DNA of 64,000 bases. Origin: Spirochaetia bacterium. GTDB lineage: Bacteria; Spirochaetota; Spirochaetia; CADAEX01. The stretch lies in NCBI GenBank assembly GCA_017642445.1, contig JAGCPA010000077.1, forward strand, positions 13,661 through 77,660, in the 5' to 3' direction. Below the pieces are notes generated by a model. That model was not told the origin of the DNA, made no database searches, and was given only the letters and a program-made list of their open reading frames with translations. The number at the start of each line of letters is the position of its first letter. Positions within the stretch are counted from its first letter, which is position 1. The position numbers were made by a program, and so were the translations under genes. Positions 1 through 64,000 of the stretch are shown here, one piece after another.

Positions 1-790
1 GGAGGGTACCATACTTGTCACAGGCCCTGCGGATTATCTGCCAATATTCTTTGGAAGGTATATAGGGGGTGCTCCGCATAGGCTCGGAAATGACAGCAGC
101 CACATCACCCTCCTTCTCCATTATGTATTCCACATATTTTGCCCACAGGATCTCCCACTCCTCCGGCTTTCCGATATCCATGAACCGGCGGTGGATGTCT
201 GGTGGCGGCACATGTTCGGTACCGCACATAAGGGGTCCGATTCCCTTGCGGAACACAGTCTCGCCGCTCAGGGAGATAGTATCAAGGGTAGCACCGTGGA
301 AGGAGTCCCACATTGAGATAGTCTTGTACTTGCCTGTGACAACACGGGCCAGCTTTATTGCCATGGAGTTGGCCTCTGCACCGCCGGGAGCAAAGAGCAC
401 TTTGTTGAGGTTTCCGGGGGTAAGGGATGCAATCTTCTTCGCAAAGTCCACAGCCACCTGGTTGGTGTATCTGCGCGGACAGAACGGAAGCTCATCCAGC
501 TGCTTTTTTACCGCAGCTATCACATCGGGATTGCCGTATCCCACCTGATGCACGTTGTTACCGTGGAAATCGATGTATCTGCGCCCCTCTATATCCTCTA
601 TCCAGGCCCCTTTTGCCCCTTTAAGGGCGTTCATGCATGGGGTGGAGAGAGACTGCTTGAGGAAGTATTTCTCATCTTCATCCAGAATAGCCTGAGTCTC
701 GGGGCCGATATGCTCCTTCTGCCACCTGAGCCGCTCCGGGGAGATATTCACATCTCCCTCGTTCTTAAGGGCATTGTCAATCTCTTTCAT
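1..790 (-). CDS. Class-III (PLP-dependent) aminotransferase, 3' end runs off the left edge of the window
   Basis: My own translation of the minus strand from ATG 790 (SD GGAGG 6 nt upstream) gives MKEIDNALKNE...IDFHGNNVHQVGYGNPDVIAAVKKQLDELPF...LFAPGGAEANSMAIKLARVVTGK...SFHGATLD. This is a typical class-III aminotransferase N-terminal half. It is not in the ORF track because it has no stop codon inside the window. Confidence 0.8.
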   Translation of the reverse strand, partial: MKEIDNALKNEGDVNISPERLRWQKEHIGPETQAILDEDEKYFLKQSLSTPCMNALKGAKGAWIEDIEGRRYIDFHGNNVHQVGYGNPDVIAAVKKQLDELPFCPRRYTNQVAVDFAKKIASLTPGNLNKVLFAPGGAEANSMAIKLARVVTGKYKTISMWDSFHGATLDTISLSGETVFRKGIGPLMCGTEHVPPPDIHRRFMDIGKPEEWEILWAKYVEYIMEKEGDVAAVISEPMRSTPYIPSKEYWQIIRRACDKYGTL

Positions 791-801
791 AGTTACCTCC
801 G

Positions 802-1323
802 TCAGAAGCCTGTAGTCTCATCGCCACGTATCATAAGAACTTTTCCGGTGCGGACGCTCTCCCTGATTCCATAGGGGGCAAAGGTGGTCTTAACCGCCTC
901 CATACGCTCGCTTGGGCCCGATACTTCAAAGGTGATGGTCTGGCTTCCGATGTCCACGATCTTTCCCTTGAATACCTCCACCAGAGGGAAGATATCGGCC
1001 CGCTTCTCGGGGGCACAGTCTATCTTGAGGATCGAGAGCTCCCTCTCTATGGTGTCCACATCGGTGTAGTCCTTTGCAGAGATGACATCCACCAGCTTGT
1101 TGAGCTGCTCTATGATAAGGTCCAGGATCGCCTTGTCCCCTGTTGCTGTGATAGTCATACGGGAAAAGCGTGGGTCGGTCTCCTCCGACACAACCAGGCT
1201 GTCGATGTTGTAACCGCGCCGGGCAAACACTAATGATATCCTGATGAGCACACCGGGTTTGTTGCTCACTAAAAGGCTTATGACATGCTTTCTATTACTT
1301 TTCATTCCGCTTCTCCTGCTCAA
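802..1323 (-). CDS. ilvN: Acetolactate synthase small (regulatory) subunit, ACT domain
   Basis: The 173-aa ORF contains [32 protein letters not shown], the ACT motif of IlvN/IlvH. It overlaps the end of ilvB. Confidence 0.85.
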
Positions 1324-2989
1324 GAATCATTCCGCTCAAAGGCTTTCCGGCCGGAACCATAGGATAGACATTGGCCTCCCGGTCCACCTCCACATTCACC
1401 ACAACAGGCCCTTTGTAGGCCATGGCCGACTTCATGATGCGCCGCACATCGGCAGAACGGCGGATGGAATAGCCCTTGATGCCGTAGCTCTTGGCCAGCT
1501 GCACAAAGTTTGGGTTCCCCACCATCTCCACGCAGGAGAGGCGGTTGCCGTAGAATATGTTCTGCCACTGCCGCACCATACCGAGGAAGTGATTGTTCAT
1601 TATGAATATCTTTACCGGCAGCTTGTTAACAGCTATTACAGCCAGCTCCTCCATAGTCATCTGGAAGCCGCCGTCGCCCACAATTGCGGCAACCACACGG
1701 TCGGGACACCCGATCTGGGCCCCTATGGCTGCCGGGAAGCCGAAGCCCATGGTGCCGGCACCGCCCGATGAGAGCCACTGGTTGGGGAAATCGGCCTTGT
1801 AGTACTGGGCGGCCCACATCTGATGCTGCCCTACATCGGTAGCCACAATAGCCTGCCCTTTTGTAATTCTGAAGAGCTCCTCCACAACATGGGGAACCTT
1901 TACTTTTGTACCCTTGCGATATTTGAGGGGAAACTCCTTCTTAAGCTTCTTGATCCGCTTTATCCAGGCTTCGGTATCCCCTCTGGCACAGAGACCGCAG
2001 AGAATCTCCATGACACGCTTTGCCTGGCCTACTATTCCTACATCAACCTTTATAGTCTTGTCTATCTCCGACGGGTCTATATCTATATGAATCTTTACAG
2101 CACCCTGACAGAATGTGGCAGGGGTGCCTGCAATGCGGTCGTCCCACCGTGAGCCGATGGACATAACCAGGTCGCACTCCTCAAGGGCCTTGTTGGCATA
2201 GGCGGTGCCATGCATTCCTGCCATGCCCAGAGACAGCGGATGTGTCTCTGGGAACACACCTTTGCCCAGCAGTGTGTTTGCCACCGGGATCTGCATCTTC
2301 TCGGCAAAGGTGCGCACCGCCTGGCATGCGCCCGATATAAGGGCGCCGTGCCCCACAAGAAGCACCGGCCGTTTTGCATCAACCAGATAGTCGGCTGCAG
2401 CCATAACCTTGCCCAGGTTGGGCTCCCCGTCCAGCTTGTAGCCGGGCAGGTCGCAGGTGTCGGGTGTGTTCACCGGTATAGGGAACTCTGCCACATTCTT
2501 AGGAATGTCGATAAGAACCGGTCCCGGACGGCCGGTGCGGGCTATGATGAAGGCCTCCTTGACAATCCTAGGGATGTCGACAGCTTTCTTTATAAGATAA
2601 GAATGTTTGACTATAGGGAATGTGATACCTGATACATCAACCTCCTGGAAGGCATCGGTACCCAGGTTGGCAACCGACTGCTGGCCGCAGATTATGACCA
2701 GCGGGACAGAGTCCATCTTGGCAGTGAAGATGCCAGATACTGTGTTGGTGGCACCCGGGCCTGATGTTACAAGCACTACTCCTGGTTTTCCGGTGGCACG
2801 GGCATAGCCGTCTGCCATATGCACTGCCCCCTGCTCGTGCCGGGCCAGCATGAATTTGATAGGCGATTCCAGGAGCGCATCGAAGATATCGATGGCACTT
2901 GCCCCAGGATAACCGAAAATGTATTCAACTCCCTCTTTGTGGAGTTTGTCTATGAGTATTTCTGCCCCTTTTTTATAGCCAGCTTCCAT
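1295..2989 (-). CDS. ilvB: Acetolactate synthase large subunit (ThDP-dependent)
   Basis: Full-length similarity pattern to IlvB ([20 protein letters not shown], ThDP-binding GDGGFQM...NN). I prefer ATG 2989 ([10 protein letters not shown]) because a GAGGAA SD lies 5 nt upstream. The ORF-track start at 3061 would read through the promoter. Confidence 0.9.
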
Positions 2990-3031
2990 ATTTTCCTCTG
3001 AAAAAGTTAAAAATTTACCAAAATTTGATTT

Positions 3032-3061
3032 ATTATACGCTTTTTGAGGAATATATGTCAA
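3032..3061 (-). promoter_or_regulatory. Near-consensus sigma70-type promoter for ilvBN
   Basis: The minus strand reads TTGACA, an 18-nt spacer, then TATAAT, about 40 nt upstream of ilvB ATG 2989. The leader is too short for a T-box or attenuator. Confidence 0.6.
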
Positions 3062-3082
3062 GAAAATTTACCGATTTTTGCT

Positions 3083-3436
3083 TTAGACTTGGGTTTTCTC
3101 TTTCAGATTCTCAAGAATTTTCCGTTTTTTCAGGGCATCTGCATAGACGGCGTTGGCCTCTGCCTTCTCTTTTTTTATAATCTCAAGCTGTTTTTCCAGC
3201 TCCAGCGCCTCTTCCTTGAGAGATGTGAGATGAGCCTGCAGAGGGGCAAGGCTCCCAGGAGTCTGGATGGAGCTTACAAAATCGGCATAGAGCTGTGACT
3301 GTTTTTTCTTTATTTTATCAAGGTCGTTCTGAAGCTGGTTGAGCCGGGCATCGATATCGGAAAGCTTTGCGGCGGCATACCGCTCATCCATGATTCGGAT
3401 CTCTAAAAGCTTTTCCAGCCGGAACTCTTTCTTCAT
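3083..3436 (-). CDS. fliJ: Flagellar/T3SS export chaperone-stalk protein FliJ-like (coiled coil)
   Basis: 117 aa and all-helical. The N-terminus FRLEKLLEIRIMDERYAAAKL is typical of FliJ. It sits immediately after fliI with a 4-nt overlap. Confidence 0.65.
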   Translation of the reverse strand: MKKEFRLEKLLEIRIMDERYAAAKLSDIDARLNQLQNDLDKIKKKQSQLYADFVSSIQTPGSLAPLQAHLTSLKEEALELEKQLEIIKKEKAEANAVYADALKKRKILENLKEKTQV

Positions 3437-4749
3437 CGGATGCCTGCTATGGACATAGCGTTATCCATGCTCTCCTGGAAGGAGGCCTTCTCCTTGAGAT
3501 CCTGGATAAGGAACCGGTCTATCATATCATGCTTCTCTATAGCAAGGTCTATGGCTCTGTTTGTGCCACGGTTGTACGCACCCACATTAATAAGATCCTC
3601 TGCATCGCGGTAGACAGCCATGTGATGCTTTATCACCTCGGCAGCCTTGAGCAGGTTGGCAGGAGCAACACGCACAGCGCTTCTGGAGACAGACTGAAGC
3701 ACATCCACAGCCGGATAGTGGCCTGCCTCGGAAAGTTTTCTCGAGAGGATTATATGGCCGTCCAGGAAGCCCTCTGCGCTGTCTGAGATAGGCTCGTCCC
3801 TGTCATCCCCTTCCACCAGCACAGTGAAGAAGCCTGTGAGGGTTCCCTTGTCTGAGTTCGCACACCGCTCAAGAAGCTTGGGCATCTCGGTGAATACCGA
3901 CGGCGGATAGCCTCTGGTCGCAGGAACCTCTCCGATAGAGAGACCTATCTCGCTCTGAGCCCTGGCAAAACGGGAAAGGGAATCGAAGAAAAGCATGACA
4001 TTCTTTCCCTGGTCCCTGAAATGCTCTGCCACAGTTACAGCAGTATAAGCGCCGCGGACACGGCAAACCGGGGATGTGTCAGAGGTTGATACAACCACAA
4101 CTGACTTGGCCAGCTTCTCCTCGCCAAGGTCGTTCCTTATGAACTCCCCCACCTCGCGGCCACGCTCGCCTACAAGCGCTATGACATTTATATCGGCCTG
4201 GGTGTTCCGGGCTATCATTCCTAAAAGTGTGGTCTTACCTGTACCTGCTGGAGAGAATATTCCAAGCCGCTGGCCAAGCCCTACTGTAAGGAGGGAATCT
4301 ATGGAGCGGACTCCCGTCTCCACGCTCTCCTGCACCATCTGGCGGTTAAGGATATCAGGCGGGGTGCCGAATACAGACTTTTTCTTTCCGAAGCCTATCG
4401 GCCCCTTGCCGTCCAACGGATTTCCCATGCTGTCTATTACGCGTCCCAACAGCGAGTTGGTCATAGGTATTCCGAGGCTGCGTCCTGTGGCCACCACCTG
4501 GCATCCCATCTGGATTCCCACAGCGCTGCCATAGGTTATTAGACGCACCTTGGAGCCGTCTATTGCAACAACCTCAGCCGGCACAGGGTTCTCTTTCTCG
4601 GGCAGATATATCTGGCACAGCTCTCCTACCATGGCCTGTGGCCCTATGCTCTCTATCATAAAGCCTGTAACCTTGGTCACCATGCCTGTGTAGCGGCAGG
4701 GCTGTGAATTCTCTATTATCCGGACAAAACGCTCAAGATCACTCTTCAT
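3433..4749 (-). CDS. fliI: Flagellum-specific/T3SS ATPase FliI
   Basis: F1/V1-like ATPase with Walker A SPAGTGKTTLLGMIAR and Walker B VMLFFDSLSRFARAQSEIG. I prefer ATG 4749 (MKSDLERF), which has AGGAG 9 nt upstream. The ORF-track start is 4794. Confidence 0.9.
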   Translation of the reverse strand: MKSDLERFVRIIENSQPCRYTGMVTKVTGFMIESIGPQAMVGELCQIYLPEKENPVPAEVVAIDGSKVRLITYGSAVGIQMGCQVVATGRSLGIPMTNSLLGRVIDSMGNPLDGKGPIGFGKKKSVFGTPPDILNRQMVQESVETGVRSIDSLLTVGLGQRLGIFSPAGTGKTTLLGMIARNTQADINVIALVGERGREVGEFIRNDLGEEKLAKSVVVVSTSDTSPVCRVRGAYTAVTVAEHFRDQGKNVMLFFDSLSRFARAQSEIGLSIGEVPATRGYPPSVFTEMPKLLERCANSDKGTLTGFFTVLVEGDDRDEPISDSAEGFLDGHIILSRKLSEAGHYPAVDVLQSVSRSAVRVAPANLLKAAEVIKHHMAVYRDAEDLINVGAYNRGTNRAIDLAIEKHDMIDRFLIQDLKEKASFQESMDNAMSIAGIR

Positions 4750-5398
4750 GCAGGCTGCTCCTGATAGAAGAAAGCTGGGTGGAAATCCTGGCATCTACGC
4801 CCCCTGTGGTGCTCTCCACCACACAGCCACCCTGCTCCACCGAATGGTCTTCGGCTATTTTTATAGATTCCACCTTGTCGAACATATTAAGAAGAAGGGA
4901 ACGGTATTCCCTTGCCACATCCATATCGGCCAGGTTCACACGGAGCACCACAGGACTCTTCTCCTTGAGGAGCCCAAGGGCATACTCGGCATTGCGCACC
5001 GCAATATCACGCTGCTTTGCACACGACGCCTTCACAACCTTTCCCGCAATCTCAACTGCCAGGTCAACGATATCGTGCTTGGCATTCTCAAGGATATTCC
5101 GCTTGCACTCATCGACATCGCGGGTTATGACCTCGAGCTGGCTTATAAGTCTGTTAACCTGGTCAAGCCCTTTCTCGAAGCCTTCCTTCTCCCCTTTTGC
5201 AAAGCCCTCTTTCTTTGCCTCTTCGTAGGCCTGGGTTCTGATTCTCTCGGCCTCGGACTTTGCCTCCTGACGGATCCGTGCGGCATCGCCGCTGGCTTTC
5301 TCCAGCTGCACCATAAGGTTTCTGCTCTCTGCCTGGACATCTATATGGGAAGCTCTTTCCAGCTCTTCCACATCTATGGCTTTGAATACATCTGTCAT
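4739..5398 (-). CDS. fliH: FliH-like ATPase regulator/peripheral stalk
   Basis: 219 aa with an E/K-rich coiled N-terminal half and a C-terminal FliH/SctL-like domain (VVLRVNLADMD...GGCVVESTTGGVDARI). It lies between fliG and fliI. Confidence 0.7.
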   Translation of the reverse strand: MTDVFKAIDVEELERASHIDVQAESRNLMVQLEKASGDAARIRQEAKSEAERIRTQAYEEAKKEGFAKGEKEGFEKGLDQVNRLISQLEVITRDVDECKRNILENAKHDIVDLAVEIAGKVVKASCAKQRDIAVRNAEYALGLLKEKSPVVLRVNLADMDVAREYRSLLLNMFDKVESIKIAEDHSVEQGGCVVESTTGGVDARISTQLSSIRSSLHEE

Positions 5399-6375
5399 TT
5401 AGGGCCTCCTGCTTTTCTGACGGCAGCCAGTATCTGGCGCTGGGACTCCTCTATCTCCTTGAGTCTTATAGGCTTGGAATCGGGCTGGGATAGAATCTGG
5501 GAACGTTCCGGATCAAGGTTTGCCAATACTTTCTCGCGTGCCTCGTAGCTTGCTGTCCTCAATGCTTTTGCTATGTCATCGGATGAGACACCTGCAAGGA
5601 CAGAGCACAGGATCTCATCATCTATCTTGACTAAATCATCAAACACAAGGATCTGGGATGCCAGTTCCTCTGAGAGTTTTGTGTTGCTCCGGCGGATATC
5701 GGAAAGGATGTCGGCACCTGTCTTCCTGTCCATCCGGTTCAGGATATTCATCATGCTCTCTATACCGCCAGCCTCCTTGTAGCCGGAAAGGTCAAAGAGG
5801 GCAAGCTTCTTCTCAAGCACTTTCTCCACGTTGCGCAGCATCTCGGGAGATGTCCTGTCCATGACTGCAATGCGCCGTGCCACATCGGACTGGATGCTTC
5901 TGGGCAGTGCCGAAAGGATTCTGGATGCGGCCTCGGGCTCAAGATATGCAAGAACCAGGGCAATAGTCTGGGGCTGCTCGAACTTGAGGAACGATACAAG
6001 GCGGTCGCTCTGCACACGCTTGACAAATTCAAACGGCTTCTTGTGGAGGAATACCGATATCTTCTGGATAATCTCGTCGGCCCGCTTCTCTCCGAAGGCC
6101 TTGGAGAGCAGTTTCCTGGCATAGTCCACTCCGCCTGTGGCAATGTAGTTCCGGGCTGTGGCCAGCTCTCTGAACTCGTAGAGCACCTGGGAGAGAGTGT
6201 TGGAATCCACCTTCTCGGTAGAGGCTATCTGATATGAGAGTATCTCCACATCCTGGGCATTAAGATGTCCGAAGACCTGTGCAGACGGCTCGCATCCGAG
6301 CGCCAGGAGGAATATGGCGGCTTTTTCTTTGCCTGAAAGCTTTTTTATGGCTGCAGCTTTCTTCAGTCTTGGCAT
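5395..6375 (-). CDS. fliG: Flagellar rotor/switch protein FliG-like
   Basis: 326 aa. FliG signatures span the N, middle and C domains (SGKEKAAIFLLALG, EQPQTIALVLAYLEPEAASRIL, GGIESMMNILN, LVFDDLVKIDD). The C-terminal torque-helix region is atypical (see findings). Confidence 0.85.
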   Translation of the reverse strand: MPRLKKAAAIKKLSGKEKAAIFLLALGCEPSAQVFGHLNAQDVEILSYQIASTEKVDSNTLSQVLYEFRELATARNYIATGGVDYARKLLSKAFGEKRADEIIQKISVFLHKKPFEFVKRVQSDRLVSFLKFEQPQTIALVLAYLEPEAASRILSALPRSIQSDVARRIAVMDRTSPEMLRNVEKVLEKKLALFDLSGYKEAGGIESMMNILNRMDRKTGADILSDIRRSNTKLSEELASQILVFDDLVKIDDEILCSVLAGVSSDDIAKALRTASYEAREKVLANLDPERSQILSQPDSKPIRLKEIEESQRQILAAVRKAGGPK

Positions 6376-6376
6376 A

Positions 6377-7321
6377 TCAATCCTCCGACAGCCAGGTTTT
6401 TACAAGGCGTGCAACCTCTTCCGGGTTCTGGGATGCCATGTTGCGCGCATCTTCCAGTATGGCCTCTTTCTTCTTCTTTCCGAAAATCAGGATAAGGATT
6501 ACGGCAAGCAGCACCACTGCCAGAGAGACAGCGGCTGCATATGCGATGTTGCGGCCTACAGGAAGCCTGTCAAAGATATCCTGCTCTGCCGGAACCTGTG
6601 TCAAAGGCTTTACTGCAGGGATGGCTGGGGAGGTGCCCATTCCTGCATAGTCCGAGAGAAGATTTCCGGCTGTGTCGCTGATAGTTATATTCTTGTCCTC
6701 AAGCCCTTCCACCGCAAACTTGACCAGCTTGATTATTCCCTGGATCTTCTTTGGGTTTGATACAATGTCAGAGCCTGGATGGGGGGTGATGATAATGGAG
6801 GCAGAGACATCCTTCTGGTCTTCGGTGAAAAGTGATTTTTCCGGCATAACCAGAGTTATTCTGGCCCGGTCTACATCGGCAAGGGCCTCGATATGCTGCT
6901 CAAGGCTCAGGCTGATTGCCCGCCGAAGGTTCACGTTGCGCTCGAAGTCGGTGGTGGTCCACCTGTCCATCTTGAACACATCCCATGGGGAGGCATTCTT
7001 CGGAACCAGGTCCTCTCTGACAAGCAGGGCAATCATCTTCTGGGCATCGCCCTTGCTCTGGAGATAGATCATTCCGTCGGAAATCTTGTGGGAAACTCCC
7101 TCCTGATCAAGACGGAGCGATATGGCGTTGAGCAGTGTGCTGTCTGCAATTTTTGCTGTGAACAGCGGAGTCATGAAAGATGTGGAGCCCGCTGAGCTTA
7201 TGAAGACAATAAGGGCAAAGGCAATTGCCAATATCAAGATAATCGAGACTTTCTGTGCCTGCCTAAGCTTTTTCCAGAATTGTCCTATACTGCTGAAAAA
7301 CTCCTTTATTTGTCCTTTCAT
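6377..7321 (-). CDS. fliF: Short FliF/SctJ-family ring protein (RBM1+RBM2 only, TM2 and FliG-binding tail retained)
   Basis: 314 aa. Layout is TM1 (~25-43), then the YscJ/FliF-type region (LVREDLVPKN..WDVF..DRWTTTDFERNVNLRRA..LE..I..L..V..A.I.LVMPEKSLF), TM2 (~259-280), and the C-terminal NPEEVARLVKTWLSED. Canonical FliF is ~530-570 aa. A strong SD (GGGAGGGG) precedes the start. Confidence 0.75.
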   Translation of the reverse strand: MKGQIKEFFSSIGQFWKKLRQAQKVSIILILAIAFALIVFISSAGSTSFMTPLFTAKIADSTLLNAISLRLDQEGVSHKISDGMIYLQSKGDAQKMIALLVREDLVPKNASPWDVFKMDRWTTTDFERNVNLRRAISLSLEQHIEALADVDRARITLVMPEKSLFTEDQKDVSASIIITPHPGSDIVSNPKKIQGIIKLVKFAVEGLEDKNITISDTAGNLLSDYAGMGTSPAIPAVKPLTQVPAEQDIFDRLPVGRNIAYAAAVSLAVVLLAVILILIFGKKKKEAILEDARNMASQNPEEVARLVKTWLSED

Positions 7322-7354
7322 AACCCCTCCCTGATCTAAAAGAACTTATATAAT

Positions 7355-8662
7355 CTACAAGATATATCTTGCCAGATCCTGATCCCCTAACACGCCGTTC
7401 AGCCTGTCGTCCACATACTGCGGCGTAACTGTTATAGTCTGTCCCTTGAGCTCCGGTGCTGCGAAGGAGACCTCCTCCAGAAGCAGCTCCATTATTGTAT
7501 GCAGCCGTCTTGCCCCGATGTTCTCGGAGCCTGCATTGAGCTCCTGTGCTATATATGCGATCCGTTTCACTGCCTCGTCGGTGAACTCAAGCTTGACATC
7601 TTCGGTCTCCATAAGAGCCTTGTACTGCTTTATAAGCGCGTTCTGAGGCTGTGTCAGAATCTTCTCGAACTCTGCTGCCTGCAGCGGCTCAAGCTCCACC
7701 CGAAGCGGGAACCGTCCCTGAAGCTCAGGGATAAGGTCCGAAGGCTTGCTCATGTGGAACGCACCTGCGGCAATGAAAAGGATGTGGGTTGTGTCCACCA
7801 TTCCGAACTTGGTGTTCACCTTGCACCCTTCAACTATAGGCAGGATATCCCGCTGGACTCCTTCTCTGGAGACATCTGCACCGCTGGTGTTCTGCCTTCC
7901 AGCCACCTTGTCGATCTCGTCTATGAATACGATGCCCATCTCCTGGGTCCGTGTCTTCGCAATCTCTGCAACCTTGTCGCTGTCTATCAGCTTGTCAATC
8001 TCTTCCTCTAGCAGAATCTCGCGGGCATGCTTCACTGTGGTGCGCCGTTTTTTCTTCTTGTTGCCCATTACTCCGGTTATGCTTCCGAAGTTGATGCCCA
8101 TATCCTCAAGGCCTGTGCCGGCAAAGATCTCCATGGGCTGGAAACCTGCTCTGGTCACATCTATCTCTATCTGGTGCTCCTCAAGCTCCCCGTCCCTGAG
8201 CTTATTACGGAACTTCTCGCGGAGCTGTTCCTCTTTGTTTCCCGGGAGCAGAAGATCAAGGAGCTGCTCCTCCACCCTTACCTTCGCATCCTCCATGACA
8301 GTGCTCCGCATCTCGGTCTTGACCATATTCACAGCTACTGCCATAAGATCGCGGATTATGGACTCAACATCGCGGCCCACATAGCCTACTTCGGTATATT
8401 TGGTAGCCTCCACTTTTACAAACGGAGCACCAGAGAGCTTTGAGAGGCGGCGGGCAATCTCGGTCTTTCCTACACCGGTTGAGCCGATCATGATGATATT
8501 CTTAGGAATAACCTCTTCCCGCAATGACTCGGGCAGCATCTTCCGCCGCACCCGGTTCCGCAGTGCCATGGCCACAGTGCGCTTCGCCTTGTCCTGGCCG
8601 ATTATATATTTATCAAGTTCCTCTACTATCTGCTTTGGAGTAAGCTTATCAAAATCAAGCAT
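7355..8662 (-). CDS. hslU: ATP-dependent protease ATPase subunit HslU
   Basis: TPKQIVEELDKYIIGQDKAKR, Walker A GSTGVGKTEIARRLS, and IVFIDEIDKV give a full-length HslU pattern. Confidence 0.95.
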   Translation of the reverse strand: MLDFDKLTPKQIVEELDKYIIGQDKAKRTVAMALRNRVRRKMLPESLREEVIPKNIIMIGSTGVGKTEIARRLSKLSGAPFVKVEATKYTEVGYVGRDVESIIRDLMAVAVNMVKTEMRSTVMEDAKVRVEEQLLDLLLPGNKEEQLREKFRNKLRDGELEEHQIEIDVTRAGFQPMEIFAGTGLEDMGINFGSITGVMGNKKKKRRTTVKHAREILLEEEIDKLIDSDKVAEIAKTRTQEMGIVFIDEIDKVAGRQNTSGADVSREGVQRDILPIVEGCKVNTKFGMVDTTHILFIAAGAFHMSKPSDLIPELQGRFPLRVELEPLQAAEFEKILTQPQNALIKQYKALMETEDVKLEFTDEAVKRIAYIAQELNAGSENIGARRLHTIMELLLEEVSFAAPELKGQTITVTPQYVDDRLNGVLGDQDLARYIL

Positions 8663-9195
8663 CAGAGTTCCTCCACAATAATATTGCTGTTTGTATAGAT
8701 GCAGATCTGTGATGCGATCTCAAGGGATGATTTTGCAATCTCGGCTGCGCTCATGGCAGAGCTTGAGCGCATGAAGGCCAGGGCTGCCGCATAGGCGTAG
8801 TTGCCGCCTGATCCTATGGCCAGGGCCTCCTCGTCGGGCTCCACTACATCTCCTGTGCCCGAGATAAGGAGAATCTTGTTTGCATCGGCAGCCAGAAGCA
8901 TCGCCTCCAGGCGGCGGAGGGCTCTGTCGGTCCTCCACTCCTTGGCCAGCTCCACTGCGGCCCGGGTCATGTCGCCGCCGAACTCCTTGAGCTTGCCCTC
9001 GAACTTCTCGAACAGGGTGAATGCATCGGCTGTGGCACCTGCAAAGCCTACAAGAATCTTGCCGTCATATATTTTCCGCACCTTCCGTGCGTGCCCTTTC
9101 ATCACAGTCTTATCCAGTGTAACCTGGCCGTCGCCGGCCATTGCAACCTTGCCATCCTTTTTTACTGCAAGGATTGTTGTTCCTCTAAATTCCAT
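8662..9195 (-). CDS. hslV: ATP-dependent protease subunit HslV
   Basis: [26 protein letters not shown] is the HslV N-terminal nucleophile region. ATG 9195 has GGAGGAG 3 nt upstream, whereas the ORF-track start is 9225. Confidence 0.95.
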
Positions 9196-10105
9196 TTTCT
9201 CCTCCTTTCTGCCCCAGCCTTCCATGAGGATGTGTAGTTCTGTGGATATCCTTAAGACGCCCTATTCCCACATGGGTGTAGATCTGGGTGGTGGAAAGCC
9301 CTGCATGGCCCAAAAGCTCCTGCACGGCCCGGATGTCGGCACCGCTTTCCAGAATATGGGTGGCAAAGGTGTGCCGGAATGTATGCAATGTCACATTCTT
9401 GTCGATATGTGCATTCATCTTGTACTGTCTTAAAATCCAGGTGGCACCGCGGGCTGTGAGCGGATTCCCCTTGTAATCTATGAAAAGGGTCTCTGTATCA
9501 GTCCCCTCTTTTGTCACCACCTGCTGCCGGAGCGGCAGATATGCCTTGAGTATCTCTGCAGTCTGTCTTCCGAAGAATACAAACCGCTGCTTGTTCCCTT
9601 TTCCAGTTATAAGCACCTGGCCAGACGCAAAATCAAGGTCTCTGATTTTGATTGAGAGAGCCTCTGAGATACGGCAGCCCGATGCGTACAGGAAGCTGAA
9701 GAGAGCCTCGTCCCGTGCACCCAGCATAGGATTGGAGGACTCCTTCTTGACAGCAAGCTCATCAACCCGCTCAAGCTCGCTTTTTGTCATATAGAGAGGG
9801 AGCTTCTTATCCACACGCTGTGACTTTACATAGTCGAACGGGTTGAACTCTGTCTCCTTCTCTCTGATCTTATAGTCATAGAATTTGCGGAGTGCCGAAA
9901 TCTTCCGGTTGATGCTCCGTGCATCAAATCCTTTCTTGGAAAGATGTGCCACATATCTCCTGCCGCTGTTTCTGTCAGGGTTTGAGACAGAATAACCCGA
10001 CTCCTCCATGAAGGAGATGAACTCCGCAATGTCGCCGCTGTATGCTCTTACAGTGGCTGGAGAGAGGTGCCGGATGTTCTCAAGATAGGAGATATACTGT
10101 TTCAA
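9185..10105 (-). CDS. xerC: Tyrosine recombinase XerC/CodV type
   Basis: Carries the phage-integrase catalytic motifs ([58 protein letters not shown]). It sits between topA and hslV, as codV does in Firmicutes. Confidence 0.85.
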
Positions 10106-12187
10106 TCACTCTTCCTTCACATGGTTCTTGCATTCTGTGTTGCTGCAGGAGTAGAAACTGCCCCTGGACTTCTCGTACCGCTCCACCATGAAGTATCCGC
10201 AGTCGGGACACATCTTCTTGGTAGGCTTATATGCACTTATGAAATCGCACTTAGGATAGTTGGTGCATCCGTAGAACTCGCGCCCCTTTCCGCCGTGCTT
10301 CTTCCTTGCAACAATCTGGCCGTCGCAACCTGGGCGCGGACATTTGCAGAACGGAATAGACTGGGTGTTCTTGCACTCCGGGAATCCTGAGCAGGCCAGG
10401 AAGTGGCCGAACCGCCCTAGCTTCTTGACCATAGGACGGCCGCACTTGTCGCACTTGTATTCAGTAAGCTCATCCATGCTTCCGCGCTTTGACTCAAGGG
10501 TTGCCATAACGTTGTCCACCTGCTCCTTGAAAGGCTTGTAGAACTCGCCTATCATCTGGCTCCAGTTGTCCTTGGACTCCTCTACATCATCCAGCTTCTG
10601 CTCCATCTCGGCAGTAAAGTTCACATCCAGGATCTTCGGGAACTTCTCCAGAAGTATCTCGTTTATCATCTTGCCCAGCTGTGTCGGGATAAGCTGCTTG
10701 TTCTTCCGTGCCACATAATAGCGCTCGATAAGGAGTGTGATTATTGGTGCATATGTGGATGGACGTCCTATACCTTTCTCCTCCATAACCTTTACAATGC
10801 TGGCGTCTGTATATCTGGATGGACCCTGGGTAAAGTGCTGTTCTGTCTCGTACTTTGAATACTCAAGCTCATCGCCTGCCGCAATGGCCGGCAGATGCAC
10901 TGCCTTCTCCTTGATTGCCAGCAGTTTTAGCACAGCCTGGAAACCTTTCTCCTTGACAACAGAGGCAACAGTCCTGAAAGGCTTTCCATTGCAGTTTATA
11001 TCCACTGTGGTCACCGCCAGTACACTGTCCTTCATCTGCGAGGAGACAAACCGCTCCCATATTATGCTGTAAAGCTTATGCTGGTCTGATGTCAGATACT
11101 GCTTCACAGAATCTGGTGTGTATTTAACATAAGTAGGCCTGATTGCCTCGTGAGCATCCTGTGCCCGCTTTCCAATGCTGTAGTTGTTGAAGTGGTCAGG
11201 CAGTGCCTGCGGGAAGTTCTTACCTATGTAATCCCGCACATCTGCCAGAGCCTGGTTGGAGATACGGGTGGAGTCTGTTCTCATGTAGGTGATAAGGCCG
11301 ACCCGGTTTGTCCCCAGGCTGATACCTTCGTACAGCTGCTGTGCAAGCTGCATTGTCTTCTTGGATGTGAATCCAAGCCTTATAGCCGCATCCTGCTGAA
11401 GCTTTGATGTGGTATACGGTGCCCGCGGATTGAGGATCTTGTCTACAGTCTTGATATCTGTGACAACATATTTCTTCCCGGCGAGGGCTGCCATAAATGC
11501 ATCAACCTCGGCCTTGGAGCGGAATGATATCTTATCCTCGTTCTGCGGAACAAGCTGGGCCATGAAGCTTCCTTTCCCTTTCTTAAGCTCCACATCCAGG
11601 CTCCAGTACTCCTCTGGAGTAAATGCAAGAACCTCGGCCTCCCGGTCGCATATAAGACGGAGTGCGACAGACTGCACGCGCCCTGCAGAAAGGCCGTTCT
11701 TCACCTTTTTCCACAGGATAGGAGAAAGGTTGTAGCCTACAATGCGGTCAAGCACACGGCGGGCTTTCTGGGCGTTCACCTTGCCCATGTCTATGTCCTG
11801 CGGAGCATTCACCGCAGCCTTGATTGCAGTCGGGGTGATCTCGTTGAAAATAATTCTTTCGATCTTAGCAGGAATCTTCTTGGCCTCGAGCGCACACTTG
11901 AGGTGGTAGGAGATAGCCTCTCCCTCACGGTCATTATCAGAAGCAAGTAGAACCTCGTCTGCCTTTGCCGCTTTCTTCTCAAGCTCCTTGAGGATGGAAG
12001 CCTTGCCCCGTACCGTTATATATTCCGGCTCAAAGTTGTTGTCCACATCTATTGCTATCCTGGATTTAGGCAGGTCAATAAGGTGCCCTACCGATGCCTC
12101 GACAGAATATCCTTTTCCTAAATAATGTTCGATTGTTTTTGCCTTTGCAGGAGACTCTACTATAAGCAATGTTGATTTCTTGGCCAT
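10106..12187 (-). CDS. topA: DNA topoisomerase I
   Basis: TOPRIM N-terminus (LLIVESPAKAKTIEHYLG), the Topo IA core, and C-terminal Cys4 zinc ribbons (CDKCGRPMV..., CPRPGCDG..., CPDCGYFMV). Confidence 0.95.
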   Translation of the reverse strand: MAKKSTLLIVESPAKAKTIEHYLGKGYSVEASVGHLIDLPKSRIAIDVDNNFEPEYITVRGKASILKELEKKAAKADEVLLASDNDREGEAISYHLKCALEAKKIPAKIERIIFNEITPTAIKAAVNAPQDIDMGKVNAQKARRVLDRIVGYNLSPILWKKVKNGLSAGRVQSVALRLICDREAEVLAFTPEEYWSLDVELKKGKGSFMAQLVPQNEDKISFRSKAEVDAFMAALAGKKYVVTDIKTVDKILNPRAPYTTSKLQQDAAIRLGFTSKKTMQLAQQLYEGISLGTNRVGLITYMRTDSTRISNQALADVRDYIGKNFPQALPDHFNNYSIGKRAQDAHEAIRPTYVKYTPDSVKQYLTSDQHKLYSIIWERFVSSQMKDSVLAVTTVDINCNGKPFRTVASVVKEKGFQAVLKLLAIKEKAVHLPAIAAGDELEYSKYETEQHFTQGPSRYTDASIVKVMEEKGIGRPSTYAPIITLLIERYYVARKNKQLIPTQLGKMINEILLEKFPKILDVNFTAEMEQKLDDVEESKDNWSQMIGEFYKPFKEQVDNVMATLESKRGSMDELTEYKCDKCGRPMVKKLGRFGHFLACSGFPECKNTQSIPFCKCPRPGCDGQIVARKKHGGKGREFYGCTNYPKCDFISAYKPTKKMCPDCGYFMVERYEKSRGSFYSCSNTECKNHVKEE

Positions 12188-12199
12188 TTTCTCCTCCTT

Positions 12200-13189
12200 C
12201 TATCTCTTGAAATAATAAATACCACTGTTGTTCACAGCCCTGTCATCCAGTTCCCAGGAGAGAAGCTGATGCTGCTCCGCCTCCTTGAGGCTGTCTGTCT
12301 TATACACTGGGATCTCGACATCCCATCCTAAATCCATCATCACATCCACCGGGCCGGAAATACTCTTGGCCCCCTGCTCCACCAGAGCAAGTCCGCCGGC
12401 TCCCTGAGGGAACGGAAGTCCTGCCTCATGAACATATATCTCCCTTCCCTGCTCAGCCGCAAAGTCGGCGGTTATAAGAGCACCGGAACGCTTGGGTGCC
12501 TGCACCACAACCACTGCCGATGAGAGGCCGCTTATAATCCGGTTCCGCTGCGGGAATGTGAATTTTGCCGGCTTTATTCCAGGGCCGAACTCACTGAATA
12601 TCACTCCTCCGTCTTCAAGCATCTGGTATGCCAGCTTCCGGTTTGCATATGGATAAATCTCGTCTATGCCGTTGCCCAGCACTGCTATGGCAGGCATCTC
12701 GGCAGCCATGTTGCCTATGTGGGAATGGCGGTCTATGCCCAGAGCCAGCCCGGAGACAACACGCACGCCGTTGACACCGAAGCCGAAGCCCATGTCAAAG
12801 GCTGCCGAAAGGGCGGCGCCGCTGGGGTACCTAGTTCCAACAACGCCTACTGTCCTGCTGTAATCTGCAGGAAGAAGACCCCTGTAAAAGAGAATAAACG
12901 GAGGATCATATATCTCTTTCAGCAGGGGCGGATAAAGGGGACTGAATATGGAGATGAATTTTACGCTGCTTTTCTCCACAGTTTTTATCTCACGGTCTGC
13001 TGCCTTGAACGCGACATCAAGAGCCTTGAGATCTTTTGCAAATAGTCCCGAAATACATTTTTTGACTCCAGATATGGATATCTCTTTGCCGACTCTCTCT
13101 TCCAAAAGAGTAAGCAAGGAAATCTTGTCCTTCATATCGAGACCTTTCAGATGTTTGAAAACAAATGCAAGATAATCTTTATTATCCAT
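12200..13189 (-). CDS. dprA: DNA-processing protein DprA (Smf)
   Basis: Rossmann-like DprA core (VGVVGTRYPSGAALSAAFDMG...GLALGIDRHSH...AVLGNGIDEIYPYANRKL...PQRNRIISGLS). Confidence 0.85.
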   Translation of the reverse strand: MDNKDYLAFVFKHLKGLDMKDKISLLTLLEERVGKEISISGVKKCISGLFAKDLKALDVAFKAADREIKTVEKSSVKFISIFSPLYPPLLKEIYDPPFILFYRGLLPADYSRTVGVVGTRYPSGAALSAAFDMGFGFGVNGVRVVSGLALGIDRHSHIGNMAAEMPAIAVLGNGIDEIYPYANRKLAYQMLEDGGVIFSEFGPGIKPAKFTFPQRNRIISGLSSAVVVVQAPKRSGALITADFAAEQGREIYVHEAGLPFPQGAGGLALVEQGAKSISGPVDVMMDLGWDVEIPVYKTDSLKEAEQHQLLSWELDDRAVNNSGIYYFKR

Positions 13190-13198
13190 ATCTTTCCT

Positions 13199-14086
13199 TC
13201 AGACTGCCGGATGACTCCGGTCATAAATTCTACGCAGATCGCTGCGGTCCAGATGGGTATAAATCTGGGTTGTTGAGATATCGGCATGTCCAAGCATCTC
13301 CTGCACTGAGCGGAGGTCTGCCCCGTTCCTGAGCATGTGTGTGGCAAAGGAGTGGCGCAGTGTATGCACTTTTCCCTCGATATCTGCATGCTTTGATATC
13401 TCCTTGAACTTCTTCCAGATTCCCTTGCGGCCTATCTTGCGGCCGAAACAATTGATGAACAGGTATTCTGACTGCTTCTCCTTGAGAAGACTCTTTCTCC
13501 CCTCCTCCATATATTTGTGTATCCAGTAGAGAGAAACCTCTCCCAACGGCACAATACGCTCCTTGCTTCCCTTTCCGAACACACGCACCACCCCTTCCTC
13601 GGGATAGATGTCGGAACATTTGAGGTCTGCCACCTCCGAGATACGCAGGCCGCAGGAATAGATGACCTCGAACAGCGCCCTGTCCCTGATTCCGGCCGGC
13701 TTGCCCAGCGCTATGCTGTCGAAGAAGGAATCCACCTCGGCATTGCTGAAAACCTTTGGAAGCACATGGCCGCTTTTCGGCATATCAAGCACTGCGACAG
13801 GGTTGTCACGGCGCACATCCTCCAGCTGCAGGAACTTGAAGAACGAACGGAGGCTGCTCATGATCCTGGATACTGTGCGCGATGTAAGATGCCCCTCTTT
13901 GGTGCGGCTTGAAATATAATCCTCTATGTCAGATGTGGTTATGGAATCTGGTGTGATCTTCCGGTTTCCCAGATAAGAGATGAACATACCTATCTCCCTG
14001 CTGTAGATCTGCACTGTCGCAGAGGAGAGGTTGAGCTCGCTGATTATATAGTCCACATAGCTGTCGGAAAGCCGCTTTAAATCCAT
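13199..14086 (-). CDS. xerD: Tyrosine recombinase XerD type
   Basis: [57 protein letters not shown]. The likely start is the Met of MDLKRLSDSYV at 14086, which shares one base with the ftsZ stop. The ORF-track start is 14158. Confidence 0.85.
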   Translation of the reverse strand: MDLKRLSDSYVDYIISELNLSSATVQIYSREIGMFISYLGNRKITPDSITTSDIEDYISSRTKEGHLTSRTVSRIMSSLRSFFKFLQLEDVRRDNPVAVLDMPKSGHVLPKVFSNAEVDSFFDSIALGKPAGIRDRALFEVIYSCGLRISEVADLKCSDIYPEEGVVRVFGKGSKERIVPLGEVSLYWIHKYMEEGRKSLLKEKQSEYLFINCFGRKIGRKGIWKKFKEISKHADIEGKVHTLRHSFATHMLRNGADLRSVQEMLGHADISTTQIYTHLDRSDLRRIYDRSHPAV

Positions 14087-15294
14087 TATTCTTCTGTCCT
14101 TATTCCTGGTACTTTGCCTCTGAGCCGGTAGATAGCCGGCTGCTCGATATTGCCCCACTCAGCATTGCCCTCGCTCTGGATCTGGGTGCTTGCTCTTGGT
14201 GCCGCACTGCTGCTTATTCCCACCTTCTGCATCGCATCCCATTCTCTTGAGCTCACTACATTAGGTTTATCAACCTTTGGTCTTGAATAATGGCTGGATG
14301 GGCTTTTCTGACTTGGTGGAAACCCTGTGGCAATGATAGTCACAGAAACTCTCTCTTTCATTGTCTCATCCACACGGTGACCGAATATAAGGTTCACATT
14401 CTCGTCGGCATTGGAGCGGACCAGGTTGAGGATCTTCTGGAGGTCAGGCATTGTGAAGTCCGGACCGCTGGTGATATTGAGGATAATTCCTGTCGCACCG
14501 GTGATATCTGTGTTCTCCTGAACCTTGTTGCAGAGCGCATTGGTTATTGCATCCACAGCCATGTTCTCTCCCTTGCCCTCGCCTATGCCCATGAAGGCCT
14601 CGCCTTTTCCGCGCATGATTGTGTTTATATCTGCAAAGTCAAGGTTTATGTCGCCAGGGCTGGTTATGAGGTTTGCGATTCCCAGGATTCCATCGCGGAG
14701 CACACCGTCGGCAATCTTGAAGCCTTCCTGCATGGTAACAGTCTTCTCGACCTGGGCAAATTCTATGAGCTTCTGGTTGGGGACAACGATGAGGGCATCT
14801 ACATTCTCTTTAAGACGTTCAATTCCTGTAAGGGCATTCTGCATGCGTACCGGACCCTCAAGATCGAATGGGGTGGTCACTACAGCTACAGTAAGTATGC
14901 CCATGTCCTTGGCAATCTTGGCAATTACAGGGGCACCGCCGGTACCGGTTCCACCGCCCATTCCTGCAGTAATGAACACCATGTCGGAGCCTTCGATGAA
15001 CTCCTTGATGTCATCCTTCTGCTCGTTGGCGGCATCCTCGCCTACCTTAGGGTTTCCACCGGCGCCCAGACCATGGGTTGTCTCCCTTCCAAGGGGCAGA
15101 TGGGTTTCGGCCTGGCTCCGCTTAAGAGCCTGAAGATCGGTGTTCGCAGCAATGAATACAACATCCTGCGGGTTATAGTCTTCGATGATGCGGTTCACTG
15201 CATTGCATCCTGCACCACCTACTCCGATAACCTTGATGACCGCACTTTCTACCGGACCTATTTTTTCCTTATCATCAACAATTGTTAATTCCAT
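14086..15294 (-). CDS. ftsZ: Cell division GTPase FtsZ
   Basis: Contains the tubulin signature GGGTGTGGAPVIA. The N-terminus is IKVIGVGGAGCNAVNRI. There is a C-terminal conserved-peptide-like PAIYRLR. Confidence 0.95.
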   Translation of the reverse strand: MELTIVDDKEKIGPVESAVIKVIGVGGAGCNAVNRIIEDYNPQDVVFIAANTDLQALKRSQAETHLPLGRETTHGLGAGGNPKVGEDAANEQKDDIKEFIEGSDMVFITAGMGGGTGTGGAPVIAKIAKDMGILTVAVVTTPFDLEGPVRMQNALTGIERLKENVDALIVVPNQKLIEFAQVEKTVTMQEGFKIADGVLRDGILGIANLITSPGDINLDFADINTIMRGKGEAFMGIGEGKGENMAVDAITNALCNKVQENTDITGATGIILNITSGPDFTMPDLQKILNLVRSNADENVNLIFGHRVDETMKERVSVTIIATGFPPSQKSPSSHYSRPKVDKPNVVSSREWDAMQKVGISSSAAPRASTQIQSEGNAEWGNIEQPAIYRLRGKVPGIRTEE

Positions 15295-15313
15295 TTTCCC
15301 CTCCCCCTATATT

Positions 15314-16633
15314 CTAGAAATCCTTCACAAAGTTCTTTGCTTTAGTCCACAGCCACTTTCCGGCGACCTTGAACATTCCGTCGCCCTCATCCTGCGGCAT
15401 CTCCTCTCTGGAAGACTTGCCAGGATCAGGTCTTCTCTTTGCCAACCGGGCCCTGATCTTCATATCAAGGCCTATCTGTGCAAGGCCGATTGCACCGGCA
15501 TATTTAGGATTCTCGTAATCCTTAGCCGCTCCGGTAAGCCCCAGAGGAACACCTATGCGCACCGGAATCTTGAACACTTCCTCGGCAACCTCGCTCACAC
15601 CTGGAAGCAGGGCGCCGCCGCCGGTAATAACAATGCCGCTGTTCACGTACTGCATAGTCTTTGTATCCTCAACAGCACGCTTTACTTTTGTAAAAATCTC
15701 CCACATCCTGGCCTTTGCAATCTCGCACACCTTAAGGCGCGAAACAGTTCTCTCGCCGAAAGATCCGGATGTGACAGGAATCTCAATCATCTCTTTATCA
15801 TCAACCAGCGATTCGTGGCATGCTCCCTGGTTGACCTTTATTTTTTCTGCTATGTCGCTGGAAAGCCTGAGCACAGCCGCTATGTCGCTGGTAACATATT
15901 TTCCGCCTATAGGAACAACGCCTGTGAAATAGGTGGCGCCGTTCATCTGGATTCCGACCTCGGTTGTGCCTCCGCCGATATCTATCACCATGACACCGGC
16001 CTTCTCCTCCTCGGGAACCAGAATAGCCTTGCAGTCGGCCAGTGTTATCGGAACCATGTTCTGTATTCCGTATTCAGAGCGCTCGATGCAGTTCTTCAGG
16101 TTCTTCATTGCAGAGGTGGAAGCTGTGATTATGTGGGCCTGCACCTCAAGCCGGTTTCCGATCATGTGCAGCGGATTCTTTATGCCGCCCTGGTTGTTCA
16201 CTTTATATTCAATAGGCATCACAAAGAAGGTCTCTCTGTCTGGCACCTCTGGAATTGCACCTGCGGACTTCATGGCCTCCTGCTTGTTCTGCTCTGTTAT
16301 CTCGGGTCTCTCGCCGCGTCTTCTGCTGTCAACTTTGACCACTCCGATAGAATTGAGCCCTTTCACATGCTCGCCGCTGATGCCGCATACAACCTCTTCG
16401 ACATCCCGGCCTGACATGTTCACAGCAGCCTCGACAGCCTGCACTATGCAGGAGCTGGCAGATTCTTTATTGATGATTACGCCGTTACGGATTCCTTCGG
16501 AAGGAGCGTTTCCGACCCCCACCACTTTAAGCACCGGCTCGCCCATCCTGTCCACATCACATTCCCCTATGACGGCAGTGACATTTACAGTACCGATATC
16601 AAGCCCTACAACAATATCATTAGAATCCATCAT
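15314..16633 (-). CDS. ftsA: Cell division protein FtsA
   Basis: Actin-like ATPase (VVGLDIGTVNVTAVIGE, VIDIGGGTTEV, GIVITGGGALLPG) with a C-terminal amphipathic helix. Confidence 0.95.
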   Translation of the reverse strand: MMDSNDIVVGLDIGTVNVTAVIGECDVDRMGEPVLKVVGVGNAPSEGIRNGVIINKESASSCIVQAVEAAVNMSGRDVEEVVCGISGEHVKGLNSIGVVKVDSRRRGERPEITEQNKQEAMKSAGAIPEVPDRETFFVMPIEYKVNNQGGIKNPLHMIGNRLEVQAHIITASTSAMKNLKNCIERSEYGIQNMVPITLADCKAILVPEEEKAGVMVIDIGGGTTEVGIQMNGATYFTGVVPIGGKYVTSDIAAVLRLSSDIAEKIKVNQGACHESLVDDKEMIEIPVTSGSFGERTVSRLKVCEIAKARMWEIFTKVKRAVEDTKTMQYVNSGIVITGGGALLPGVSEVAEEVFKIPVRIGVPLGLTGAAKDYENPKYAGAIGLAQIGLDMKIRARLAKRRPDPGKSSREEMPQDEGDGMFKVAGKWLWTKAKNFVKDF

Positions 16634-17454
16634 CAGCCCTCCTTGACCTTATAAACAATCTTGCCACCTCTGAAATCAAGCTCATCGGTCTGCTTATCTA
16701 TTCCATTCTCCTGCATCACATCCAGGACAGTGAACATCTGCTGGAGCATTCCGTCGGTTATGTCCGAACTGGTGCGTATCCTGATGCTGCTGTTCGCCGG
16801 ATAGATGACTACATCAAAAGTCCCCTCTGACTTCTCTACAAATTTAATTTCGGATATCTGCTCGAAGAGTGTGCCTGAAGACTGCTTCACAGCAGAGAGC
16901 CTGGAGAGATACGGTATGAACATGCTTGGAAGCTGTGTGCCAAGCTTGAGATTCTGGAATGTGAGGCCGGAGATCACAGGAAGCTCATAGTCTGTCACCC
17001 CTTCCCCTATCTCGAAGATAACCCCTTCCCGGTCCAGTGTGACAGGAACAGTGATTCCATCCACCTCTATGAAAGTGATTGCAAAAGGCTCTCTTCCCTC
17101 TACAACTATCTTGATTGCCGATGGGAACGACTTCTCCACCTTGGCAGCCTGAATCAGATTGTTCTCCAGAAGACGCCGCTCAACCTCTGCGGCATCGATC
17201 GCAAAATAGCTCTCTCCACCGGTTATTCCGGCCAGCTGAAGTATCTCGGAAGAAGAAAGCGCCACGGAAGCCGGTGAATACACCTGGACCTTGTCAATCT
17301 TAAGGTTCGGTGAGATCAGAAGCATGAAGACAGCTTCCATGGACGCAAGACCAAGGATGAAGAGAAAAACAAAAAGGAGGATTTTTTTGTTTACCGTTCT
17401 GCTCTTATGTTTAACCTGGAAAGAATAACCAGGATAAATATCAATACTACTCAT
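16633..17454 (-). CDS. ftsQ: Cell division protein FtsQ/DivIB (POTRA)
   Basis: A single N-terminal TM followed by a POTRA-like region (IDKVQVYSPASVALSSSEILQLAGI). It lies between ftsW and ftsA. ATG 17454 has GAGGAG 6 nt upstream. Confidence 0.7.
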   Translation of the reverse strand: MSSIDIYPGYSFQVKHKSRTVNKKILLFVFLFILGLASMEAVFMLLISPNLKIDKVQVYSPASVALSSSEILQLAGITGGESYFAIDAAEVERRLLENNLIQAAKVEKSFPSAIKIVVEGREPFAITFIEVDGITVPVTLDREGVIFEIGEGVTDYELPVISGLTFQNLKLGTQLPSMFIPYLSRLSAVKQSSGTLFEQISEIKFVEKSEGTFDVVIYPANSSIRIRTSSDITDGMLQQMFTVLDVMQENGIDKQTDELDFRGGKIVYKVKEG

Positions 17455-18565
17455 AGTAATCTCCTCTGTCAGTACCCCGTGACACATTCAGCAGAAAACC
17501 GCACATTATCATAGTCACCAGCATGGAAGTTCCACCCTGAGAGAAGAATGGCATGGTAATTCCGGTAGTAGGGATCAGCTCTGCAACAACTGCGGTGTTA
17601 ACCAGCATCTGGAAGAAGATACTGGTTGTAATTCCAAAAGCCACATACGACTTGAATCTGTCGGTGGCTGTCCATGCAATGTAATAACCCTTGAAAGCCA
17701 GGAACGCGAAAAGGAGGATGATTATGATGACACCCACAAATCCCAGCTCCTCGCCCACAATGGCAAAGATAAAGTCTGATTTGGCCTCGGGCAGGCTTCC
17801 CATCTTATAGCTTCCGCTTCCTATTCCACGGCCGAATATACCGCCCGCAAGCAGCGCCTCCTTGGCCTTGAGGATCTGATAGCTGCTTCCTTCGGCGTCT
17901 GTGTTTCCCGACATGTGTGAAAGAAGACGGCTCAGACGGTACGGCTCCATGAGTATGAAAAGGAAGAACAGAAGTCCGATCCCGACACCCAGCAGGAACA
18001 GCATCCTGATGCGGAATTTAGAGACAAAAAGCATAGTGGCGCAGAGGCCCATTATAAATATGGTTGTGGACAGGTCGCTCTGCAGCCATACAATCTGAAT
18101 TATGGCCAATATAACGGTGAATACCGATGTGGAATAATTCTTCTTTCTCCCCTCTTCCACCCTTACAAAGTCGGATGCAAGATAGAGGACCAGGACTATC
18201 TTATAGAACTCTGACGGCTGGAGCGAAAGGGCACCGATACGGATCCAGCGCGAAGCACCGTTCACATCGCCGTACAGCGGAGGAAGAAGATTAAGCACAA
18301 ATACAATAATCAGGAACAGCTTGTTCCACCGGCGGAAGAAATCCATCGGCATATAGGCCACAAATATTGCAAGTATGGATCCCATGCAGAACATAAGGGC
18401 CTGACGTGATATGAAGTAGGTGAAAGGTTTTCCTGTGTTTACTGCGTCCGGATACGATGCAGAGAACAGCATAGCCATACCGCTGCCTGCCAGGAGCAGG
18501 ATCACTGCCAGCAGCATTGTGTCAAAAGAGTTGCCACGCTGTCTTTCCATCAAGAAACCGTCCAT
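17447..18565 (-). CDS. ftsW: SEDS-family peptidoglycan glycosyltransferase FtsW/RodA type
   Basis: Polytopic membrane protein with SEDS motifs (RWIRIGALSLQPSEFYKI, PEAKSDFIFAIVGEELGF, TGITMPFFSQGGTSM). Confidence 0.85.
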   Translation of the reverse strand: MDGFLMERQRGNSFDTMLLAVILLLAGSGMAMLFSASYPDAVNTGKPFTYFISRQALMFCMGSILAIFVAYMPMDFFRRWNKLFLIIVFVLNLLPPLYGDVNGASRWIRIGALSLQPSEFYKIVLVLYLASDFVRVEEGRKKNYSTSVFTVILAIIQIVWLQSDLSTTIFIMGLCATMLFVSKFRIRMLFLLGVGIGLLFFLFILMEPYRLSRLLSHMSGNTDAEGSSYQILKAKEALLAGGIFGRGIGSGSYKMGSLPEAKSDFIFAIVGEELGFVGVIIIILLFAFLAFKGYYIAWTATDRFKSYVAFGITTSIFFQMLVNTAVVAELIPTTGITMPFFSQGGTSMLVTMIMCGFLLNVSRGTDRGDYYE

Positions 18566-18578
18566 AAGTCTCCTTTCC

Positions 18579-19661
18579 TCACTGCAGTTTCAATGTGGAG
18601 AGGGCTACCACCACAAGCAGTCCTCCTAAAATCCAGAACCGGGTCACCACCCGGGTCTCCTTCCATCCCTTCTTCTCAAAATGATGATGGATAGGTGTCA
18701 TAAGGAACACTCTCTTTCCGACATGGTCGGGGCTGTGTTTCTCTGTATATTTGAAATACCCCACCTGAATGATCACCGACAGCGCCTCGATCACAAATAT
18801 GCCGCCGATCAGGATAAGGAGGATCTCCTTCTTGAGGAGAAGTGCCATGAGCCCGATTATTCCGCCTAAAGAAAGGCTTCCTGTGTCGCCCATGAAAACT
18901 TCTGCAGGATGGCAGTTGAACCAGAGGAATCCGATGGATGCCCCTATAAGGGCCAGGCTGAGCACTGCCAGCTCACTGCAGCCTGACATGAATGGAATAT
19001 TAAGATATGCGGCGAAGTCTGCACGGCCTGTGATATAAGCAAGGATTGCAAACCCTATTGCCACCAGGAACACAAGCCCTATCGCAAGGCCGTCCAGGCC
19101 GTCGGTCAGATTCACTGCGTTGGAAGCTCCAACCAGGATGATTATGCCGAACGGAATGTAGAACCAGCCGAGGTCGCATACCGGATATTTGTTGAACGGG
19201 ATATAGAGCATTGTGGTGTTCTCGCCGCGGTTCAGATAAATCATTACAACTATGGCGGCAGAGATTAAGATCTGTCCCATCATCTTGAGCCGTGGAGAGA
19301 GCCCTTCGGAGTTCTTACGGCTTATCTTGAGCCAGTCGTCTGCAAAGCCGACAGAGCCGAAGCCAAGGATTGCGAAGAGCGAGAGCCATGTGTACCAGTT
19401 CCTCAGGTCCTGCCACAGAAGGACAGAGATGACAATCGCAAAGATGATGAGCATACCGCCCATGGTTGGGGTTCCCTCTTTGATCAGATGGGTCTGCGGA
19501 CCGTCGTCCCGGACTTCCTGGCCCAGCTTTTTACGTCTGAGCCACCTGATGAACCAGGGTCCGAAAAGGAGAGAGAGGATCAGTGCAGTTACAGCTGCAT
19601 AGGATGCTCTGAAGGTGATGTATTTAAATATGTTTATCTGGGAAGCTAACTCTTTTAACAC
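18579..19661 (-). CDS. mraY: Phospho-N-acetylmuramoyl-pentapeptide transferase
   Basis: Carries the MraY motifs (KEGTPTMGG, NAVNLTDGLDGLA, FMGDTGSLSLGG, PIHHHFE). Confidence 0.95.
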   Translation of the reverse strand: MLKELASQINIFKYITFRASYAAVTALILSLLFGPWFIRWLRRKKLGQEVRDDGPQTHLIKEGTPTMGGMLIIFAIVISVLLWQDLRNWYTWLSLFAILGFGSVGFADDWLKISRKNSEGLSPRLKMMGQILISAAIVVMIYLNRGENTTMLYIPFNKYPVCDLGWFYIPFGIIILVGASNAVNLTDGLDGLAIGLVFLVAIGFAILAYITGRADFAAYLNIPFMSGCSELAVLSLALIGASIGFLWFNCHPAEVFMGDTGSLSLGGIIGLMALLLKKEILLILIGGIFVIEALSVIIQVGYFKYTEKHSPDHVGKRVFLMTPIHHHFEKKGWKETRVVTRFWILGGLLVVVALSTLKLQ

Positions 19662-19662
19662 T

Positions 19663-21057
19663 TCATTTACCCCTGCTCTTTAGTTTTTCCACAATCCGTT
19701 CCATAGCCATGCCTCTGGAGCCCTTTACCACAACCAGGTCTCCCGGCCTGACAAAATCGGCAACAGCCTTTTCCAGCGCCTCGTACTCAGGGCTCCAGAA
19801 AGGGCTCTTTCCCGCATCTATAAGTGCATCATAGGCAGCTTTCATCTCGTCTCCGAAAAGGAAGATGCCTGCCGCATCCGAATAAGAGAGCTTGCGCCCT
19901 ATCTTTGCATGTATGCTGTCAGACTCAGCTCCCTGCTCAAGGAGAGAGCCCAGCACAAACACCACCCGGCTCACGGAAGCGGCGGCCTCGGATGCGAAGT
20001 CCACCACTGCCATAACTGCCTCCAGGTTTGCGTTGTAGCAGTCGCACAGAATCTCTATGCCGCCGGCCTTATACAGTTCTCCCCGGCCGAACATAGTGCT
20101 GGCCCCTTCCAGAGCCTCTTTTATCTGCGCATCTGTTGCCCCGAAATAGCGCCCTACCGCTGCGGCCGCCATTGCGTTCTGGAAGTTATATTTTCCCATG
20201 AGCGGGAAATGTATCTTCTCTTTCCCAAGTGTGAACTCTGAGCCTTCTGTCCCCTTAAGCTCAAAGCCCTCTGCCATGGAGCAGCCATAGGTAAAGTACT
20301 GCCGCTCCTCTCCTACCTGATGCTGCAGGAAGTCGGCGTAATCGTCGTTCTCGTTCACAAAGCCGGCCTCGAGCGACGGATTCTCGGAGAATATCTTTCC
20401 CTTCTCGAATGCTATGCTGTCCTGGGAGCCCAGAATTCCTATATGGGCAGTGCCGATGTTGGTCACAACACCAACCTGCGGATGGAGAACGCCAACCAGG
20501 GCATCCATCTCTCCCCTGTGGTTTATACCCATCTCGAACACGCCGAACTTGTGATCGCTGCGGATGGAGAACATGGAAAGAGGAAGGCCTATCTCGGAGT
20601 TGAGGTTACCTTTGGAGCATACAGTACTGCCAAGCTTTGCGAGGATGGCTGCTGTCAGCTCCTTGGTGGTGGTCTTGCCGCTCGATCCTGTTATGCCGAC
20701 CATCTTGACCGAAGGGAACTTGTCGCGGTAGAACCGGGCCAGGGCCTGGAGAGCTGCAAGGGAATCCTTGACAAGCAGAATGTGACATCTGCCGGACTCA
20801 ATGGTTTTATTTATGTCAGGAGTAAGGTACTCCACAACACACATAGCAGCACCCTTGTCTGCGGCAGAGGGGACAAAGAGGTGGCCGTCGGTCTGTTCCC
20901 CCTTCAATGCGAAGAAGATGGAACCAGGACCGGCCATCCTTGAGTCTGTGCATGCACCTGTAAAATATGTCCCCTCCCCAGAAGACAGCAACTGTCCGCC
21001 AGTTGCCTTAACTATTTCATCTACGGAAAGAGCTAGTTCATTCTTTCCTCTCTGCAT
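19663..21057 (-). CDS. murF: UDP-MurNAc-tripeptide--D-Ala-D-Ala ligase
   Basis: Mur ligase with VGITGSSGKTTTKE and FEMGINHRGEM. Its position upstream of mraY fits murF. Confidence 0.85.
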   Translation of the reverse strand: MQRGKNELALSVDEIVKATGGQLLSSGEGTYFTGACTDSRMAGPGSIFFALKGEQTDGHLFVPSAADKGAAMCVVEYLTPDINKTIESGRCHILLVKDSLAALQALARFYRDKFPSVKMVGITGSSGKTTTKELTAAILAKLGSTVCSKGNLNSEIGLPLSMFSIRSDHKFGVFEMGINHRGEMDALVGVLHPQVGVVTNIGTAHIGILGSQDSIAFEKGKIFSENPSLEAGFVNENDDYADFLQHQVGEERQYFTYGCSMAEGFELKGTEGSEFTLGKEKIHFPLMGKYNFQNAMAAAAVGRYFGATDAQIKEALEGASTMFGRGELYKAGGIEILCDCYNANLEAVMAVVDFASEAAASVSRVVFVLGSLLEQGAESDSIHAKIGRKLSYSDAAGIFLFGDEMKAAYDALIDAGKSPFWSPEYEALEKAVADFVRPGDLVVVKGSRGMAMERIVEKLKSRGK

Positions 21058-21346
21058 CCGATTCTATCTGACTCCTTGTATCAATAATGATAGTCTGCCC
21101 CACACTGGTGTTGGACAGCTTCATTGTCTCCTTAACCTCTTTGACATGCTGCGGTGAGCTGTAGGCTGAAAGAGAAGTAAGCTCCTGCTTGTTCTTCTCG
21201 AACCACTTCTCCTGGGTGTTCTGGTACTCGTTGACCTCGGCCTGAAGCCGCTCATACTTATAACCCTGGTAGATATTAAGGGCAAACAGCCCCATGATTG
21301 CTATGACAAGAACTATTACAGTAAAACTTCCCAACTTTCCTTTCAT
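21038..21346 (-). CDS. ftsL: FtsL-like bitopic coiled-coil division protein
   Basis: 102 aa with an N-terminal TM (FTVIVLVIAIMGLFALNIY) followed by a coiled coil. It occupies the canonical slot after rsmH. The call rests on position and architecture only. Confidence 0.5.
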   Translation of the reverse strand: MKGKLGSFTVIVLVIAIMGLFALNIYQGYKYERLQAEVNEYQNTQEKWFEKNKQELTSLSAYSSPQHVKEVKETMKLSNTSVGQTIIIDTRSQIESDAERKE

Positions 21347-22284
21347 ACAGCCACCTTTTCTGCCACCCGTAACTTTGAGCTGCGGGATGCAGCATTCTCC
21401 GATATCTCAGCCTCGGAGGGAGCTACCGGTTTCTTGGTGATTATATTCACCACCCGGTGATTTCTGCCGCAGGTGCACCGTGGTGCAGAGTCTGGACAGA
21501 TACAATCTTTCTCTTTATCCCGGAAGAAATTCTTTACAATCCTGTCCTCCAGGGAATGGAATGTTATGACAGCTATCCTGCCGCCAGGAACCAGCACCTC
21601 GAGGGCCTTTTCCAGAGCCTCCGGCAGCCGCTCCAGCTCGCCGTTCACGGCGATACGCAGCGCCTGGAAGGTGCGTGTCGCAGGATGAATCTTGCCGTGC
21701 CGGTACCCTTCAGGCACTGCGTGGTAGACTACGTCTGCCAGCTGGGCGGCGGTGGTTATAGGCTTTTCGGCCCGCGCCTCCACTATTGCCCTGGCGATGC
21801 GCCTGGAATAACGCTCTTCCCCATAGTTGTAGATGATGTCGGCCAGGCGCTCTGCCGGATAGTTGTTGACCATATCGGCGGCAGAGACTACCAGGTCGTC
21901 ACCAAGCTCCATGCTCAGAGGCTCTTCCTTGCGGAAAGAGAACCCCCGGCCCGATTTCTCGTAGTGGTATGTGGAAATTCCCAGGTCGAACAGGATCTTG
22001 TCCGGCCGTGGGGATCTGGCGGAATAGTCTGCAAAGAAACGGTTGAACCATGTGTTGCAGAACTGCACCCTCCCCTTGAAAGGGGCAAGACGCTCCTCTG
22101 CAACCTTGAGTATATGATCATCTGCATCCAGGCAGATAAGCTTTATATCGGGATAAGCGGAAAGAAGAGCCTCGGAATGGCCCCCTTCTCCGGTGGTGCA
22201 GTCTATGAACAGTTCGCCTGGCCTTGAGGGTTTTAAATAGGAGAGAACCTCATTTTTAAGTACTGAATAGTGTACCACTTCCAT
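21343..22284 (-). CDS. rsmH: 16S rRNA (cytosine1402-N4)-methyltransferase
   Basis: HYSVLKNEVLSYL...DCTTGEGGHSE...DLGISTYH...ITFHSLEDRIVK is the full RsmH/MraW pattern. Confidence 0.95.
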   Translation of the reverse strand: MEVVHYSVLKNEVLSYLKPSRPGELFIDCTTGEGGHSEALLSAYPDIKLICLDADDHILKVAEERLAPFKGRVQFCNTWFNRFFADYSARSPRPDKILFDLGISTYHYEKSGRGFSFRKEEPLSMELGDDLVVSAADMVNNYPAERLADIIYNYGEERYSRRIARAIVEARAEKPITTAAQLADVVYHAVPEGYRHGKIHPATRTFQALRIAVNGELERLPEALEKALEVLVPGGRIAVITFHSLEDRIVKNFFRDKEKDCICPDSAPRCTCGRNHRVVNIITKKPVAPSEAEISENAASRSSKLRVAEKVAV

Positions 22285-22286
22285 GC

Positions 22287-22718
22287 TTACTGCAGACTCC
22301 TGCCGATGCTTTCCAATGCAGCCTTAACCTTAGATGCATTTTCCTCAATATATTTGTCATAGAGGCTTCTATTCCAAATATCGATATGCTCTTCCATCCC
22401 TTCGCAGATGGAACATTCCTTGGTAAGTCCGGCATACTGGCGCAATGGCAGGGATATGTTGATGCGTCCTGTCCTGTCTATCTCGGTTTCCTGAACCGGG
22501 ATAAGGAAATGGCTCCGCACCACCCTTCCGTCCTCAGTAAAGCTGGAGGTAGTCTGGAGAATACGCTGCTTGAACTGTTCCCACAGCTCGGGGGTGAACA
22601 TCCACAGACAGGTGTCGGCGCCACGGGTAATGTAGAGCTTAGTGCCCTGCATACCGGTCCTGAGTCCTGCCGGAAGCATCATTCTCCCCTTGTCATCCAG
22701 ATTATTCCAATAAATCAC
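22287..22718 (-). CDS. mraZ: Transcriptional regulator MraZ
   Basis: Has two SpoVT/AbrB-like repeats with DxxGR motifs (LDDKGRMMLPAGLR and IDRTGRINISLPLR). The start codon at 22718 is GTG. Confidence 0.9.
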   Translation of the reverse strand: MIYWNNLDDKGRMMLPAGLRTGMQGTKLYITRGADTCLWMFTPELWEQFKQRILQTTSSFTEDGRVVRSHFLIPVQETEIDRTGRINISLPLRQYAGLTKECSICEGMEEHIDIWNRSLYDKYIEENASKVKAALESIGRSLQ

Positions 22719-22724
22719 AACTTT

Positions 22725-22761
22725 CCACCACTAACAACCAAAATTTACCACAATTTACCAC
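22725..22761 (-). promoter_or_regulatory. Putative MraZ operator: four GTGG/TTGG boxes with exact 10-bp phasing
   Basis: The minus strand reads GTGGTAAATT GTGGTAAATT TTGGTTGTTA GTGGTGG. This includes a perfect tandem 10-mer. It lies between the predicted -10 and the mraZ start. Confidence 0.55.
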
Positions 22762-22769
22762 TTATGGAC

Positions 22770-22799
22770 ATTATGGGGGATAGTTGAGAAAAATGTCAA
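22770..22799 (-). promoter_or_regulatory. Sigma70-type promoter of the mraZ/dcw operon
   Basis: The minus strand reads TTGACA (22799-22794), a ~18-nt spacer, then CATAAT (22775-22770). Confidence 0.55.
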
Positions 22800-22841
22800 C
22801 CTTTTTTTCCACTTTTTATAAAATTTTTTTTGGGAACTTTT

Positions 22842-22870
22842 TTGACATCCCCTTCCGCAGTTGTCATACT
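22842..22870 (+). promoter_or_regulatory. Sigma70-type promoter for hisS
   Basis: TTGACA, a 17-nt spacer, then CATACT. It lies 45 nt upstream of hisS ATG 22915. Confidence 0.5.
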
Positions 22871-22914
22871 CCCCATTTTTTTGTATGCTATATATAGAAA
22901 TAAAGGAAAAAACC

Positions 22915-24228
22915 ATGAGCATCATAGAACCTAAAGTCCTAAAAGGATTCAGAGACTCCCTCCCTGCCGAGGAGACAGAGAAGAAGAGGCTGTTCGCCAT
23001 TCTGGAGAAGACATTCACCAGCTTCGGCTTCGCCCCTATCGACACCCCGGTGCTGGAGTATACCAATGTCCTTCTGGGCAAGGGCGGCGGCGAGACTGAC
23101 AAGCAGATCTACCGCTTCACCGACAATGGCGACCGCGATGTCTCCATGCGTTTTGACCTTACTGTTCCCTTTGCCCGGTTTGTGAGCGCGAACCTGGACA
23201 AGCTTCCACTCCCCTTCAAGCGTTACCACATTGCCAAGGTATGGCGCGGCGAGAACACACAGAAAGGGCGCTACCGGGAGTTCTACCAGTGCGACTTCGA
23301 CATAGTGGGGGTAGATTCTGCCGCCGCCGACCTGGAGATTCTGACCATGATCTGCCAGTCCCTCAAGAACATCGGTGTGGACGGCTTCAAGATCCACCTG
23401 GCAAGCAGACAGGTGTTCAACCGCTTCCTGGCCAAGCTGGGAATTCAGGACAAGCTTACCGATATCCTCCGTCTGGTGGACAAGCTGGCCAAGATCGGAG
23501 AGGAAGAGGTGGCAAAACAGCTGGCCGAGATTGCCGGCTCCGATGCTGCAGAGAAGATTCTTTCTTATATAAAGATGGAGGAGAGCTTCGACCAGACCCT
23601 GGCCAAGATCACAGAGCTTGCCGGCGGCGAGGCCGATGACACAGCACGGCTTAACGCACTCAAGAAGGCTTTGGATGACAACGGCCTTGCAGGCTGCTTT
23701 GTCCTTGACCCATCCATAACCCGGGGCCTCGACTACTACACAGGCATTGTGTACGAGACATTCCTGGACAGCGCACCGGAGTTCGGCTCTGTCTGCTCGG
23801 GCGGCCGGTACAACAATCTGGCTTCGCTCTACACCAAGACACAGCTGCCGGGCGTAGGTGCATCCATCGGCATAGACCGTCTTATCTCGGCCCTCGAGAC
23901 GCTTGGGAAGAAGAGCGACAACCAGGCCCTGTGCGACACCATCATATTCAACACCGATGAGCCGCTTTTAGGTCACTACACAAAGATAGCCCTGATGCTG
24001 CGGAAAGAGGGATTCTCCTGCGACCTCTACCCCGAGGCCAAGAAGCTAAACAAGCAGTTCGGCTATGTGGAGAAAAAGCATATCCCTGTGGGAATCATAA
24101 TCGGAACCGATGAATATGAGTCCGGAACTATTACAGTCAAGGACCTCAGGACCAGGGAGAACTTCGAGAAGCTGCCGCTGGAAAAGGGAATAGAGAAAAT
24201 AAAATCTTTACTTAATCACGAGGCATAA
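22915..24228 (+). CDS. hisS: Histidine--tRNA ligase
   Basis: PKVLKGFRDSLP, motif 2 (WRGENTQKGRYREFYQCDFDIVG), motif 3 (GGRYNNL...GVGASIGIDRL). ATG 22915 is preferred over the TTG at 22861. Confidence 0.95.
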   Translation: MSIIEPKVLKGFRDSLPAEETEKKRLFAILEKTFTSFGFAPIDTPVLEYTNVLLGKGGGETDKQIYRFTDNGDRDVSMRFDLTVPFARFVSANLDKLPLPFKRYHIAKVWRGENTQKGRYREFYQCDFDIVGVDSAAADLEILTMICQSLKNIGVDGFKIHLASRQVFNRFLAKLGIQDKLTDILRLVDKLAKIGEEEVAKQLAEIAGSDAAEKILSYIKMEESFDQTLAKITELAGGEADDTARLNALKKALDDNGLAGCFVLDPSITRGLDYYTGIVYETFLDSAPEFGSVCSGGRYNNLASLYTKTQLPGVGASIGIDRLISALETLGKKSDNQALCDTIIFNTDEPLLGHYTKIALMLRKEGFSCDLYPEAKKLNKQFGYVEKKHIPVGIIIGTDEYESGTITVKDLRTRENFEKLPLEKGIEKIKSLLNHEA

Positions 24229-26705
24229 TGCAACCACATGAACTGCCGGTCTACCGGCACAAAGAGACAATATTAGAGTACATAAAAAATAATAAAGTAA
24301 TAGTAATAGAGAGCCCCACAGGAAGCGGAAAGACAACACAGCTTCCTATGATTTTATACGAGGCAGGGTTCTCCACAAACGGAATAATCGGCGTGACACA
24401 GCCACGGCGCATAGCAACCCTTTCGGTATGCGACTACATAGCGCGCCAGCTGGGCTGCGAGGTTCCAGGCACTGTGGGCTACAAGATGCGGTTCGCAGAC
24501 CAGACCATATCAAGCACCAAGATCAAGATAATGACAGACGGCATACTGCTGCAGGAGATAAAGTTCGACCCATACCTGTCGCAGTACAGCTGCATAATTG
24601 TGGACGAGGCACACGAGCGGAGCCTTAACATAGACTTCATACTCGGCCTTCTGAAGAGGATCTCCAATGTGCGGGACGACTTCAAGATAATCATATCGTC
24701 GGCAACCATAAACACATCGGTCTTCTCCGAATACTTCGGCGGCTGTCCCGTAGTCCACATCGACTCAAAGATGTATCCGGTGGGAGTTGTCTACGACCCA
24801 GTGCCTGAGGATGCAAGACCCGAGGAGCTCCTGCTCAAGGTGGGGGACATCGTGGAGCGGTGCATCAGGGAGGAGCGCGAAGGAGACATCCTTATATTCC
24901 TTTCGGGCGAGAAGATGATAAAGGACTGCATAACTATGCTGGATGCAAGCCCAGTGCGGGACAAGCTTATGCTGCTGCCGCTTTACGGAAGGCTCTCCAA
25001 GGAGGAGCAGGAGCGGATCTTCATAGAGACACCGCCCGACAAGACCAAGGTGATAGTTGCAACCAATATCGCAGAGACCAGCGTCACCATTGATGGAATA
25101 ACCACAGTTATAGACTCAGGCCTTGCCAAGATAAACACCTACAACACACGGACATTCACATCATCGCTTTTAGAGGCACCTATCTCAAAGGCATCGTGCA
25201 ACCAGAGGAAAGGAAGGGCCGGAAGAACACAGTCGGGCACATGCTACAGGCTCTACACCAAGCAGAGCTTCGAGAGCCGTGTCATGTTCACCAAGGAGGA
25301 GATCTACCGCACCGACCTGTCAGAGGTTATCCTGCGTATGGCAGAGCTGGGGATCACAGACTTCGAGTCCTTCGACTTCATCTCTTCCCCTGAGAAGAAC
25401 GGCATAAAGAGCGCTATCGAGACTCTTGTCATGCTGGATGCCCTCAACGACGACAACACACTGACAAAGATAGGCGAGATGATGGCGGCCTACCCTCTTC
25501 TGCCACGGCTGTCCAGAATGCTGGTGGAAGCTATCCTCAAGTATCCCGACGTCATCGAGGAGACTATCATAGCTGTCACATTCCTCTCCACCAACAGCCC
25601 GTTCCTGCTGCCGCAAGGTATGGAGATGGAGGCGCGCAAGGCACACCATTCCTTCCGGAGCAAGTATGGCGACTTCGTATCCTACATCGATATATACGAC
25701 TCCTTTGTGAACGCCGAGCACAAGGAGGAGTTCTGCGACTCAAACTTCCTGGACCTGAAGGTTATGAACGAGATTGTCAGCATCAAGGAGCAGCTTGAGG
25801 ACATTGTGGGGGAGCAGGGAATCCCTGTATCTGGCGGCGGCAGTGTCGAGAACTACCTGAGCGCCGTTGCAAAGGGCCTTATACAGTTTGTATGCGTCCG
25901 CACCGGAAAAGGTGCATACTCAAGCCTTACCGCCGAGCGCATCTTCATCCACCCAGGCTCTGTGATGTTCCACGAGAACCCCGATTTCATCGTAGCCGGC
26001 GAGATAGTGCGCACCAGCCGCATGTATGCCCACTCTGTATCGCCTCTCAACACCGAGATACTCAAGAGGATATCGCCTGAGCTTGCCGCAAAGCTGACCA
26101 CCGCCATCCAGAAGGAGGCCAAGGGCAAGGAGAAGGCAGACAACGCATGGCAGATCAAGATAGGCAACCAGTTCTTCGAGCTCAAGAAAGGCAAGGGAAA
26201 CAAGAACAAGACTGCGATACTCCAGTGGGAGAATCTGGCCAAGGTGATCAAGTCGGGCTCGTTCGTTGTTGACCCGCAGTCCAAGGATCTCAAGTGCAAG
26301 GTTATGTGGCACGACATGGAGTTCCTTACAAATGAGAAGCTGCGGGATGTGAAGCGGATGATCCCATATATCCACCCCGAGCGGAAGTTCAAAGAGGAGC
26401 TGCCTTTTGTGGGAAGCATAAGCGCGAACAAGCACTTCGACCAGCTGGCCGACTGCATGGATATACTCCTCTGGCTGTGCCCAAAGAAGAAGAACGGCAA
26501 GGTGCTGGGCTTCATGACACTGCACACCGACGAGAGGGGCAACTACTGGATCAAGTCGGACCGGAGCTTCGACAACTCGGTGCTCACAACACTGGGAAGC
26601 CTCGAGATGCTTATGGACCAGGTGCCTGAAAAGGCAAACCCCAAGAGCATAAATAAGGTGAACTCAACCTACCGGTTCTTCAGCGAGATACTGAAAAAGT
26701 ACTAA
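24228..26705 (+). CDS. DEAH-box ATP-dependent helicase, HrpA/HrpB family
   Basis: Motif I is ESPTGSGKTTQLP, motif II is IVDEAHERS, then SATIN, TNIAETSVTIDG and QRKGRAGR. Its start overlaps the hisS stop (TAATG). Confidence 0.85.
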   Translation: MQPHELPVYRHKETILEYIKNNKVIVIESPTGSGKTTQLPMILYEAGFSTNGIIGVTQPRRIATLSVCDYIARQLGCEVPGTVGYKMRFADQTISSTKIKIMTDGILLQEIKFDPYLSQYSCIIVDEAHERSLNIDFILGLLKRISNVRDDFKIIISSATINTSVFSEYFGGCPVVHIDSKMYPVGVVYDPVPEDARPEELLLKVGDIVERCIREEREGDILIFLSGEKMIKDCITMLDASPVRDKLMLLPLYGRLSKEEQERIFIETPPDKTKVIVATNIAETSVTIDGITTVIDSGLAKINTYNTRTFTSSLLEAPISKASCNQRKGRAGRTQSGTCYRLYTKQSFESRVMFTKEEIYRTDLSEVILRMAELGITDFESFDFISSPEKNGIKSAIETLVMLDALNDDNTLTKIGEMMAAYPLLPRLSRMLVEAILKYPDVIEETIIAVTFLSTNSPFLLPQGMEMEARKAHHSFRSKYGDFVSYIDIYDSFVNAEHKEEFCDSNFLDLKVMNEIVSIKEQLEDIVGEQGIPVSGGGSVENYLSAVAKGLIQFVCVRTGKGAYSSLTAERIFIHPGSVMFHENPDFIVAGEIVRTSRMYAHSVSPLNTEILKRISPELAAKLTTAIQKEAKGKEKADNAWQIKIGNQFFELKKGKGNKNKTAILQWENLAKVIKSGSFVVDPQSKDLKCKVMWHDMEFLTNEKLRDVKRMIPYIHPERKFKEELPFVGSISANKHFDQLADCMDILLWLCPKKKNGKVLGFMTLHTDERGNYWIKSDRSFDNSVLTTLGSLEMLMDQVPEKANPKSINKVNSTYRFFSEILKKY

Positions 26706-27097
26706 AGGACAGAAACTCCCAGAGATTTTGCCAGAGCCTTGAACTTCTTGTCCGTGGTCAGAAGAGTTGCCCCGTTGTGCCGGGCAAGCACCAAATAGAA
26801 CATATCGTAGATGCTGTGTCCCAGCCGTATTCCCTCGTGCAGGGCTTCTATTGCCAGCTCGCTGGTGTCAGTGTATTCATCCACCATCTGCAGGAGATAA
26901 GCGAGAGTCTTCCTTGCATTCTCCTCATCTACCGCACCATTCCGTGCATATTTCCAAAGCACATTGGTCACCTCAGAGTCAAACAAAGTGGGTGCAATAA
27001 CTTTCTCTGCACCAGCAACCGCATTCATGAAGAGACTATATTTAGGCCCATGAAAAGCAATCTCAAAGGCAGCGCAGGTATCTAAAACATAAATCAT
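26702..27097 (-). CDS. vapC: PIN-domain toxin, VapC family
   Basis: 131 aa. The acidic PIN residues fall in VLDT, DSEV, YDMFY and TTD contexts. A 4-nt overlap links it to the upstream small gene. Confidence 0.85.
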   Translation of the reverse strand: MIYVLDTCAAFEIAFHGPKYSLFMNAVAGAEKVIAPTLFDSEVTNVLWKYARNGAVDEENARKTLAYLLQMVDEYTDTSELAIEALHEGIRLGHSIYDMFYLVLARHNGATLLTTDKKFKALAKSLGVSVL

Positions 27098-27366
27098 CTG
27101 AGCCTGCCTCCCCTACTGAGACCATCCCTGTCCTGCCGCACCAGATCAGCTGGAGAAGGGGAATGGGAAGGCAGATGAAGTTCCAGAGCATCAAGATCAT
27201 TCAGCACCCTGCGGCGCCGTGCGCCGTTCTTGTTATCATCTGCGTTTAATATGGAAGTAAGCAGGAAAATAACCTGCTGGGGAACTGTACGGTTCTGCTC
27301 CTTGGCCACCTGAGCCAGAATCTGATATGTCTCCTGGGGAAAATCCCGGACCTGTAATAATGCCAT
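27094..27366 (-). CDS. VapB/FitA-like antitoxin (RHH-type)
   Basis: MALLQVRDFPQETYQILAQVAKEQNRTVPQQVIFLL is the N-terminus of an RHH antitoxin. ATG 27366 has AAGGAG upstream, whereas the ORF-track start is 27396. Confidence 0.6.
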   Translation of the reverse strand: MALLQVRDFPQETYQILAQVAKEQNRTVPQQVIFLLTSILNADDNKNGARRRRVLNDLDALELHLPSHSPSPADLVRQDRDGLSRGGRLR

Positions 27367-27375
27367 AAATGCTCC

Positions 27376-27407
27376 TTGTATGCAAAATGATATCAACTTG
27401 CATACAA
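27376..27407. promoter_or_regulatory. Perfect 10-bp inverted repeat, candidate VapBC autoregulatory operator
   Basis: TTGTATGCAA, 12 nt, then TTGCATACAA. It lies immediately upstream of the vapB SD and start. Confidence 0.5.
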
Positions 27408-27433
27408 AAATAATATAAGCTATTTTATGGCTG

Positions 27434-28210
27434 TTGTCAAATTTCCAACTTTTTTCTCCAAAGTCAAATCAAAATGAAGATTTCATGTTCCAATTAACCA
27501 AAGATGAAACAGAAATACTATCGAGGTCAAAAATTTTGACCTCGATAATGCAGACAGAAGGCATGAGAGGTGGCCGCGTATATCTCCCACATGCTTTTAC
27601 AGAACAGGGCATCTATATGCTTATGACGGTTCTAAAGGGAGAATTGGCAACTAGGCAAAGCATTGCTTTAGTCCGACTATTCAAGCAGATGCGCCACTAC
27701 TTTGCCGAAAATGCTGGAGTAATCAGCAGATTATCTTCCACAGAAACAAAATTGATTGAGCACGATCAAAAAATTAACACTCTTTTCACCCTCATGAACA
27801 AATATAAGATTGAGGATAAACAGGGTGTATTTGTCCAGGGGCAGATATTCGATGCATACATTGCTTTTCAAAATATAATTCAAAAAGCCCAGAAAGAAAT
27901 TATACTGATTGACAATTATATTGACCTGACTGTGCTGGAAAGGCTCTCCAAGAAGAATCCAAATGTGCAGGTTATCATTTACACTCAGCCCAACACTCAA
28001 ATATCAAATATTGATATAAACAAGTTCAATACCCAATACCCTACTCTAACCATAAAGCATACAAAAAAAATGCATGACCGCTTCCTGATAATTGACAACG
28101 CCGAGATTTATTTCATCGGAGCATCTGTAAAAGATTTAGGGAAGAAATGCTTTGCATTTATGCAACTTGAAGATGCACAGTGGATTAGAACAGTGCTCAA
28201 TGCTTTATAA
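27434..28210 (+). CDS. ORF6N-family protein lacking the N-terminal part of the ORF6N/KilA-N-like domain, with a C-terminal HDRFLIID...GAS (PLD-like) region
   Basis: NEDFMFQLTKDE...GRVYLPHAFTEQGIYMLMTVLKGELATRQSIALVRLF matches the distal half of ORF6N domains. The frame opens only at 27419. The start is uncertain, either TTG 27434 or ATG 27485. Confidence 0.6.
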   Translation: MSNFQLFSPKSNQNEDFMFQLTKDETEILSRSKILTSIMQTEGMRGGRVYLPHAFTEQGIYMLMTVLKGELATRQSIALVRLFKQMRHYFAENAGVISRLSSTETKLIEHDQKINTLFTLMNKYKIEDKQGVFVQGQIFDAYIAFQNIIQKAQKEIILIDNYIDLTVLERLSKKNPNVQVIIYTQPNTQISNIDINKFNTQYPTLTIKHTKKMHDRFLIIDNAEIYFIGASVKDLGKKCFAFMQLEDAQWIRTVLNAL

Positions 28211-28322
28211 TCACCACTCGATATAGGGCACGCCCAGCTGCTCCTCAAGCCACAGCGCTATCTCGCCCGCTATGTTCTCCAGCTTGGTATCCATGGCCAA
28301 AGTATACCACAGAAATAAAACA

Positions 28323-28351
28323 TTGACATCTCAAACCATGACAATTATATT
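28323..28351 (+). promoter_or_regulatory. Sigma70-type promoter for the RiPP precursor gene
   Basis: TTGACA, a 17-nt spacer, then TATATT. An AGGAG SD lies 7 nt before ATG 28372. Confidence 0.55.
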
Positions 28352-28371
28352 TACTATATAAGGAGATAAAT

Positions 28372-28608
28372 ATGCCAATCGATAAGACAAAAATAACAAA
28401 AGAGATGCTTGAGAAAGCAGCAAAGTGCAAGACTGCTGATGAACTGATTGCTCTGGCCAAGTCCGAAGGCGTTGACCTTACAAAAAATGAAGCTGTGGCT
28501 TATCTTGAAGAACTCCAGAATGTGGAACTGGATGAAAAGGCCCTGGATAAGGTAGCTGGCGGTGGCTGTTATCCAGATTGTCCAAAAGATTATTGCTTTG
28601 AAAATTGA
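28372..28608 (+). CDS. Nif11-like-leader RiPP/bacteriocin precursor with a Gly-Gly motif and a 13-aa three-Cys core
   Basis: 78 aa. The leader ITKEMLEKAAKCKTADELIALAKSEGVDLTKNEAVAYLEEL...ELDEKALDKVAGG fits the Nif11-type leader pattern. The core is (G)CYPDCPKDYCFEN. Confidence 0.7.
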   Translation: MPIDKTKITKEMLEKAAKCKTADELIALAKSEGVDLTKNEAVAYLEELQNVELDEKALDKVAGGGCYPDCPKDYCFEN

Positions 28609-28667
28609 TGCTTGACAGATAAGCAATTAAAGTCTCTTTTACTATTTATAACTGATTATGCGTTATA

Positions 28668-28693
28668 AAGCCCCTTAATCGGGGCTTTTTTTA
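28668..28693 (+). terminator. Rho-independent terminator after the RiPP gene
   Basis: AAGCCCC, loop ttaatc, GGGGCTT, followed by a T-run. Confidence 0.7.
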
Positions 28694-28696
28694 TTT

Positions 28697-28723
28697 CCTG
28701 TAGCATTATTTGACACACCCAGG
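28697..28723 (+). repeat. Left copy of an inverted repeat / promoter-like element
   Basis: CCTGTAGCATTATTTGACACACCCAGG. Its reverse complement matches 32421-32447 with a 16-nt perfect core (TCAAATAATGCTACAG) plus flanking matches. Confidence 0.6.
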
Positions 28724-28751
28724 CTGTAAAATGACTGCAGGAGGACAGTAT

Positions 28752-28868
28752 ATGGAGATAAGTTTCACCCTTACCCTGACAGATAACAGCATGGTAGCCT
28801 GTGTCGTCGGCCTTTCAGTCATATTCTTGATCGTATTCGGGTTTAAGGCCTTACGAGAAACGAAATAA
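28752..28868 (+). CDS. 38-aa single-pass membrane peptide (unannotated small ORF)
   Basis: My own translation gives MEISFTLTLTDNSMVACVVGLSVIFLIVFGFKALRETK. A consensus AGGAGG SD lies 7 nt upstream. The ORF is too short for the ORF track. Confidence 0.45.
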   Translation: MEISFTLTLTDNSMVACVVGLSVIFLIVFGFKALRETK

Positions 28869-28904
28869 AGTTTTAGCAGAGAGGAATGCGGAAAGAATTA
28901 TTAA

Positions 28905-29105
28905 TTATAAAAGTCTTTCCATTGCGTCATTTTCATCGACAAACACAGTCTGCTCCTCGCCGCAACATATGGTATGAACTTCATAATTAATATCAGGGAA
29001 CCCAGCGCCTGCAAAATTTACATATTCAACTTTTGCATTATGCACACATTGCTCTTTATCACAATACCAATAGATAGTATCCCCTGCTCTGAACTTTGTC
29101 ATCAT
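28905..29105 (-). CDS. 66-aa Cys-containing protein of unknown function, translationally coupled to the DUF2075 gene
   Basis: An ATGA overlap (29102-29105) joins it to the upstream gene. Its AT-rich composition matches the partner gene. I recognise no family for it. Confidence 0.55.
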   Translation of the reverse strand: MMTKFRAGDTIYWYCDKEQCVHNAKVEYVNFAGAGFPDINYEVHTICCGEEQTVFVDENDAMERLL

Positions 29106-31150
29106 ATTATTTCTAGCCCAATCTGCCTTAAATATTCATAGGTTGGATCATAATACTCTAGTTTTCGTGTTTTATCTTTATTATTTCCTTCTGGAACAAC
29201 TATTATCATACCTTGGCGAGCTCTGGTTAATAAAACCCTATATGCATTCAGCTGATATTTTTTATCATCTTCTGCATTAATATGAAGCCATTTACCGCCT
29301 CTAAAAGCATAGTTTTGCCAACCGTTTCTTGAATACCGAAAATCTCCATCCCAAATCACACATGCCCAATCCAGCTCAAGACCTTGAATATCAAATTCTG
29401 TCGCTGCATCTTCAAGGAAAAGTGATGAACGAATATCCTCTTTGTCAGCTAAAAACCAATGTACTGTATCAGGATTTTGGCGAACATCAATAGCTAATGG
29501 CTTAAGTCTATTAGCTTTTGAAGATACTATCATTCCATAACGTTCGGAACCTCTTGCTTTTTTGACCAACCATTCTTTTGCTTTATCAAGTGAACGCGTT
29601 AGAATAATAGGATAAGTTGTCTTAATTTCATCATGTAAATTTTTAGCTTTTTGAATATTTAAATCAAGTAATTCATGAATAAAGTTTGATACTTTTTCTG
29701 ACCTGAATGAACGCATTGAAACAGCCAAATGTAAAGCTGAGTTTTCGACAACACTTTTATTATTTAATAAAAGTTGTTTTAATTTTCCGTCTGCATATTC
29801 TTTTTCTGTTAATTGATTTGAAATATATATTTTCCAATTAGGAAATCTTTCATCAAGAGAACGAATCCATTCAGAGATGCCAGCTTCTCCTGTATTTATT
29901 TCTTGCCCTCCACCAACTAGGCAAATAATTACTGCCCAATCAGGACGCTGGTCCAAAGACCAGATAAGGAACTCTGGTTCTGAAAATGGAAAACTATTTA
30001 TATGTTTTCTTCTTTTTAGCCAACGAAACAATTGCTCTTGAGTCCAAGCCCTTTGGGCCTCATCAAATATTGCAACATGTTCCACTTCTGCATATCCATC
30101 ACTCTTATTTTTCTTTATTTTTGTTTCATCGATTTCTATAGCTTTATTAACAATTGGAAATTTTATTTTTTCAAGAAATGTATTTCGATAATGATGAACA
30201 ATTTGAATAAAAGCACGTACCTCACGTCTCGCATCAGTAATCGAATATTTTTTCTTATTTTTCTGTTCCTCCTGTCGTTTTTTATCTCGAGCTAAAGCCT
30301 CAGAAAGAACACTTACAAGTGGTTGATTTCCAGAAAGATAAACTGCTAAATCTTTCTTATCATATTGTTCTATAGCAACTTGCAATCCGACTAATGTTTT
30401 TCCAGCACCAGGAACACCTGTCACAAAACAAATAGCTTTTTCTTTGCTTTGTCTTGTCTTTTCAATTATCTCTAATATGTATTTATTAGTTTTTACTAAA
30501 TTTTCTGCAGACGCCTCTGTTTTAATAATATCTTCAACAGTATGATTATTAAATAATACACTTGCTGCTTGAATAATTGTTGGAGTTGGGGAATATCTGC
30601 TGTTTGCCCATTCTAGAATATTATCACAGAAATTGTTTTCAGTTTTTTCTAGTATTTCCTTAATAATTGGATAAAGACTTTCTTCGTTAGAACAAATTGG
30701 TTCATAAACCTTATCATCATAATAACATGATAGATATTTATGTGATCGTTCTTTTGCCTTAGTTGCAACTAAAATTGGAACAATTACTTTATCATGACTT
30801 GCTTCATGGAAATTTTTAAGATCTAAAGCATAGTCCCAAACCTGTTCAATATCACTACGCAAATAATCTTTTTTACCGACTTTAAATTCCAATACAAATA
30901 TTATTCCATGGAAAACTAAAATAACATCAGCTCTTTTTCCTAGTCGAGGAATTGAATATTCAAATAATATTCGACCTTCAGAAAAATGGTTAACAATGTT
31001 TTTCATTATGATTATTTCATCAAGCCATGCTTCCATTTGTAGAGTATTAGAATCAAATGTATTTTCTCTTGCTATTTTCCCTAATATTTCATTTTCTGAT
31101 TGAGAAAGGAATTTAGAAAAAGAATCTTTGTAATAATATCGTTCCAACAT
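29102..31150 (-). CDS. DUF2075-type (Schlafen-helicase-like) P-loop NTPase with an N-terminal PD-(D/E)xK-like nuclease module
   Basis: 682 aa. The N-terminus has E64...D75...E88-F-K90 (GKRADVILVFHGIIFVLEFKVGK). Walker A is VTGVPGAGKT and Walker B is VAIFDEAQRAW. The C-terminal YRVLLTRARQGMIIV resembles the UvrD_C_2 region. Confidence 0.85.
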   Translation of the reverse strand: MLERYYYKDSFSKFLSQSENEILGKIARENTFDSNTLQMEAWLDEIIIMKNIVNHFSEGRILFEYSIPRLGKRADVILVFHGIIFVLEFKVGKKDYLRSDIEQVWDYALDLKNFHEASHDKVIVPILVATKAKERSHKYLSCYYDDKVYEPICSNEESLYPIIKEILEKTENNFCDNILEWANSRYSPTPTIIQAASVLFNNHTVEDIIKTEASAENLVKTNKYILEIIEKTRQSKEKAICFVTGVPGAGKTLVGLQVAIEQYDKKDLAVYLSGNQPLVSVLSEALARDKKRQEEQKNKKKYSITDARREVRAFIQIVHHYRNTFLEKIKFPIVNKAIEIDETKIKKNKSDGYAEVEHVAIFDEAQRAWTQEQLFRWLKRRKHINSFPFSEPEFLIWSLDQRPDWAVIICLVGGGQEINTGEAGISEWIRSLDERFPNWKIYISNQLTEKEYADGKLKQLLLNNKSVVENSALHLAVSMRSFRSEKVSNFIHELLDLNIQKAKNLHDEIKTTYPIILTRSLDKAKEWLVKKARGSERYGMIVSSKANRLKPLAIDVRQNPDTVHWFLADKEDIRSSLFLEDAATEFDIQGLELDWACVIWDGDFRYSRNGWQNYAFRGGKWLHINAEDDKKYQLNAYRVLLTRARQGMIIVVPEGNNKDKTRKLEYYDPTYEYLRQIGLEII

Positions 31151-31208
31151 GTTAATATTTTATTCCATTTATTGAAAAAAAACCACCAAAAAATTATACT
31201 TCTCCCAT

Positions 31209-31595
31209 ATGAAGATCATCCATGTAGTAGCAGCCATCATTATCAAGGACCACAAGCTCTTTGCCACCCAGCGGGGGTACGGCGAGTTCAAGGACGGCTG
31301 GGAGTTTCCCGGTGGCAAGGTGGAGCCTGGTGAGACTCCCCAGGATGCCCTAAAAAGGGAGATCCGGGAAGAACTGGCCACCGAGATAGAGGTGGGCGAC
31401 TACATCAGTACCATCGAATACGACTACCCCACTTTCCACCTCTCCATGGAATGCTATGCCTGCTCAATAATTTCCGGCAGGTTGGAACTTCTGGAGCACG
31501 AGAACGCAGCCTGGCTCTCAAAAGAGACTTTGCGTACAGTCTCTTGGCTCCCCGCCGACTTAAGTATTCTAGATAAAGTGGAAAAATTGCTTTAA
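31209..31595 (+). CDS. NUDIX hydrolase, MutT/NudG-like
   Basis: The Nudix box is GGKVEPGETPQDALKREIREELATEI. The protein is 128 aa. Confidence 0.9.
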   Translation: MKIIHVVAAIIIKDHKLFATQRGYGEFKDGWEFPGGKVEPGETPQDALKREIREELATEIEVGDYISTIEYDYPTFHLSMECYACSIISGRLELLEHENAAWLSKETLRTVSWLPADLSILDKVEKLL

Positions 31596-32393
31596 TTACC
31601 TCCCTATCGCTTTATCGAACCGGTCCAGCACCTCCATCATGTCTGGCATGATATAGTCCCGGCACTCGGCCATCAGCTTCTTGGGCATTCCGTAGAAAGC
31701 CTCGACAATACCGCCGGTGATGCAGGCCTGGGTGTCGGCATCGCCGCCTAAGGATACAGCAAGCCTTATGGCATCCTCGTAGTCCCTGCTGTCCAGGAAG
31801 GCCACTATCGCCTCGGGCACTGTCCCCTGGCAGGTCTCGTCGAACTCGTAGTCAGGCCTTATCTGGTCGCAGGTGCGTTCCAGGTTGTAGTCGAACTCCT
31901 TCTGGATGTAGTCCTTTATCTCATCCTTGCTCTTTCCTGTGCGGGCCAGGAAGATAGCTGCCGCTGTGGCATCTGCCCCGTCAATCCCGAAGGGATGGTT
32001 GTGGGTCACCTCCGCAGTCCACCGGGCCACCTTCCTGGTTGTCTCCAGTGTATCGTAAAGCCAGCCTGCAGCCGACACCCGCATGGCAGAACCGTTGCCA
32101 TAGCTGCCGTAAGGCTCGGTCATATCGGAGAAAAGCCAGTGGTGGAACCGTCCGCCGTACCCTGCGAAGGGATACTTTGCTCCCCACTTCTTGAAGCTCT
32201 TGATCAGGGCCTTCTTCACCTCTTCTTCCCCGGGATTCTTCCCGAACATCATAAGGGCTTCGGCCACCGCTATGGTCATCACCGAGTCGTCGGTGAACAT
32301 GGAATCGTCGGTTAAAAGAGGGAAATCTGTTGTCTCTATGGGGTCAAACTCGTAGGGAGATCCTACGATGTCGCCTAAAATTGCTCCGTACAT
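31596..32393 (-). CDS. ADP-ribosylglycohydrolase family protein
   Basis: MYGAILGDIVGSPYEFD, GNGSAMRVSAAGW and LGGDADTQACITGGIVEAFYG are the ARH/DraG-family motifs. Confidence 0.9.
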   Translation of the reverse strand: MYGAILGDIVGSPYEFDPIETTDFPLLTDDSMFTDDSVMTIAVAEALMMFGKNPGEEEVKKALIKSFKKWGAKYPFAGYGGRFHHWLFSDMTEPYGSYGNGSAMRVSAAGWLYDTLETTRKVARWTAEVTHNHPFGIDGADATAAAIFLARTGKSKDEIKDYIQKEFDYNLERTCDQIRPDYEFDETCQGTVPEAIVAFLDSRDYEDAIRLAVSLGGDADTQACITGGIVEAFYGMPKKLMAECRDYIMPDMMEVLDRFDKAIGR

Positions 32394-32420
32394 ATCTGCT
32401 CCTTTTTAAATAATATAACA

Positions 32421-32447
32421 CCTGGGGTGTCTCAAATAATGCTACAG
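32421..32447 (-). repeat. Right copy of the inverted repeat / promoter-like element
   Basis: On the minus strand it reads CTGTAGCATTATTTGAGACACCCCAGG. It lies 28-54 nt upstream of the ARH start. Confidence 0.6.
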
Positions 32448-32506
32448 ATGAAAAATAACAACATTTTTATAGACAATTTTTATATGCAGGAATAATATGA
32501 GGTTAT

Positions 32507-33802
32507 ATGGAACAGCGGCTCAAAGTTTCTTCCTTTCTAAAGTTCTGGGCACCACTTGCGCTCATGCAGGTCATCATGAACTTCGAGTTCCCTGCCATAA
32601 TCGCCTTCATATCCCGCATAGGAGATGCCAAGGAGAACCTGGCCATATTCACTGTGGTCACCTCTCTTTCCCTGCTCCTTGAGGGTGTCATAATCCAGAT
32701 GCTCTCCGCCGCCACAGCGCTCTGCGACAGCTGGAACAACTACCAGAGGGTAAAGCATTTCCTTCTTATAGTGCTGGGTCTGCTTGTCATCACCCATCTG
32801 TTCTGCATTCTTCCGGGGCCTTTCGACTTCATTGCCACCACGCTGCTCAAGCTGGAGCCTGATTATATAGAAAGCACACGGATAGCGTTCCTCCTTATGC
32901 TGCCCTGGGTACCGACCATAGGGGTGCGCCGTCTGTGGCAGGGTGTCCTGATACGCAACGGGAAGACCGGCCTGGTATCCATGATAACTGTCATAAGGAT
33001 AATTGTCTGCATAGCAGCGCTTGCAGTCATGCTCTCCTTCCGCAATGTGCCGGGCTGCTATGTGGCTTCCATCGCATTGAGCCTTGGTGTGACTTCCGGT
33101 GCCATATCTGCATATATCTTTGTCCGCCCGATCCTCAAGAAGCTGCGCGGTATAACATCGCCAAAGACCATGAGCTGGAAAGACCTCACCCTGTTCTATC
33201 TGCCGCTTGCCATGACATCGTTCGTGACCGAGGCAGACCGCCCTATAATCGCCGCAGGTATCTCGAGGGGACTTCTCCCCACAGAATCGCTTGCCGGATG
33301 GGGCGAGGTGATCTCCATAATCGCAGTCTTCCGCTCCCTCTGCTACTCGACACAGGAGGCATCCATAGCCCTTTTCAGCACCAAAGAAAATAATCAGGTG
33401 ATCCGCAAGGCTGTGTTCAGGATCTGCGCAGTTGTCTGCTCTGTATGCTTCTTCTGCATCTTTGTGCCGCCGGTGCGGGATTATATACTCATCAATATAT
33501 CAGGTCTTACCCAGGAGCTTGCCCAGATCTGCAGGGTGCCCCTCATGGTGATCTCGCTTACCCTATTCACATTCCCGGTGGTCGCATGGCTCCGCTCCTT
33601 GAACATCTACAACAGGACAACCCGCAATATCGGCTGGGCTGTCACTCTGAACCTGATAGCAGTGACCCTGGCAGTTGTTGTCATGGACAACTGCTTCTCC
33701 ATGCTGGGTCTTATGATCGGCGCAATAAGCTACATCTTCGCTATGACAGCTGAGTCCGGCTACTTGACATTCAAGAGAATAAGTAGTAATAATTCTTATT
33801 AA
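32507..33802 (+). CDS. Polytopic membrane protein, MATE/MOP-superfamily-like
   Basis: 431 aa with about 12 hydrophobic segments. The family call rests on the general pattern only. Its stop is 1 nt before the Fur-family gene. Confidence 0.5.
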   Translation: MEQRLKVSSFLKFWAPLALMQVIMNFEFPAIIAFISRIGDAKENLAIFTVVTSLSLLLEGVIIQMLSAATALCDSWNNYQRVKHFLLIVLGLLVITHLFCILPGPFDFIATTLLKLEPDYIESTRIAFLLMLPWVPTIGVRRLWQGVLIRNGKTGLVSMITVIRIIVCIAALAVMLSFRNVPGCYVASIALSLGVTSGAISAYIFVRPILKKLRGITSPKTMSWKDLTLFYLPLAMTSFVTEADRPIIAAGISRGLLPTESLAGWGEVISIIAVFRSLCYSTQEASIALFSTKENNQVIRKAVFRICAVVCSVCFFCIFVPPVRDYILINISGLTQELAQICRVPLMVISLTLFTFPVVAWLRSLNIYNRTTRNIGWAVTLNLIAVTLAVVVMDNCFSMLGLMIGAISYIFAMTAESGYLTFKRISSNNSY

Positions 33803-33803
33803 G

Positions 33804-34193
33804 ATGAAGGCACAGAGATATTCAAAGCAGCGCGAGCTGGTGCTGCGGACAGTCAAAGATCATCTTACTCACCCTACCGCCCTGGAGATTTACGGGCTGA
33901 CCCGGGAGAAAGACCCCACCATAAGCATGGGGACTGTATACCGGAACCTGAACCTTCTGGCCGAGCAGGGAAAGATACTGCAGATCAAGGTGCCAGGAGG
34001 AGCCGACCGCTTCGACGGCATAATAGAGCCCCACAACCACGCTGTGTGCACAAAATGCGGCATGGTCATGGACTACTGCTTCGACTTCGAGGACTTAAGC
34101 AGGTCGCTTGAGAAGAGCGGGTTCAAGTGCGAGGAGCTGAATATCACAGTGCGCGGAACTTGTAAAAACTGCCTGACAAAGGCTGATGAATAA
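33804..34193 (+). CDS. Fur-family regulator (PerR-like)
   Basis: [13 protein letters not shown]...HPTALEIY...[17 protein letters not shown]...[10 protein letters not shown]...CKNC. The genomic context with rubrerythrin supports a PerR-like role. Confidence 0.85.
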
Positions 34194-34210
34194 ATATATG
34201 GAGGAAGGAA

Positions 34211-34777
34211 ATGGCTAAATTTGTATGCCCTGTTTGCGGCTATGTTTTTGAGGGAGACGCTGCACCTGCAGTATGCCCTGTATGTAAATATGCAGGACCA
34301 GACTGGAAGAAGGTGGAAGGCGAGATGAATTGGGCTGCTGAGCATGTTGTAGGCGTCGGAAAGAAGTTCGGACCAGATGTTCCGGCAGATGTTCAGGAGA
34401 AGATCATTGCAGGACTCAGATCAAACTTCGAGGGAGAGTGCTGCGAGGTTGGTATGTACCTGGCTATGGCACGTGTTGCCCACAGAGAAGGATATCCTGA
34501 GATCGGACTCTACTGGGAGAAGGCTGGACTTGAGGAGGCTGAGCATGCAGCCAAGTTCGCAGAGCTTCTGGGCGAGGTTGTGACCGACAGCACAAAGAAG
34601 AACCTGCAGATGAGAGTGGATGCCGAGAACGGCGCTACAGCTGGAAAAACTGATCTGGCTCTGCTGGCTAAGAAATACAACCTGGATGCAATCCATGACA
34701 CAGTTCACGAGATGGCACGGGATGAGGCCCGCCACGGAAAGGCACTGAAGGGTCTTCTTGACAGATACTTCAAATAA
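34211..34777 (+). CDS. Reverse rubrerythrin (N-terminal rubredoxin + ferritin-like di-iron domain)
   Basis: The rubredoxin fold at the N-terminus has CPVCGY...CPVCKY. The ExxH di-iron motifs are EEAEHAAKF and DEARHGKAL. Confidence 0.85.
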
Positions 34778-34796
34778 TCTGCTGCTTTATGCACGC

Positions 34797-34830
34797 AAAA
34801 GGCCAGGGTATACACTCTGGCCTTTTTTTA
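34797..34830 (+). terminator. Rho-independent terminator after the rubrerythrin gene
   Basis: A GGCCAG...CTGGCC stem followed by TTTTTTT. Confidence 0.6.
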
Positions 34831-34845
34831 TGTTATTTTATAAGT

Positions 34846-35304
34846 ATGAAAAAGATTCTAATCGAGTACCTGTACCTTGACCTCAAGACCTGTGAACGCT
34901 GTGTAAGCACAGATGCGGTGTTGGACAAGGTTGTGGAAGCGCTGGCTCCCGCTCTTAATCTTGCGGGATATCAGCTGGAATACCATAAGCAGGAGATTTC
35001 CACCCCTGAGCTTGCAAAGAAGTATCATTTCCTGTCATCCCCCACTGTCCGTGTGAACGGCATTGATATCTTCGGGAAGATCAAGGAGACAGGCTGCAGC
35101 TGCTGCGGAGAGATTGCAGGGACAGATGTGGACTGCAGGGCATATGACAACGCAGGGCAGACTGTCGAGGTCCCCACAGAGGAGATGATGGCAGATGCCA
35201 TTCTGCGGGCTGTTTATAATCCAGCCGGCTGCTCATGCGGGACATATAGGCTTCCTGGAAACTTAAAGCGGTTCTTCATCGGGAAAAAGAGAAAATCATT
35301 ATGA
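34846..35304 (+). CDS. DUF2703-like small Cys-rich (thioredoxin-fold-like) protein
   Basis: MKKILIEYLYLDLKTCERCVSTD fits the DUF2703 N-terminal pattern. ATG 34846 is preferred because the ORF-track start at 34789 lies inside the terminator. Confidence 0.55.
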   Translation: MKKILIEYLYLDLKTCERCVSTDAVLDKVVEALAPALNLAGYQLEYHKQEISTPELAKKYHFLSSPTVRVNGIDIFGKIKETGCSCCGEIAGTDVDCRAYDNAGQTVEVPTEEMMADAILRAVYNPAGCSCGTYRLPGNLKRFFIGKKRKSL

Positions 35305-37049
35305 AAAAAACATCAGAGACACTTCCAAAATGGAATCTGACTAACATCTACAAAAATTTTGATGACCCCTCCTACGAGGGCGATATAAAGGATTATCTTG
35401 CGCTGTGCGCAGAGCTCAAGACTCTCCTTTCCAAAGTGAAGAAAGAGGCTCTGGAGGAGGCGGTACAGCTTCTGGGGCGGGCCATGGATCTTATGGAGAA
35501 CCTCTTCTCCTACGCCTATGCTGTCTTCTCGGTGAATACCGGCGACAACCGTGCTTTGCGTGAGGTATCCCGGCTTGAGGAGGCGCACCAGAAGCTGGCC
35601 GAGTGCTTTGTCCTCTTCAACAGCCTGGTAAAAAAGCATAAGAAAGATATCCCTGCCCTGCTCAGGAAAAGCCCGATCCTTGCTGAGCGGGCCCAGTTCA
35701 TAAAGGATTCCCTGCTGGAGGCTGAGCACCAGATGTCGGATGCCGAGGAGGCCCTGGCTCAGGAGCTCAAGGCAGCAGGAGGCGATGCGTGGGGAAGGCT
35801 TCAGGAGGCTGTCTCTTCTTCCCTTTCGGGCGACGGAAAGAGCATTACAGAGCTCCGCAACCTGGCCTTTGACAGGAGCCGCAGTGTGCGCAAAAAGGCC
35901 TACGAGGCAGAGCTTGCCGCCTGGAAGAGCATGGAGATACCGCTGGCCTACTCCCTGAATGGAGTTAAGAAGACTGCGGCGACACTGGAGAATAGGCGCA
36001 GCTGGAAGAGCGCTCTGGAGAAATCTCTGTTCCAGTCGCGCATGTCGGCCAAGACTCTGGATGCGATGATCTCTGTCATGGAGGAGTCGCTTCCGGAGTT
36101 CCGCAAATACCTTAAGAAGAAGGCAGAGCTCCTGGGTATAAAGCAGCTGGCCTTCTACGACCTTTTTGCCCCTATCTCCGAAAAAGGTTTCAAGCCGAAA
36201 GTATGGAGCTTTGACGAGGCCAGGGATTACATAATCCAGACCTTCGGAAGCTTTGCAGATGACATGGGGCTTTTCGCAAAGAACGCCTTTGCAAATGGCT
36301 GGATAGACTCGCCGCCGCACACCGGCAAGGTTGGCGGAGCCTACTGCACATCGTTCCCTATCGCCAAGGAATCGCGTGTGATGTGCAACTTCAGCCCCAC
36401 ATTCTCTGGGGTATCGACTATTGCCCACGAGCTGGGACATGCCTACCACTTCCACCTCTTGCGTGAGGAGTGCGCATTCTCCCGGGCCTATCCTATGACA
36501 CTGGCCGAGACTGCATCCATCTTCTCCGAGACTATGCTGTACAATTGTACAATAAGCAAGGCAAAAGGATTCGAGAAGAAGTACCTGACCGAGATGTTCC
36601 TGATGGAGGTGACCCAGGTCATTGTTGACATACTGTGCCGCTTCTACTTTGAGAAGGCTGTGTTCGAGAAGCAGAAAGAGGGACCGCTCTCTGCCGGCGA
36701 CTTGTGCAATATGATGCTGGATGCCCAGAAGGCGACCTACGGCGATGCACTTGATCCAAAGCAGCTGCATCCATATATGTGGGCAGTGAAGTGCCACTAC
36801 TACAGCCCGGACCTGGGGTTCTACAACTATCCTTATGCCTTCGGACAGCTTTTCTCCATAGGGCTTTATGCAAAGTATCTTGAGGACAAGAAGAGGTTCC
36901 CTGCCCTCTATAGGAAAGTGCTCATGGCAACAGGGCGCACCGATATAAAAGGTGTGGCAAAGCTTGCCGGCATAGATGTCGAGAAAAAGGATTTCTTCCA
37001 GGAGAGTATGAACTTTATAACCAGGATGATACGGAGCTTTCTGCGCTGA
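35301..37049 (+). CDS. pepF: M3B oligoendopeptidase F
   Basis: 582 aa with the zinc motif HELGHAYHF and the M3B pattern throughout. Confidence 0.9.
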   Translation: MKKTSETLPKWNLTNIYKNFDDPSYEGDIKDYLALCAELKTLLSKVKKEALEEAVQLLGRAMDLMENLFSYAYAVFSVNTGDNRALREVSRLEEAHQKLAECFVLFNSLVKKHKKDIPALLRKSPILAERAQFIKDSLLEAEHQMSDAEEALAQELKAAGGDAWGRLQEAVSSSLSGDGKSITELRNLAFDRSRSVRKKAYEAELAAWKSMEIPLAYSLNGVKKTAATLENRRSWKSALEKSLFQSRMSAKTLDAMISVMEESLPEFRKYLKKKAELLGIKQLAFYDLFAPISEKGFKPKVWSFDEARDYIIQTFGSFADDMGLFAKNAFANGWIDSPPHTGKVGGAYCTSFPIAKESRVMCNFSPTFSGVSTIAHELGHAYHFHLLREECAFSRAYPMTLAETASIFSETMLYNCTISKAKGFEKKYLTEMFLMEVTQVIVDILCRFYFEKAVFEKQKEGPLSAGDLCNMMLDAQKATYGDALDPKQLHPYMWAVKCHYYSPDLGFYNYPYAFGQLFSIGLYAKYLEDKKRFPALYRKVLMATGRTDIKGVAKLAGIDVEKKDFFQESMNFITRMIRSFLR

Positions 37050-39114
37050 AGACCTTGGCTATATCCTCAGCATTCTTGGCCTCTAAGATCTTCTTTCTGT
37101 TCTCTTCCTGACTCAGCACTCCTGATACTGCCGAAAGGACCTGAAGATGCGGCGATGCCTCATCGGTAGGTGATGCGATAAGGACAAAGATTGTAGAGGG
37201 CAGACCGTCCAGAGAGTCGAACTCGATTCCGCTTTTCTTCCTTCCTATTGCGACTGTAAGGTGCTTCACCCCTTCGCTCTTGGCATGCGGGAATGCGATT
37301 CCATGCTCCATGCCAGTGCTCATCTTCTGCTCCCTCTGCATTATGTCGTCCAGGAGAACCTGTCTGTCGGTGATGTTGGGTGATGTGCTGACCAGATCGA
37401 CAAGCTCAAGGATTGCCTCATCCTTGTTGTTTGCCTTGAGGTTGCAGATTATAAGATCCTTGGAGATCCTTCCCTGGAGAACCTCCACATCCACCTTCTT
37501 CTCCTTGGTCTCGGCCGATTCCTTCCTTGCCTCTGCCACAGCCTCCATCTGCTGCTGGGTGCTCTGCTCGGTGTCCATGAAACGGAGGAGGACTTCGTAC
37601 ATAGAGGTCTTGAGGAACTGCTCGTGGCGCTCCTTGGTGGTTATGTCGATTCCCTTGCCATGCTGTGTTATTGTGAAGACCATCCGGTTCATCCGGGCAT
37701 GGTAGATACCTTTATCGCTGTCGATGGTGAGTACGAAGAAGCCGTCCTTGCGGAGGTCTGTGATAAGCATATATGTAACCAGGTCGGCAATCTCCCTGGT
37801 CTTGAAATCCCAGTGGCATGTCTTTGTGGCAGAGCTCTTGAGCTCTTTCCTTGTGCCCCGCTGCTTGCTCTTGAGGATGATGCTGAGGGCCGGAGGAGCT
37901 ATGATTGTGGTGACCAGTGTCATCATGATGACAACGCCGAAAAGCTGCTCATCCAATATTCCTGCAGTTATTCCGATACCTGCTATGATAAGGGCAACCT
38001 CGCCACGCGGAACCATACCGCATCCTATGCGGAGCGCACCATGGATATTGAATCCAAGATAGAGAGCCGGCCATCCGCATCCTATAAGCTTTCCAAGGAT
38101 ACAAGCCACTGTGTAGACCAGGCCGAACAGGAGGACATGGGCATCGAAAAGCTTTGCAACATGGACCATCATACCCATTACACAGAAGAAGAGCGGCACC
38201 AGGAATGCGGTGACACCCTCAAGCCGGTCGAGTATTATAGGGGCTATGTCGGTGCGGGATAGAGCAAGACCTGTTATGTAGGCGCCGATGATCATGGCAA
38301 GACCCTGTTTCTCGAATATTCCTGCAAGGAGCAGGGCAATGCCGAATGCGAAAATTGAGAAATCGTAGGAGCTGCGGAACTTCTTGAGTAGGATCGCAAT
38401 GCTCTTTGAGCAGATAAGTGCCAATGCAGAAAGGCCCAGCCAGATGCCGAAGGCACGGAATGCTATGTTGAGTATGGCAGAAGAGTTCAGATGACTGCTG
38501 CTTCCAGACTGGTTCACTGCGGCGACAAGGCCCATCACTATGGCCAGGAGCACGATACCAAGAACATCGTCGAATACTGCGGCGGCAAGGGTTGTGACAC
38601 CCTCGGGGGAATCCATCTTCTTCCTGTCCGATATGATGCGGGCTGTTATTCCTACCGATGTGGCTGTGGACATGATTCCGAAAAAGAGGCACCGCTCGTC
38701 CCAGAAGTGGGTGTGGAGAACTGCCATGCATGTCGCTGCGCCGAAGATGAAGGAGAATACTACGCCTGAGATACCGATTATTCCTCCCCTCACAGAATAG
38801 CGGAGGAAGAGGCCGAGGTCGGTCTCAAGGCCGGAGTTGAACAGAAGGATGATGGATGCGACCATGGCAAAGCCATAGAGCTCCGGAGTTACGGCCAGCG
38901 ATTCGGAATAGACAGGGAAAAGTCCGTGCGGAAAGCCTGGAAGCGGGATTGCGCCCAGGGCGAAAGGCCCTATGACAACACCGGATAAAAGCTCGCCTAT
39001 TACAGACGGGAAACCGAGCCTCTCGGCAAGGCTTCCGAATATCTTGACTGCGAATATAATGATACTGATCTGAAATATAAGAGTGGTCATAAGACCAGTG
39101 ATCTGTCCTTCCAT
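37015..39114 (-). CDS. Cation:proton antiporter (CPA2/Kef-like) fused to a C-terminal PTS EIIA(Ntr/Fru-type) domain
   Basis: The N-terminal ~400 aa is a polytopic Na_H_exchanger-like domain. The C-terminus (ILELVDLV...GMEHGIAFPHAKSEGV...VFVLIASP) is EIIA-2-like with the His in FPHAK. Confidence 0.8.
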   Translation of the reverse strand: MEGQITGLMTTLIFQISIIIFAVKIFGSLAERLGFPSVIGELLSGVVIGPFALGAIPLPGFPHGLFPVYSESLAVTPELYGFAMVASIILLFNSGLETDLGLFLRYSVRGGIIGISGVVFSFIFGAATCMAVLHTHFWDERCLFFGIMSTATSVGITARIISDRKKMDSPEGVTTLAAAVFDDVLGIVLLAIVMGLVAAVNQSGSSSHLNSSAILNIAFRAFGIWLGLSALALICSKSIAILLKKFRSSYDFSIFAFGIALLLAGIFEKQGLAMIIGAYITGLALSRTDIAPIILDRLEGVTAFLVPLFFCVMGMMVHVAKLFDAHVLLFGLVYTVACILGKLIGCGWPALYLGFNIHGALRIGCGMVPRGEVALIIAGIGITAGILDEQLFGVVIMMTLVTTIIAPPALSIILKSKQRGTRKELKSSATKTCHWDFKTREIADLVTYMLITDLRKDGFFVLTIDSDKGIYHARMNRMVFTITQHGKGIDITTKERHEQFLKTSMYEVLLRFMDTEQSTQQQMEAVAEARKESAETKEKKVDVEVLQGRISKDLIICNLKANNKDEAILELVDLVSTSPNITDRQVLLDDIMQREQKMSTGMEHGIAFPHAKSEGVKHLTVAIGRKKSGIEFDSLDGLPSTIFVLIASPTDEASPHLQVLSAVSGVLSQEENRKKILEAKNAEDIAKVFSAESSVSSWL

Positions 39115-39190
39115 TATCGTGACTCCAAGTAAATGGTATCTCTTTTTGTTAAACTTTACAACTCGCTTTTGCCATGATATAATTCAATAA

Positions 39191-39847
39191 ATGAGGAAAA
39201 TATTTTCCCTCTTATTTATAATCATTATCTCCGCATCCAGCCTGGAAGCCCAAGGGGTAAGCCGGATGACCTATTTCGCCCATCTTTTCGGCATATCTTT
39301 CGACACAACACAGGAGATTCCGGACCGGGAACTGTCGATCATATATTTTATCCTTGACAACACCGAGGAATATCATATCCACTGCATGAGGGGCGAGGAG
39401 CAGAACCAGGTATTTGTCAGACCTGACGGCACAGTTGTTGTATTTGACAAGAATCATCATCAGGTGACCAACTACAACCGGGGAACTATTCGTATAGCCC
39501 GTAAGAACGACCCCATAGGACACTTTATCCTGGATACCCAGCCATGGCTCAACTTCGGTGTGGACTCAAACGATCCAACTTCCATAGAGGAGCGGCTCGA
39601 GGCCTATCTTAAAGATATGCAGAATTCCATATTCGTGTTCCTGTTCCACCGCAAGGGAGATCCGATCAAGCAGATCCACTACAGCGACCTGGATCAGGTG
39701 GATAAAGAGGTATGCCACTTCTTCTACCAGATGCTTTTCAACAAATCATACAAGATTCAGCTGACCGATGAGAATATAGCCAAGATGCACAAAAGCCCAA
39801 ACCTGTGGTCAAAGTACTGTCATCAGATATTCAATCTGTTCTTCTGA
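39191..39847 (+). CDS. Secreted hypothetical protein
   Basis: Has a signal peptide (MRKIFSLLFIIIISASSLEAQG). I recognise no family. Confidence 0.5.
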   Translation: MRKIFSLLFIIIISASSLEAQGVSRMTYFAHLFGISFDTTQEIPDRELSIIYFILDNTEEYHIHCMRGEEQNQVFVRPDGTVVVFDKNHHQVTNYNRGTIRIARKNDPIGHFILDTQPWLNFGVDSNDPTSIEERLEAYLKDMQNSIFVFLFHRKGDPIKQIHYSDLDQVDKEVCHFFYQMLFNKSYKIQLTDENIAKMHKSPNLWSKYCHQIFNLFF

Positions 39848-39857
39848 ACAGGGGAAT

Positions 39858-39886
39858 AAAAAAACCCGCACCGGGAAGTGCGGGCT
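39858..39886. terminator. Bidirectional rho-independent terminator
   Basis: An A-run, CCCGCAC, loop cgggaa, GTGCGGG. On the minus strand a T-run follows, so it terminates the tRNA operon. Confidence 0.65.
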
Positions 39887-39898
39887 GTTGTAAGAAGG

Positions 39899-39970
39899 CA
39901 TCTCCTACAGGAATCGAACCTGTGTTGACGGGATGAAAACCCGTTGTCCTAACCCCTAGACGAAGGAGAC
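39899..39970 (-). tRNA. tRNA-Glu (anticodon UUC)
   Basis: The reverse complement is GTCTCCTTCGTCTAGGGGTTAGGACAACGGGTTTTCATCCCGTCAACACAGGTTCGATTCCTGTAGGAGATG. It folds as a cloverleaf and aligns with canonical tRNA-Glu. The anticodon loop is TTTTCAT. Confidence 0.9.
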
Positions 39971-39976
39971 GCGTCT

Positions 39977-40049
39977 TGAGCTGCAATGGATTCGAACCAT
40001 TGACCCACGCCTTAAAAGGGCGTTGCTCTACCAGCTGAGCTAGCAGCCC
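39977..40049 (-). tRNA. tRNA-Lys (anticodon UUU)
   Basis: The reverse complement is GGGCTGCTAGCTCAGCTGGTAGAGCAACGCCCTTTTAAGGCGTGGGTCAATGGTTCGAATCCATTGCAGCTCA. The anticodon loop is CTTTTAA. Confidence 0.9.
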
Positions 40050-40120
40050 AAAACAATAAATGCAACGACAAAAATCTATCAAGAAAGAGCGATAATGTCA
40101 ACTATTGCATCTGTTTTAAA

Positions 40121-40206
40121 TGCCGGAGGCGGAACTCGAATCCGCAAGGCTTTTAAGGGCCGGGGGATTTTAAGTCCCCTGTGTCTACCAATTTCACCAC
40201 TCCGGC
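40121..40206 (-). tRNA. tRNA-Leu (anticodon UAA), long variable arm
   Basis: The reverse complement is GCCGGAGTGGTGAAATTGGTAGACACAGGGGACTTAAAATCCCC...GGATTCGAGTTCCGCCTCCGGCA. The anticodon loop is CTTAAAA. Confidence 0.9.
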
Positions 40207-40216
40207 GGGTCTATTT

Positions 40217-40245
40217 ATTTTACTTTTCCAGGCCTCGACCGTCAA
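40217..40245 (-). promoter_or_regulatory. Sigma70-type promoter of the tRNA-Leu/Lys/Glu operon
   Basis: The minus strand reads TTGACG, a 17-nt spacer, then TAAAAT. It ends 10 nt upstream of the tRNA-Leu 5' end. Confidence 0.6.
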
Positions 40246-40300
40246 GAGATAATTTGAATAAACCGTTTACAAAACAGGATAAAAGGAATACCCTTTCAGC

Positions 40301-41137
40301 ATGAGCATGACAGAAGAAGTTGCCCAGCATGTGCACCTGTACAGGGGCATTGCAGATACACATACACACCTTATCCTGTGGCAGACCAAGGAGATGGACT
40401 GGAAAGCCCTGTTCCAGACCTGCGTTGACAATGGCCTTGAGTTGGCTCTGGATGTCGGGACCAACACCGACACCTTCGAAGAGAGGCTTACAATGGTGAG
40501 CCAGTTTGACCAGCTGTACATAACAGACGGCCTTTCGGTGAGCAAGTCGGAGCTGCCTGAAGACGACCTCAAGAGGCGGCTTGGGGAGCTTGAGAAGCAG
40601 GTGGCAGAACACCGGGGCAAAGGCAAGCTTGTGGCTGTGGGCGAGATAGGCCTTGACAACCACTTCGAGTACGGCGGTGTGCAGGCTCAGAAGGAGCTGT
40701 TCGCTGCCCAGCTGGATATTGCAAAACAGTTCGACCTGCCTGTTGTAATACACACACGGGAGGCAGACCCCGACACCTTCTCCATGCTGGCAAGCGCAAA
40801 GCTGAGCCGGGCCGGGATAATACACTGCTTCTCAAGTGACTGGGAATGGGCAAGGAAGTACCTGGACCTGGGGTTCTATATCTCATTCTCGGGCAATGTG
40901 ACATACAAAAAGTCAGAAAGCATTCAGGAGGCTGCAGCCAAGGTGCCGACCGACCGGATCCTGGCCGAGACCGACGCTCCGTTCCTGACCCCGCAGAAGG
41001 TGCGGAAGTACCCCAACTGGAGCGGCTTTATAGGCTACACCTACGACTGCATAGCGGCCTTGCGCGGCACCTTGCCGGAGGAACTTGCGGTACAGGTGAC
41101 ACAGAATTTCCGCACTTTAATGGGGCTTACAAAGTGA
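40301..41137 (+). CDS. tatD: TatD-family metal-dependent hydrolase
   Basis: ADTHTHL, GEIGLDNHF, VVIHTREA, IIHCFS and LAETDAPFL are the TatD motifs. Confidence 0.85.
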   Translation: MSMTEEVAQHVHLYRGIADTHTHLILWQTKEMDWKALFQTCVDNGLELALDVGTNTDTFEERLTMVSQFDQLYITDGLSVSKSELPEDDLKRRLGELEKQVAEHRGKGKLVAVGEIGLDNHFEYGGVQAQKELFAAQLDIAKQFDLPVVIHTREADPDTFSMLASAKLSRAGIIHCFSSDWEWARKYLDLGFYISFSGNVTYKKSESIQEAAAKVPTDRILAETDAPFLTPQKVRKYPNWSGFIGYTYDCIAALRGTLPEELAVQVTQNFRTLMGLTK

Positions 41138-41775
41138 TAAAGCATGTTCTGATGGATGTGGACCACACCCTGTACCCGCGCTCCTCCGGGGTCGAGGGTG
41201 CTATGGTGGTGCGCATAAACAAGTTCGTGGGCGAGTACCTTGGAGTCTCCGCCGAGGAGGCGGCCAGGATGAGGGCAGAGCGCCCCGCCGGGGTCTATGC
41301 CAGCACCCTCGACTGGCTGCAGCGCAAGTATGGCTTCACCGATATCTACGCTTACTTCAGGGCTATCCACCCCACCAAGTTCTGGGAGCATTTTCCAAAG
41401 AATTCAGAGCTTATACTCATGCTGGACAAGCTAAAGGTCCCCTGCTCCATATACACAAACTCCTGGGCCAACCACGCCCTCAATGTCATGGACTACCTTG
41501 AGATAACTCCTTTCTTCAGAAAGATCTACGACCTCCCCTTCTGCCATTTTATTGGAAAGCCAGACCCACGGTCGTTCCGCTATGTGCTTGAGGACCTGAA
41601 ACTTGAGCCGTCGGAGGTGCTCCTTGCTGACGATGCTCCCGATACTATAATCGCATACACAAAAATAGGGGGCAAAGGAGTCCTGGTGGATGAGAACCTC
41701 AAACCACGGCAGAACTTCCCTGCCCCCATCATCAAAGAAATAACTCAGCTCACTCAGTTCACCGAGCTTTTCTGA
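41134..41775 (+). CDS. HAD-superfamily hydrolase (pyrimidine 5'-nucleotidase-like)
   Basis: The DxDxT motif appears in VIKHVLMDVDHTLY. GTG 41134 overlaps the tatD stop. The long N-terminal extension in the ORF track (40846) overlaps tatD and is rejected. Confidence 0.75.
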   Translation: MIKHVLMDVDHTLYPRSSGVEGAMVVRINKFVGEYLGVSAEEAARMRAERPAGVYASTLDWLQRKYGFTDIYAYFRAIHPTKFWEHFPKNSELILMLDKLKVPCSIYTNSWANHALNVMDYLEITPFFRKIYDLPFCHFIGKPDPRSFRYVLEDLKLEPSEVLLADDAPDTIIAYTKIGGKGVLVDENLKPRQNFPAPIIKEITQLTQFTELF

Positions 41776-41778
41776 AGA

Positions 41779-42141
41779 TCACATATTCCGTGTGACCACA
41801 ATATTGACATCTGTATCCAGAATATTGGCAGCAACCACGTCGCCAGCCACTACAGGAGACTTAAGATCCAGGCTGTTGATCACATCCATGCACTTGAACT
41901 TGAGCTTCTCCGGGATAGGCTTGTCTGTCTTTACAGGAACCACAGGATGCACACCGCCTTTGATCCGTGCTGTGGAGCAGATCATGCGCCGCGGGTCTGT
42001 CACCTCGTTCTTGCCATAAACTTCACCACGCTTGCAGGTGTTGCCTGAAACATTGATATTGTCCCCGCATACTGTGACTGTAAGTCTGCAGCCCATAGGA
42101 CAGGAGACACATACTAATTTCTTCTCATAACAGCATTCCAT
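41779..42141 (-). CDS. DUF1667 domain protein
   Basis: 120 aa with CVSCPMGCRLTV...GNTCKRG. It is the usual third member of the GlpA-like oxidoreductase trio. Confidence 0.8.
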   Translation of the reverse strand: MECCYEKKLVCVSCPMGCRLTVTVCGDNINVSGNTCKRGEVYGKNEVTDPRRMICSTARIKGGVHPVVPVKTDKPIPEKLKFKCMDVINSLDLKSPVVAGDVVAANILDTDVNIVVTRNM

Positions 42142-42142
42142 T

Positions 42143-43411
42143 TTATTTCTCCTCCTCTGGCTCTACAGTGATTCCAATCTCTTTTCCAGCCATTCCCTTG
42201 AAGATAGAGGATGGAACTGTAAGCTTTATCATCTCGCCCGGGGTCAGGAACGGCTTCTTGTACCGGCCCAGCTCCTTGCCGCCTTCGGTCACTACCAGAT
42301 AGCACTTGCCGAACACACGGTCAACTCTCATGAGGATGTCGAACTTGTCGCCAAGGTTCTCTGGTCTGAACATGTGTGGAACTGCATAGGAAAGGCCGCC
42401 TGCAACCTTGAATGTGTTGGGCTGTGAGTTCTTTGTGATCTCTCCCTTGATGTAGAGTGCCGCATTCTTTCCTGCCTTGCGGCTCTCTTCGGTCACGAAG
42501 TCCACCAGGTCGTGCACATGCACTACGTTTCCGCAGGCAAACACACCTTCCATCGATGTCTCCATGGATTCGGTGACAACAGGGCCCGATGTCTTCCGGT
42601 CGATCTTTATTCCGACCTGCCGTGACAGCTCGTTCTCCGGTATAAGTCCTACAGAGAGGAGCACTGTGTCGCATGCATACTCTTTCTCGGTGCCAGGGAT
42701 CACTGCCTTGGTCTTCTTGTCGCATTCTGCGACTACAACCTTCTCCACCCTCTCCTTGCCGTAGATTCCTACGATGTTGTGGCTGTACCACATTGGGATA
42801 TTGTAGTGGTCAAGGCACTGAACTACGTTTCTGGTAAGGCCTTTCGGGAAGGAGCTTCTTGCAACTACGGCGATAACCTCGCCCCCCTCGAGCACGATAC
42901 GGCGTGCCATGATCATTCCGATGTCTCCGGAGCCCAGGATGATGACCTTCTTGCCCACCATCTGACCTTCGATGTTTATATACCGCTGTGCAGCACCTGC
43001 AGTGAATACGCCCGACGGTCTGTCGCCTGCGATTCCGATGCCGCTTCTTGTCCTCTCGCGGCAGCCCATTGCCAGTACTATAGCCTTGGCCTTGAGCTCG
43101 AAGATTCCCTGCTTGCTGTTCATCACAGTCAGTGTCTTATCCTGTGCAATGTCCAGTACAATTGTATCAAGGAAGTACTTGATCTCTGTATCCTTGGTCA
43201 TGTTTATAAAGCGCTGTGCATACTCAGGACCGGTGAGCTCCTCTTTGAACACATGGAGTCCGAATCCGTTGTGGATGCACTGCTGCAGGATTCCACCCGG
43301 CTCAACATCGCGCTCTACAATAGCGATACTCTTGATTCCGTTGTTATATGCCTCAAGGGCAGCTGCCATTCCAGCAGGACCGCCGCCTACTACTACTAAA
43401 TCAAAATTCAC
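42143..43411 (-). CDS. FAD/NAD(P)-dependent pyridine nucleotide-disulfide-type oxidoreductase
   Basis: Has two Rossmann GxGxxG motifs (VVVGGGPAGMAAA, ILGSGDIGM). Confidence 0.8.
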   Translation of the reverse strand: MNFDLVVVGGGPAGMAAALEAYNNGIKSIAIVERDVEPGGILQQCIHNGFGLHVFKEELTGPEYAQRFINMTKDTEIKYFLDTIVLDIAQDKTLTVMNSKQGIFELKAKAIVLAMGCRERTRSGIGIAGDRPSGVFTAGAAQRYINIEGQMVGKKVIILGSGDIGMIMARRIVLEGGEVIAVVARSSFPKGLTRNVVQCLDHYNIPMWYSHNIVGIYGKERVEKVVVAECDKKTKAVIPGTEKEYACDTVLLSVGLIPENELSRQVGIKIDRKTSGPVVTESMETSMEGVFACGNVVHVHDLVDFVTEESRKAGKNAALYIKGEITKNSQPNTFKVAGGLSYAVPHMFRPENLGDKFDILMRVDRVFGKCYLVVTEGGKELGRYKKPFLTPGEMIKLTVPSSIFKGMAGKEIGITVEPEEEK

Positions 43412-43420
43412 GGTGCCCTC

Positions 43421-44848
43421 CTACTTTGTCTTCCCAGTAAGGATGTATGATCCTTTCTTATCCAGCACAATATCCTTCCATTCGCATCCAAGCTCCCGTG
43501 CAAGGATCTCGTGCACCTTAGGTCCGCAGAAACCACCCTGGCACCGGCCCATTCCCGGACGGCAACGCCGCTTTATGGCATCCAGTGTGACAGCTGGAAT
43601 CGGGCGGTGGATCTCATCCACAATCTCGCCCTCGGTAATACGCTCGCAGCGGCAGATGATACGGCCGTAGCGCGGGTCTTTCTTTACCAGCGCAGCCTGC
43701 TCTACTGGAGAGAGCTCCATGAATACAGTCCGCTTCACAATCGGGTTGAACTCTTTCTTAGGATTCAGTGCAATGCCGCAGTTCTTTACAATGTCCACTA
43801 CATAGAGGGCAATCGCTGGGGCTGCGGAAAGTCCAGGGGACTTGATTCCTGCAACGTCGATGAACTTAGGTGCATCCTTAACCTCGCGGATGACAAAGTC
43901 GCCTGTGGAAGGTTCGGCACGCATACCTGCGAAGTTTCTTATGCAGTTTCTGGTGGTGATGGTTGGAACCAGCTTGGAGCAGCCCTGACGCACTCTGTTA
44001 AGAGCCTCGTCTGTTGTTCCGGTGTCGTCCCTGTCCTGGTCCACATCGCTTGTAGGTCCAAGGATTACGTTGCCATGCACAGAGCGGGCAACCAGGATAC
44101 CCTTTCCGTTCTTGTCAGGACATGGGAAAAGGACAGACTGGATCTTGTCGTTCTCGCTCTTGTCCAGGAGGAAGTACTGTCCGATCTTAGGTGTTATGCT
44201 GAAGTCCGGCTTTGCGACCATGTTGTGGATGATGTCGGAGTAGACACCAGCCGCGTTGATGACGCACTTTGCCTCAACATCGCCTGCATCGCTGTGGATT
44301 ATATAGCCGCCGGCTGTCTTCTCGATGGAGTCAACCTTATAGTTCAGCTTATAGTCTGCGCCGTTCATCACAGCGTTCTCCATAAGAGCTGTGGTAAGGA
44401 GCATCGGATCTACAACTCCGGCTGTAGGGGCATAGAGGGCAGCCTTTGCATCTGGGCTTGCCGCAGGCTCCTTCTCGAGGAGTTTCTTTACATCTACAAT
44501 CTCAAGGCCTGGAATGCCGTTCTTCTTTCCTCTCTCCAGGAGAACCTTCAGGGTCTCCACCTGCTCATCAGTAAAAGCAACTACAAAAGAGCCGCACCGG
44601 TTGAACGGAACAGAGAGCTCCTTGCAGAGTTTATCAAACATCGGGTTGCCTTCGCTGTTAAGCTTAGCCATAAGTGTACCCGGCTCTGGATCGTATCCAG
44701 CATGTACTATAGAAGAGTTGGCTTTGGATGTTCCTGCGCATACGTCGTTTCCTTTATCAACCACGATAAGCTTGAGCTGATATCTGGAAAGCTCCCTGGC
44801 AATGGCAGCACCTACTACGCCAGCACCTATGATTGCTATGTCGTACAT
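43421..44848 (-). CDS. FAD-dependent oxidoreductase, glycerol-3-phosphate dehydrogenase-like, with BFD-like [2Fe-2S] domain
   Basis: YDIAIIGAGVVGAAIARELS, and the C-terminal CRCERITEGEIVD...RCRPGMGRCQGGFC. Confidence 0.8.
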   Translation of the reverse strand: MYDIAIIGAGVVGAAIARELSRYQLKLIVVDKGNDVCAGTSKANSSIVHAGYDPEPGTLMAKLNSEGNPMFDKLCKELSVPFNRCGSFVVAFTDEQVETLKVLLERGKKNGIPGLEIVDVKKLLEKEPAASPDAKAALYAPTAGVVDPMLLTTALMENAVMNGADYKLNYKVDSIEKTAGGYIIHSDAGDVEAKCVINAAGVYSDIIHNMVAKPDFSITPKIGQYFLLDKSENDKIQSVLFPCPDKNGKGILVARSVHGNVILGPTSDVDQDRDDTGTTDEALNRVRQGCSKLVPTITTRNCIRNFAGMRAEPSTGDFVIREVKDAPKFIDVAGIKSPGLSAAPAIALYVVDIVKNCGIALNPKKEFNPIVKRTVFMELSPVEQAALVKKDPRYGRIICRCERITEGEIVDEIHRPIPAVTLDAIKRRCRPGMGRCQGGFCGPKVHEILARELGCEWKDIVLDKKGSYILTGKTK

Positions 44849-44928
44849 AGTTCCCCCATCAAAAATCTAGTATAGTTTGATTATATGCCCTTTGCAAAAA
44901 ATATTCTACTGGTATACTATCAATATAG

Positions 44929-45804
44929 ATGAATCTGACCATCTTTGTACTGACACTCATATCCGGCATTCTGAATGCGACCTGGAACTTCTTCTCCAAG
45001 AAGAAAGCTGGAGATTATTCTGTCATGGTTACAGGATTAGCATTATCACATCTGACAATACTGCCCGTCACCCTTGTACTGATCTCCATCGAAGGTCTGG
45101 ATATACATGCCGTTCCGGTCATACTGCTGTCAGGGTTCTTCGCCGGGCTGAACACGCTGCTGCTGGTCTTTATGTATGAAAGCTCTGATATCTCCATGGC
45201 CTACCCTGTGACCAGAGGAACAGGGGTCATGTTCATTGCCATACTGAGTTCCATCTTTCTGGGCGAGCAGATATCACGCCTGGCAATAGTGGGCATTTCC
45301 CTTGTACTTCTGGGAGTTTTTCTGTTTGCACTTACCAGGGGGAGAAAGCTTTCTGACATATGGGAGAGCATAAAGAGGCAGAAGATAGCCTTTTTCACGG
45401 GCCTTTCCATGGTGGGTTACAACCTTGTGGACCGGGTCGCAGTACAGAATGTCAATCCCCTGTTCCTCTACAATTTACGGGGAATTGTCGCCATGAGCTT
45501 TGCCATCGGCTTTCTTATGCTGAAGAGGGGTTATACCTTAAGCCATATGAGGGACACCTTCAGGCACGAATGGAAATATTCCTGCATTATCGGCTACGGC
45601 GGCTTCATCGGCTATGCCATAATACTGATGATCTACTACCTGTTTGCCGAGGCGAAGGCCAGCTACATAACCCCTATCCGCGAGACCTCCATAGTGATCG
45701 GGGCAATCCTGGGATTCCTGTTCTTAAAGGAGAAGGCCACCCTGAACAAACTTGCCGGAATCCTTGCCATTGTGCTTGGAGTAATCCTTATCAAAGTTGG
45801 CTAA
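44929..45804 (+). CDS. EamA/DMT-family transporter
   Basis: 291 aa with ten hydrophobic segments arranged as two EamA-like halves. Confidence 0.8.
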   Translation: MNLTIFVLTLISGILNATWNFFSKKKAGDYSVMVTGLALSHLTILPVTLVLISIEGLDIHAVPVILLSGFFAGLNTLLLVFMYESSDISMAYPVTRGTGVMFIAILSSIFLGEQISRLAIVGISLVLLGVFLFALTRGRKLSDIWESIKRQKIAFFTGLSMVGYNLVDRVAVQNVNPLFLYNLRGIVAMSFAIGFLMLKRGYTLSHMRDTFRHEWKYSCIIGYGGFIGYAIILMIYYLFAEAKASYITPIRETSIVIGAILGFLFLKEKATLNKLAGILAIVLGVILIKVG

Positions 45805-46450
45805 CCTTCAAATCTATTATATCTATCATCGGCTCGCCAGTGTCTGGGTCGATTACTTTTGACACCTCATCGGGGTTGACAGATAAAACATCATCGAGTA
45901 TCTTTAAATAAAGGGCAATGCCTCCGTGTGGCTTACTATCTTCGGGTAGATGGGCAGCGGTTTGAAGGGTATTGCTCTTATTTTTTATTTCGTCTTCAAC
46001 AAAAACTTCATGAACATAAAGCCTGTTTTTGTTGACATCTTGTATCGCCCTGCAAAAGACCAGATTGCGTTTTCCATCATATTCGATAGGATATGCAAAA
46101 TAATGATTGATTTGTTCTTTCCCACTAAAATCTTTTTCGCTTGATAGATAAACAGCATTCTCAAAATCATCTTGTAAAGATGGCAAAATATCTAATTTCT
46201 TTTGCCCGTAACCATGAGCAAGTGTATCTTTAACGCTTCTTAAATCAATTATTATATTGCCGACAGTTGTTTTATAAGTTTTAGGTTTTGGGAATAATCT
46301 TTCGGCGGACTTCTGTACCGTTAACCCATCTACCTTCTTAAAAGCCCCTTTAGATATAATTTTAACCTTTGTCTGTTCAAGTTTCTGCTTCTGCCATGCT
46401 CTTACCCAGTCTCCAAACCAACGCATGAAGTTAGGTGTCCGCACCTGCAC
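45791..46450 (-). CDS. Fragment resembling a module of large 'polyvalent' mobile-element proteins (possibly a 5'-truncated remnant)
   Basis: TPNFMRWFGDW is a motif I associate with conjugative-element and phage polyvalent proteins. The same frame stays open and looks homologous (QWLKAPNGKPTKLTERQWVQV) for 36 codons upstream (to 46558) without an ATG. The region is AT-richer than its flanks. Confidence 0.45.
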   Translation of the reverse strand: MQVRTPNFMRWFGDWVRAWQKQKLEQTKVKIISKGAFKKVDGLTVQKSAERLFPKPKTYKTTVGNIIIDLRSVKDTLAHGYGQKKLDILPSLQDDFENAVYLSSEKDFSGKEQINHYFAYPIEYDGKRNLVFCRAIQDVNKNRLYVHEVFVEDEIKNKSNTLQTAAHLPEDSKPHGGIALYLKILDDVLSVNPDEVSKVIDPDTGEPMIDIIDLKVSQL

Positions 46451-46726
46451 CCACTGTCTCTCGGTGAGTTTGGTCGGCTTTCCGTTGGGGGCTTTCAGCC
46501 ATTGGTCTGTGCATCTGTACTTTGACTCTATTTCCTTATATTGGCGTTCCGTAAAATTTCATTTTGCTTCATTTCCTGGAAATAATTCTTTTTATCAAAG
46601 CCGGCTGATTGATAACCTCCTGATCAAGTTTCATAACATAGTCCGAATAAAATAGTAATTTTCTCCTAACAGTGCTTTTTCCCCAGGTTTTATACTTTAG
46701 CCAAACGAGGATAAAAAGGAGAAATT

Positions 46727-48775
46727 ATGAAAAAACTACTTTTAACATGTTTAATGTTGTTCGTAGCACTTGGCCTTTTTGCCGGCGGTAAAAGTGAGAA
46801 AGCATCTGGCAGCACAGCAGCTTCCGGCCCAAAGAGCGATGCACCTACCATTGCGGACATGAAAGGAATCAAAGAGGGTAAATACCCTGGCCAGTATGAC
46901 CTGGAGGAGTATGAGAAACTGAGCGGAAAGAAGCTTGAGTTCAAGCAGAACCCGATGTTTGACAACGCAGGGCTTCCACCAGTTGCAGAAAGACTGCCTA
47001 AGGATGTCCTTGTTGTTCCACCTTACAATGAGATCGGAAAATACGGCGGAACATTCCGGGGCATGTCAAAGGGTCCTGAGTCAAGTACATCAGAGCTTCT
47101 TTCAATCCACCATGTAAACTTTGTAAGAATGACAGCCGATCTTAAGACTATTGTTCCAGATATCGCAAAAGATTATGAATGGAACAAGGATTACACAGAG
47201 CTGACATTCTACCTGAGAGAAGGACACAAATGGTCCGACGGTGCACCTTTCACATCAGAAGACGTTATGTTCTGGTGGGAAGATATCCAGCTCAACAAAG
47301 AGATGAACGCAAAAGTGAAGTCACTTTTTGTTTATGGAGGAGAACCTATCCAGATTACTGCTCCAGACAAATATACTGTAAAATTCAAATTTGCTGTTCC
47401 TGCTCCAGGCTTCCTGCTGGTGCTCGCAAACTGCTACTGCCAGCCATTCCAGCCTAAGCATGTTCTCAAGGAATTCCACAAGACATACAACCCGGATGCA
47501 GACAAACTGGCTGTTTCTTTAGGTTATAAGGACTGGACAATGATGTTCAGCTCATACTACTATGATGACTGGAGAGACTGTATCCATCCTCTGTCTGGAA
47601 AGAAACCTATCGATCTTCCATGTCTGGAATCCCATGTCCTGGTTGAGGAGACAACCGAGCACAGACTGTTCAAGGCTAACCCTTACTACCATATTGTAGA
47701 TACAGCTGGAAATCAGATGCCATACATCAACGAGCTCAATGAGGTATTCATCGAGGACAAGGAAATCTTCCTCTTCAAGATTACAAACGGCGAGCTGGAT
47801 CATAAGAACCAGGGTCTTGATATTACAGTATTCCCTACCCTCAAGGAATCCGAGGCAAAAGGAAATTACAAGGTTAAGCTGATTGACAACGGTCTTTCTT
47901 CTGCATATGCAGTTGCCCTGAACCCGACCCACAAGGATCCTGTTCTGAGAGATCTGTTCAACAACATCAAATTCAAGCAGGCACTCTCTCTGGCTCTTAA
48001 CAGAAAAGAGATCAACGAGATTGTATACCTTGGCATAGCAGAACCATCACAGTATGTCACCGGAAACCCATCAACCTGCGGTTTCGTGACAGACAAGATG
48101 AAGAATTACATGGCAGATTACAACCCAGACAAGGCAAAGGCACTTCTGGATGAGATCGGCCTTAAGAAAGACAAGGACGGTTTCCGTCTCCGCCCAGACG
48201 GCAAGCCGCTGATTATCTACTTCAACTTCTGTACACGTATCTCCTCTGAGTTCGTAGAGCTTGTAAAAGAGTACTGGGATGCTATCGGTGTAAAGGTTGA
48301 GCTTAAGGAAGTCAACACAGACCTTTATATCAAGACTATGGCTGACAACGACAACGACATCAGCGTATGGGGAATCAACGGCGGAGAGCCACCATCCTTC
48401 TACAATGCAGATATCGCTCCTTTCAAGCCGCTGTTCTCCGGCGGAAGACTTGAGTTCAGCTGCGGTGTTGAATGGGATAAGTGGTACAAGTCCGGCGGCA
48501 AGGAAGGCATGGAGCCTCCAAAGGATATCAAGGATCTGTACAAGATGTATGAGCAGTTCCAGAAGACAGAGTTCAACAGCAAGGAATACAACAAACTGGC
48601 TGGCCAGATGTCAGAGATCATCAGCAAGAACCTGTATCTTATCGGAACAGCATATAATCTGAAGGGACCAGTTGTATTCGGCTCAAGACTTAGGAATGCA
48701 GTTGATCCTACCATCAAGGGTTACACATACTACTACGAGTATTCAACAAAGCCATTCCAGTGGTATCTGGAGTAA
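46727..48775 (+). CDS. ABC transporter substrate-binding protein, family 5 (Opp/Dpp type), unusually long
   Basis: 682 aa. It has a signal peptide without a clear lipobox and an SBP_bac_5 pattern. It is the first gene of a five-gene ABC operon. Confidence 0.85.
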   Translation: MKKLLLTCLMLFVALGLFAGGKSEKASGSTAASGPKSDAPTIADMKGIKEGKYPGQYDLEEYEKLSGKKLEFKQNPMFDNAGLPPVAERLPKDVLVVPPYNEIGKYGGTFRGMSKGPESSTSELLSIHHVNFVRMTADLKTIVPDIAKDYEWNKDYTELTFYLREGHKWSDGAPFTSEDVMFWWEDIQLNKEMNAKVKSLFVYGGEPIQITAPDKYTVKFKFAVPAPGFLLVLANCYCQPFQPKHVLKEFHKTYNPDADKLAVSLGYKDWTMMFSSYYYDDWRDCIHPLSGKKPIDLPCLESHVLVEETTEHRLFKANPYYHIVDTAGNQMPYINELNEVFIEDKEIFLFKITNGELDHKNQGLDITVFPTLKESEAKGNYKVKLIDNGLSSAYAVALNPTHKDPVLRDLFNNIKFKQALSLALNRKEINEIVYLGIAEPSQYVTGNPSTCGFVTDKMKNYMADYNPDKAKALLDEIGLKKDKDGFRLRPDGKPLIIYFNFCTRISSEFVELVKEYWDAIGVKVELKEVNTDLYIKTMADNDNDISVWGINGGEPPSFYNADIAPFKPLFSGGRLEFSCGVEWDKWYKSGGKEGMEPPKDIKDLYKMYEQFQKTEFNSKEYNKLAGQMSEIISKNLYLIGTAYNLKGPVVFGSRLRNAVDPTIKGYTYYYEYSTKPFQWYLE

Positions 48776-48783
48776 TTATTTCC

Positions 48784-48820
48784 GCTGTACTGCCTTAACC
48801 GGCAGTACAGCATTATTTAT
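48784..48820 (+). terminator. Intra-operon hairpin / partial terminator after the SBP gene
   Basis: An 11-bp perfect stem, GCTGTACTGCC (loop ttaacc) GGCAGTACAGC, followed by an A/T-rich tract. Confidence 0.5.
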
Positions 48821-48839
48821 CAGTAATTAGGAAAGAACT

Positions 48840-49835
48840 ATGATAAAATATATTCTGACGAAACTAGCAACTATGTTGGTGACAATATTCTTTGTTTCTA
48901 TAGTTGTGTTTATCATAATTGAGCTTCCCCCTGGAGATTTTGCCGACAACATGGCAGCAGAAAGAGCCTCTGCCGGAGAGACAATGACACAGGATGACGT
49001 ATTCAACATAAGGGAACGGTATGGTCTGAATCAGTCCGTGTATGAGCGGTATTTTAAGTGGATCTGGGGAATAGTGAGCAGAGGTGATTTCGGAACCTCA
49101 TTTAGATATAACAGACCAGTTATGATGGTAATCGGCGAGCGTATAACATTTACCACATGTCTTGCTCTGCTCACTATTCTCTTCACTTATTTAATCGCCA
49201 TACCTATAGGTATTTATTCTGCCATGAGGCAGTATACCCTAGGGGATTATGCCTTCACCTTCGTAGGATACTTAGGGCTTTCAATTCCTTCTTTCCTTCT
49301 GGCATTGCTGCTGTTATATTTCAGCACTAAATATACAAATACTACTATAGGCGGTCTTTTCTCGCCGGAATTCCAGAATGCCCCTTGGAGCCTAGCCCGG
49401 TTTGTGGACATGCTCAAGCATATCTGGGTTGCAGCTGTTGTTCTGGCAGTTGCAGGCACAGCAAAGATCATAAGAACATTGCGTGCCACCCTGCTGGACG
49501 AGAAGAGCAAACTGTATGTGACTGCGGCAAAAGCCCGCGGCGTATCTGGAAAAGCCCTTCTGCTGAAGTACCCGGTTCGGGTTGCAATGAACCCTATAGC
49601 AAGCACCTTGGGATGGGAGCTTTCTGCAGTTATCTCAGGATCTCCTATTGTTGCAGTCGTACTCTCCATTCCTGACATGGGACCTCTTTACCTTACATCC
49701 CTCTTAAGCCAGGACATGTATCTTGCAGGAACACTGCTTATCTTCATGAGCTTGATGACAATCATTGGAACATTCCTTTCGGATATCCTTCTTGCCATCA
49801 TGGATCCAAGAATACGGTTGGGGATTAAGATATGA
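48840..49835 (+). CDS. ABC transporter permease (OppB/DppB type)
   Basis: 331 aa. The N-terminus IKYILTKLATMLVTIFFVSIVVFIIIELPPGD is typical of OppB/DppB permeases. Confidence 0.9.
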   Translation: MIKYILTKLATMLVTIFFVSIVVFIIIELPPGDFADNMAAERASAGETMTQDDVFNIRERYGLNQSVYERYFKWIWGIVSRGDFGTSFRYNRPVMMVIGERITFTTCLALLTILFTYLIAIPIGIYSAMRQYTLGDYAFTFVGYLGLSIPSFLLALLLLYFSTKYTNTTIGGLFSPEFQNAPWSLARFVDMLKHIWVAAVVLAVAGTAKIIRTLRATLLDEKSKLYVTAAKARGVSGKALLLKYPVRVAMNPIASTLGWELSAVISGSPIVAVVLSIPDMGPLYLTSLLSQDMYLAGTLLIFMSLMTIIGTFLSDILLAIMDPRIRLGIKI

Positions 49836-50947
49836 AGAAACAAGATGAAAATGCAAAACTTAAGTATTATACCGCATCCCAATGGCAGCTGATCTGGTGG
49901 AGATTCCGCAAGCATCGTCTTTCCATTGTAGGAATGACCATTCTTGGCATATTCATTATATTTGCTCTGTTCCCTGAATTCTTTGCCCCCTACAGTGCAA
50001 CCGACCGCAACGGTGAATCAATTCTGTGCCCACCGTCAAAAATAGTATTCAAGAATGCAGAAGGAGGCTTCTCCCTTGCGCCTCAGGTTTATGGTTTCAA
50101 GAGAGAAAGAAACAGAGAGACCCTTAAGATGGAATATGTGGTGGATGAGTCCAATATCCAGCCTCTTAAGTTCTTCGTAAAAGGAGAGAAATACAAGCTC
50201 TTCGGCTTCCTGCCCGGATCTATCCATCTGTATGGTGTGGATAACGGCTTTGTCCATCTGTGGGGAACCGACACCATGGCCCGTGATATCTTCTCCCGCA
50301 CTATATTTGCCACACGGAGCTCCCTCTCCATCGGTATATTGGGCCTTATGATAGCATTCATCATAGGACTTCTCATTGGAGGTGTATCAGGTTATTTCGG
50401 AGGCTGGGTGGACAACTTCTTCCAGCGTCTAACTGAATTTATCAGGTCTATTCCTACCTATCCTCTGTGGATGGGTGTTGCGGCCGCCATGCCAAGGGAA
50501 TGGGGCCCTAAGACAGTCTACTTCATGATGACCATAATCCTGGGCTTTATCGGATGGACCACACTGGCGCGGCGTATCAGGAGCCAGATCATATCTATCC
50601 GGGAGGCAGACTTCATAGTTGCTGCAAAGCTGTGCGGAGCCAGCGATATGCGAATCATATTCAAGCACATGATTCCTACATTTATAAGCTATGTCATTGT
50701 AGACCTTACCATCTCGTTCCCTAACATGATCCTGAGCGAGACCTCCTTAAGCTTCCTGGGCCTTGGCCTCCGGCCACCGGTAACCAGCTGGGGCGTACTG
50801 CTGCGGTCTGCCCAGAACCTGAACTCCATAGTGAACAGCCCATGGATGTTTATCCCGGCTATATTTGTAATCCTTGCTGTACTCTCCTTCAGTTTTGTGG
50901 GCGACGGACTGCGGGATGCGGCCGACCCTTATTCTGAGAAATCTTGA
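49832..50947 (+). CDS. ABC transporter permease (OppC/DppC type)
   Basis: 371 aa with a BPD_transp_1 core (GTDTMARDIFSR...) and a 4-nt overlap with the previous gene. Confidence 0.9.
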   Translation: MKKQDENAKLKYYTASQWQLIWWRFRKHRLSIVGMTILGIFIIFALFPEFFAPYSATDRNGESILCPPSKIVFKNAEGGFSLAPQVYGFKRERNRETLKMEYVVDESNIQPLKFFVKGEKYKLFGFLPGSIHLYGVDNGFVHLWGTDTMARDIFSRTIFATRSSLSIGILGLMIAFIIGLLIGGVSGYFGGWVDNFFQRLTEFIRSIPTYPLWMGVAAAMPREWGPKTVYFMMTIILGFIGWTTLARRIRSQIISIREADFIVAAKLCGASDMRIIFKHMIPTFISYVIVDLTISFPNMILSETSLSFLGLGLRPPVTSWGVLLRSAQNLNSIVNSPWMFIPAIFVILAVLSFSFVGDGLRDAADPYSEKS

Positions 50948-50955
50948 GGTGAATT

Positions 50956-51963
50956 ATGGATGAGAAAACACTGCTTGAAGTAAAAGATTTATCAATATAT
51001 TTCAACCTAAGGGAAGGCGTTCTGAAGGCAATTGACGGAATTAGTTTCAATGTGGACAAGAACTCGACTGTGGGTATTGTAGGTGAAAGCGGTTCCGGAA
51101 AAAGTGTCACAGCCCAGGCTATAATGCGCATTCTGCCTGAAACTGCAGAGATAAAGACTGGAGAAATCAATTACTATAAAGATCCTGCCAATCCTATAAA
51201 GATTCATGAGCTTCCCGATAAGAGCCCAATTCTGGGCAATATCCGGGGCAAGGAAATAAGCATGATTTTCCAGGAGCCAATGAGCGCCTTCTCTCCTCTC
51301 CACACCATAGGACATCAGATGATTGAATGCCTCAGGCTCCACACCCCTATGACAAAACAGGAGGCAAGGGAACGGGCTATAGAGATGCTGGCAAAAGTGG
51401 GAATATCCAATCCCGAGAAGCGTGTGGATCAGTACTCCTTTGAGCTTTCAGGCGGAATGAGGCAGAGAGCCATGATTGCAATAGCCCTGTCCACCAACCC
51501 TTCTATAGTCATAGCCGATGAGCCGACAACATCGCTGGATGTGACAATTCAGGCCCAGATACTTAAGCTTATGAAGGATATGCAGGCAGAATTCAACATG
51601 AGCATCATCTTCATAACCCACAACCTGGGAGTAATCGCACAGATGGCCGATATGATTCAGGTAATGTACCTGGGCAAGATAATGGAAAGCGGAACTGCGG
51701 AGGAGATCTTCTACGAGCCCCGGCATCCGTATACCATCAACCTCCTCAAGGCGATTCCAAAGATAGGAAGCAATGCCAATGGAAAGCTTGAGGCCATACC
51801 TGGCCAGATACCTGGACCTTTCGATGTCCAGAAAGGTTGTAAGTTCTGTACCCGCTGTCCATCGGCGATAAAAGGGCTGTGCGACCTGCGGACACCAGAA
51901 CTCAAGAAGTATTCAGAAACCCACAGCGTATCCTGCTGGAAGTGTCTTGAACAGGAGAAATAA
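50956..51963 (+). CDS. ABC transporter ATP-binding protein (OppD type)
   Basis: GESGSGKS, LSGGMRQR, IADEPTTSLD and the oligopeptide C-terminal Cys motif. Confidence 0.9.
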   Translation: MDEKTLLEVKDLSIYFNLREGVLKAIDGISFNVDKNSTVGIVGESGSGKSVTAQAIMRILPETAEIKTGEINYYKDPANPIKIHELPDKSPILGNIRGKEISMIFQEPMSAFSPLHTIGHQMIECLRLHTPMTKQEARERAIEMLAKVGISNPEKRVDQYSFELSGGMRQRAMIAIALSTNPSIVIADEPTTSLDVTIQAQILKLMKDMQAEFNMSIIFITHNLGVIAQMADMIQVMYLGKIMESGTAEEIFYEPRHPYTINLLKAIPKIGSNANGKLEAIPGQIPGPFDVQKGCKFCTRCPSAIKGLCDLRTPELKKYSETHSVSCWKCLEQEK

Positions 51964-51965
51964 GT

Positions 51966-52976
51966 ATGGAAGATAACATTCTTGTTGTAAAAAACTTAAG
52001 CAAAGAGTTCCCTATTTATAAAGGTCTTCTGAGAAAAAAGAGCGCCACTGTTAAAGCTGTGAATGATGTCTCCTTCGAGATAAAACGGGGCGAGACATTA
52101 GGTCTGGTGGGCGAGAGCGGCTCAGGCAAGACTACTCTTGGACGCCTTATACTGCGGGCTATTGAACCTACTGCAGGAGAAGTCATCTACAACTTTGCCG
52201 ACGAGACAAATGTCGATTTCCTCAAGCTTAACAAGAAGCAGCTCAAGAAGACAAGAACCAAGATACAGATGGTGTTCCAGGACCCCTACTCCTCGCTGAA
52301 CCCCCGTATGACAGTCCGGGACATAATAGCAGAAACGCTTGTGGCAAACAAGACCATGAGCAGAAGTGAGATAGACAACCGGGTACGGGAGATTGCAGAC
52401 CTGTGCAAGCTCAACCTGGAGCACTTAAGGCGTTTCCCCCACGCCTTCTCCGGCGGCCAGCGCCAAAGAATCGGAATAGCCCGAGCACTGGCCGTCAATC
52501 CGGAGTTTGTTGTATGTGATGAATCGGTATCAGCTCTGGACGTATCGGTTCAGGCCGAGATCATCAACCTGTTCAAGGAGATGCAGGCGATCAAGGATAT
52601 CACATACCTTTTTATTGCCCACGACCTGAGCATTGTGGAACACATAAGCGACCGGATCATTGTAATGTACCTTGGACAGATTGTGGAGGAAGCAGACAAG
52701 AGAACCCTTTTCGAGAACCCTATGCATCCTTATACCGAGGCTCTTATGTCGGCAATCCCTGAGCCGGATCCGCTGCGGAAGATGGCGCCAATATTCCTGG
52801 AAGGAGAGATTCCTAACCCGATGAACCTTCCTACAGGCTGCTATTTCCATCCACGGTGCCATTATGCCACTGAAAAGTGCAAGAAGGAGATGCCATGCTT
52901 GCGCTGTTTCGGCAACCACAAGGTTGCATGTCACCGTGCAGAAGAGTTACACTTAAAGCAGTACATAAAATATTGA
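51966..52976 (+). CDS. ABC transporter ATP-binding protein (OppF type)
   Basis: [26 protein letters not shown] and a C-terminal CxFxxRC motif. Confidence 0.9.
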
Positions 52977-52994
52977 ACAACTATGGAGTGAGAA

Positions 52995-53891
52995 ATGGAA
53001 AACAATCTTAAGAATCTACGTTTTGTTCCGTGCTACGATGGTTTTCTTTCTGGCAATAAATCTGCCTCTGAGATTATCGACATCTGCAAGGCTTCGGGCT
53101 TTTTTGGAATCGAGGGGCATGCTGAGTATGGCATATTCAACGCCTCCATCGAAGAGCTTACTAAAACAGGAGAGGCCTTCAAGGCGGCGGGCCTTTCCAT
53201 AGACACCTACCACCTGCCCTGGGAGGACAAGGTGCTGGATGACATCTCGACCCTTTATGAATGCGACCGCACCAGGGTTGTGGAAAAAGCCAAACGGTGG
53301 ATAGAAAAAGCTGTAGCTGTGGGCAGCACCATTGGGGTAATGCACCCCTGCAACCGCCGCCGCCACAACGGTCTTCTCTGCTACGATGTCGCAGTAGAGG
53401 GCGAGGACCGCATTTTCGGCCAGGTACATAAGTCGCTGCAGGAACTTCTGAAGTTCTGCGAGCAGTTCAAATTCCGGTTGGCAATAGAAAACTTTGTCCC
53501 CTATTCAGGCGGCATGTTGGGAAGCACCAACGAGCACATGCTCAGAATATATGAGGAGAACAAGCACCCGCTCCTGGGCTTCTGTCTTGATACAGGCCAT
53601 GCACTGATGGCATTCGGCAAGAATGTGATGGACGCCTACTATGCCATGGAGGAGCACATCATCGCATTCCACCTGAACGATAACGCCGGCGACCGGGATT
53701 CACACATACTGCCTGGCAAGGGCAACTTCCCGTGGAGAGATTTCTTCAGGGCACTCAATAAGCGTGGCTTTAAGGGCAATGTATGTGTGGAGACACCGCC
53801 CTTTGACATAGGACCTAACTACTCTGTGGAAGCCTGGTGCAAGATGTTCCGGGAGCTGAATGAGCTGGTGGCAAAATCTCTGGAGGATTGA
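52995..53891 (+). CDS. Sugar-phosphate isomerase/epimerase-type (xylose isomerase-like TIM barrel) protein, copy 1
   Basis: 298 aa with an AP_endonuc_2-like pattern (LAIENF..., FCLDTGHA, AFHLNDNAGDRDSH, VCVE). Confidence 0.8.
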   Translation: MENNLKNLRFVPCYDGFLSGNKSASEIIDICKASGFFGIEGHAEYGIFNASIEELTKTGEAFKAAGLSIDTYHLPWEDKVLDDISTLYECDRTRVVEKAKRWIEKAVAVGSTIGVMHPCNRRRHNGLLCYDVAVEGEDRIFGQVHKSLQELLKFCEQFKFRLAIENFVPYSGGMLGSTNEHMLRIYEENKHPLLGFCLDTGHALMAFGKNVMDAYYAMEEHIIAFHLNDNAGDRDSHILPGKGNFPWRDFFRALNKRGFKGNVCVETPPFDIGPNYSVEAWCKMFRELNELVAKSLED

Positions 53892-54791
53892 GTGGAGAAC
53901 AACCTTAAGAATTTACATTTTGTTCCATCCTATGACACAGGGGTCATGCAGTGCAAGAAGACTGCCGAAGAAATCATTGCTATGTGCAAAGTCTCCGGCT
54001 TCTATGGTATTGAAGGCACAGCAGAAGAAGGAATATTCAACGGCTCTCTTGAGGAACTCACCAGAATCGGTGAGGCTTTTAAGGCAGCGGGGCTTTCCAT
54101 AAACACCTTCCACCTCCCCTTCGATAAGCCTGTTCTGGATGATATAGCCGCTCTGTATGAGTGCGACAGAACCCGCGTGGTGGAAAGAATGAAGTACTGG
54201 ATTGAGCGTGCCGTGGCATGTGGAGCGCACATAGGTATTCTCCATCCTACTTCCAGAAGAAAGGTTAACGGAATCCAATGCTATGATGCAGATTTTGAGG
54301 GAATTGACCGGATCTGTGGACAGGCAAGCAAAACTATACAGGCACTCCTTAAATTCGGCGAGCAGTTTGACTTTAAGATTGCCCTTGAGAACATGACACC
54401 GTATACCAGTGGAAGGCTGGGAAGCAGAAACGAGCATCTGAAAAAACTGTATGAGGAGAATGCACACCCGAACCTGGGGTTCTGCCTTGATACAGGCCAC
54501 GCCCTTATGGCATACGGCAAGGATGTGATGAGCGTATATTACACTGTGGAAGAACATCTTATTGCATTCCATCTGGCCGACAACGCAGGCGATCGGGACT
54601 CGCATCTGCAGCCAGGAAAAGGCAATTTCCCCTGGGGCGAATTCTTCAAGGCGCTGAACAAACGGGGCTTTACCGGCAATGTATGTGTGGAGACCCCGCC
54701 CTTTGACATCGGACCCAATTATTCCGACGCTTCGTGGTGCCGTATGTTCAAGGAAATGAATGAATTAGTGGAGAATTCTCTAGAAAGCTGA
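53892..54791 (+). CDS. Sugar-phosphate isomerase/epimerase-type TIM barrel protein, copy 2 (tandem paralogue)
   Basis: 299 aa with a GTG start. It is collinear with copy 1 and roughly two-thirds identical by eye (MENNLKNL..., YECDRTRVVE, GFCLDTGHALMA, GNVCVETPPFDIGPNYS). Confidence 0.8.
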   Translation: MENNLKNLHFVPSYDTGVMQCKKTAEEIIAMCKVSGFYGIEGTAEEGIFNGSLEELTRIGEAFKAAGLSINTFHLPFDKPVLDDIAALYECDRTRVVERMKYWIERAVACGAHIGILHPTSRRKVNGIQCYDADFEGIDRICGQASKTIQALLKFGEQFDFKIALENMTPYTSGRLGSRNEHLKKLYEENAHPNLGFCLDTGHALMAYGKDVMSVYYTVEEHLIAFHLADNAGDRDSHLQPGKGNFPWGEFFKALNKRGFTGNVCVETPPFDIGPNYSDASWCRMFKEMNELVENSLES

Positions 54792-54816
54792 TTTCATTTA
54801 TTCTCCTAGATTTGTT

Positions 54817-54848
54817 GCCAGTCCGTGAAAAACGGGCTGGCCTTTTTT
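54817..54848. terminator. Bidirectional rho-independent terminator
   Basis: GCCAGTCCG, loop tgaaaaa, CGGGCTGGC, followed by TTTTTT. It lies between convergent genes. Confidence 0.65.
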
Positions 54849-55572
54849 ATTTGTTGCTGTCCCTGTATTCTATGGGTGTGAAGCCTGTATACTTCTTGAA
54901 AAGCCGGCCGAAGTAGGATGGATCATCATACCCTACCTTCTCCGATATCTCGTAGGTTTTCTGAGCAGTCTCCAGAAGCATTTTTCTGGCCTCCTCCATC
55001 CTTATCCTGATAAGATAATCCCAGATAGTGATGCCAGTCTCCTTCTTGAAGATATTGCAGAAATAATTCTTGCTCAGTGACACATAATTTGCAATCTTAT
55101 CCAGATTGATGTTCTCCTGATAATTCTTCTCGATATACTCACAGGCCTGCCGGACCGGAAGTGAATAACCCGATGAATCGGCATGGTCTGTCTGACCCGC
55201 GTTCTGATTGATGTTGTAAATCGCCTTGTTCAGAAGCTCTTTAAGCTCAGTCTCGTTTATAGGTTTGAGAAGAAAGCCGGTAACGCCGAAATCCAGGGCT
55301 TTGCGGGCATACTCAAAGGTACCGTAGGCAGTCAGGATAAGAATCTCGCAGTTGTAGCTGTTTGCCTTGATCCACTCAATCAGTTCAAAGCCGTCCATGC
55401 CTGGCATCATTATATCGGTCATGATAATATCGGGCAGATCCTGTTTAATCTTCTCCATCGCCTCCGCCGCACTTTCGGCATATTCTGGGACAATGTCAAA
55501 GGATTTCCAGTCCACAGTGGCCTTGACTATCTCAAAGCTGGTCCGTTCATCATCAATCATCAGTAATCGCAT
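54847..55572 (-). CDS. Response regulator with AraC-type HTH output (YesN-like)
   Basis: The receiver domain has LLMIDDE and DIIMTDIMMPGMDG. The C-terminus is an AraC HTH. Confidence 0.9.
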   Translation of the reverse strand: MRLLMIDDERTSFEIVKATVDWKSFDIVPEYAESAAEAMEKIKQDLPDIIMTDIMMPGMDGFELIEWIKANSYNCEILILTAYGTFEYARKALDFGVTGFLLKPINETELKELLNKAIYNINQNAGQTDHADSSGYSLPVRQACEYIEKNYQENINLDKIANYVSLSKNYFCNIFKKETGITIWDYLIRIRMEEARKMLLETAQKTYEISEKVGYDDPSYFGRLFKKYTGFTPIEYRDSNK

Positions 55573-57161
55573 AATATATCCGGTATCCTTATTGTCACTT
55601 CTGTTCCCTTGCCCAATGTCGAACTGATACTGAGCCCATACCTGAATCCAAATTTCATCTTTATACGGCTGTTCACATTCATAAGTCCAAGATTATGGGG
55701 GAACTCAATCATTCCCTCGGCATCAAGACAACCCTGAATATACTTAAGCCTTCCCTCTTCTATACCGTTCCCATTATCAGCAATTTTAAATATATTCTCC
55801 CTTCTGACACTGGAAACCGAGACCTTAATCTCAAGAGCCCTGTCGGATCTGAATCCATATTTTATGGAATTTTCCACCACCGGCTGCAGCAGCAGCTTAA
55901 GCATCTGATGGTCCAGAAGCTGCTCAGGACACGCTATGGTCAGTATAATACTTTTTTTGAACCGTGTCTGATTGATTGCCACATAATTCTTTATGCTGTT
56001 CAGCTCCTCTTTTATGGAGACATTTTTATCCTGGTCATAAAGGCCATAATGCATAAGGTTTCCAAGCATATCGATAGTTTTTATGATATCTGTATTCTGA
56101 CTGTTGACAGCCATAAGCTTCATTGAATTCAGAGTGTTCAGCAGAAAATGCGGATTTATCTGGTCCTGCAGCGTCTTAATATTTGCCTGTGTGGCGAATA
56201 TTTCCTTCTCGTAGACCTGCTTGGTCAGCTCTGCAATCTTCTCTATCATCATATCCAGCTTGTCGCTTAAGTCCGATATCTCCTGATAGCTGTCGTCGTG
56301 CAACTTTATATCAAAACGGCCGTGTGAGATGAATGATATAAGCTCCTTCATCCTGTTGATGGGATGGAACACCCTCTTCTCCAGCATAATGTTCTGGATA
56401 AAAAGCCAGATGATGAAGATGATGAATACAACCAGAATCGATATTTTGAGTTTGAAGATATCATCCTCTATCTTGGTGAAATCCACATGGAGTTCAAGAT
56501 AGAGATTATTCTTCATAGCATATCTGTAGACCCTATCATATTCGCTTGAATAGAAATGGTTCTCCAGTGTTATATAATTCTTGGCAGAATCGTAGAGCAT
56601 CGATTTTTCCAGTACTGCCCCTGCGTTCTTCAGTGTTGCCAGAAGGCCGTTTATATATGCCCTGTCAAGAAGGACAACGATAAAAACCCCGTCATCCACC
56701 GGATAAGTGATTGATATTTCCTCATTCACCATGGAATCATATAAATCTTTCAAAGGAGAGGTGGAGAAAAAGTATGGGTCGTTATTGTTATGGAAATTGC
56801 CTGACGGGAAAAAAGCATCGGGGTTCACCGGAAAATAGCGCGTTGGCACAGGGTATTCAGCATCGCTCATTTTAATGAAGCCTGTCCGCAGCACTGCCCT
56901 ATCTTTTGCTATATCGGCAGGCTTTCTGTCCAGCGGTGTGTCAGATCTTATTATGCTCAGGAAAGAGCCGGCCTTCTCATCAAAGAACAGATCCAGATAC
57001 TTTGCAGTCATCTGAACTTCGTTCTCGTACTTTGAGTTGTTCAGGTCATAGATGATGGTAATCGCCACGTTATAGAGGATGATGAATATGGAGAAAGCAA
57101 GCAGGATAAGAGAGATAATGGCATGCCTGAAAATAATGTTCTTAAGGCTTCTGCCCTTCAC
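55560..57161 (-). CDS. Sensor histidine kinase, LytS/YesM family
   Basis: Has two TM segments flanking an extracytoplasmic domain, the H-box QINPHFLLNTLNSM, and an HATPase_c domain. Confidence 0.85.
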   Translation of the reverse strand: MKGRSLKNIIFRHAIISLILLAFSIFIILYNVAITIIYDLNNSKYENEVQMTAKYLDLFFDEKAGSFLSIIRSDTPLDRKPADIAKDRAVLRTGFIKMSDAEYPVPTRYFPVNPDAFFPSGNFHNNNDPYFFSTSPLKDLYDSMVNEEISITYPVDDGVFIVVLLDRAYINGLLATLKNAGAVLEKSMLYDSAKNYITLENHFYSSEYDRVYRYAMKNNLYLELHVDFTKIEDDIFKLKISILVVFIIFIIWLFIQNIMLEKRVFHPINRMKELISFISHGRFDIKLHDDSYQEISDLSDKLDMMIEKIAELTKQVYEKEIFATQANIKTLQDQINPHFLLNTLNSMKLMAVNSQNTDIIKTIDMLGNLMHYGLYDQDKNVSIKEELNSIKNYVAINQTRFKKSIILTIACPEQLLDHQMLKLLLQPVVENSIKYGFRSDRALEIKVSVSSVRRENIFKIADNGNGIEEGRLKYIQGCLDAEGMIEFPHNLGLMNVNSRIKMKFGFRYGLSISSTLGKGTEVTIRIPDILCDY

Positions 57162-57170
57162 GATTCCCCC

Positions 57171-58289
57171 TTATTCTACATAAATCCGCGGTACCCTTGG
57201 GTTTATGTTGCAAAGAAGCTCGTAGGAGATAGTGCCGCAGATATCGGCTGCCTCAAAGGCATCCATAGCACCTTCCTCTTCTCCGAACAGAATGACCTCG
57301 TCATCAGGCTTCACCCCATAGGGGTTGCTGCCCAGATCCACCATGAACTGGTCCATGCAGACTCTTCCTGCCAGCGGGTAGCACCTGCCGTTTATGAACA
57401 CCCTGCCCTTGTTGGAGAGGAGCCGGTTGTAGCCGTCCGCATACCCTGCCCCTATAACTGCGATTGTGGTATCCTCAGGCGCCTGCCATGTAAAGCCGTA
57501 GGAGACTTTCTCTCCTTTCCGTATATCCTTTACCTGGAGCACATGGGAGACAAGGTCCATAACCGGTTTAAGATCCAGCTTTCCCTCGCACTCCCTGCTT
57601 GGAGCATAGCCGTATACCAGGATGCCGGGCCGCACCATGTCGAACCAGGTCTCCGGGTACATAAGAATTGCGCCTGATGCAGCACAGTGGATTACAGGGA
57701 TAGTTATTCCAGCCCCCTTGATGCTGTCTATCGCTCTGTTGAAGTTATCTATCTGCTTTCTGGTATCTGTCACATCCACATCATCCAAGGTGTCTGACAC
57801 TGCGAAGTGGGTGCAGGCCCCGGCCAGCTCCAGATATGGGCTTGCATCTATATAGCGGGCCAATGGAAGGGCATCCTCCCAGCGGCAGCCGGCACGGCTC
57901 ATGCCAGAATCCACCTTAAGGTGAACCTTGACCTTCTTATCTGCTTTCTCGGCCGCTTTCTCAACAGCCTTTGCATATTCAATGCAGGAGACAAAAGGCT
58001 GGATATCGTATTCAACCACAGCATCAAGCCCTTCGGTTATGCAGCCCCGGTATATGAGAAGCGGCAGCTTTACCCCCACCTGACGGAGCCTTATCCCCTC
58101 GTTGACATCGGCGATTCCTGCGGCATCCACCAACCCGCTCTTCTCGGCAGCTTTAACCAGCACCTTGGCGCCATGGCCATAGCAGTCGGCTTTTGCGGCC
58201 ATACAGATCTTGCGGCCAGTGATTTTTTTTATCTCTTTAAGATTATGAAGAAAATTTGAAATATTGATACGTGCGTATGTTACAGGCAT
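57171..58289 (-). CDS. alr: Alanine racemase
   Basis: The PLP-lysine motif is AAKADCYGHGA. The C-terminal domain has GYADGY...G.VCMD. Confidence 0.9.
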   Translation of the reverse strand: MPVTYARINISNFLHNLKEIKKITGRKICMAAKADCYGHGAKVLVKAAEKSGLVDAAGIADVNEGIRLRQVGVKLPLLIYRGCITEGLDAVVEYDIQPFVSCIEYAKAVEKAAEKADKKVKVHLKVDSGMSRAGCRWEDALPLARYIDASPYLELAGACTHFAVSDTLDDVDVTDTRKQIDNFNRAIDSIKGAGITIPVIHCAASGAILMYPETWFDMVRPGILVYGYAPSRECEGKLDLKPVMDLVSHVLQVKDIRKGEKVSYGFTWQAPEDTTIAVIGAGYADGYNRLLSNKGRVFINGRCYPLAGRVCMDQFMVDLGSNPYGVKPDDEVILFGEEEGAMDAFEAADICGTISYELLCNINPRVPRIYVE

Positions 58290-58301
58290 GGTTTTATTGT
58301 A

Positions 58302-59636
58302 TCAATCTGGGACTGATTTGTAAATCTTAAGGAAGTAAAAAATTGCGGCCGCCCCGGTTATGAGCCATGAGAAAATATAGAGCAGGTAAAGGGATTCAAT
58401 AGTCTTGAAGAATGCGAAAATAGTGAATATCCAGATGAGCCTGAACACGCAGGATCCCATGATTATGATGAATGACGGCACCAGAGTCTTCCCCAGCCCC
58501 CTTGCAGCCGCCACAGAGCCGTCCATAAGAGCCGAGATGCAGAATGAGAACGACATGATGAAAAGCTTTTTCATGCCGGCATCAACAACTGCGCTGTCAT
58601 TGGTGAATATGCCTATAAGAGCCCTGCCGTTGGTGTAGAACAGGCCGCCGAGGAACGCCCCTGCGAAAAAGGCAATGCCGGTGCTTATGAGGTAGGATTG
58701 GAATATCCGCTTCTTGTTCCCGGCACCGTAGTTCTGCCCCACAAATGTGGCTCCGGCTATATAGAATGCAGCCATGGTCTGGTACACCAGGATATCGAGC
58801 CGGTCCTCGGCAGCGACCCCCGCAACTGTGATTGCGCTGAAAGAGTTGACACCCATCTGCACAAAGCTGTTGGCAAGAGCAAAGACAGAGTGCTGCAGGC
58901 CGGCAGGAACACCGACTTTAAGTATATGTATGGCACTCTTGCCGTTGAAGTACATCTGCGAGAACTTCACATCCAGTTGCGGGGTGCGCCTGAACACAGC
59001 ATTCAGAACCAGCACCGCAGAGACCCCCTGGCTGAGCGAGGTGGCCAGGGCCACGCCCGAGACACCCATTCCGAATGCCACTATGAATATGATATCAAGC
59101 GTCACGTTTATGATCCCGGCCACCAGAAGATAGATAAGGGGTCTGCGGGTGTCGCCGATGGCATTGAGCACCGCATTGCCGAAGTTGTACAGAGCCAGTG
59201 CCGGCAGTCCCATCATGCAGATGCAGAAGTAGAGGATGGCGCTCTCCATGAGCTCCGGCTTGGTGTTCATGGCCGAAAGCACAGGCCGGCACAGGATTAT
59301 GCCCAATGTCATCAGGACAATGCCGGAGGCGAGGCATACGAAGAATGCGGTGTAGATAGTGGAATTCCTCAGGTTGTCGCGCTTGGCGCCGACATAGTAG
59401 GCGACTATGGCGTTCACACCGCTGGCTATTCCTATGAGCATTCCTATGTAGAAGAAGATCGGAGTTGTGGTGCTTCCCACGGCTCCAAGCGCAGCTGCTC
59501 CTGCAAAGCGCCCTGCCACCGCCACATCGGCGATGTTGAAAAGCACCTGCAGCATATTGGTGAATATTAGAGGCAGACTGAATATTAAAATACCTTTATA
59601 CAGAGACCCCTGGCAGGGATCCAGAGCTTTGCCCAT
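58302..59636 (-). CDS. MATE-family efflux transporter
   Basis: 444 aa with 12 TM segments. The N-terminus ILIFSLPLIFTNMLQVLFNIADVAVAGRF is typical of MATE transporters. Confidence 0.9.
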   Translation of the reverse strand: MGKALDPCQGSLYKGILIFSLPLIFTNMLQVLFNIADVAVAGRFAGAAALGAVGSTTTPIFFYIGMLIGIASGVNAIVAYYVGAKRDNLRNSTIYTAFFVCLASGIVLMTLGIILCRPVLSAMNTKPELMESAILYFCICMMGLPALALYNFGNAVLNAIGDTRRPLIYLLVAGIINVTLDIIFIVAFGMGVSGVALATSLSQGVSAVLVLNAVFRRTPQLDVKFSQMYFNGKSAIHILKVGVPAGLQHSVFALANSFVQMGVNSFSAITVAGVAAEDRLDILVYQTMAAFYIAGATFVGQNYGAGNKKRIFQSYLISTGIAFFAGAFLGGLFYTNGRALIGIFTNDSAVVDAGMKKLFIMSFSFCISALMDGSVAAARGLGKTLVPSFIIIMGSCVFRLIWIFTIFAFFKTIESLYLLYIFSWLITGAAAIFYFLKIYKSVPD

Positions 59637-60194
59637 TTACTCTTCGGCTTCTCGCTTCTTCTTTGCAGCCTTCTTTGCCGCTTTGCGCTGCTCTTTCTCA
59701 AGCTTAGCCTTGGCCTTGGCCTCTCTGCGTCTTTCCTTGAACTCTTCCTCGGCCGCCTTTTCCTTAGCAGTCTTCTTGTTGAAGAGCCGCTTGAAGAAAC
59801 CGCCCTTCTCCCGTTCCTCGGCTATGTTCTCTATTCCTTTCTGAGACATAAGGGCAGGCCATGATGGATAGTAGACAGCCTCGTCTGTATTGTATTTATC
59901 AAGGATCTGGTTGAACCGCTCCTCGGCATCATCAAGTTTCCTCTGCTTGAATTTTATGAATGCGATCTCGTACTCTGCCTCGATGATCTTGTTCTTCATG
60001 TCAGGATACCGGCGCATGAACTCCTCGTAGAACTGTATGGCCAGCTTGTACCGGTTCCAGTCTATCACCGCCTCCTGGGCTTTCTGAAAGAACTCCTCAG
60101 GAGTAAGGTCCGGATTATCCAAGTCTTTCTTAAGTGAATGACAGGAGGTGAGCAAAAGCACTATCAACATCATAAAAAGCAAAATTCTTTTCAT
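59637..60194 (-). CDS. TPR-like lipoprotein with a highly charged K/E-rich C-terminal tail
   Basis: The lipobox is in MKRILLFMMLIVLLLTSC. The TPR-like helices include AIQFYEEFMRRYPD. The tail is KKTAKEKAAEEEFKERRREAKAKAKLEKEQRKAAKKAAKKKREAEE. ATG 60194 is preferred over 60251, which would overlap the upstream gene. Confidence 0.55.
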   Translation of the reverse strand: MKRILLFMMLIVLLLTSCHSLKKDLDNPDLTPEEFFQKAQEAVIDWNRYKLAIQFYEEFMRRYPDMKNKIIEAEYEIAFIKFKQRKLDDAEERFNQILDKYNTDEAVYYPSWPALMSQKGIENIAEEREKGGFFKRLFNKKTAKEKAAEEEFKERRREAKAKAKLEKEQRKAAKKAAKKKREAEE

Positions 60195-60222
60195 ATTCTT
60201 ACCATCTTTCATATAATCACAT

Positions 60223-60897
60223 TTAGAAGAAGTAGTAAACCTCCGGCTCAAACTCTTCTCTCTTCTCGGCCGGGGCTGTCATCTCCTCCAGGTTTCCAGA
60301 GAAGCTCTTGACCTTCCATTTCCCGCCGTCCTTGGCCATGACAAACTCGCATATGCAGTCGCCATTACCCATGAAACACCGGGCTGTGACCTTGGCCTCG
60401 CCCCCGGACTCAAGCCCGTTACCGACCCTGACTGCAGTGGGGAAGAACCTGGAGTTCTGCCATTCCTCGAAAAGCATGGTCAGCAGAGTCCTGTTCTCTC
60501 CCAGGAAATAGTTGGAAGGATTCTTAGATATCTTCCCTGCCCTGTAGTCATCGAAGAACTGCACCACAGCAGCCTCGGCTGAATCAGGCTTGAGACCTGA
60601 GTCCACAATCTTTCCGATTATAAAGTCATCGGGCACAACAGGATCTGACTTTCCTGCCATGAGGAACCGCTTCTCGCTGTAGTTCTCTATAGTGACAACA
60701 TTCTGGTGGCTTTTCTTCTTGATCCGGGATGCAGTTATGCTCTGTTCTATGCTGTTCACCCGGTCCTGACTCCTGTGCACACCCTCTCCCTCTGCCGACG
60801 TGGCAGTATCGGAGACACCGTTGGTGCTTACCGCCCTGTTGCTGTCGCAGGATATCATGAGGAGCATTATTATAAGAAAAGACAACAGTTTTCTCAT
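60223..60897 (-). CDS. Lipoprotein of unknown function
   Basis: The lipobox is in MRKLLSFLIIMLLMISC. I recognise no family. Confidence 0.55.
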   Translation of the reverse strand: MRKLLSFLIIMLLMISCDSNRAVSTNGVSDTATSAEGEGVHRSQDRVNSIEQSITASRIKKKSHQNVVTIENYSEKRFLMAGKSDPVVPDDFIIGKIVDSGLKPDSAEAAVVQFFDDYRAGKISKNPSNYFLGENRTLLTMLFEEWQNSRFFPTAVRVGNGLESGGEAKVTARCFMGNGDCICEFVMAKDGGKWKVKSFSGNLEEMTAPAEKREEFEPEVYYFF

Positions 60898-60959
60898 TAT
60901 ATTAAATATATCACATTAATAAAACAATGTCACCCTGAACTAGTTTCATGGTCTGTGAG

Positions 60960-60988
60960 TTGACATTGCTCTTTTTGCGTGGGATAAT
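60960..60988 (+). promoter_or_regulatory. Sigma70-type promoter for fba
   Basis: TTGACA, a 17-nt spacer, then GATAAT. An AGGAG SD lies upstream of ATG 61021. Confidence 0.55.
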
Positions 60989-61020
60989 AATAGAAACAAA
61001 CAAAATAGGAGCGTGCTATT

Positions 61021-62013
61021 ATGACAAGTTACAAAGAGCTTGGCTTGGTGAACACCAGAGAGATGTTCAAGAAAGCAGTAAAGGAAGCTTATGCAGTTCC
61101 TGCATACAACTTCAACAACCTTGAGCAGCTGCAGGCAATCATTCAGGCTTGTGTCGAGACAAAATCACCTGTAATCATCCAGGTTTCCTCCGGCGCAAGA
61201 AAATATGCCAATGCAAACCTTCTCAAGAATATGGCAAAGGGTGCTGTAGAGTATGCACACGAGCTGGGATATGACATTCCGATCTGTCTGCACCTGGACC
61301 ACGGCGACACATTCGAGCTCTGCAAGGACTGTATCGAGAAAGGTTTCTCCTCTGTAATGATCGACGGTTCAAGCAAATCCTTCGAGGACAACATCGCAAT
61401 CACAAAGCAGGTTGTAGACTACGCACATCAGTTTGATGTCACTGTAGAGGGAGAGCTGGGAGTTCTGGCCGGTGTAGAGGACGATGTCGCAGCAGAGAAA
61501 TCCCACTATACAAGACCTGAGGATGTAGAGGAGTTTGTAAAGCGGACAGGAGTTGATTCCCTGGCTATCTCCATCGGAACATCCCACGGTGCAAACAAGT
61601 TCCGCCCGGAGCAGTGCACCCGGAATGCAGAAGGGATCCTTATTCCTCCTCCACTCCGCCACGACATTCTGGCCGAGATTGAGAAGAGAATCCCTGGATT
61701 CCCAATCGTTCTCCACGGTTCATCCTCTGTTCCACAGGAATATGTGAAGATCATCAACACCTACGGCGGAAAGCTCAAGGACTCTGTAGGTATTCCTGAG
61801 TCTGAGCTCCAGAAGGCTGTAAAGTCTGCTGTATGCAAGGTAAACATCGACTCCGACGGAAGACTGGCTATGACAGCTGCCATCAGAAAATATCTGGTGG
61901 ATGATCCTGCTGCATTCGACCCAAGAAAGTATCTGAGCCCTGCACGTGAAGAGCTTAAGAAGCTGTATATGCACAAGAATATCAATGTTCTGTTCTCAGC
62001 TGGCAAAGCTTGA
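61021..62013 (+). CDS. fba: Class II fructose-bisphosphate aldolase
   Basis: AVPAYNFNNLEQ, PVIIQVSSG, LHLDHG, EGELG and LHGSSSVP are the class II FBA motifs. Confidence 0.95.
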   Translation: MTSYKELGLVNTREMFKKAVKEAYAVPAYNFNNLEQLQAIIQACVETKSPVIIQVSSGARKYANANLLKNMAKGAVEYAHELGYDIPICLHLDHGDTFELCKDCIEKGFSSVMIDGSSKSFEDNIAITKQVVDYAHQFDVTVEGELGVLAGVEDDVAAEKSHYTRPEDVEEFVKRTGVDSLAISIGTSHGANKFRPEQCTRNAEGILIPPPLRHDILAEIEKRIPGFPIVLHGSSSVPQEYVKIINTYGGKLKDSVGIPESELQKAVKSAVCKVNIDSDGRLAMTAAIRKYLVDDPAAFDPRKYLSPAREELKKLYMHKNINVLFSAGKA

Positions 62014-62039
62014 TTCAGACAGTACGCAAAATGGGAATA

Positions 62040-62075
62040 AAAAAGCCATCCTCTCGGGGATGGCTTTTCTTTTTA
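62040..62075. terminator. Bidirectional rho-independent terminator
   Basis: AAAAAGCCATCC, loop tctcgg, GGATGGCTTTTCTTTTT. Confidence 0.7.
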
Positions 62076-62089
62076 TGCAGAGCTTTCAG

Positions 62090-62830
62090 TTAAAGCACTG
62101 CTTTAAGGAACTGCTGGAGCCGCTCGCACTTAGGGTGCTCGAAGATCTCCTGCGGGGTCCCCTCCTCGGCTATGACGCCTCCATCTATAAAGAGGACACG
62201 GTCTGCCACTTCACGGGCAAAGCCCATCTCGTGGGTAACCACAGCCATGGTCATTCCTGCCTTGGCCAGATCCTTCATTACATTCAGAACCTCTCCTACC
62301 ATCTCGGGATCCAGTGCCGATGTAGGCTCGTCGAAGAGCATTACATCAGGATTCATTGCCAGTGACCGTACAATAGCTATACGCTGCTTCTGACCGCCCG
62401 AACAGGTTGAGGGATATTTATCCGCCTTGTCCTCCAGACCGACTCTCTTAAGAAGATCGATGGCAATTTTTTTTGCCTCCTCCTCGCTCTTAAGATTCAG
62501 GGTCACAGGGGCAAGCATAAGATTCTGCAGGATTGTAAGGTGCGGGAACAGGTTGAAGTGCTGGAACACCATTCCCATCTTCTGACGTGCCTTGTCCAGG
62601 TCGGTCTTTGGATCGGTCAGGTTGATTCCCTCGAAAGTTATGCTTCCTCCGGTAGGAGTCTCCAGCATGTTAAGACACCGCAGGAATGTCGATTTACCGC
62701 ATCCTGAGGGACCGATTATTACAATCTTTTCTCCGCGGCGGATATCCAGGCAGATATCCTCAAGGACATTGCGCCCGCCGTTGAAAGATTTCTTGAGATG
62801 GCTGACTTTAATTAAAACTTCATCTGTCAC
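62090..62830 (-). CDS. Amino-acid ABC transporter ATP-binding protein (GlnQ/HisP type)
   Basis: [22 protein letters not shown] and [14 protein letters not shown] 62830 is preferred because the ORF-track start at 62860 overlaps the permease gene by 41 nt. Confidence 0.9.
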
Positions 62831-63485
62831 TTCTGGCCATCCTTTTCTCGAACACATCAAATACCTTGGTAAGTCCCAGTGTCAGGATAAGGTAGATGAT
62901 TGCACAGGTGAGAAGCGGGATCCACGCATTGTAGGTTGCGTTACGGATCATGTCTCCAGCCTTGGTCATATCCATTACTGCGATAAAGCTGGCTACTGAT
63001 GTCTCCTTGATAAGCACTATGAACTCGCTGGTATAGGTAGGAAGCACAGCCTTGACAGCCTGGGGCAGGATAATCTTGAACAGGGTCTGCCGCTTGGAAA
63101 GTCCCAGCGAGCGGCCTGCCTCGGTCTGCCCGATGTCCACCCCCTGGATACCGGCACGGAAAATCTCGGTGCAGTAGGCGCCGGAGTTGAGGCCGTACGC
63201 CAGAATTGCAACCACAAGCTTAGGCAGATGCAGCGGGGCAAACACAACAAAGTAGAAGATCATGAGCTGTGTAGCCAGCGGCAGGCCGCGGAGTACTGTG
63301 GTGTACAGGGTTCCTATTCCTTTAAGGATCCTGTTGTCTGAGATTTTCATCAGGGCCAGGATACAGCCCAGGATTGTTCCTATGATAATAGCACAGACAG
63401 CAATAATCAGGGTAACGCCTAAGCCCTGGAGAATCAGGACATAGCGTTGCCCCGCTATCATTGTGTCATATATGGAATGAAACAT
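62820..63485 (-). CDS. Amino-acid ABC transporter permease (His/Glu/Gln/Arg/opine family)
   Basis: 221 aa with a BPD_transp_1 domain and the motif [23 protein letters not shown]. Confidence 0.9.
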
Positions 63486-64000
63486 TACTTTCTGATGATG
63501 ATGACCTGCTCAGAAGCATAGTATGGAACTGAGAAGTCAACATTCTTCTTTCTCTCTTCGGTGATAGACATACCAGCTGCGATAAAGTCGATGGTGCCTG
63601 CCTGAAGTGCAGGGATAAGGCTGTCGAATGCCATATCAACCACTTCCAGCTTAACACCGGCTTTTGCTGCGATATACTCACCCATGGAGATATCGAAACC
63701 TGCGATATTCTTGCCCTCTACATACTCGAATGGAGGGAATGCTGCGTTTGTTCCCAGCTTGATTGTGCCGGACTTTGCATCGTTGGCAATTGCTGGAATG
63801 ACAATCTTTCCATCCACTGGCATGAAAGCTGCAACCAGCTTCTCGTAACCGCCGTTGGCCTGGAGCTCTTTGATTGTTGCATCAACAATGTCCAGAACTG
63901 CCTTGTTGCCTTTCTTTACTGCGATAACATACTCTTCCTTGTTAGCGGAGAACTCTGCATCTCTTACAATTGCAAGCTCAGGGTTCTTGTCTACAATAGC
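63485..64000 (-). CDS. Amino-acid ABC substrate-binding protein (SBP_bac_3 type), 5' end off the right edge, with an unusual domain order at the C-terminus
   Basis: The frame is open from 64000 down to the stop at 63485. My translation reads ...EEYVIAVKKGNKAVLDIVDATIKELQANGGYEKLVAAF (an SBP C-terminal segment), followed in the same frame by IKLGTNAAFPPFEY...DFIAAGMSITEERKKNVDFSVPYY (an SBP N-terminal segment). Confidence 0.75.
   Translation of the reverse strand, partial: AIVDKNPELAIVRDAEFSANKEEYVIAVKKGNKAVLDIVDATIKELQANGGYEKLVAAFMPVDGKIVIPAIANDAKSGTIKLGTNAAFPPFEYVEGKNIAGFDISMGEYIAAKAGVKLEVVDMAFDSLIPALQAGTIDFIAAGMSITEERKKNVDFSVPYYASEQVIIIRK

Follow-up and report, generated by a model that had tools for sequence, protein, structure and literature searches.

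The fliF-like, fliG, fliH, fliI and fliJ genes found between hslU and ilvB in a group of ruminant-gut spirochaetes are, judging from sequence, what selection has preserved of the spirochaete hslVU-flgB motility operon, and the clade would no longer be able to build a flagellum from this locus. We infer that the block encodes one half, ring plus ATPase, of a flagellum-derived type-III apparatus that would have neither rod nor stator and would not rotate. The clade would illustrate how evolution can pare a motility machine down to a non-rotating core.

Organization of the hslU-ilvB locus

The window, i.e. the whole 64-kb stretch of DNA analysed, carries five intact and tightly coupled minus-strand genes: fliF' (the fliF-like gene, 6377..7321), fliG (5395..6375), fliH (4739..5398), fliI (3433..4749) and fliJ (3083..3436). 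An earlier note on this DNA had described these reading frames and their junctions, and both were recovered exactly: a 1-nt gap at fliF'/fliG and overlaps of 4 nt at fliG/fliH, 11 nt at fliH/fliI and 4 nt at fliI/fliJ. Independent gene calls use ATG 4749 as the fliI start, giving 438 aa; ATG 4794 would give 453 aa. Upstream, 33 nt separate the stop codon of hslU (7355..8662, minus strand) from the fliF' start, again as described. This spacer (7322..7354, minus strand) contains the ribosome-binding site GGGAGGGG. It is too short for fliF' to have its own promoter and carries no terminator, and fliF' is therefore probably co-transcribed with hslVU or transcribed from a promoter within hslU. In motile relatives, the same position is filled by about 1.35 kb carrying flgB, flgC and fliE. 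Comparison with the motile relatives L009, L053 and L055 verified that these three genes and everything after fliJ are missing here. Directly past the fliJ stop, the promoter reported as near-consensus turned out to be a sigma-70 promoter of ilvB with a 12/12 match to TTGACA-18-TATAAT (3032..3061, minus strand), which sets the downstream boundary of the module. TTG 3061, which opens the longest ORF, was rejected as the ilvB start in favour of ATG 2989.

No further flagellar, chemotaxis or T3SS gene was found in the 64-kb window; gate, switch, rod, hook, stator and chemotaxis genes are all absent from it. The flanks of the L040 block likewise carry no gate gene. The dcw cluster of the window is without ftsI.

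The block is conserved under purifying selection

Five other species-representative MAGs of the window's clade, hereafter clade A, carry the arrangement hslU-fliF(314)-G-H-I-J-ilvB in intact form. The five-gene architecture also occurs on at least 12 independent contigs of up to 136 kb with identical FliF, and in about 45 protein clusters (90% identity) with contigs of up to 659 kb. ORF lengths are identical across six genomes and, in these species-level genomes, the block of about 4.2 kb shows zero frameshifts and zero stop codons at dS 0.6-1.0. At this divergence, pairwise NG86 calculation on MAG sequences, in which dS approaches 1 for some genes, gives dN/dS values of 0.073 for fliF, 0.081 for fliG, 0.094 for fliH, 0.057 for fliI and 0.150 for fliJ, as compared with 0.03-0.10 for flanking housekeeping genes. 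Purifying selection acts on each of the five genes, which are not in neutral decay. The strongest constraint falls on RBM2 and the tail of FliF, on FliG_M and on FliI. Relative to motile lineages, omega is about 11-fold higher for FliG and about 2-fold higher for the other four genes. The second of the two readings in the earlier note, that the module has been retained and is not decaying neutrally, is thus borne out by the constant ORF lengths in six genomes and by dN/dS of 0.06-0.15.

FliF' combines SctJ-like ring domains with a FliG-binding tail

FliF' is a reduced M-ring protein of 314 aa. It matches the FliF profile TIGR00206 with 199 bits (cutoff 130) but covers only positions 4-222 of 555, and scores 36.5 bits against the SctJ model TIGR02544, far under its cutoff of 162. 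Its N-terminal part comprises TM1 (~24-46), RBM1 (~50-117) and RBM2 (~121-225); its C-terminal part consists of TM2 (~259-282) followed by the FliG-binding C-terminal helix (288-314). Between these parts, residues 226-256 form a new disordered Pro-rich linker. The RBM3/beta-collar (S-ring; PF08345, ~250 aa) is wholly and cleanly deleted, as is most of the cytoplasmic stretch after TM2, and the same clean RBM3 deletion is common to the related clades B and C. In the account outlined in PMC11739650 and 10.1101/2024.07.30.605930, RBM3 of FliF forms the S-ring around the rod. The earlier proposal that an MS-ring scaffold had been kept is therefore not supported, since RBM3 is deleted.

The portion encoding RBM1 and RBM2 (6647..7174, minus strand), which are SctJ-like periplasmic ring-building domains, is the most constrained part of fliF': omega of RBM2 is 0.025 and 92% of motile-invariant sites are retained. 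The C-terminal tail (ILEDARNMASQNPEEVARLVKTWLSED; 6380..6460, minus strand), the FliG_N-binding helix, also has an omega of 0.025. The tail sequence NPEEVARLVKTWL is found in FliF', and the other family signatures listed in the earlier note (FliI Walker A/B, FliG N/M/C) are present as well. In a Foldseek search with the AF2 model of FliF', RBM2 lies 1.1-1.8 Å rmsd from RBM2 of Salmonella FliF, and two-domain matches were obtained to EscJ, PrgK and MxiJ. Since RBM3 is cleanly deleted, the modelled architecture of FliF' is that of an injectisome SctJ with a FliG-binding tail added.

All other proteins except FliI are trimmed

FliG (326 aa) retains its N, M and C Pfam domains and matches TIGR00207 with 291 bits (cutoff 227). 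Its EHPQ motif has become EQPQ, and AGGPK takes the place of the final ~20 aa. In the torque helix, which has a 2-aa deletion, E, Q and P stand where E. coli has R281, D288 and D289. The stator-contact charges of this helix are gone in both clades A and B. FliG retains 37-68% of motile-invariant sites, with an omega of 0.040 for FliG_M.

FliH (219 aa; PF02108, 70 bits, cutoff 24) possesses the C-terminal FliI-binding domain. It keeps the N-terminal MTDVFKAID but lacks the following ~75 aa of the 301-313-aa FliH proteins of motile relatives. Of the motile-invariant sites, about 43% are retained. The motif (V/I)FKA(I/V)D is kept at the FliH N-terminus in clades A, B and C despite an overall FliH identity of only 35-49%, which implies that the partner docking there is conserved as well. 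The obvious candidate in clade B is a FliMN_C protein.

FliI (438 aa) is a FliI/YscN-family ATPase (TIGR01026, 567 bits, cutoff 380), and the only protein of the block that is not trimmed. All catalytic motifs are retained, namely the P-loop SPAGTGKT, ERGREV, the FFDS Walker B, GYPPSVF and the SVSR Arg finger, together with the catalytic Glu. With 88% of motile-invariant sites kept and an omega of 0.057, FliI can be regarded as catalytically intact by its sequence.

The 117-aa coiled-coil stalk protein FliJ falls under the curated cutoffs (PF02050, 21.6 vs 28.4; TIGR02473, 38.9 vs 50.45), and a PDB search with its profile yielded nothing beyond generic coiled coils. Its assignment is backed by position and by the 30-31% of residues that it shares with the FliJ proteins of motile relatives. 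As compared with motile-type FliJ, it lacks ~35 aa at its C-terminus and has kept the conserved Y..AL+..K(I/V)LExLK motif.

Stepwise erosion of the operon in related lineages

Clade C (L052), like clade B a deeper lineage, carries the full five genes followed by ilvBN. Its FliI is 64% identical and has lost GYPPSVF and GDDxDEP through in-frame deletions. The clade B operon (L054) encodes FliF', FliG, FliH, a FliM/FliY hybrid, FliOPQR, FlhB, FlhA and FlhF; with clade A it has in common FliG, the short FliH and the very same RBM3-less design of FliF, whereas FliI is reduced to an 85-aa stump and FliJ is lost. The ATPase thus looks dispensable in clades B and C. FliF and FliG of clade B are constrained too (omega 0.15-0.16), and the short FliF architecture is common to clades whose FliF proteins are only 55-74% identical. 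Since FliF', FliG and FliH of clade B are co-operonic with the gate, an export gate was presumably part of the reduced apparatus of the common ancestor. However, FlhB of clade B, as of the high-GC L051, consists of the membrane domain only, its cytoplasmic domain being gone, which makes canonical substrate export doubtful even there.

The L051 lineage keeps only FliF (beta-collar deleted), FliOPQR, this FlhB, FlhA and a sigma factor, and L006 only FliF, a truncated FliG and a FliK_C remnant. In clade B, L051 and L006, FliF directly follows hslU, and flgB, flgC and fliE are deleted. The operon was therefore eroded stepwise and differently across related lineages, and its remainder in clade A is under selection. 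The earlier note had opposed a snapshot of flagellar loss to a retained module; the two readings do not exclude each other. Its label 'stand-alone' for the block goes further than the data, given that clade B has the same short FliF, FliG and FliH in a single operon with a full export gate.

A proposed ring-plus-ATPase module and its possible gate

In the preferred reading, FliF' would build an SctJ-like inner-membrane ring via RBM1 and RBM2 and its cytoplasmic tail would hold a non-rotating FliG ring. A FliI hexamer would be tethered by FliH dimers, with FliJ as the central stalk. We lean slightly towards the view that clade A keeps a putative gate elsewhere in the genome, which the module would energise or load. 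Relocation of the distal operon is plausible, since in L137 the operon breaks right after fliJ, with the flgB, flgC and fliE rod genes still there. On the other hand, the gate genes of relatives lie downstream in the same operon, precisely in the segment absent here, so simple deletion is at least as parsimonious. In a metagenome scan for a clade-A FlhA, the best among the matches listed was 46% identical.

A less probable, though serious, alternative is that clades A and C lost the gate together with the distal operon, and that the FliF'-FliG ring and the FliH-FliI-FliJ ATPase serve a new non-secretory function, such as that of a membrane-anchored ATPase or scaffold. The segment missing after fliJ is the site of the gate genes in relatives, and a single deletion would explain why fliJ adjoins ilvB in both clades. 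The absence of gate genes from the 64-kb window and the L040 flanks also fits this proposal, selection is still strong, and the marked divergence of FliG and FliH would be consistent with new contacts, e.g. direct FliH-FliG docking. Against it, we know of no gate-independent function of FliH, FliI or FliJ, and neither FliJ nor the FliH N-terminal motif is more relaxed than the remainder. Furthermore, the most constrained part is RBM2, the domain of FliF that houses the export gate in flagella, and sister clade B shows the short FliF operating alongside a gate.

That the block is a fragment or paralogue in a fully motile organism, with a complete flagellar set and a full-length FliF elsewhere, is very improbable. 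The L137 operon would be a precedent for such a split; but FliF' is devoid of the S-ring-forming RBM3/beta-collar, FliG has lost its stator-contact charges, its omega rose about 11-fold, flgB, flgC and fliE are deleted from a conserved position, loss is progressive in related lineages, and the dcw cluster is without ftsI, as reported for non-motile Sphaerochaeta (PMC3372971). Least probable, and strongly disfavoured, is a functionless remnant in slow neutral decay: debris in relatives (the clade B FliI stump, the L006 FliK_C remnant and truncated FliG, the clade C FliI deletions) indicates ongoing erosion in the wider group, but the six undisrupted clade A blocks, dN/dS values comparable to those of housekeeping neighbours and a short architecture shared between divergent clades all stand against it.

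Comparison with known reduced systems

Related precedents for reduced flagellar modules are already known in Chlamydia, Buchnera and Lysobacter and may serve for comparison. Buchnera aphidicola has filament-less basal bodies with full-length FliF, rod, hook, rings, switch and export gate. Clade A would likewise be a lineage without motility in which selection has preserved some of the flagellar apparatus; in the window, by contrast, rod, hook and gate are gone from the locus and FliF itself is cut down.

The module also resembles injectisome SctJ, SctL, SctN and SctO in its ring protein with two RBMs and without a third, FliH/SctL tether, hexameric FliI/SctN ATPase and FliJ/SctO stalk. FliF' is nevertheless not an SctJ family member by sequence, the FliF model passing and the SctJ model failing, and its N-terminus is a TM helix where injectisome SctJ has a lipobox. 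Moreover, FliG is retained, for which the injectisome has no counterpart, and genes for SctD, a secretin or a needle were not seen in the 64-kb window.

The non-flagellated Chlamydiaceae possess an orphan FliF-FliG_M fusion (~330 aa), FliI and FlhA (PMC4768692). As in the window, their FliF has two TM segments, is without the RBM3/SpoIIIAG-like domain and is joined physically to a FliG element, and a flagellar-type ATPase has been kept. Their FliF is, however, also without RBM1 and fused to FliG_M, whereas the window encodes intact RBM1 and RBM2 as well as FliH and FliJ, and its FliG, a separate protein with three domains, would bind to the canonical tail of FliF'. A complete injectisome is available as interaction partner in Chlamydia; no injectisome gene was seen in the 64 kb here. 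The two systems have independent origins, the block in the window being clearly spirochaetal and at the ancestral hslU position.

Non-flagellated Lysobacter enzymogenes OH11 likewise retains flagellar genes without a flagellum, FliI among them: its FT3SS is expressed and serves non-flagellar secretion and twitching control, with FliI being required (PMC7688988). Lysobacter has FlhA, FlhB, FliPQR, rod, hook and ring genes without FliH, whereas the window carries FliH, FliI and FliJ with no gate at the locus.

The best 120 HslU matches included no named Sphaerochaeta, the nearest named relative being Marispirochaeta (68%). Sphaerochaeta are non-motile coccoid spirochaetes reported to be without any flagellar genes and without PBPs (PMC3372971). 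Clade A would, like them, be a spirochaete lineage that gave up periplasmic flagella, and the missing ftsI/PBP3 of the window parallels the reported lack of PBPs.

A compact five-gene module is left of a motile-type operon

The five genes follow one another on the minus strand as fliF-like (6377-7321, 314 aa), fliG (5395-6375, 326 aa), fliH (4739-5398, 219 aa), fliI (3433-4749, 438 aa) and fliJ (3083-3436, 117 aa), which reproduces the coordinates proposed in the earlier note from inspection of the sequence. The tight junctions described there were also recovered in a base-by-base check, with a 1-nt gap at fliF/fliG and overlaps of 4 nt at fliG/fliH, 11 nt at fliH/fliI and 4 nt at fliI/fliJ; the start of fliI is ATG 4749 in independent gene calls. 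The same check placed a GGGAGGGG ribosome-binding site within the 33-nt spacer separating hslU from the fliF-like gene. Just past the fliJ stop, where a near-consensus ilvB promoter had been noticed, the sequence is in fact a perfect TTGACA-18-TATAAT. The ilvB start was set at ATG 2989, since the longer ORF, which would open at a TTG, is not conserved. As ilvB has its own consensus promoter and selection acts at the protein level, the module is not kept merely for read-through into ilvBN.

The window scaffold (136 kb) comes from a ruminant gastrointestinal metagenome. The order topA-xerC-hslV-hslU-fliF(314)-fliG-fliH-fliI-fliJ-ilvB-ilvN is identical in five species-representative MAGs, obtained from samples of yak, sheep, buffalo and goat and from the RUG collection, which together with the window form the ruminant-gut lineage referred to here as clade A. 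At 90% identity, the FliF proteins of 314 aa group into ~45 clusters, and the contigs that carry them reach 659 kb. An assembly or binning artefact is ruled out, as many independent contigs, reaching hundreds of kb in length, carry the block contiguously with housekeeping genes. Since the best 120 HslU matches include no named Sphaerochaeta and the nearest named organism among them is Marispirochaeta (68%), we do not assert membership of the Sphaerochaetaceae.

In three motile relatives (L009, L053 and L055), the corresponding operon reads hslU-flgB-flgC-fliE-fliF(569 aa)-fliG-fliH-fliI-fliJ-orf-fliK-flgD-flgE-flbD-motA-motB-fliL-fliM-fliY-fliO-fliP and onward, so that the window block corresponds to a motile-type operon minus both of its ends. 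[quoted passage not shown] The module locus is unable to specify a flagellum.

FliF' has the two-RBM architecture of an injectisome ring protein

The 314-aa FliF of the module, hereafter FliF', retains TM1, RBM1 and RBM2 (residues 1 to ~225). PF01514 matches residues 50-223 with 131 bits, and TIGR00206 reaches 199 bits (cutoff 130), over profile positions 4-222 of 555 only. The RBM3/beta-collar domain PF08345, kept in the FliF of L009, has no match in FliF' in a Pfam search, and ~250 aa are cleanly deleted when the sequences are aligned. A new Pro-rich linker of ~30 aa joins RBM2 directly to the second TM, a hydrophobic segment at residues 255-285, which is followed by a short basic stretch and then by the FliG-binding helix, most of the post-TM2 cytoplasmic segment being gone. 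The C-terminal tail NPEEVARLVKTWLSED, singled out earlier as a family signature, does align with EDVAQLIRTWLxEE of motile FliFs and is under strong constraint (omega 0.025). RBM3 and the beta-collar form the S-ring; since both are missing, FliF' is unable to make a rod-housing MS-ring, and the retained MS-ring scaffold envisaged in the earlier note does not hold.

In the AF2 model of FliF', both RBMs are predicted with a pLDDT of ~80-85 and the linker is disordered. The modelled RBM2 superimposes on that of Salmonella FliF with an rmsd of 1.1-1.8 Å, and the two-domain unit also matches EscJ, PrgK and MxiJ of injectisomes. The likeness to SctJ is limited to fold and domain architecture, the SctJ model TIGR02544 scoring 36.5 bits (cutoff 161.95). 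More generally, the module resembles in architecture the SctJ/SctL/SctN/SctO part of an injectisome, whereas its sequence is flagellar.

FliG is altered at the motor interface and the ATPase is kept

All module proteins except FliI are trimmed. Of the five products, to all of which family signatures had been attributed, FliF, FliG, FliH and FliI pass curated Pfam/NCBIfam cutoffs and FliJ falls below them. FliG reaches 291 bits with TIGR00207 (cutoff 227), and PF14842, PF14841 and PF01706 all pass. Its torque helix has lost most of the charges that contact MotA, which we take to be K264, R281, D288, D289 and R297 in E. coli FliG: K264 is replaced by R, R281 by E, D288 by Q and D289 by P, a 2-aa deletion is present and only R297 is kept, as mapped with a check against T. 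maritima and Vibrio FliG. These charges are missing as well from FliG of clade B, a deeper lineage with a similarly short FliF. The EHPQR motif of FliG_M, a FliM contact, reads EQPQ...R in clade A and in clade C, another such lineage, and EHPQ in clade B. Furthermore, the final ~20 residues of the window FliG are replaced.

FliH is recognized by PF02108 (70 bits against 24), all NCBIfam equivalog models remaining under cutoff. Its extreme N-terminus MTDVFKAID is kept (MAKNVFR in motile relatives), VFKAID being common to clades A, B and C, and the ~75 aa that follow are missing. FliI passes TIGR01026 (567 bits against 380), with clade-specific FliI equivalog models under cutoff (548 against 630), and conserves the catalytic Glu as well as the P-loop variant SPAGTGKT, ERGREV, the Walker B FFDS, GYPPSVF and the SVSR arginine finger. 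FliJ, scoring 21.6 bits against 28.4 with PF02050 and 38.9 against 50.45 with TIGR02473, was called from its position after fliI, from 30-31% identity to the FliJ proteins of motile relatives and from a C-terminal motif in common with them; ~35 C-terminal aa are absent. Searches against the PDB gave coiled-coil noise only with the FliJ profile and no matches with the FliH sequence. The FliH-FliI-FliJ set is apparently competent.

The module evolves under purifying constraint

The earlier note had proposed comparing the hslU-ilvB interval among relatives together with dN/dS, and the gene order shared by the five MAGs is indeed accompanied by low ratios. In the window and these MAGs, the five ORFs are equal in length, one FliJ with a 5-aa tail excepted, and none is disrupted. 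Pairwise NG86 estimates, at a clade A dS of 0.6-1.0 for the five fli genes and a similar dS for the motile lineages, gave dN/dS values in clade A and motile lineages of 0.073 and 0.031 for fliF, 0.081 and 0.007 for fliG, 0.094 and 0.045 for fliH, 0.057 and 0.033 for fliI, and 0.150 and 0.088 for fliJ; flanking housekeeping genes range from 0.027 to 0.095. Constraint has thus eased ~2-fold in four genes and ~11-fold in the torque-generating FliG, and it is far from lost on the module. Within clade A, it is tightest in the FliF RBM2 and tail (both 0.025) and in FliG_M (0.040, the most constrained FliG domain), and loosest in the new linker and TM2 of FliF and in the C-terminal bundle of FliG. 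When compared with 26-33 motile relatives, motile-invariant sites are kept at 90-100% in the catalytic and C-terminal domains of FliI and at 85-92% in RBM1 and RBM2, against 37-68% in the FliG domains and ~43% in FliH.

Neutral decay of the module is effectively excluded. The argument made against it from five clean frames is strengthened by dN/dS values of 0.057-0.150 and by the absence of any disruption in six genomes. The observation of the earlier note is confirmed, and its interpretation, either a snapshot of flagellar loss or a retained or repurposed module, is partly supported.

Sister lineages carry complementary reductions

All reduced lineages share a FliF immediately after hslU. Clade C (L052; ilvB 87%, FliF 74% and FliI 64% identical to the window) has the same five genes, then ilvBN. 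In its FliI (JGI 3300020112, 2361-3626), in-frame deletions remove the GYPPSVF loop and the GDDxDEP segment; the P-loop, catalytic Glu and Arg finger are retained on this single contig, and the enzyme may be catalytically impaired.

Clade B (L046/47, L049/50 and L054) is more distant, with HslU 81% and FliF 55-58% identical to the window. Its operon, as found in L054 (Logan ERR11559171_25715, a 51-kb contig, 11374-21362), reads hslU-FliF(311)-FliG(322)-FliH(217)-FliI stump(85 aa)-unassigned ORF(133 aa)-FliM/FliY hybrid-FliO-FliP-FliQ-FliR-FlhB-FlhA-FlhF. The FliI stump is N-terminal, the hybrid (319 aa) carries a FliMN_C domain, FlhB (241 aa) comprises the membrane domain only and FlhA (673 aa) is complete. 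The RBM3-less FliF has junctions matching those of clade A, and the short FliH N-terminus is also that of clade A. Omega is 0.16 for FliF and 0.15 for FliG, against 0.047 for hslU. This operon is a rod-less, stator-less and ATPase-less flagellar export core that has the short FliF of clade A.

A third deletion path from one ancestral operon is represented by L006, a horse-faeces MAG (JAKSTW01, 9989-12437; HslU 79% identical), where a 470-aa FliF with the beta-collar segment alone deleted is followed by an internally deleted FliG (221 aa), a FliK_C remnant (107 aa) and then unrelated genes. L051, a distant high-GC spirochaete (ENA ERZ26050812 ctg28406, a 4.6-Mb contig with 72% GC, 10001-17865; HslU 58%), is an independent reduction. 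Its locus reads hslU-FliF(450)-FliO-FliP-FliQ-FliR-FlhB-FlhA-sigma-70-family factor, without FliG, FliH, FliI or FliJ; FliF has lost the beta-collar and kept RBM3, and FlhB (279 aa) is again limited to the membrane domain. In L137 (ENA ERZ24773512 NODE_3838, 6293-14885), flgB, flgC, fliE and a full-size fliF are present and the operon ends right after fliJ, with a convergent PRK-family gene next. An operon break after fliJ therefore also occurs where rod genes persist.

Of 1.84 billion representative proteins searched exhaustively, the clade B protein alone matched the short FliF end to end. Several other short candidates were discarded, none being another FliF without RBM3: P0052/L048 belongs to a full operon in a frameshift-ridden long-read assembly; P0054, P0069, P0071, P0074, P0107, P0058, P0064 and P0056 are fragments, either truncated or frameshifted; P0094 and P0110 result from gene calls cut short within motile-type operons; and P0363, P0372, P0479 and P0456 are odd duplications of RBM2 or else fragments, lacking TM2 and the tail. 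The metagenomic FliF-like proteins P0363, P0372 and P0479 (~300-345 aa) carry tandem-duplicated RBM1/RBM2-like segments and lack TM2 and the FliG-binding tail; they may be either assembly artefacts or real duplicated ring-building proteins.

Does the module work with an export gate?

FliF' would form an SctJ-like inner-membrane ring carrying a static FliG ring, under which FliH would tether a FliI6-FliJ ATPase. Since the short FliF, FliG and FliH of clade B are co-operonic with a full gate, the reduced apparatus in the ancestor that clades A, B and C share had a gate, and we consider it somewhat probable that one is still encoded elsewhere in the clade A genome. We know of no role for FliH, FliI and FliJ other than at the gate, and RBM2, the domain that houses the gate, is the most constrained one. 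The FliH docking motif kept across clades A, B and C, the lack of any special relaxation of FliJ and the break after fliJ in L137 despite its rod genes point in the same direction.

The other possibility, which we regard as rather doubtful, is a gate-less repurposed complex, FliF'-FliG-FliH-FliI-FliJ acting as an autonomous ATPase machine anchored to a membrane ring, with a new function other than secretion. The ancestral gate position is precisely the deleted segment and no gate gene lies within the window, both of which speak against a gate elsewhere, as does an ATPase that is seemingly dispensable in clades B and C. The latter agrees with type-III export in Salmonella that does not depend on the ATPase (PMC4230889). 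A scan of JGI metagenome contigs with an FlhA alignment (clade B and L051) does not weigh on either side: the best among the matches listed shows 46% identity, the FlhA of clade B itself is not among them, and the scan has no power for clade A. If true, the gate-less module would be the first flagellar ATPase complex kept by selection without its gate, and the functional repertoire of FliH-FliI-FliJ would need extending.

Even the two gate-retaining lineages, clade B and L051, may not export in the conventional way, as FlhB has lost its cytoplasmic part in both. Nanotube formation is a published, debated non-motility role of the FliOPQR/FlhBA core (PMC6456723).

Relation to known reduced flagella

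The module is a reduced, non-motility derivative of the flagellum, of a kind already known from Buchnera, Chlamydia and Lysobacter, and the variant is new. Buchnera keeps near-complete basal bodies. The closest precedent is found in the non-flagellated Chlamydiaceae, where a ~330-aa FliF without RBM3 is fused to FliG_M, and FliI and FlhA are kept; unlike FliF', this protein is devoid of RBM1 as well, and an injectisome is present alongside it (PMC4768692). In Lysobacter enzymogenes, retained FT3SS genes, including the gate, serve non-flagellar secretion (PMC7688988), and cultured Sphaerochaeta have lost all flagellar genes (PMC3372971). Our literature search found no report of the module, nor of Sphaerochaeta-like gut spirochaetes with a partial set of flagellar genes.

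The module gains interest from its RBM3-less FliF and from sister lineages whose complementary reductions form a natural series. Several reductions from one ancestral operon left complementary gene subsets, namely ring and ATPase (clades A and C), ring and gate (clade B and L051) and ring only (L006). FliF is kept throughout, and the loss of RBM3 converts it to the two-RBM architecture of SctJ, making the series a present-day counterpart of the first step proposed on the way from a flagellum to a non-flagellar type-III system. This natural deletion series bears on the capacity of RBM1/2 rings, FliG and FliH-FliI-FliJ without rod, stator and rotation, on the separate dispensability of gate and ATPase, and on export by, or the role of, such an apparatus in abundant rumen bacteria.

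Other features of the window

The dcw cluster comprises mraW (21343-22284), a small FtsL-like membrane protein (21058-21342), a Mur ligase (19663-21057), mraY, ftsW, ftsQ, ftsA and ftsZ; ftsI/PBP3 and a second Mur ligase are absent at their usual position, and the lack of ftsI recalls the cell wall without PBPs reported for Sphaerochaeta (PMC3372971). A low-GC island (27434-32393; GC 0.37-0.40 against ~0.51 elsewhere in the window), probably acquired horizontally, carries candidate defence genes: an ORF6N-domain protein of PDC-S05 (27434-28210), a Schlafen-group-3 helicase of 682 aa (29102-31150) that matches PDC-S41 along its whole length, and an ADP-ribosylglycohydrolase (31596-32393). An Rfam scan of the window detected a three-tRNA cluster (39899-40206, minus strand) and neither rRNA nor any other Rfam family. 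HslU (7355-8662) is 435 aa long in the window and in one of the five MAGs (L005), and 452-453 aa in the other four (L001-L004) and in clade B, the difference being an ~18-aa indel in a protein otherwise 92-95% identical.

Finally, two XerC/XerD-type tyrosine-recombinase genes (9185-10105 and 13199-14158) flank dprA-topA. One of them lies directly upstream of hslV, as in codV-clpQ-clpY of B. subtilis, and this synteny is kept in all related loci, motile or not.

What the first reader, a model, noticed from the sequence alone, without database searches (positions are those of the whole stretch)
6377..7321. FliF-family protein of only 314 aa: RBM1-RBM2 and the FliG-binding tail are kept, the RBM3/beta-collar region is missing (SctJ-like architecture)
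Seen in the sequence, by residue:
- TM1 at ~25-43.
- A YscJ/FliF-type periplasmic region at ~50-222.
- A ~36-aa Pro/Ala-rich linker at residues 223-258 (nt 6548-6655).
- TM2 at ~259-280.
- The cytoplasmic tail ...NPEEVARLVKTWLSED.
Established knowledge: canonical FliF proteins are ~530-570 aa. They carry a third ring-building motif plus the beta-collar between RBM2 and TM2, and that region forms the S-ring and collar that house the rod. Injectisome SctJ proteins have only RBM1-RBM2.
Inference: this protein combines an SctJ-like periplasmic part with a flagellar-type FliG-docking tail. That fits a ring that no longer has to accommodate a rod, given that flgB, flgC and fliE are absent from the locus. 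I do not know of a described class of such 'mini-FliF' proteins.
Basis: partly seen in the sequence, partly recalled or inferred. Interest (0 to 1): 0.7.

Follow-up and report, generated by a model that had tools for sequence, protein, structure and literature searches.

The report
Rod-less, SctJ-like mini FliF ring protein
A gut spirochaete lineage keeps, under strong selection, a half-size flagellar MS-ring protein that has lost the domain that holds the rod. It belongs to a stripped-down flagellar export machine with no rod, hook or stator genes at any locus examined, which looks like a natural replay of the first step from flagellum to injectisome.

Summary
Window 6377-7321(-) encodes a 314-aa FliF orthologue: TM1, RBM1-RBM2 (Pfam YscJ_FliF 50-223), a variable 36-aa linker, TM2 and a conserved FliG-binding tail. 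There is no RBM3/beta-collar.

It is neither an artefact nor a pseudogene. The same length recurs in about 45 protein clusters and 7 GTDB species, and dN/dS is 0.07 (0.035 in the RBMs, 0.026 in the tail).

Synteny shows it descends from the spirochaete hslVU-flgB-flgC-fliE-fliF-fliG-fliH-fliI-fliJ operon. The rod genes were deleted precisely, leaving 33 nt between hslU and fliF.

Relatives carry, on the same contig or in the same operon, a conserved second gene set:
- a FliM-like protein without the CheY-binding motif
- FliO, FliP, FliQ and FliR
- FlhB without its NPTH C-domain
- FlhA, FlhF and sigma-28

FlgB/C, FliE, FlgD/E, MotAB, FliL and FliN/Y are missing from every locus read. FliG has lost its torque-helix charges.

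Best reading: an SctJ-like inner-membrane ring scaffolding a rod-less flagellar type III export core. The substrate and the full genome content are untested.

Closest precedents are SctJ and the short chlamydial FliF-FliG fusion. Neither has this architecture, so it is a new variant of a known kind.

The parts
6377..7321 (-). mini-fliF, 314 aa: a FliF orthologue lacking RBM3 and the beta-collar
   Evidence: ORF. Pfam YscJ_FliF only. TIGR00206 profile positions 4-222 of 555. dN/dS 0.073.
7193..7249 (-). TM1 (residues 25-43), preceded by a Lys/Arg-rich cytoplasmic N-terminus
   Evidence: Hydropathy peak. AF2 helix 21-43.
6653..7174 (-). Periplasmic RBM1-RBM2 module (residues 50-223)
   Evidence: Pfam 50-223. 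AF2 pLDDT about 80 with alpha/beta RBM folds. Foldseek hits to FliF RBM2 (TM 0.9, rmsd about 1 A) and to FliF RBM1-2/EscJ/PrgK. Omega 0.035.
6548..6655 (-). 36-aa variable, Pro/Ala-rich linker (residues 223-258) that replaces about 250 aa of RBM3/collar
   Evidence: Sequence. pLDDT below 50 for residues 226-256. Omega 0.19. No RBM3 profile hit.
6482..6547 (-). TM2 (residues 259-280)
   Evidence: Hydropathy. AF2 helix from residue 257.
6380..6481 (-). Cytoplasmic FliG-binding tail (residues 281-314)
   Evidence: Aligns to the FliF C-termini of PDB 12dr (535-566) and Salmonella (531-558). Omega 0.026, the most constrained segment.
7322..7354 (-). 33-nt hslU-fliF spacer with RBS GGGAGGGG. This is the site where flgB-flgC-fliE (about 1.35 kb) lie in canonical relatives.
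5395..6375 (-). fliG, 326 aa. N, M and C domains are kept, but the torque-helix charged residues and the last ~15 aa are lost.
   Evidence: Pfam and NCBIfam. Alignment A4. dN/dS 0.082.
4739..5398 (-). fliH, 219 aa (canonical relatives have 302-313 aa)
   Evidence: dN/dS 0.089.
3433..4794 (-). fliI export ATPase. The longest ORF is 453 aa; gene calls on related contigs (L001-L003) start 15 codons later. The P-loop core, Walker B, the catalytic Glu motif and the Arg finger are all present.
   Evidence: dN/dS 0.067.
3083..3436 (-). fliJ, 117 aa
   Evidence: TIGR02473 E 1e-9, below cutoff. Pfam FliJ weak. Syntenic with canonical fliJ. dN/dS 0.157.
7355..9225 (-). hslV-hslU directly upstream. They serve as the conserved synteny anchor and are probably co-transcribed with fliF.

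Best explanation
The gene encodes a functional, selection-maintained FliF orthologue that has been cut down to the SctJ plan.

Topology: N-in TM1, two periplasmic ring-building motifs (RBM1, RBM2), a flexible linker, TM2, and a short cytoplasmic tail that still docks FliG_N.

Its likely job is inferred. It would form the inner-membrane ring around a FliPQR-FlhB(TM)-FlhA export gate. Through its tail it would hold a non-torque-generating FliG. FliG in turn would anchor a FliM-like (SctQ-like) protein and the FliH-FliI-FliJ ATPase complex.

The S-ring/beta-collar (RBM3), whose job is to enclose the proximal rod, was lost after the rod genes flgB, flgC and fliE were deleted. The machine is therefore a rod-less, hook-less, stator-less flagellar type III export core that would open directly into the periplasm.

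Shown here: the architecture, descent from the spirochaete flgB operon, purifying selection, co-retention of the export-gate genes in relatives, and loss of the motor and axial genes at all loci examined.

Inferred, not shown: ring formation without RBM3, physical association with the gate, actual protein export, and the substrates.
For: Architecture.

Orthology by synteny. 23 canonical Spirochaetia MAGs have dprA-topA-xerC-hslV-hslU-[flgB-flgC-fliE]-fliF(565-577 aa)-fliG-fliH-fliI-fliJ. The window has the same order with the rod genes excised.

Not a pseudogene or artefact:
- 314 aa in about 45 clusters and in 5 ruminant-gut GTDB species.
- 311-312 aa in 2 further species at 56-59% identity.
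- dN/dS: FliF 0.073, FliG 0.082, FliH 0.089, FliI 0.067 and FliJ 0.157, against 0.035-0.095 for neighbouring housekeeping genes at dS of about 0.5-0.95.
- Within FliF, the RBMs (0.035) and the tail (0.026) are the constrained parts.

The export gate is retained:
- In clade 2 (L014/L015) the operon runs fliF312-fliG-fliH-fliI'(104 aa)-fliK_C-only-fliM-like-fliO-fliP-fliQ-fliR-flhB(238 aa, no NPTH domain)-flhA-flhF-fliA.
- In clade 1 the same set lies on the same 127,937-bp contig as mini-fliF (L039 and L013, both JAFSOR010000023.1).
- About 100 further FlhA clusters of 675-686 aa match at 49-52% identity. Two more were read in context and show the same locus.
- Omega across the second locus is 0.07-0.22.

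Motor and axial parts are gone. tblastn with FlgB, FlgC, FliE, FlgD, FlgE, FlbD, MotA, MotB, FliL, FlhG and CheA from the nearest canonical genome finds nothing in the window or in any reduced locus.

Other signs that motor function is lost:
- The FliG residues equivalent to E. coli R281, D288 and D289 are replaced.
- The FliM-like protein lacks the CheY-P-binding N-terminus, and FlhB stops before NPTH.
- At matched housekeeping divergence (~80%), FliG is 47% identical between the reduced clades but 95% between canonical genomes. FliF RBM1-2 is 66% versus 66-72%. The ring module kept its constraint while the rotor lost its own.

Evolutionary series. In the tree, (L004,(clade 2, clade 1)) is sister to the canonical genomes. 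All three reduced lineages lack the rod genes. L004 still has RBM3 but without the collar (470 aa).
Against: - The window's own genome is seen only over 64 kb, and the fliPQR/flhBA locus is not in it. Its presence is extrapolated from one congeneric MAG contig and from the abundance of matching FlhA clusters.
- Whole genomes could not be read, so rod, hook, filament or stator genes elsewhere are not excluded.
- In Salmonella, an RBM1-RBM2 construct is monomeric and needs RBM3 to oligomerise (PMC8786727). Ring formation by this protein is therefore not guaranteed. It may need the gate, FliG or changed interfaces.
- FlhB_C, missing here, is normally needed for substrate docking.
- Clade 2 has lost the FliI ATPase domain and FliJ, and L004 has lost most of the system. 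Together these show that the module can decay.
- No substrate, expression or structural data exist. The AF2 monomer is of only moderate confidence (pLDDT 68.8).
Confidence: 0.72

Rival explanations
1. Decaying relic. The fliF-fliJ genes are non-functional leftovers of a flagellar operon in a lineage that became non-motile, on their way to the complete loss seen in cultured Sphaerochaeta.
For: - Cultured Sphaerochaeta lack all flagellar genes (PMC3372971).
- The sister lineage L004 retains only FliF470, a 221-aa FliG and a FliK_C remnant.
- Clade 2 has lost the FliI ATPase domain and FliJ.
- FliG and FliH have diverged far faster than in motile relatives.
Against: - Intact ORFs of identical length occur in 7 species and about 45 clusters.
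- dN/dS is 0.07-0.16 at dS of about 0.6-0.95, the same range as hslU/topA/ilvB.
- The strongest constraint lies exactly on the RBMs and the FliG-binding tail.
- The second locus is also under purifying selection.
- A neutral relic would show omega near 1 and frameshifts at this divergence.
Confidence: 0.05
2. Repurposed scaffold or regulator rather than an exporter. The FliF-FliG-(FliM-like)-gate complex would be kept as a polar or division landmark, or as an assembly checkpoint that controls sigma-28 (FliA) activity. This would resemble the way MS-ring/rotor assembly signals to FlgSR in Campylobacter. Little or no cargo would be secreted.
For: - FlhF (a polar landmark GTPase) and FliA/WhiG sigma-28 are retained.
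- A sigma-28-type promoter (CTAAA-N16-GCCGATAT) sits upstream of ftsK at the head of the second locus in clade 1.
- FlhB_C (substrate docking) is lost.
- The ATPase is dispensable in clade 2.
Against: - The whole membrane export gate is conserved under selection: FliP (91% identical between species), FliQ, FliR, and FlhA with its full cytoplasmic domain. Clade 1 also keeps an apparently catalytically competent FliI. That is more than a landmark would need.
- The promoter match is a consensus hit in closely related sequences, not independent evidence.
Confidence: 0.15
3. Still a working flagellum. Rod, hook, filament and stator genes would have moved elsewhere in the genome, and a shortened FliF would serve as an unusual MS ring in a motile spirochaete.
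For: Whole genomes were not available, so absence elsewhere is untested. Spirochaete flagellar genes do lie in several clusters (PMC3372971).
Against: - The genes were excised precisely from two conserved operon positions, and no copies appear in about 150 kb of reduced-lineage sequence.
- The S-ring/collar that holds FliE/FlgB is missing.
- The FliG torque-helix charges are lost, along with 2 residues.
- FlhB_C, FliN/Y, FlhG, FliL and the FliK ruler region are gone, as is the CheY-binding motif of FliM.
- The dcw cluster in the window has no ftsI between mraW and the Mur ligase, which echoes the PBP-less, non-spiral Sphaerochaeta (PMC3372971).
Confidence: 0.03
4. Assembly or gene-calling artefact. 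The true gene would be full length, and the 314-aa ORF would result from a collapsed or chimeric assembly.
For: None was found. Some other short FliF entries in the databases are indeed fragments or chimeras.
Against: - The same ORF, boundaries and neighbours appear in independent assemblies from ENA, JGI, Logan and NCBI, including contigs up to 659 kb.
- No RBM3 remnant exists in any frame of the window.
Confidence: 0.01

Closest known systems
Canonical flagellar MS-ring protein FliF (e.g. the 569-aa spirochaete-type FliF of PDB 12dr; Salmonella FliF 6SCN/7BK0)
   Same: - It is orthologous by synteny and by best hits.
- TM1 and RBM1-RBM2 align residue for residue: query 7-229 to chain 7-230, E 6e-65.
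- TM2 and the C-terminal FliG-binding helices are conserved.
- A fliG gene sits immediately downstream.
   Different: - It lacks the whole RBM3/S-ring plus beta-collar (Pfam PF08345), about 250 aa, and most of the cytoplasmic linker.
- It cannot build the 33/34-mer S-ring or enclose a rod.
- No flgB, flgC or fliE lies next to it.
Injectisome inner-membrane ring protein SctJ (EscJ 1YJ7, PrgK, MxiJ)
   Same: - The periplasmic plan and topology match: membrane anchor, RBM1, RBM2, linker, C-terminal TM.
- Foldseek aligns about 170 columns over both domains.
- The partner set is analogous: SctRSTUV = FliPQR/FlhB/FlhA, SctQ ~ the FliM-like protein, SctL/N/O = FliH/I/J.
   Different: - It is not a lipoprotein: it has a TM1 helix and no Cys.
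- The sequence is FliF-type (TIGR02544 36.5 bits against a cutoff of 162).
- It keeps a FliG-docking tail and a separate FliG, which injectisomes lack.
- No SctD, secretin or needle genes occur at the loci read.
- It arose independently and recently inside Spirochaetia.
Chlamydiaceae short FliF (about 330 aa, FliF-FliG_M fusion; Bergeron 2016, PMC4768692)
   Same: It is a FliF of roughly 310-330 aa with two TMs and two RBM-like domains, lacking the SpoIIIAG-like RBM3. It occurs in an organism without a flagellum that keeps a few flagellar export genes.
   Different: The chlamydial protein lacks RBM1 (only RBM2 is recognisable) and its cytoplasmic end is a fused FliG_M-like domain. Here RBM1 and RBM2 are both canonical, the tail is the normal FliG_N-binding peptide, and FliG is a separate three-domain protein.
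Reduced flagellar apparatus of the aphid endosymbiont Buchnera (from my own knowledge, not tested here)
   Same: A non-motile bacterium keeps a subset of flagellar genes centred on the export apparatus and basal body, presumably for export.
   Different: As I recall, Buchnera retains the rod and hook genes and a full-length FliF. Here the rod, hook and FliF collar domain are all gone.
Cultured non-spiral spirochaetes (Sphaerochaeta, Parasphaerochaeta)
   Same: They are non-flagellated members of Spirochaetia. The window's dcw cluster also lacks ftsI, like the PBP-less Sphaerochaeta (PMC3372971).
   Different: Those genomes are reported to lack every flagellar gene. This lineage keeps a selected core of about 14 genes.

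Membership tests
FliF (flagellar MS-ring/collar protein; TIGR00206; PF01514 + PF08345) | N-terminal TM helix followed by the RBM1-RBM2 (YscJ_FliF, PF01514) region | tested here: met
   PF01514 covers 50-223, E 4e-38. TIGR00206 scores 199 bits against a cutoff of 129.75, but only over profile positions 4-222.
FliF (flagellar MS-ring/collar protein; TIGR00206; PF01514 + PF08345) | RBM3 / beta-collar domain (YscJ_FliF_C, PF08345) forming the S-ring and collar | tested here: not met
   No PF08345 hit at E<=1. The alignment shows about 250 residues missing. tblastn with the RBM3/collar segment of a relative finds nothing in the window.
FliF (flagellar MS-ring/collar protein; TIGR00206; PF01514 + PF08345) | Second TM helix and a C-terminal FliG_N-binding tail | tested here: met
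   Hydropathy. The tail aligns to the FliF C-termini in PDB chains. Omega 0.026. Actual binding to FliG was not tested.
FliF (flagellar MS-ring/collar protein; TIGR00206; PF01514 + PF08345) | Orthologous position in the flagellar operon, next to fliG-fliH-fliI-fliJ | tested here: met
   Synteny with 23 canonical Spirochaetia loci.
FliF (flagellar MS-ring/collar protein; TIGR00206; PF01514 + PF08345) | Assembles the MS ring that houses the rod of a rotating flagellum | not testable with these tools
   Rod genes are absent at all loci read and the FliG torque residues are lost. Assembly itself needs EM.
SctJ (injectisome inner-membrane ring lipoprotein; TIGR02544) | Two periplasmic RBMs followed by a C-terminal TM, with no third RBM | tested here: met
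   AF2 model and Foldseek hits to EscJ, PrgK and MxiJ over about 170 columns.
SctJ (injectisome inner-membrane ring lipoprotein; TIGR02544) | Sec signal peptide with a lipobox Cys (lipoprotein anchor) | tested here: not met
   The protein contains no Cys. Its N-terminus is a cytoplasmic segment plus a TM helix.
SctJ (injectisome inner-membrane ring lipoprotein; TIGR02544) | Sequence membership (score above the family cutoff) | tested here: not met
   TIGR02544 scores 36.5 bits against a cutoff of 161.95.
SctJ (injectisome inner-membrane ring lipoprotein; TIGR02544) | Works with SctD, secretin SctC and a needle | tested here: inconclusive
   None is encoded in the two loci of the reduced lineages. 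Whole genomes were not available.
Chlamydial FliF-FliG fusion | RBM1 absent and the C-terminal cytoplasmic region homologous to FliG_M | tested here: not met
   RBM1 is present. The tail is the FliG-binding peptide, and FliG is a separate 326-aa gene.

The most novel reading that the evidence does not exclude
These uncultured gut Spirochaetia operate a flagellum-derived, rod-less type III export machine: an SctJ-like FliF, a non-rotating FliG, an SctQ-like FliM, FliHIJ, FliOPQR, an FlhB without its switch domain, and FlhA. It would export non-flagellar cargo into the periplasm. If so, it is an independent, recent and still-traceable replay of the first step by which the injectisome arose from the flagellum. 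Intermediate states are preserved in sister lineages: the collar-less 470-aa FliF, and an ATPase-less variant.
Probability: 0.4. Interest if true: 0.85.

Novelty: new variant of a known kind. Interest (0 to 1): 0.7.

Why it matters
FliF's third domain (S-ring/collar) is what distinguishes the flagellar MS ring from the injectisome's SctJ ring. Its loss is presumed to have been a step in the origin of the injectisome, but no living intermediate has been available.

Here that loss is seen in nature, under purifying selection. It is coupled to loss of the rod, the hook, the stators, FliN/Y, the FlhB switch domain and the FliG torque residues. Sister lineages show earlier and later stages.

This gives direct handles on several questions:
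- What does RBM3 do?
- What is the minimal flagellar export core? The ATPase domain is dispensable in one clade.
- Can RBM1-RBM2 build a ring without RBM3? In Salmonella it cannot.
- What can a flagellar T3SS be used for once motility is gone?

It also shows that flagellum loss in non-spiral spirochaetes was not all-or-nothing, which differs from the picture drawn from cultured Sphaerochaeta.

Tried and rejected
1. Assembly artefact or pseudogene. Rejected by recurrence across assemblies and by dN/dS.

2. Looking for fliPQR/flhAB in the window. tblastn with the clade-2 proteins found none. blastn of the clade-1 flhA locus (L039-L041) against the window also found nothing. So the expected synteny (second locus about 65 kb upstream of fliF, as in RGIG3334) could not be confirmed for the window's own genome.

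3. Survey for other mini-FliFs. A profile search of 1.84 billion cluster representatives gave only one representative covering the full mini profile. The other short hits I read are fragments, frameshifts or RBM2 duplications without TM2 and tail. Distant cases ranked below the top 150, such as Chlamydia, were not seen in this search.

4. Sigma-28 promoter scan of the window. One match, at chance level. No candidate regulon member was identified in the window.

5. Promoter scan between hslU and fliF. Nothing in the 33-nt gap.

6. Literature search for a prior description of this reduced spirochaete system or of an RBM3-less FliF outside Chlamydia. None was found in the held library. That is absence in this library, not proof of novelty.

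7. Family-level taxonomy. It could not be assigned with these tools. The records are labelled only 'Spirochaetia bacterium', and the NJ tree places them sister to unnamed canonical MAGs.

8. Rfam scan of the window. Only three tRNAs, with no rRNA to use for placement.
Full report
**1. The observation**

Window 6377-7321(-) is an ATG-initiated ORF of 314 aa. Its strong Shine-Dalgarno sequence (GGGAGGGG) lies 5 nt upstream, and only 33 nt separate it from the stop codon of hslU.

- Pfam finds one domain, YscJ_FliF (PF01514), at residues 50-223 (E 4e-38). The C-terminal FliF domain PF08345 does not appear even at E<=1.
- The NCBIfam FliF equivalog TIGR00206 matches above its cutoff, but only over profile positions 4-222 of 555. 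The SctJ model TIGR02544 scores 36.5 bits against a cutoff of 162.
- Hydropathy gives two peaks, bracketing TM1 (25-43) and TM2 (259-280). The protein has no cysteine, hence no lipobox. Lys/Arg-rich segments flank both helices on the cytoplasmic side.
- Residues 223-258 (nt 6548-6655) are a Pro/Ala-rich stretch. An AlphaFold2 model built from a 41-sequence alignment leaves it disordered (pLDDT below 50 for 226-256). RBM1 (about 50-102) and RBM2 (about 125-216) fold with pLDDT of about 80.
- The C-terminal ...NPEEVARLVKTWLSED aligns to residues 535-566 of a 569-aa FliF in PDB 12dr, and to the last residues of Salmonella FliF.

**2. What is missing, and where**

The gene sits in the spirochaete synteny block ftsA-ftsZ-xerC-dprA-topA-xerC-hslV-hslU-fliF-fliG-fliH-fliI-fliJ, followed here by ilvBN.

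A scan of one genome per GTDB species recovered 30 related loci. I annotated them by BLAST with the window's proteins.

- 23 loci are canonical. They have a 1.35-kb gap after hslU holding flgB, flgC and fliE. FliF is 565-577 aa, FliG about 350, FliH 302-313, FliI about 445 and FliJ about 150.
- 7 species have the short FliF directly after hslU.
  - Clade 1 is five ruminant-gut MAGs from yak, sheep, goat, buffalo and cattle (89-96% identical, 314 aa).
  - Clade 2 is two further MAGs (56-58% identical, 311-312 aa).

Alignment puts the deletion between the end of RBM2 (...GNLLSDYAG, about residue 229) and a short pre-TM2 segment. About 250 residues (RBM3 plus beta-collar) and most of the cytoplasmic linker are removed.

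tblastn with the RBM3/collar segment of a close relative finds no remnant in any frame of the window.

**3. Not an artefact, not a pseudogene**

A database search returned about 45 clusters of 314-315 aa at 82-100% identity. They come from independent ENA, JGI, Logan and NCBI assemblies, on contigs up to 659 kb, all with the same neighbours.

Pairwise Nei-Gojobori estimates among six clade-1 genomes:

| Gene | dN/dS |
|---|---|
| FliF | 0.073 |
| FliG | 0.082 |
| FliH | 0.089 |
| FliI | 0.067 |
| FliJ | 0.157 |
| HslU | 0.035 |
| TopA | 0.048 |
| IlvB | 0.050 |
| XerC | 0.095 |

dS is about 0.5-0.95 throughout.

Within FliF the constraint is strongest exactly where function is expected: RBM1-2 at 0.035 and the tail at 0.026. 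The linker and TM2 are at 0.19.

FliI keeps the P-loop core (GTGKT), Walker B, the GERGREV catalytic motif and the arginine finger.

**4. The rest of the machine**

The decisive context lies outside the window.

In clade 2 (L014/L015) the operon continues after fliH as follows:
- a 104-aa FliI remnant (N-terminal beta-barrel only)
- a FliK C-terminal-domain-only protein
- a 323-aa FliM-like protein (FliM plus one SpoA domain)
- fliO, fliP, fliQ, fliR
- a 238-aa FlhB that ends just before the NPTH autocleavage domain
- a full-length flhA (673 aa)
- flhF and a FliA/WhiG sigma factor

I used that FlhA as a query. It returned about 100 clusters of 675-686 aa at 49-52% identity labelled 'Spirochaetia bacterium'. 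One of them (P0227) lies on contig JAFSOR010000023.1 of MAG RGIG3334. That is the same 127,937-bp contig that carries mini-fliF (L013), about 65 kb away.

The clade-1 second locus reads ftsK / FliG_M-like (103 aa) / 298-aa weak sigma-like protein / FliK_C-only / FliM-like 321 / FliO / FliP / FliQ / FliR / FlhB243 / FlhA678 / FlhF329 / FliA265. All of these genes have omega 0.07-0.22 between two species.

The nearest canonical genome (OY759746.1, loci L016 and L044) has one contiguous super-operon: hslU-flgB-flgC-fliE-fliF-fliG-fliH-fliI-fliJ-x-fliK-flgD-flgE-flbD-motA-motB-fliL-fliM-fliY-fliOPQR-flhB(384)-flhA-flhF-flhG-x-fliA-...-cheA.

tblastn with all of these proteins shows that FlgB, FlgC, FliE, FlgD, FlgE, FlbD, MotA, MotB, FliL, FlhG and CheA have no counterpart in the window or in any reduced locus. 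Of FliY, only a SpoA-domain match survives, inside the FliM-like protein.

Further signs of lost motor function:
- The FliM-like protein lacks the N-terminal LSQxEIDxLL CheY-P-binding motif.
- FliG keeps its N domain, the E(H/Q)PQ...R FliM-binding motif and the GG hinge. The torque-helix residues equivalent to E. coli R281, D288 and D289 are replaced in both clades, and two residues are deleted.

**5. Evolutionary pattern**

An NJ tree of TopA+HslV+HslU (1300 columns) gives (L004,(clade 2, clade 1)), sister to canonical MAGs.

L004 (GCA_024402405.1) also lacks flgB, flgC and fliE. Its FliF is 470 aa, with RBM3 retained but the collar insert deleted. It is followed by a 221-aa FliG and a FliK_C remnant, then unrelated genes.

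So rod loss is shared by all three lineages, complete RBM3 loss is shared by clades 1 and 2, and L004 went on to decay.

At matched housekeeping divergence (about 80% HslU/TopA identity), canonical and reduced pairs compare as follows:

| Protein | Canonical pairs (L016 vs L017 / L030) | Reduced pair (window vs L014) |
|---|---|---|
| FliG | 95-96% | 47% |
| FliH | 74-77% | 39% |
| FliF RBM1-2 | 66-72% | 66% |

The rotor and ATPase adaptor were released from old constraints and then re-stabilised. The ring module never lost its own.

**6. How it most likely works**

Shown:
- a FliF orthologue with SctJ topology and a conserved FliG-docking tail
- co-conserved FliG, FliH, FliI and FliJ
- in relatives, FliM-like, FliOPQR, FlhB(TM only), FlhA, FlhF and sigma-28
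- no rod, hook or stator genes at the loci read

Inferred:
- The RBM1-RBM2 ring surrounds the FliPQR-FlhB gate, as RBM2 does in Salmonella and as SctJ does in injectisomes. This rests on the Foldseek matches.
- The tail recruits FliG as a static adaptor.
- FliG_M binds the FliM-like protein, which, like SctQ, docks FliH-FliI-FliJ.
- FlhA powers export.

With no collar and no rod, the gate would discharge into the periplasm, which is where spirochaete flagellar substrates end up anyway.

Caveats:
- In Salmonella, RBM1-RBM2 is monomeric unless RBM3 is present (PMC8786727). Assembly here probably depends on the gate and/or FliG, as SctJ assembly depends on its partners.
- FlhB_C is absent.
- The cargo is unknown.

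A regulatory or landmark role is the main rival. It draws on FlhF, sigma-28, and a sigma-28-type promoter in front of ftsK at the head of the second locus.

**7. Comparison with what is known**

By descent it is FliF. By domain content it fails one defining feature of FliF, the RBM3/collar.

By architecture it works like SctJ, but it fails SctJ membership: it is not a lipoprotein, its sequence score is far below the cutoff, and it has a FliG tail.

The only described short FliF I found is the chlamydial ~330-aa protein, which lacks RBM1 and is fused to a FliG_M-like domain (PMC4768692).

Cultured non-spiral spirochaetes are reported to lack every flagellar gene (PMC3372971).

A profile search of 1.84 billion cluster representatives found a single representative with the full mini-FliF architecture.

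I found no description of this system in the held literature.

**8. Limits**

- The window's own genome is seen over 64 kb only. The second locus is not in it.
- Whole-genome absence of axial and stator genes is untested.
- Taxonomic placement below class is not established.
- Ring formation and export are untested.

**9. Verdict**

This is a new variant of a known kind, embedded in a coherent, selected, rod-less flagellar export core. Interest 0.7.

Noticed in passing
L039 4109-13833 (contig JAFSOR010000023.1, the same contig as L013); L040-L042: This is the second conserved locus of the reduced system in the window's clade. It reads ftsK / FliG_M-like 103 aa / 298-aa weak sigma-70-like protein / FliK_C-only / FliM-like / FliOPQR / FlhB243 / FlhA678 / FlhF / FliA(WhiG). 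It is not present in the 64-kb window.
   Followed up: yes
L039 1732-1757; L040 and L041 1768-1793: A sigma-28-type promoter (CTAAA-N16-GCCGATAT/G) lies about 20 nt upstream of the RBS of ftsK, at the head of the second locus that ends with fliA. This hints at an autoregulated sigma-28 operon that includes a cell-division gene.
   Followed up: partly
L039 9268-9999; L014 16594-17310; L015 8343-9068: FlhB is only 238-243 aa. The transmembrane domain is kept, and the protein ends just before the NPTH autocleavage / substrate-switch domain that is present in the canonical relative (L044, 384 aa).
   Followed up: partly
L014 12518-12832; L015 4285-4590: In clade 2, FliI is reduced to a ~100-aa N-terminal beta-barrel domain and FliJ is absent, while FliH is kept. 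The ATPase domain therefore seems dispensable for whatever this system does.
   Followed up: partly
L039 5692-6024; L014 12878-13282; L004 12126-12449: A small protein consisting only of the FliK C-terminal (T3S4/Flg_hook) domain is orthologously retained in all three reduced lineages, even though FlhB_C, its normal partner, is gone. It carries a conserved C-terminal W-L-(N/K)-x-x-x-P motif.
   Followed up: partly
window 5395-6375 (-): FliG has lost the torque-helix charged residues (E. coli R281, D288, D289 equivalents) and the last ~15 residues. It keeps the FliF-binding N domain and the FliM-binding E(H/Q)PQ...R motif.
   Followed up: yes
L004 10001-12449 (GCA_024402405.1): The sister lineage has a 470-aa FliF (collar insert deleted, RBM3 kept), a 221-aa FliG and a FliK_C remnant, followed by thiI. 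This is a different and more decayed end state.
   Followed up: partly
window 17447-22284 (-): The dcw cluster runs mraW - (285-nt gap) - Mur ligase - mraY - ftsW - ftsQ - ftsA - ftsZ. No ftsI/PBP gene lies between mraW and the Mur ligase. This is reminiscent of the PBP-less, non-spiral Sphaerochaeta.
   Followed up: partly
window 28000-32000: A low-GC island (0.37-0.40 against about 0.51 for the window) contains a 682-aa Schlafen-group-3-like helicase (29102-31150, -). It is possibly horizontally acquired or defence-related. A second dip lies at about 46-50 kb.
   Followed up: no
window 3032-3061 (-): A perfect sigma-70 consensus (TTGACA-18-TATAAT, 12/12) lies between fliJ and ilvB. It is probably the ilvBN promoter and marks the end of the fli operon.
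   Followed up: no
window 39899-40206 (-): A cluster of three tRNA genes. These are the only Rfam matches in the window.
   Followed up: no
P0241 (328 aa), P0369 (306 aa): These database 'short FliFs' have a duplicated RBM2 segment and no TM2 or tail. They are probably assembly chimeras or fragments rather than real mini-FliFs.
   Followed up: partly

Follow-up and report, generated by a model that had tools for sequence, protein, structure and literature searches.

In Prochlorococcus and Synechococcus, prochlorosins, which belong to the lanthipeptides, are produced from ProcA precursors by a single ProcM, a LanM enzyme that uses Ser/Thr and Cys. Their many precursors carry Nif11 leaders and hypervariable cores, lie scattered over the genome, in many cases far from the enzyme, and are processed in trans. 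Nif11-leader precursors of the N11P type, matched by TIGR03798, go with three-gene export of the NHLP type (TIGR03794/03796/03797), and precursors far from their enzyme are normal in Nif11-type families (Haft, Basu & Mitchell 2010, PMC2887384). In this study, a 64-kb stretch of spirochaete DNA (the window) was analysed, and we consider it likely that a small ORF in it is a functional, separately transcribed RiPP precursor, a satellite copy that is modified and exported in trans. The features of the cassette are the following.

28299-28696, plus strand: autonomous precursor cassette of about 400 bp (promoter, ORF, 3' UTR and terminator), which related rumen spirochaete genomes keep as one block
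28323-28351, plus strand: predicted sigma-70-type promoter-like site, 11/12 consensus
28361-28365, plus strand: Shine-Dalgarno AGGAG, 6 nt 5' of the ATG, read from the sequence
28372-28563, plus strand: Nif11-like leader, residues 1-64, ending ...LDKVAGG, from profile matches
28564-28605, plus strand: core GCYPDCPKDYCFEN, 14 aa, with the units CYPD, CPKD and CFEN, from the translation
28606-28608, plus strand: stop codon, from the translation
28667-28696, plus strand: intrinsic-terminator-like stem-loop (28667-28688) and T-run, from sequence inspection

An earlier note on this DNA had described a 78-aa ORF with its own promoter, Shine-Dalgarno sequence and terminator, and all of these were found again when the coordinates and translation were re-derived. 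The ORF (28372-28608, plus strand) is translated as MPIDKTKITKEMLEKAAKCKTADELIALAKSEGVDLTKNEAVAYLEELQNVELDEKALDKVAGGGCYPDCPKDYCFEN up to the stop. The TTGACA (28323-28328) and TATATT (28346-28351) hexamers are separated by a 17-nt spacer, match the sigma-70 type at 11 of 12 positions and are unchanged in the four aligned sequences (window, L019, L020 and L006). The terminator stem has 8 bp, including five G-C pairs, with TTTTTATTT directly after it, and it is kept in the relatives except for one stem substitution in L006. Judged from the sequences, the ORF is a genuine gene, beyond chance: there are more than 1,200 homologous clusters, and the core has a pN/pS of 0.06 where the leader has 0.30.

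The cassette sits in a strain-variable, low-GC defence island between mobile, defence-type genes. It is 95-97% identical in L019 and L020, whereas the flanking core genes are just 87-89.5% identical; in L020, it stands alone between an antitoxin gene and a NUDIX gene. Fur and rubrerythrin are encoded among the genes 2-4 positions downstream in the window, and this neighbourhood is not kept in other lineages.

The leader had been claimed to be of the Nif11 type. Two profile searches point the same way, with matches that are significant but below the curated cut-offs: TIGR03798 gave E=2.7e-5 (24.3 bits, cut-off 32.3) and Pfam Nif11 (PF07862) gave E=3.8e-4 (21.1 bits, cut-off 23.8). Positions 17-68 of the 68 in TIGR03798 align with residues 10-64, and the alignment stops at Gly-Gly. 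Homologues 69-96% identical have precomputed PF07862 matches or are named Nif11-like or 'Nif11 family protein' by NCBI, and relatives 69-76% identical bear the NCBI name 'Nif11-like leader peptide family RiPP precursor'. The leader segment 'ELDEKALDKVAGG' agrees with N11P motif 2, which was defined as ELSDEELEAVAGG by Haft et al. 2010 (PMC2887384). The junction reads ...VELDEKALDKVAGG/GCYPDCPKDYCFEN, where the double-glycine motif ELxxxxLxxVAGG is followed by a short variable core, and G63 and G64 are invariant in the family alignment (A1). The likeness to N11P (PMC2887384) covers the length of the leader (about 64 aa), its helical region of Nif11-like character and this ending, and also the large families with variable cores. 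The differences are that the window protein stays below the TIGR03798 cut-off, that its family is hosted by anaerobic rumen Spirochaetota, Negativicutes and Clostridia instead of cyanobacteria or nitrogen fixers, and that the partner enzyme is a radical SAM (rSAM)/SPASM protein instead of LanM or a cyclodehydratase.

The core had been given as 13 aa. Because the Nif11 profile ends at G64 and residue 65 varies among paralogues, we count 14 aa (nt 28564-28605, from ...VAGG-G-CYPD) if the cut follows Gly-Gly. Unmodified, this core has a calculated monoisotopic mass of 1652.5945 Da ([M+2H]2+ 827.3046), which every cross-link would lower by 2.0157 Da. The three C-x-x-(D/N) units that had been pointed out are all there, as C66YPD, C70PKD and C75FEN. 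The earlier view that the peptide is not a lanthipeptide also holds, as GCYPDCPKDYCFEN contains no Ser or Thr and the enzyme adjoining homologous precursors is rSAM/SPASM, not LanM; the neighbour genes that recur or carry annotations in the fetched loci include no Lan enzyme, and the Ser/Thr core with LanM or LanBC that marks lanthipeptides and prochlorosins is lacking. The core is near-constant across the top 120 homologues while leader identity falls to 69%, and it is near-constant between Spirochaetota and Bacillota. Among 13 distinct alleles, pN/pS was 0.06 for the core and 0.30 for the leader, with the synonymous sites of the core close to saturation. The gene is thus under strong purifying selection.

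A search for paralogues had been proposed, and it revealed a very large family, mostly from rumen bacteria, with 1,236 homologous protein clusters at E<=0.01 and 1,188 representatives at 50% identity at E<=0.001. With a leader HMM, 322 leader-bearing ORFs were found in 109 fetched loci, and these loci hold 125 distinct short cores. Paralogues reach 6-9 in a single array and can occupy five or more contigs of one genome; many genomes, for example that of the cultured Succiniclasticum ruminis DSM 9236, have at least five with differing cores. As in N11P, the paralogues share a conserved leader but diverge in their cores. The hallmark of the family is an aromatic residue (Tyr, Trp or Phe) right after the Cys at the core start (x-Cys-(Tyr/Trp/Phe)), more than a CxxD repeat, and 24 paralogous cores contain no Cys. 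Literature searches turned up nothing specific on the precursor family, DUF7005, CefB/Clo7bot/OhkG or rumen ranthipeptides. The Hungate1000 bacteriocin survey counted ranthipeptides only by the SCIFF model TIGR03973, which describes a different family. The family is apparently uncharacterised.

It had been stated that the window encodes no maturase or exporter. We agree: tblastn with the family rSAM, C39-ABC and accessory proteins found none in the 64 kb beyond generic ABC ATPase domains, and the single match to CxxxCxxC in the window falls within a polytopic membrane protein of 431 aa. Homologous loci are different. The L030 locus of a Lachnospiraceae bacterium carries a precursor whose core, GCYPDCKNDFCFEN, is a one-residue variant of the second core allele and three residues off the window core, arranged as follows.

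1521-1757: precursor with core GCYPDCKNDFCFEN
1773-3314: gene of an uncharacterised RRE-type rSAM/SPASM enzyme, 16 nt 3' of the precursor
after the rSAM: HlyD-like fragment, then C39-ABC, then second ABC

Against TIGR03796, whose cut-off is 853 bits, the C39-ABC scores 889 bits in L030 and 993 bits in the spirochaete locus L031; L031 also scores 754 bits against TIGR03797 (cut-off 709). In homologous loci, the C39-ABC and its partner ABC pass the profiles of the N11P NHLP-type exporters, with the HlyD-like fragment as a further likeness. C39-ABC genes are present in 12 loci of the family; exporters of this type (TIGR03796/03797) belong to homologous loci and not to the window.

The earlier guess of a ranthipeptide-like maturase gains contextual support from the L030 rSAM/SPASM, 16 nt from its precursor, and from its profile kinship. 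Its best profile matches are to maturases of Cys-rich peptides (CefB, TIGR04463, Clo7bot and PapB, all among the top six in NCBIfam), and the solved structure nearest to it is that of CteB (PDB 5WGG). Enzymes 42-57% identical to it adjoin C-[YW] cores in at least 15 loci. An rSAM/SPASM gene is encoded with the precursor in L030 and for many paralogues, though not in the window. Of the roughly seven lineages that have this core type, only L030 is a clear case with an rSAM within 1.5 kb, and L032 is a degenerate one. Like the ranthipeptide systems (freyrasin/PapB, thermocellin, SCIFF/CteB), the family combines an rSAM/SPASM enzyme bearing an N-terminal extension of about 100 aa with short Cys-rich cores, and the C-x-x-D/N spacing of the window core echoes the repeated Cys...Asp units of freyrasin. 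Unlike them, the window leader is of the Nif11 type and not SCIFF, the hallmark is Cys-aromatic and some partner cores have no Cys. The bit scores were 157 against a cut-off of 600 for CefB NF038107, 115 against 340 for PapB NF047865 and 62 against 425 for the SCIFF maturase TIGR03974. No NCBIfam equivalog cut-off is reached by this rSAM clade, so that homology does not tell what chemistry it performs; and because the maturase lies outside every curated family, and outside the characterised thioether-forming ones, the peptide is not filed as a ranthipeptide but is only likely to act like one.

TIGR04064 and TIGR04103 describe nif11-like peptide radical SAM maturases, which are likewise paired with Nif11-leader precursors. 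The family enzymes differ from them: TIGR04064 gives 78 bits against a cut-off of 519 and represents another rSAM lineage, and TIGR04103 is absent from the 25 best matches of the family rSAMs and matches only a separate 461-aa clade (70 against 725 bits). Tyr excision of the spliceotide type was rejected, as the spliceotide motif is X-Tyr-Gly and the enzyme family is another. Some paralogous cores beside rSAMs (NAYSEGY, SSYSDGYGDE) contain no Cys, and therefore at least part of the clade does non-thioether chemistry. For the window core, Cys-derived thioether cross-linking by an rSAM seems the likeliest outcome. We can also imagine, as a rather doubtful proposal, that the clade makes an undescribed RiPP class with a cross-link on the N-terminal x-Cys-(Tyr/Trp/Phe) unit, not a Cys-Asp thioether of the freyrasin type, and that near-identical mature peptides of different rumen phyla, such as GCYPDC(PK/KN)DYCFEN, passed on in horizontally exchanged stand-alone cassettes, serve as a signal shared among species or as an antimicrobial acting across the community.

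Five metagenomes (X24-X28, from two studies) carry the window, and other contigs were compared with it by depth, which does not prove that a contig shares its genome. The depths of the window in X24, X25, X26, X27 and X28 were 12.8, 28, 12.5, 42-50 and 12.8, respectively; those of a contig with a precursor and an rSAM were 10.4, 26.8, 13.3, 48.5 and 12.7, respectively; and those of a contig collinear with the L031 exporter pair were 12.3, 27.1, 48.4 and 11.7 in X24, X25, X27 and X28, respectively. The rSAM contigs in five metagenomes and the exporter contigs in four are thus within about 20% of the window depth. In X24-X27, the precursor and rSAM contig had 33 of 33 diagnostic variants in common with the 514-aa rSAM of L106, the pattern being scored against L029; the X28 contig, which stood outside this comparison, had the same mismatch count, gaps and joints. 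Clusters of the L106 type have rSAMs of 514, 503 and about 517 aa, about nine precursors and DUF7005. The rSAM putatively assigned to the window genome is only 50% identical to the L030 enzyme and lies beside a different core. Sister genomes show a similar separation: RUG13243 has the same orphan cassette (L020) and an rSAM cluster on a separate contig (L029), and RGIG6743 has the cassette (L019) and, where another contig breaks off, a further precursor with the beginning of an rSAM gene behind it (L050). Exact-protein look-ups gave no direct link from an rSAM to the window genome: P0271 and P0272, the nearest relatives of the RUG13243 rSAM, were sampled elsewhere, in unrelated material; P0274 is from a different species (RGIG3334); and P0277 and L106-108 stem from sister samples within the same studies and not from the very samples in question.

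We infer that these rSAM and exporter contigs share the genome of the window, and a modifying enzyme and an exporter are very probably encoded elsewhere in it. One of the rSAMs of this genome would accept the core GCYPDCPKDYCFEN. Processing in trans is the best explanation because of the adjacency in L030 and the depth-matched rSAM and exporter contigs. The proposed route starts when an rSAM/SPASM enzyme of a dedicated clade (about 500-560 aa) binds the leader through its N-terminal recognition region. This enzyme would then cross-link the core, most likely through ranthipeptide-type thioethers formed from Cys. Cleavage after Gly-Gly and export of the 14-residue product would fall to a pair of C39-peptidase ABC exporters of the kind found in NHLP/Nif11 systems (TIGR03796 and TIGR03797). 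These enzymes probably belong to a main cluster elsewhere, with several rSAM genes and many paralogous precursors, of which the window copy would be a satellite. The architecture resembles that of the prochlorosins, where scattered Nif11-leader precursors are processed in trans; the window core differs in having no Ser or Thr, and the family in having several paralogous rSAM/SPASM enzymes per genome instead of LanM. The product may serve as an antimicrobial or a signal.

Transcripts were found in four rumen metatranscriptome runs from four studies, with one contig of 265-285 nt in each, spanning 28368/28388-28652 and stopping just 5' of the terminator. The depths of these contigs, which are unstranded and could include contaminating DNA, were 17, 6.2, 6.6 and 3.6, against about 0-5 for neighbour genes. 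The predicted transcript is monocistronic, on the plus strand and about 330 nt long, from roughly 28358 to roughly 28690. A separately transcribed, functional gene, and not a relic, is the best explanation.

The earlier note had left a choice between processing in trans and a stranded relic. A relic that had lost its cluster, and with it processing and function, would suit the window without maturase or exporter and the low-GC variable island with its mobile and defence-type neighbours, but we find it very unlikely, given an ORF, promoter and terminator that are intact and 95-97% identical across species against 87-89.5% in the flanks, a core pN/pS of 0.06, transcripts above those of the neighbours in four metatranscriptomes, and rSAM and exporter contigs that follow the window in depth. 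The adjacency in L030, where the precursor stands 16 nt 5' of the rSAM/SPASM and the exporter comes directly downstream, speaks against a double-glycine-leader peptide of the class II bacteriocin or pheromone kind, unmodified or with disulfides only, that a C39 transporter would export with no rSAM acting on its core. In favour of such a peptide, no rSAM lies within 10 kb at most loci of this core type, C39 exporters are found in the family, and ComC (E=0.045, 14 bits against 20.4) and Bacteriocin_IIc (E=0.23, 11.9 bits against 27.1) give weak matches. These matches are far below the cut-offs and confined to the Gly-Gly region, and the leader has 64 aa, against about 20 aa in peptides of those groups. 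Satellite precursors are normal for Nif11-type families (PMC2887384), and three Cys, an odd number, argue against disulfides only. We regard such a peptide as unlikely.

Nif11-domain proteins of unknown function do exist (PF07862), and three Cys with several Asp could coordinate a metal, so an intracellular Nif11-domain protein with a C-terminal Cys/Asp metal or Fe-S site, neither cleaved nor exported, was also considered, with Fur and rubrerythrin 2-4 genes downstream in its favour. We judge it highly improbable: among paralogues, Gly-Gly never changes but the C-terminal segment is hypervariable, with 24 cores without Cys, as expected of a leader with its core and not of a metal site in a folded protein; moreover, the family is tied to rSAM and C39-ABC genes, and the Fur/rubrerythrin neighbourhood is lost in other lineages. 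A 90-aa antisense ORF (28354-28626, minus strand) exists mechanically, and such ORFs recur over precursor genes at 38 loci (cluster 0), which follows from the conservation of the plus-strand gene. The profiles, the leader/core substitution pattern, the Shine-Dalgarno sequence, the promoter and the terminator all suit the plus strand, and the antisense ORF was rejected as a real gene for want of supporting evidence; the chance that it is the true gene and the plus-strand ORF incidental is negligible.

As a satellite precursor processed in trans, the gene alone is an ordinary one, and its value is as a way into a large, transcribed, mainly rumen family that offers hundreds of short Cys-aromatic cores and an rSAM/SPASM clade outside the curated families, with identical cores held across phyla under strong purifying selection. 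A missing neighbour enzyme does not make a precursor a relic, and co-abundance of metagenome contigs can find enzymes that act in trans. Cultured producers exist (Succiniclasticum ruminis DSM 9236, Selenomonas sp. AB3002 and KH1T6), and therefore chemistry and activity are directly testable.

The gene adjoining the precursor in the window encodes an SLFN-type helicase. An obligatory tie between the two was rejected because the cassettes of L020 and L019 stand without the helicase. SLFN-type helicases recur near precursors in Acidaminococcaceae.

The open reading frame at 28372-28608 on the + strand, whose translation is MPIDKTKITKEMLEKAAKCKTADELIALAKSEGVDLTKNEAVAYLEELQNVELDEKALDKVAGGGCYPDCPKDYCFEN, is a genuine gene. 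The expression signals that the earlier note had read around it were all present in the window, as were the three C-x-x-(D/N) units at the C-terminus of the precursor.

Precursor gene and its signals
28323-28351, + strand: promoter-like site TTGACA-17-TATATT (11/12 matches)
28361-28365, + strand: Shine-Dalgarno AGGAG upstream of the precursor ORF
28372-28608, + strand: precursor ORF
28667-28696, + strand: G+C-rich hairpin, then a T-run, downstream of the precursor ORF

The assignment of a Nif11-type leader was upheld by several results. The window protein was matched by TIGR03798 (Nif11-like leader RiPP precursor) and Pfam Nif11 with E values of 2.7e-5 and 3.8e-4, respectively, both below the curated cut-offs, and homologues with 69-76% identity are named 'Nif11-like leader peptide family RiPP precursor' by NCBI. 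The C-terminal segment of the leader, ELDEKALDKVAGG, agrees with ELSDEELEAVAGG, the motif that Haft et al. 2010 (PMC2887384) defined for Nif11-derived leader peptide precursors (N11P). The TIGR03798 alignment extends to the very end of the profile, which falls at the Gly-Gly of the window protein. Because the leader profile stops at G64 and paralogues differ at residue 65, Gly-Gly cleavage leaves the 14-mer GCYPDCPKDYCFEN as the core, and not the 13 residues proposed before.

Homologues of the precursor are numerous: a word-indexed search returned 1,236 homologous protein clusters, and an exhaustive search returned 1,188 representatives at 50% identity (E<=0.001). They come overwhelmingly from rumen or ruminant-gut metagenomes and MAGs, and their hosts are Spirochaetia, Acidaminococcaceae/Succiniclasticum, Selenomonadaceae, and Lachnospiraceae. 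Among the best 120 homologues, nearly all are exactly 78 aa long and the 14-mer is almost invariant, with leader identity down to 69%. In 13 distinct alleles of the window core type, pN/pS was 0.06 for the core compared with 0.30 for the leader, and the synonymous sites of the core were near saturation (pS 0.85). Selection therefore acts most strongly on the last 14 residues of the precursor, as expected for a mature peptide.

A scan of GTDB species genomes gave 79 homologous loci, and many genomes, for example Spirochaetia RGIG3334, Succiniclasticum ruminis DSM 9236, RUG140, and RUG643, carry at least 5 copies on separate contigs. In the 109 loci fetched, a leader HMM picked out 322 ORFs that carry the leader, commonly in arrays of 3-9; the leader is conserved and the cores are hypervariable. 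Cys was present in 101 of 125 distinct short cores; among these 101, the first Cys was at core position 2 in 52 and was followed by Tyr, Trp, or Phe in 66 (background aromatic frequency 11%; 0/2,000 shuffles reached this count). C-x-x-D/N was also enriched in the short cores (46/220 vs 28.6 +/- 4.6 in shuffles), and both counts take in related variants, which overstates independence. Core types recurring across phyla include VCW(D/T)NCP..., xxTCY(A/M)VDGC..., MCYSAGLGSNERC..., and (E/K)CYMRTPLDDMM.

As previously noted, no radical-SAM (rSAM) maturase, LanM, or C39 peptidase was found in the 64-kb window. With tblastn, family proteins gave hits at ~51-52.7 kb and 62.1-62.8 kb, all of them in generic ABC ATPase domains, and the sole CxxxCxxC motif sits in a polytopic membrane protein. 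In other genomes, rSAM and C39 exporter genes adjoin homologous precursors. For example, the following order was found in L030, a locus of Lachnospiraceae bacterium RUI304, where the core GCYPDCKNDFCFEN is a closely related allele of the window core.

Gene order at L030
26-1471: protein with SPASM-like C-terminus, 481 aa
1521-1757: precursor
1773-3314: rSAM/SPASM protein, 513 aa
3341-3838: HlyD-like fragment, 165 aa
3843-6008: C39-peptidase ABC transporter (TIGR03796 889 bits, cut-off 853)
6011-8203: second ABC transporter

The rSAMs of this clade (498-560 aa, CxxxCxxC near residue 105, 42-57% identity to the L030 enzyme) directly adjoin C-[YW] cores in spirochaetes, Selenomonadales, and Acidaminococcaceae. 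Genes for C39-peptidase ABC transporters were found in 12 of the loci, including the spirochaete locus L031, where the transporter and its partner gene scored 993 bits on TIGR03796 and 754 bits on TIGR03797, respectively. Two further uncharacterised proteins recur in the clusters: a DUF7005 protein of ~272-298 aa (L025:10242-11060, L035:769-1587 and 4476-5342, L061:7286-8176, and L106:12608-13426) and a ~480-680-aa protein with a SPASM-like C-terminus and without CxxxCxxC, as in the first L030 gene.

The window was present in five DNA metagenome runs (X24-X28) at >96% of sampled words. In each, a single contig carried a leader gene and, behind it, an rSAM gene. For the exporter, the analysis covered X24, X25, X27, and X28, each of which had a single contig collinear with the two exporter genes of L031, the C39 end included. 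These contigs are co-abundant with the window.

Depth of the window and of the candidate enzyme contigs
X24: window 12.8, rSAM contig 10.4, exporter contig 12.3
X25: window 28, rSAM contig 26.8, exporter contig 27.1
X26: window 12.5, rSAM contig 13.3
X27: window 42-50, rSAM contig 48.5, exporter contig 48.4
X28: window 12.8, rSAM contig 12.7, exporter contig 11.7

In X24-X27, which the comparison covered, the differences of the rSAM contig from L029 matched the 514-aa rSAM of L106 at 33/33 diagnostic positions; the X28 contig has the same mismatch count, gaps, and joints as the others. L106-L108 are loci from sister samples of the same studies, and their clusters hold 2-3 rSAMs, ~9 precursors, DUF7005, and a 545-aa protein. 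Two sister MAGs fit this picture: RUG13243 carries the orphan cassette (L020) with an rSAM cluster on a separate contig (L029), and RGIG6743 carries the cassette (L019) as well as L050, where the contig breaks off soon after the start of an rSAM gene that follows a second precursor. These findings make a strong circumstantial case, short of proof, that the window's own genome encodes the maturase and exporter at another site. The 514-aa rSAM tentatively assigned to it is 50% identical to the L030 enzyme.

We infer that the N-terminal region of the rSAM binds the precursor leader, that the enzyme cross-links the core, and that the C39 exporter cuts between G64 and the core and secretes the 14-mer. 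Thioethers are the most parsimonious guess for the cross-links, given that the closest characterised enzymes work on Cys-rich peptides and that the core repeats C-x-x-D/N; the closest solved structure to the rSAM clade by sequence is CteB, the SCIFF/thermocellin maturase (5WGG, E=1e-9). Two facts limit this guess: the thioether model does not explain the family-wide Cys-aromatic hallmark, and one rSAM subclade (503-506 aa) directly adjoins Cys-free, Tyr/Gly/Asp-rich cores (DGGNAYSGSY, NAYSEGY, SSYSDGYGDE(TVK), and TGNNDGYATGYGAD), which must be modified in some way that does not involve a Cys thioether if they are substrates.

Precursors with Cys-free cores
L106:6208-6432
L109:963-1178
L098:29-223
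L099:210-443
L100:5012-5248

In the profile search, the L030-clade rSAMs reached no NCBIfam cut-off; the scores on the CefB, TIGR04463, Clo7bot, and PapB models were 157, 138, 122, and 115 bits (cut-offs 600, 525, 600, and 340), respectively. Because these enzymes fall outside every curated maturase family, the system was not filed as a ranthipeptide. Satellite precursors are shared with N11P families and with the prochlorosin architecture, and the canonical TIGR03796/03797 exporter with N11P systems; unlike prochlorosins, rSAM/SPASM enzymes take the place of LanM. The 2026 Hungate1000 bacteriocin survey counted ranthipeptides through the SCIFF model only. Our literature search found no paper describing the window precursor family, and the window gene is of moderate value, mainly as a starting point for work on a large, apparently uncharacterised family of rumen RiPPs.

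Some family members in Spirochaetia and Selenomonadales are fusions of 225-264 aa, in which the Nif11 leader, Gly-Gly, and a short Cys-rich core are followed by a Hint/intein-like domain starting CF(A/T)GDS(E/Q)VAVPGG (precomputed Pfam: Hint, Hint_2). The two read through to the end, L029 and L069, finish with a truncated second Nif11-like segment.

Hint-type fusions
L026:9263-9982
L027:243-1022, 1633-2337, 2698-3375
L029:2943-3722
L035:1914-2708
L040:8869-9573
L069:6-758
L100:5575-6339, 6950-7654

Placed immediately behind a RiPP core, a self-cleaving Hint domain could yield a C-terminal thioester; to our knowledge, this arrangement has no described precedent. More distant leader relatives (43-50% identity; L073-L093, from Clostridia, Oscillospiraceae, and Bacteroidaceae-labelled MAGs) have C-terminal domains that span 50-80 aa and are rich in CxxC pairs. 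These relatives form arrays of 4-7 (for example L082:9581-11257 and L083:9071-12048) beside paired C39-peptidase ABC transporter genes and a separate rSAM clade of 461-474 aa, best matched by NirJ/AhbD-like, StsB, and WgkB proteins.

Four rumen/gut metatranscriptome runs from four different studies each gave a contig of 265-285 nt over 28368/28388-28652, that is, from the Shine-Dalgarno/ATG, or 16 nt inside the ORF, to just short of the terminator. Their depths were 17.2, 6.2, 6.6, and 3.6, with neighbouring genes absent or at 0-5; the contigs carry no strand information and could come from contaminating DNA. They share four substitutions matching the L019-type allele. We take the precursor gene to be transcribed, and this cassette-restricted coverage fits a short monocistronic RNA. 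In metatranscriptome run X3, a 151-nt contig leaves out 287 nt and links 28409 with 28697 by 11 unmatched bases; it probably arose when paralogous leaders were wrongly assembled into one contig.

The precursor lies in a low-GC island (~27.3-31.15 kb, GC 0.27-0.42 vs ~0.53) flanked by a PIN/antitoxin pair and a NUDIX gene. PDC-S41, PDC-S05, and PDC-S07 are candidate defence families of PADLOC, and 26702-32393 is a strain-variable hotspot of defence-type genes with the precursor inside.

Neighbours of the precursor
26702-27396, - strand: PIN toxin and antitoxin
27434-28210: ORF6N-domain gene, PDC-S05, strain-specific insertion
28905-31150, - strand: 66-aa gene and Schlafen-group-3/DUF2075 helicase, PDC-S41, strain-specific insertion
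31209-31595: NUDIX gene, PDC-S07
31596-32393, - strand: ADP-ribosylglycohydrolase

In L020 the cassette stands alone between the antitoxin and NUDIX genes, in L006 and L007 the upstream gene is instead one for a Vsr endonuclease, and in L019 the cassette is followed by ~8 kb of other DNA. Between these species, the cassette (28299-28696) shows 95-97% identity, compared with 87-89.5% for flanking core genes. The final third of the ORF and nt 1-47 of the 58-nt 3' UTR (~28480-28650) do not differ among the window, L019, L020, and L006, and the rest of this UTR has five variable positions. Such high identity points to recent horizontal exchange of the cassette, to gene conversion, or to a constraint on its RNA.

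Schlafen-group-3/DUF2075 helicase genes also occur near precursor arrays of unrelated Acidaminococcaceae: at L009:6474-8474 and L010:6474-8474, where they adjoin a FokI-type restriction-modification pair, and in L013, L015, L016, and L017, ~6.5-7 kb from the precursor on its downstream side. This is probably co-residence in variable islands rather than a functional link, since L019 and L020 have the cassette but lack the helicase. On the minus strand, a 27-codon ORF (28221-28304, MDTKLENIAGEIALWLEEQLGVPYIEW) starts 19 nt upstream of the precursor -35 box in the opposite direction; it is retained in L020, is replaced by other sequence in L019 and L006, and may be a small gene or the 5'-end remnant of a displaced gene. 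Beyond the hotspot, a 431-aa polytopic membrane protein without Pfam match is encoded at 32507-33802 (+ strand), and the genes for Fur, rubrerythrin, and DUF2703 follow immediately downstream.
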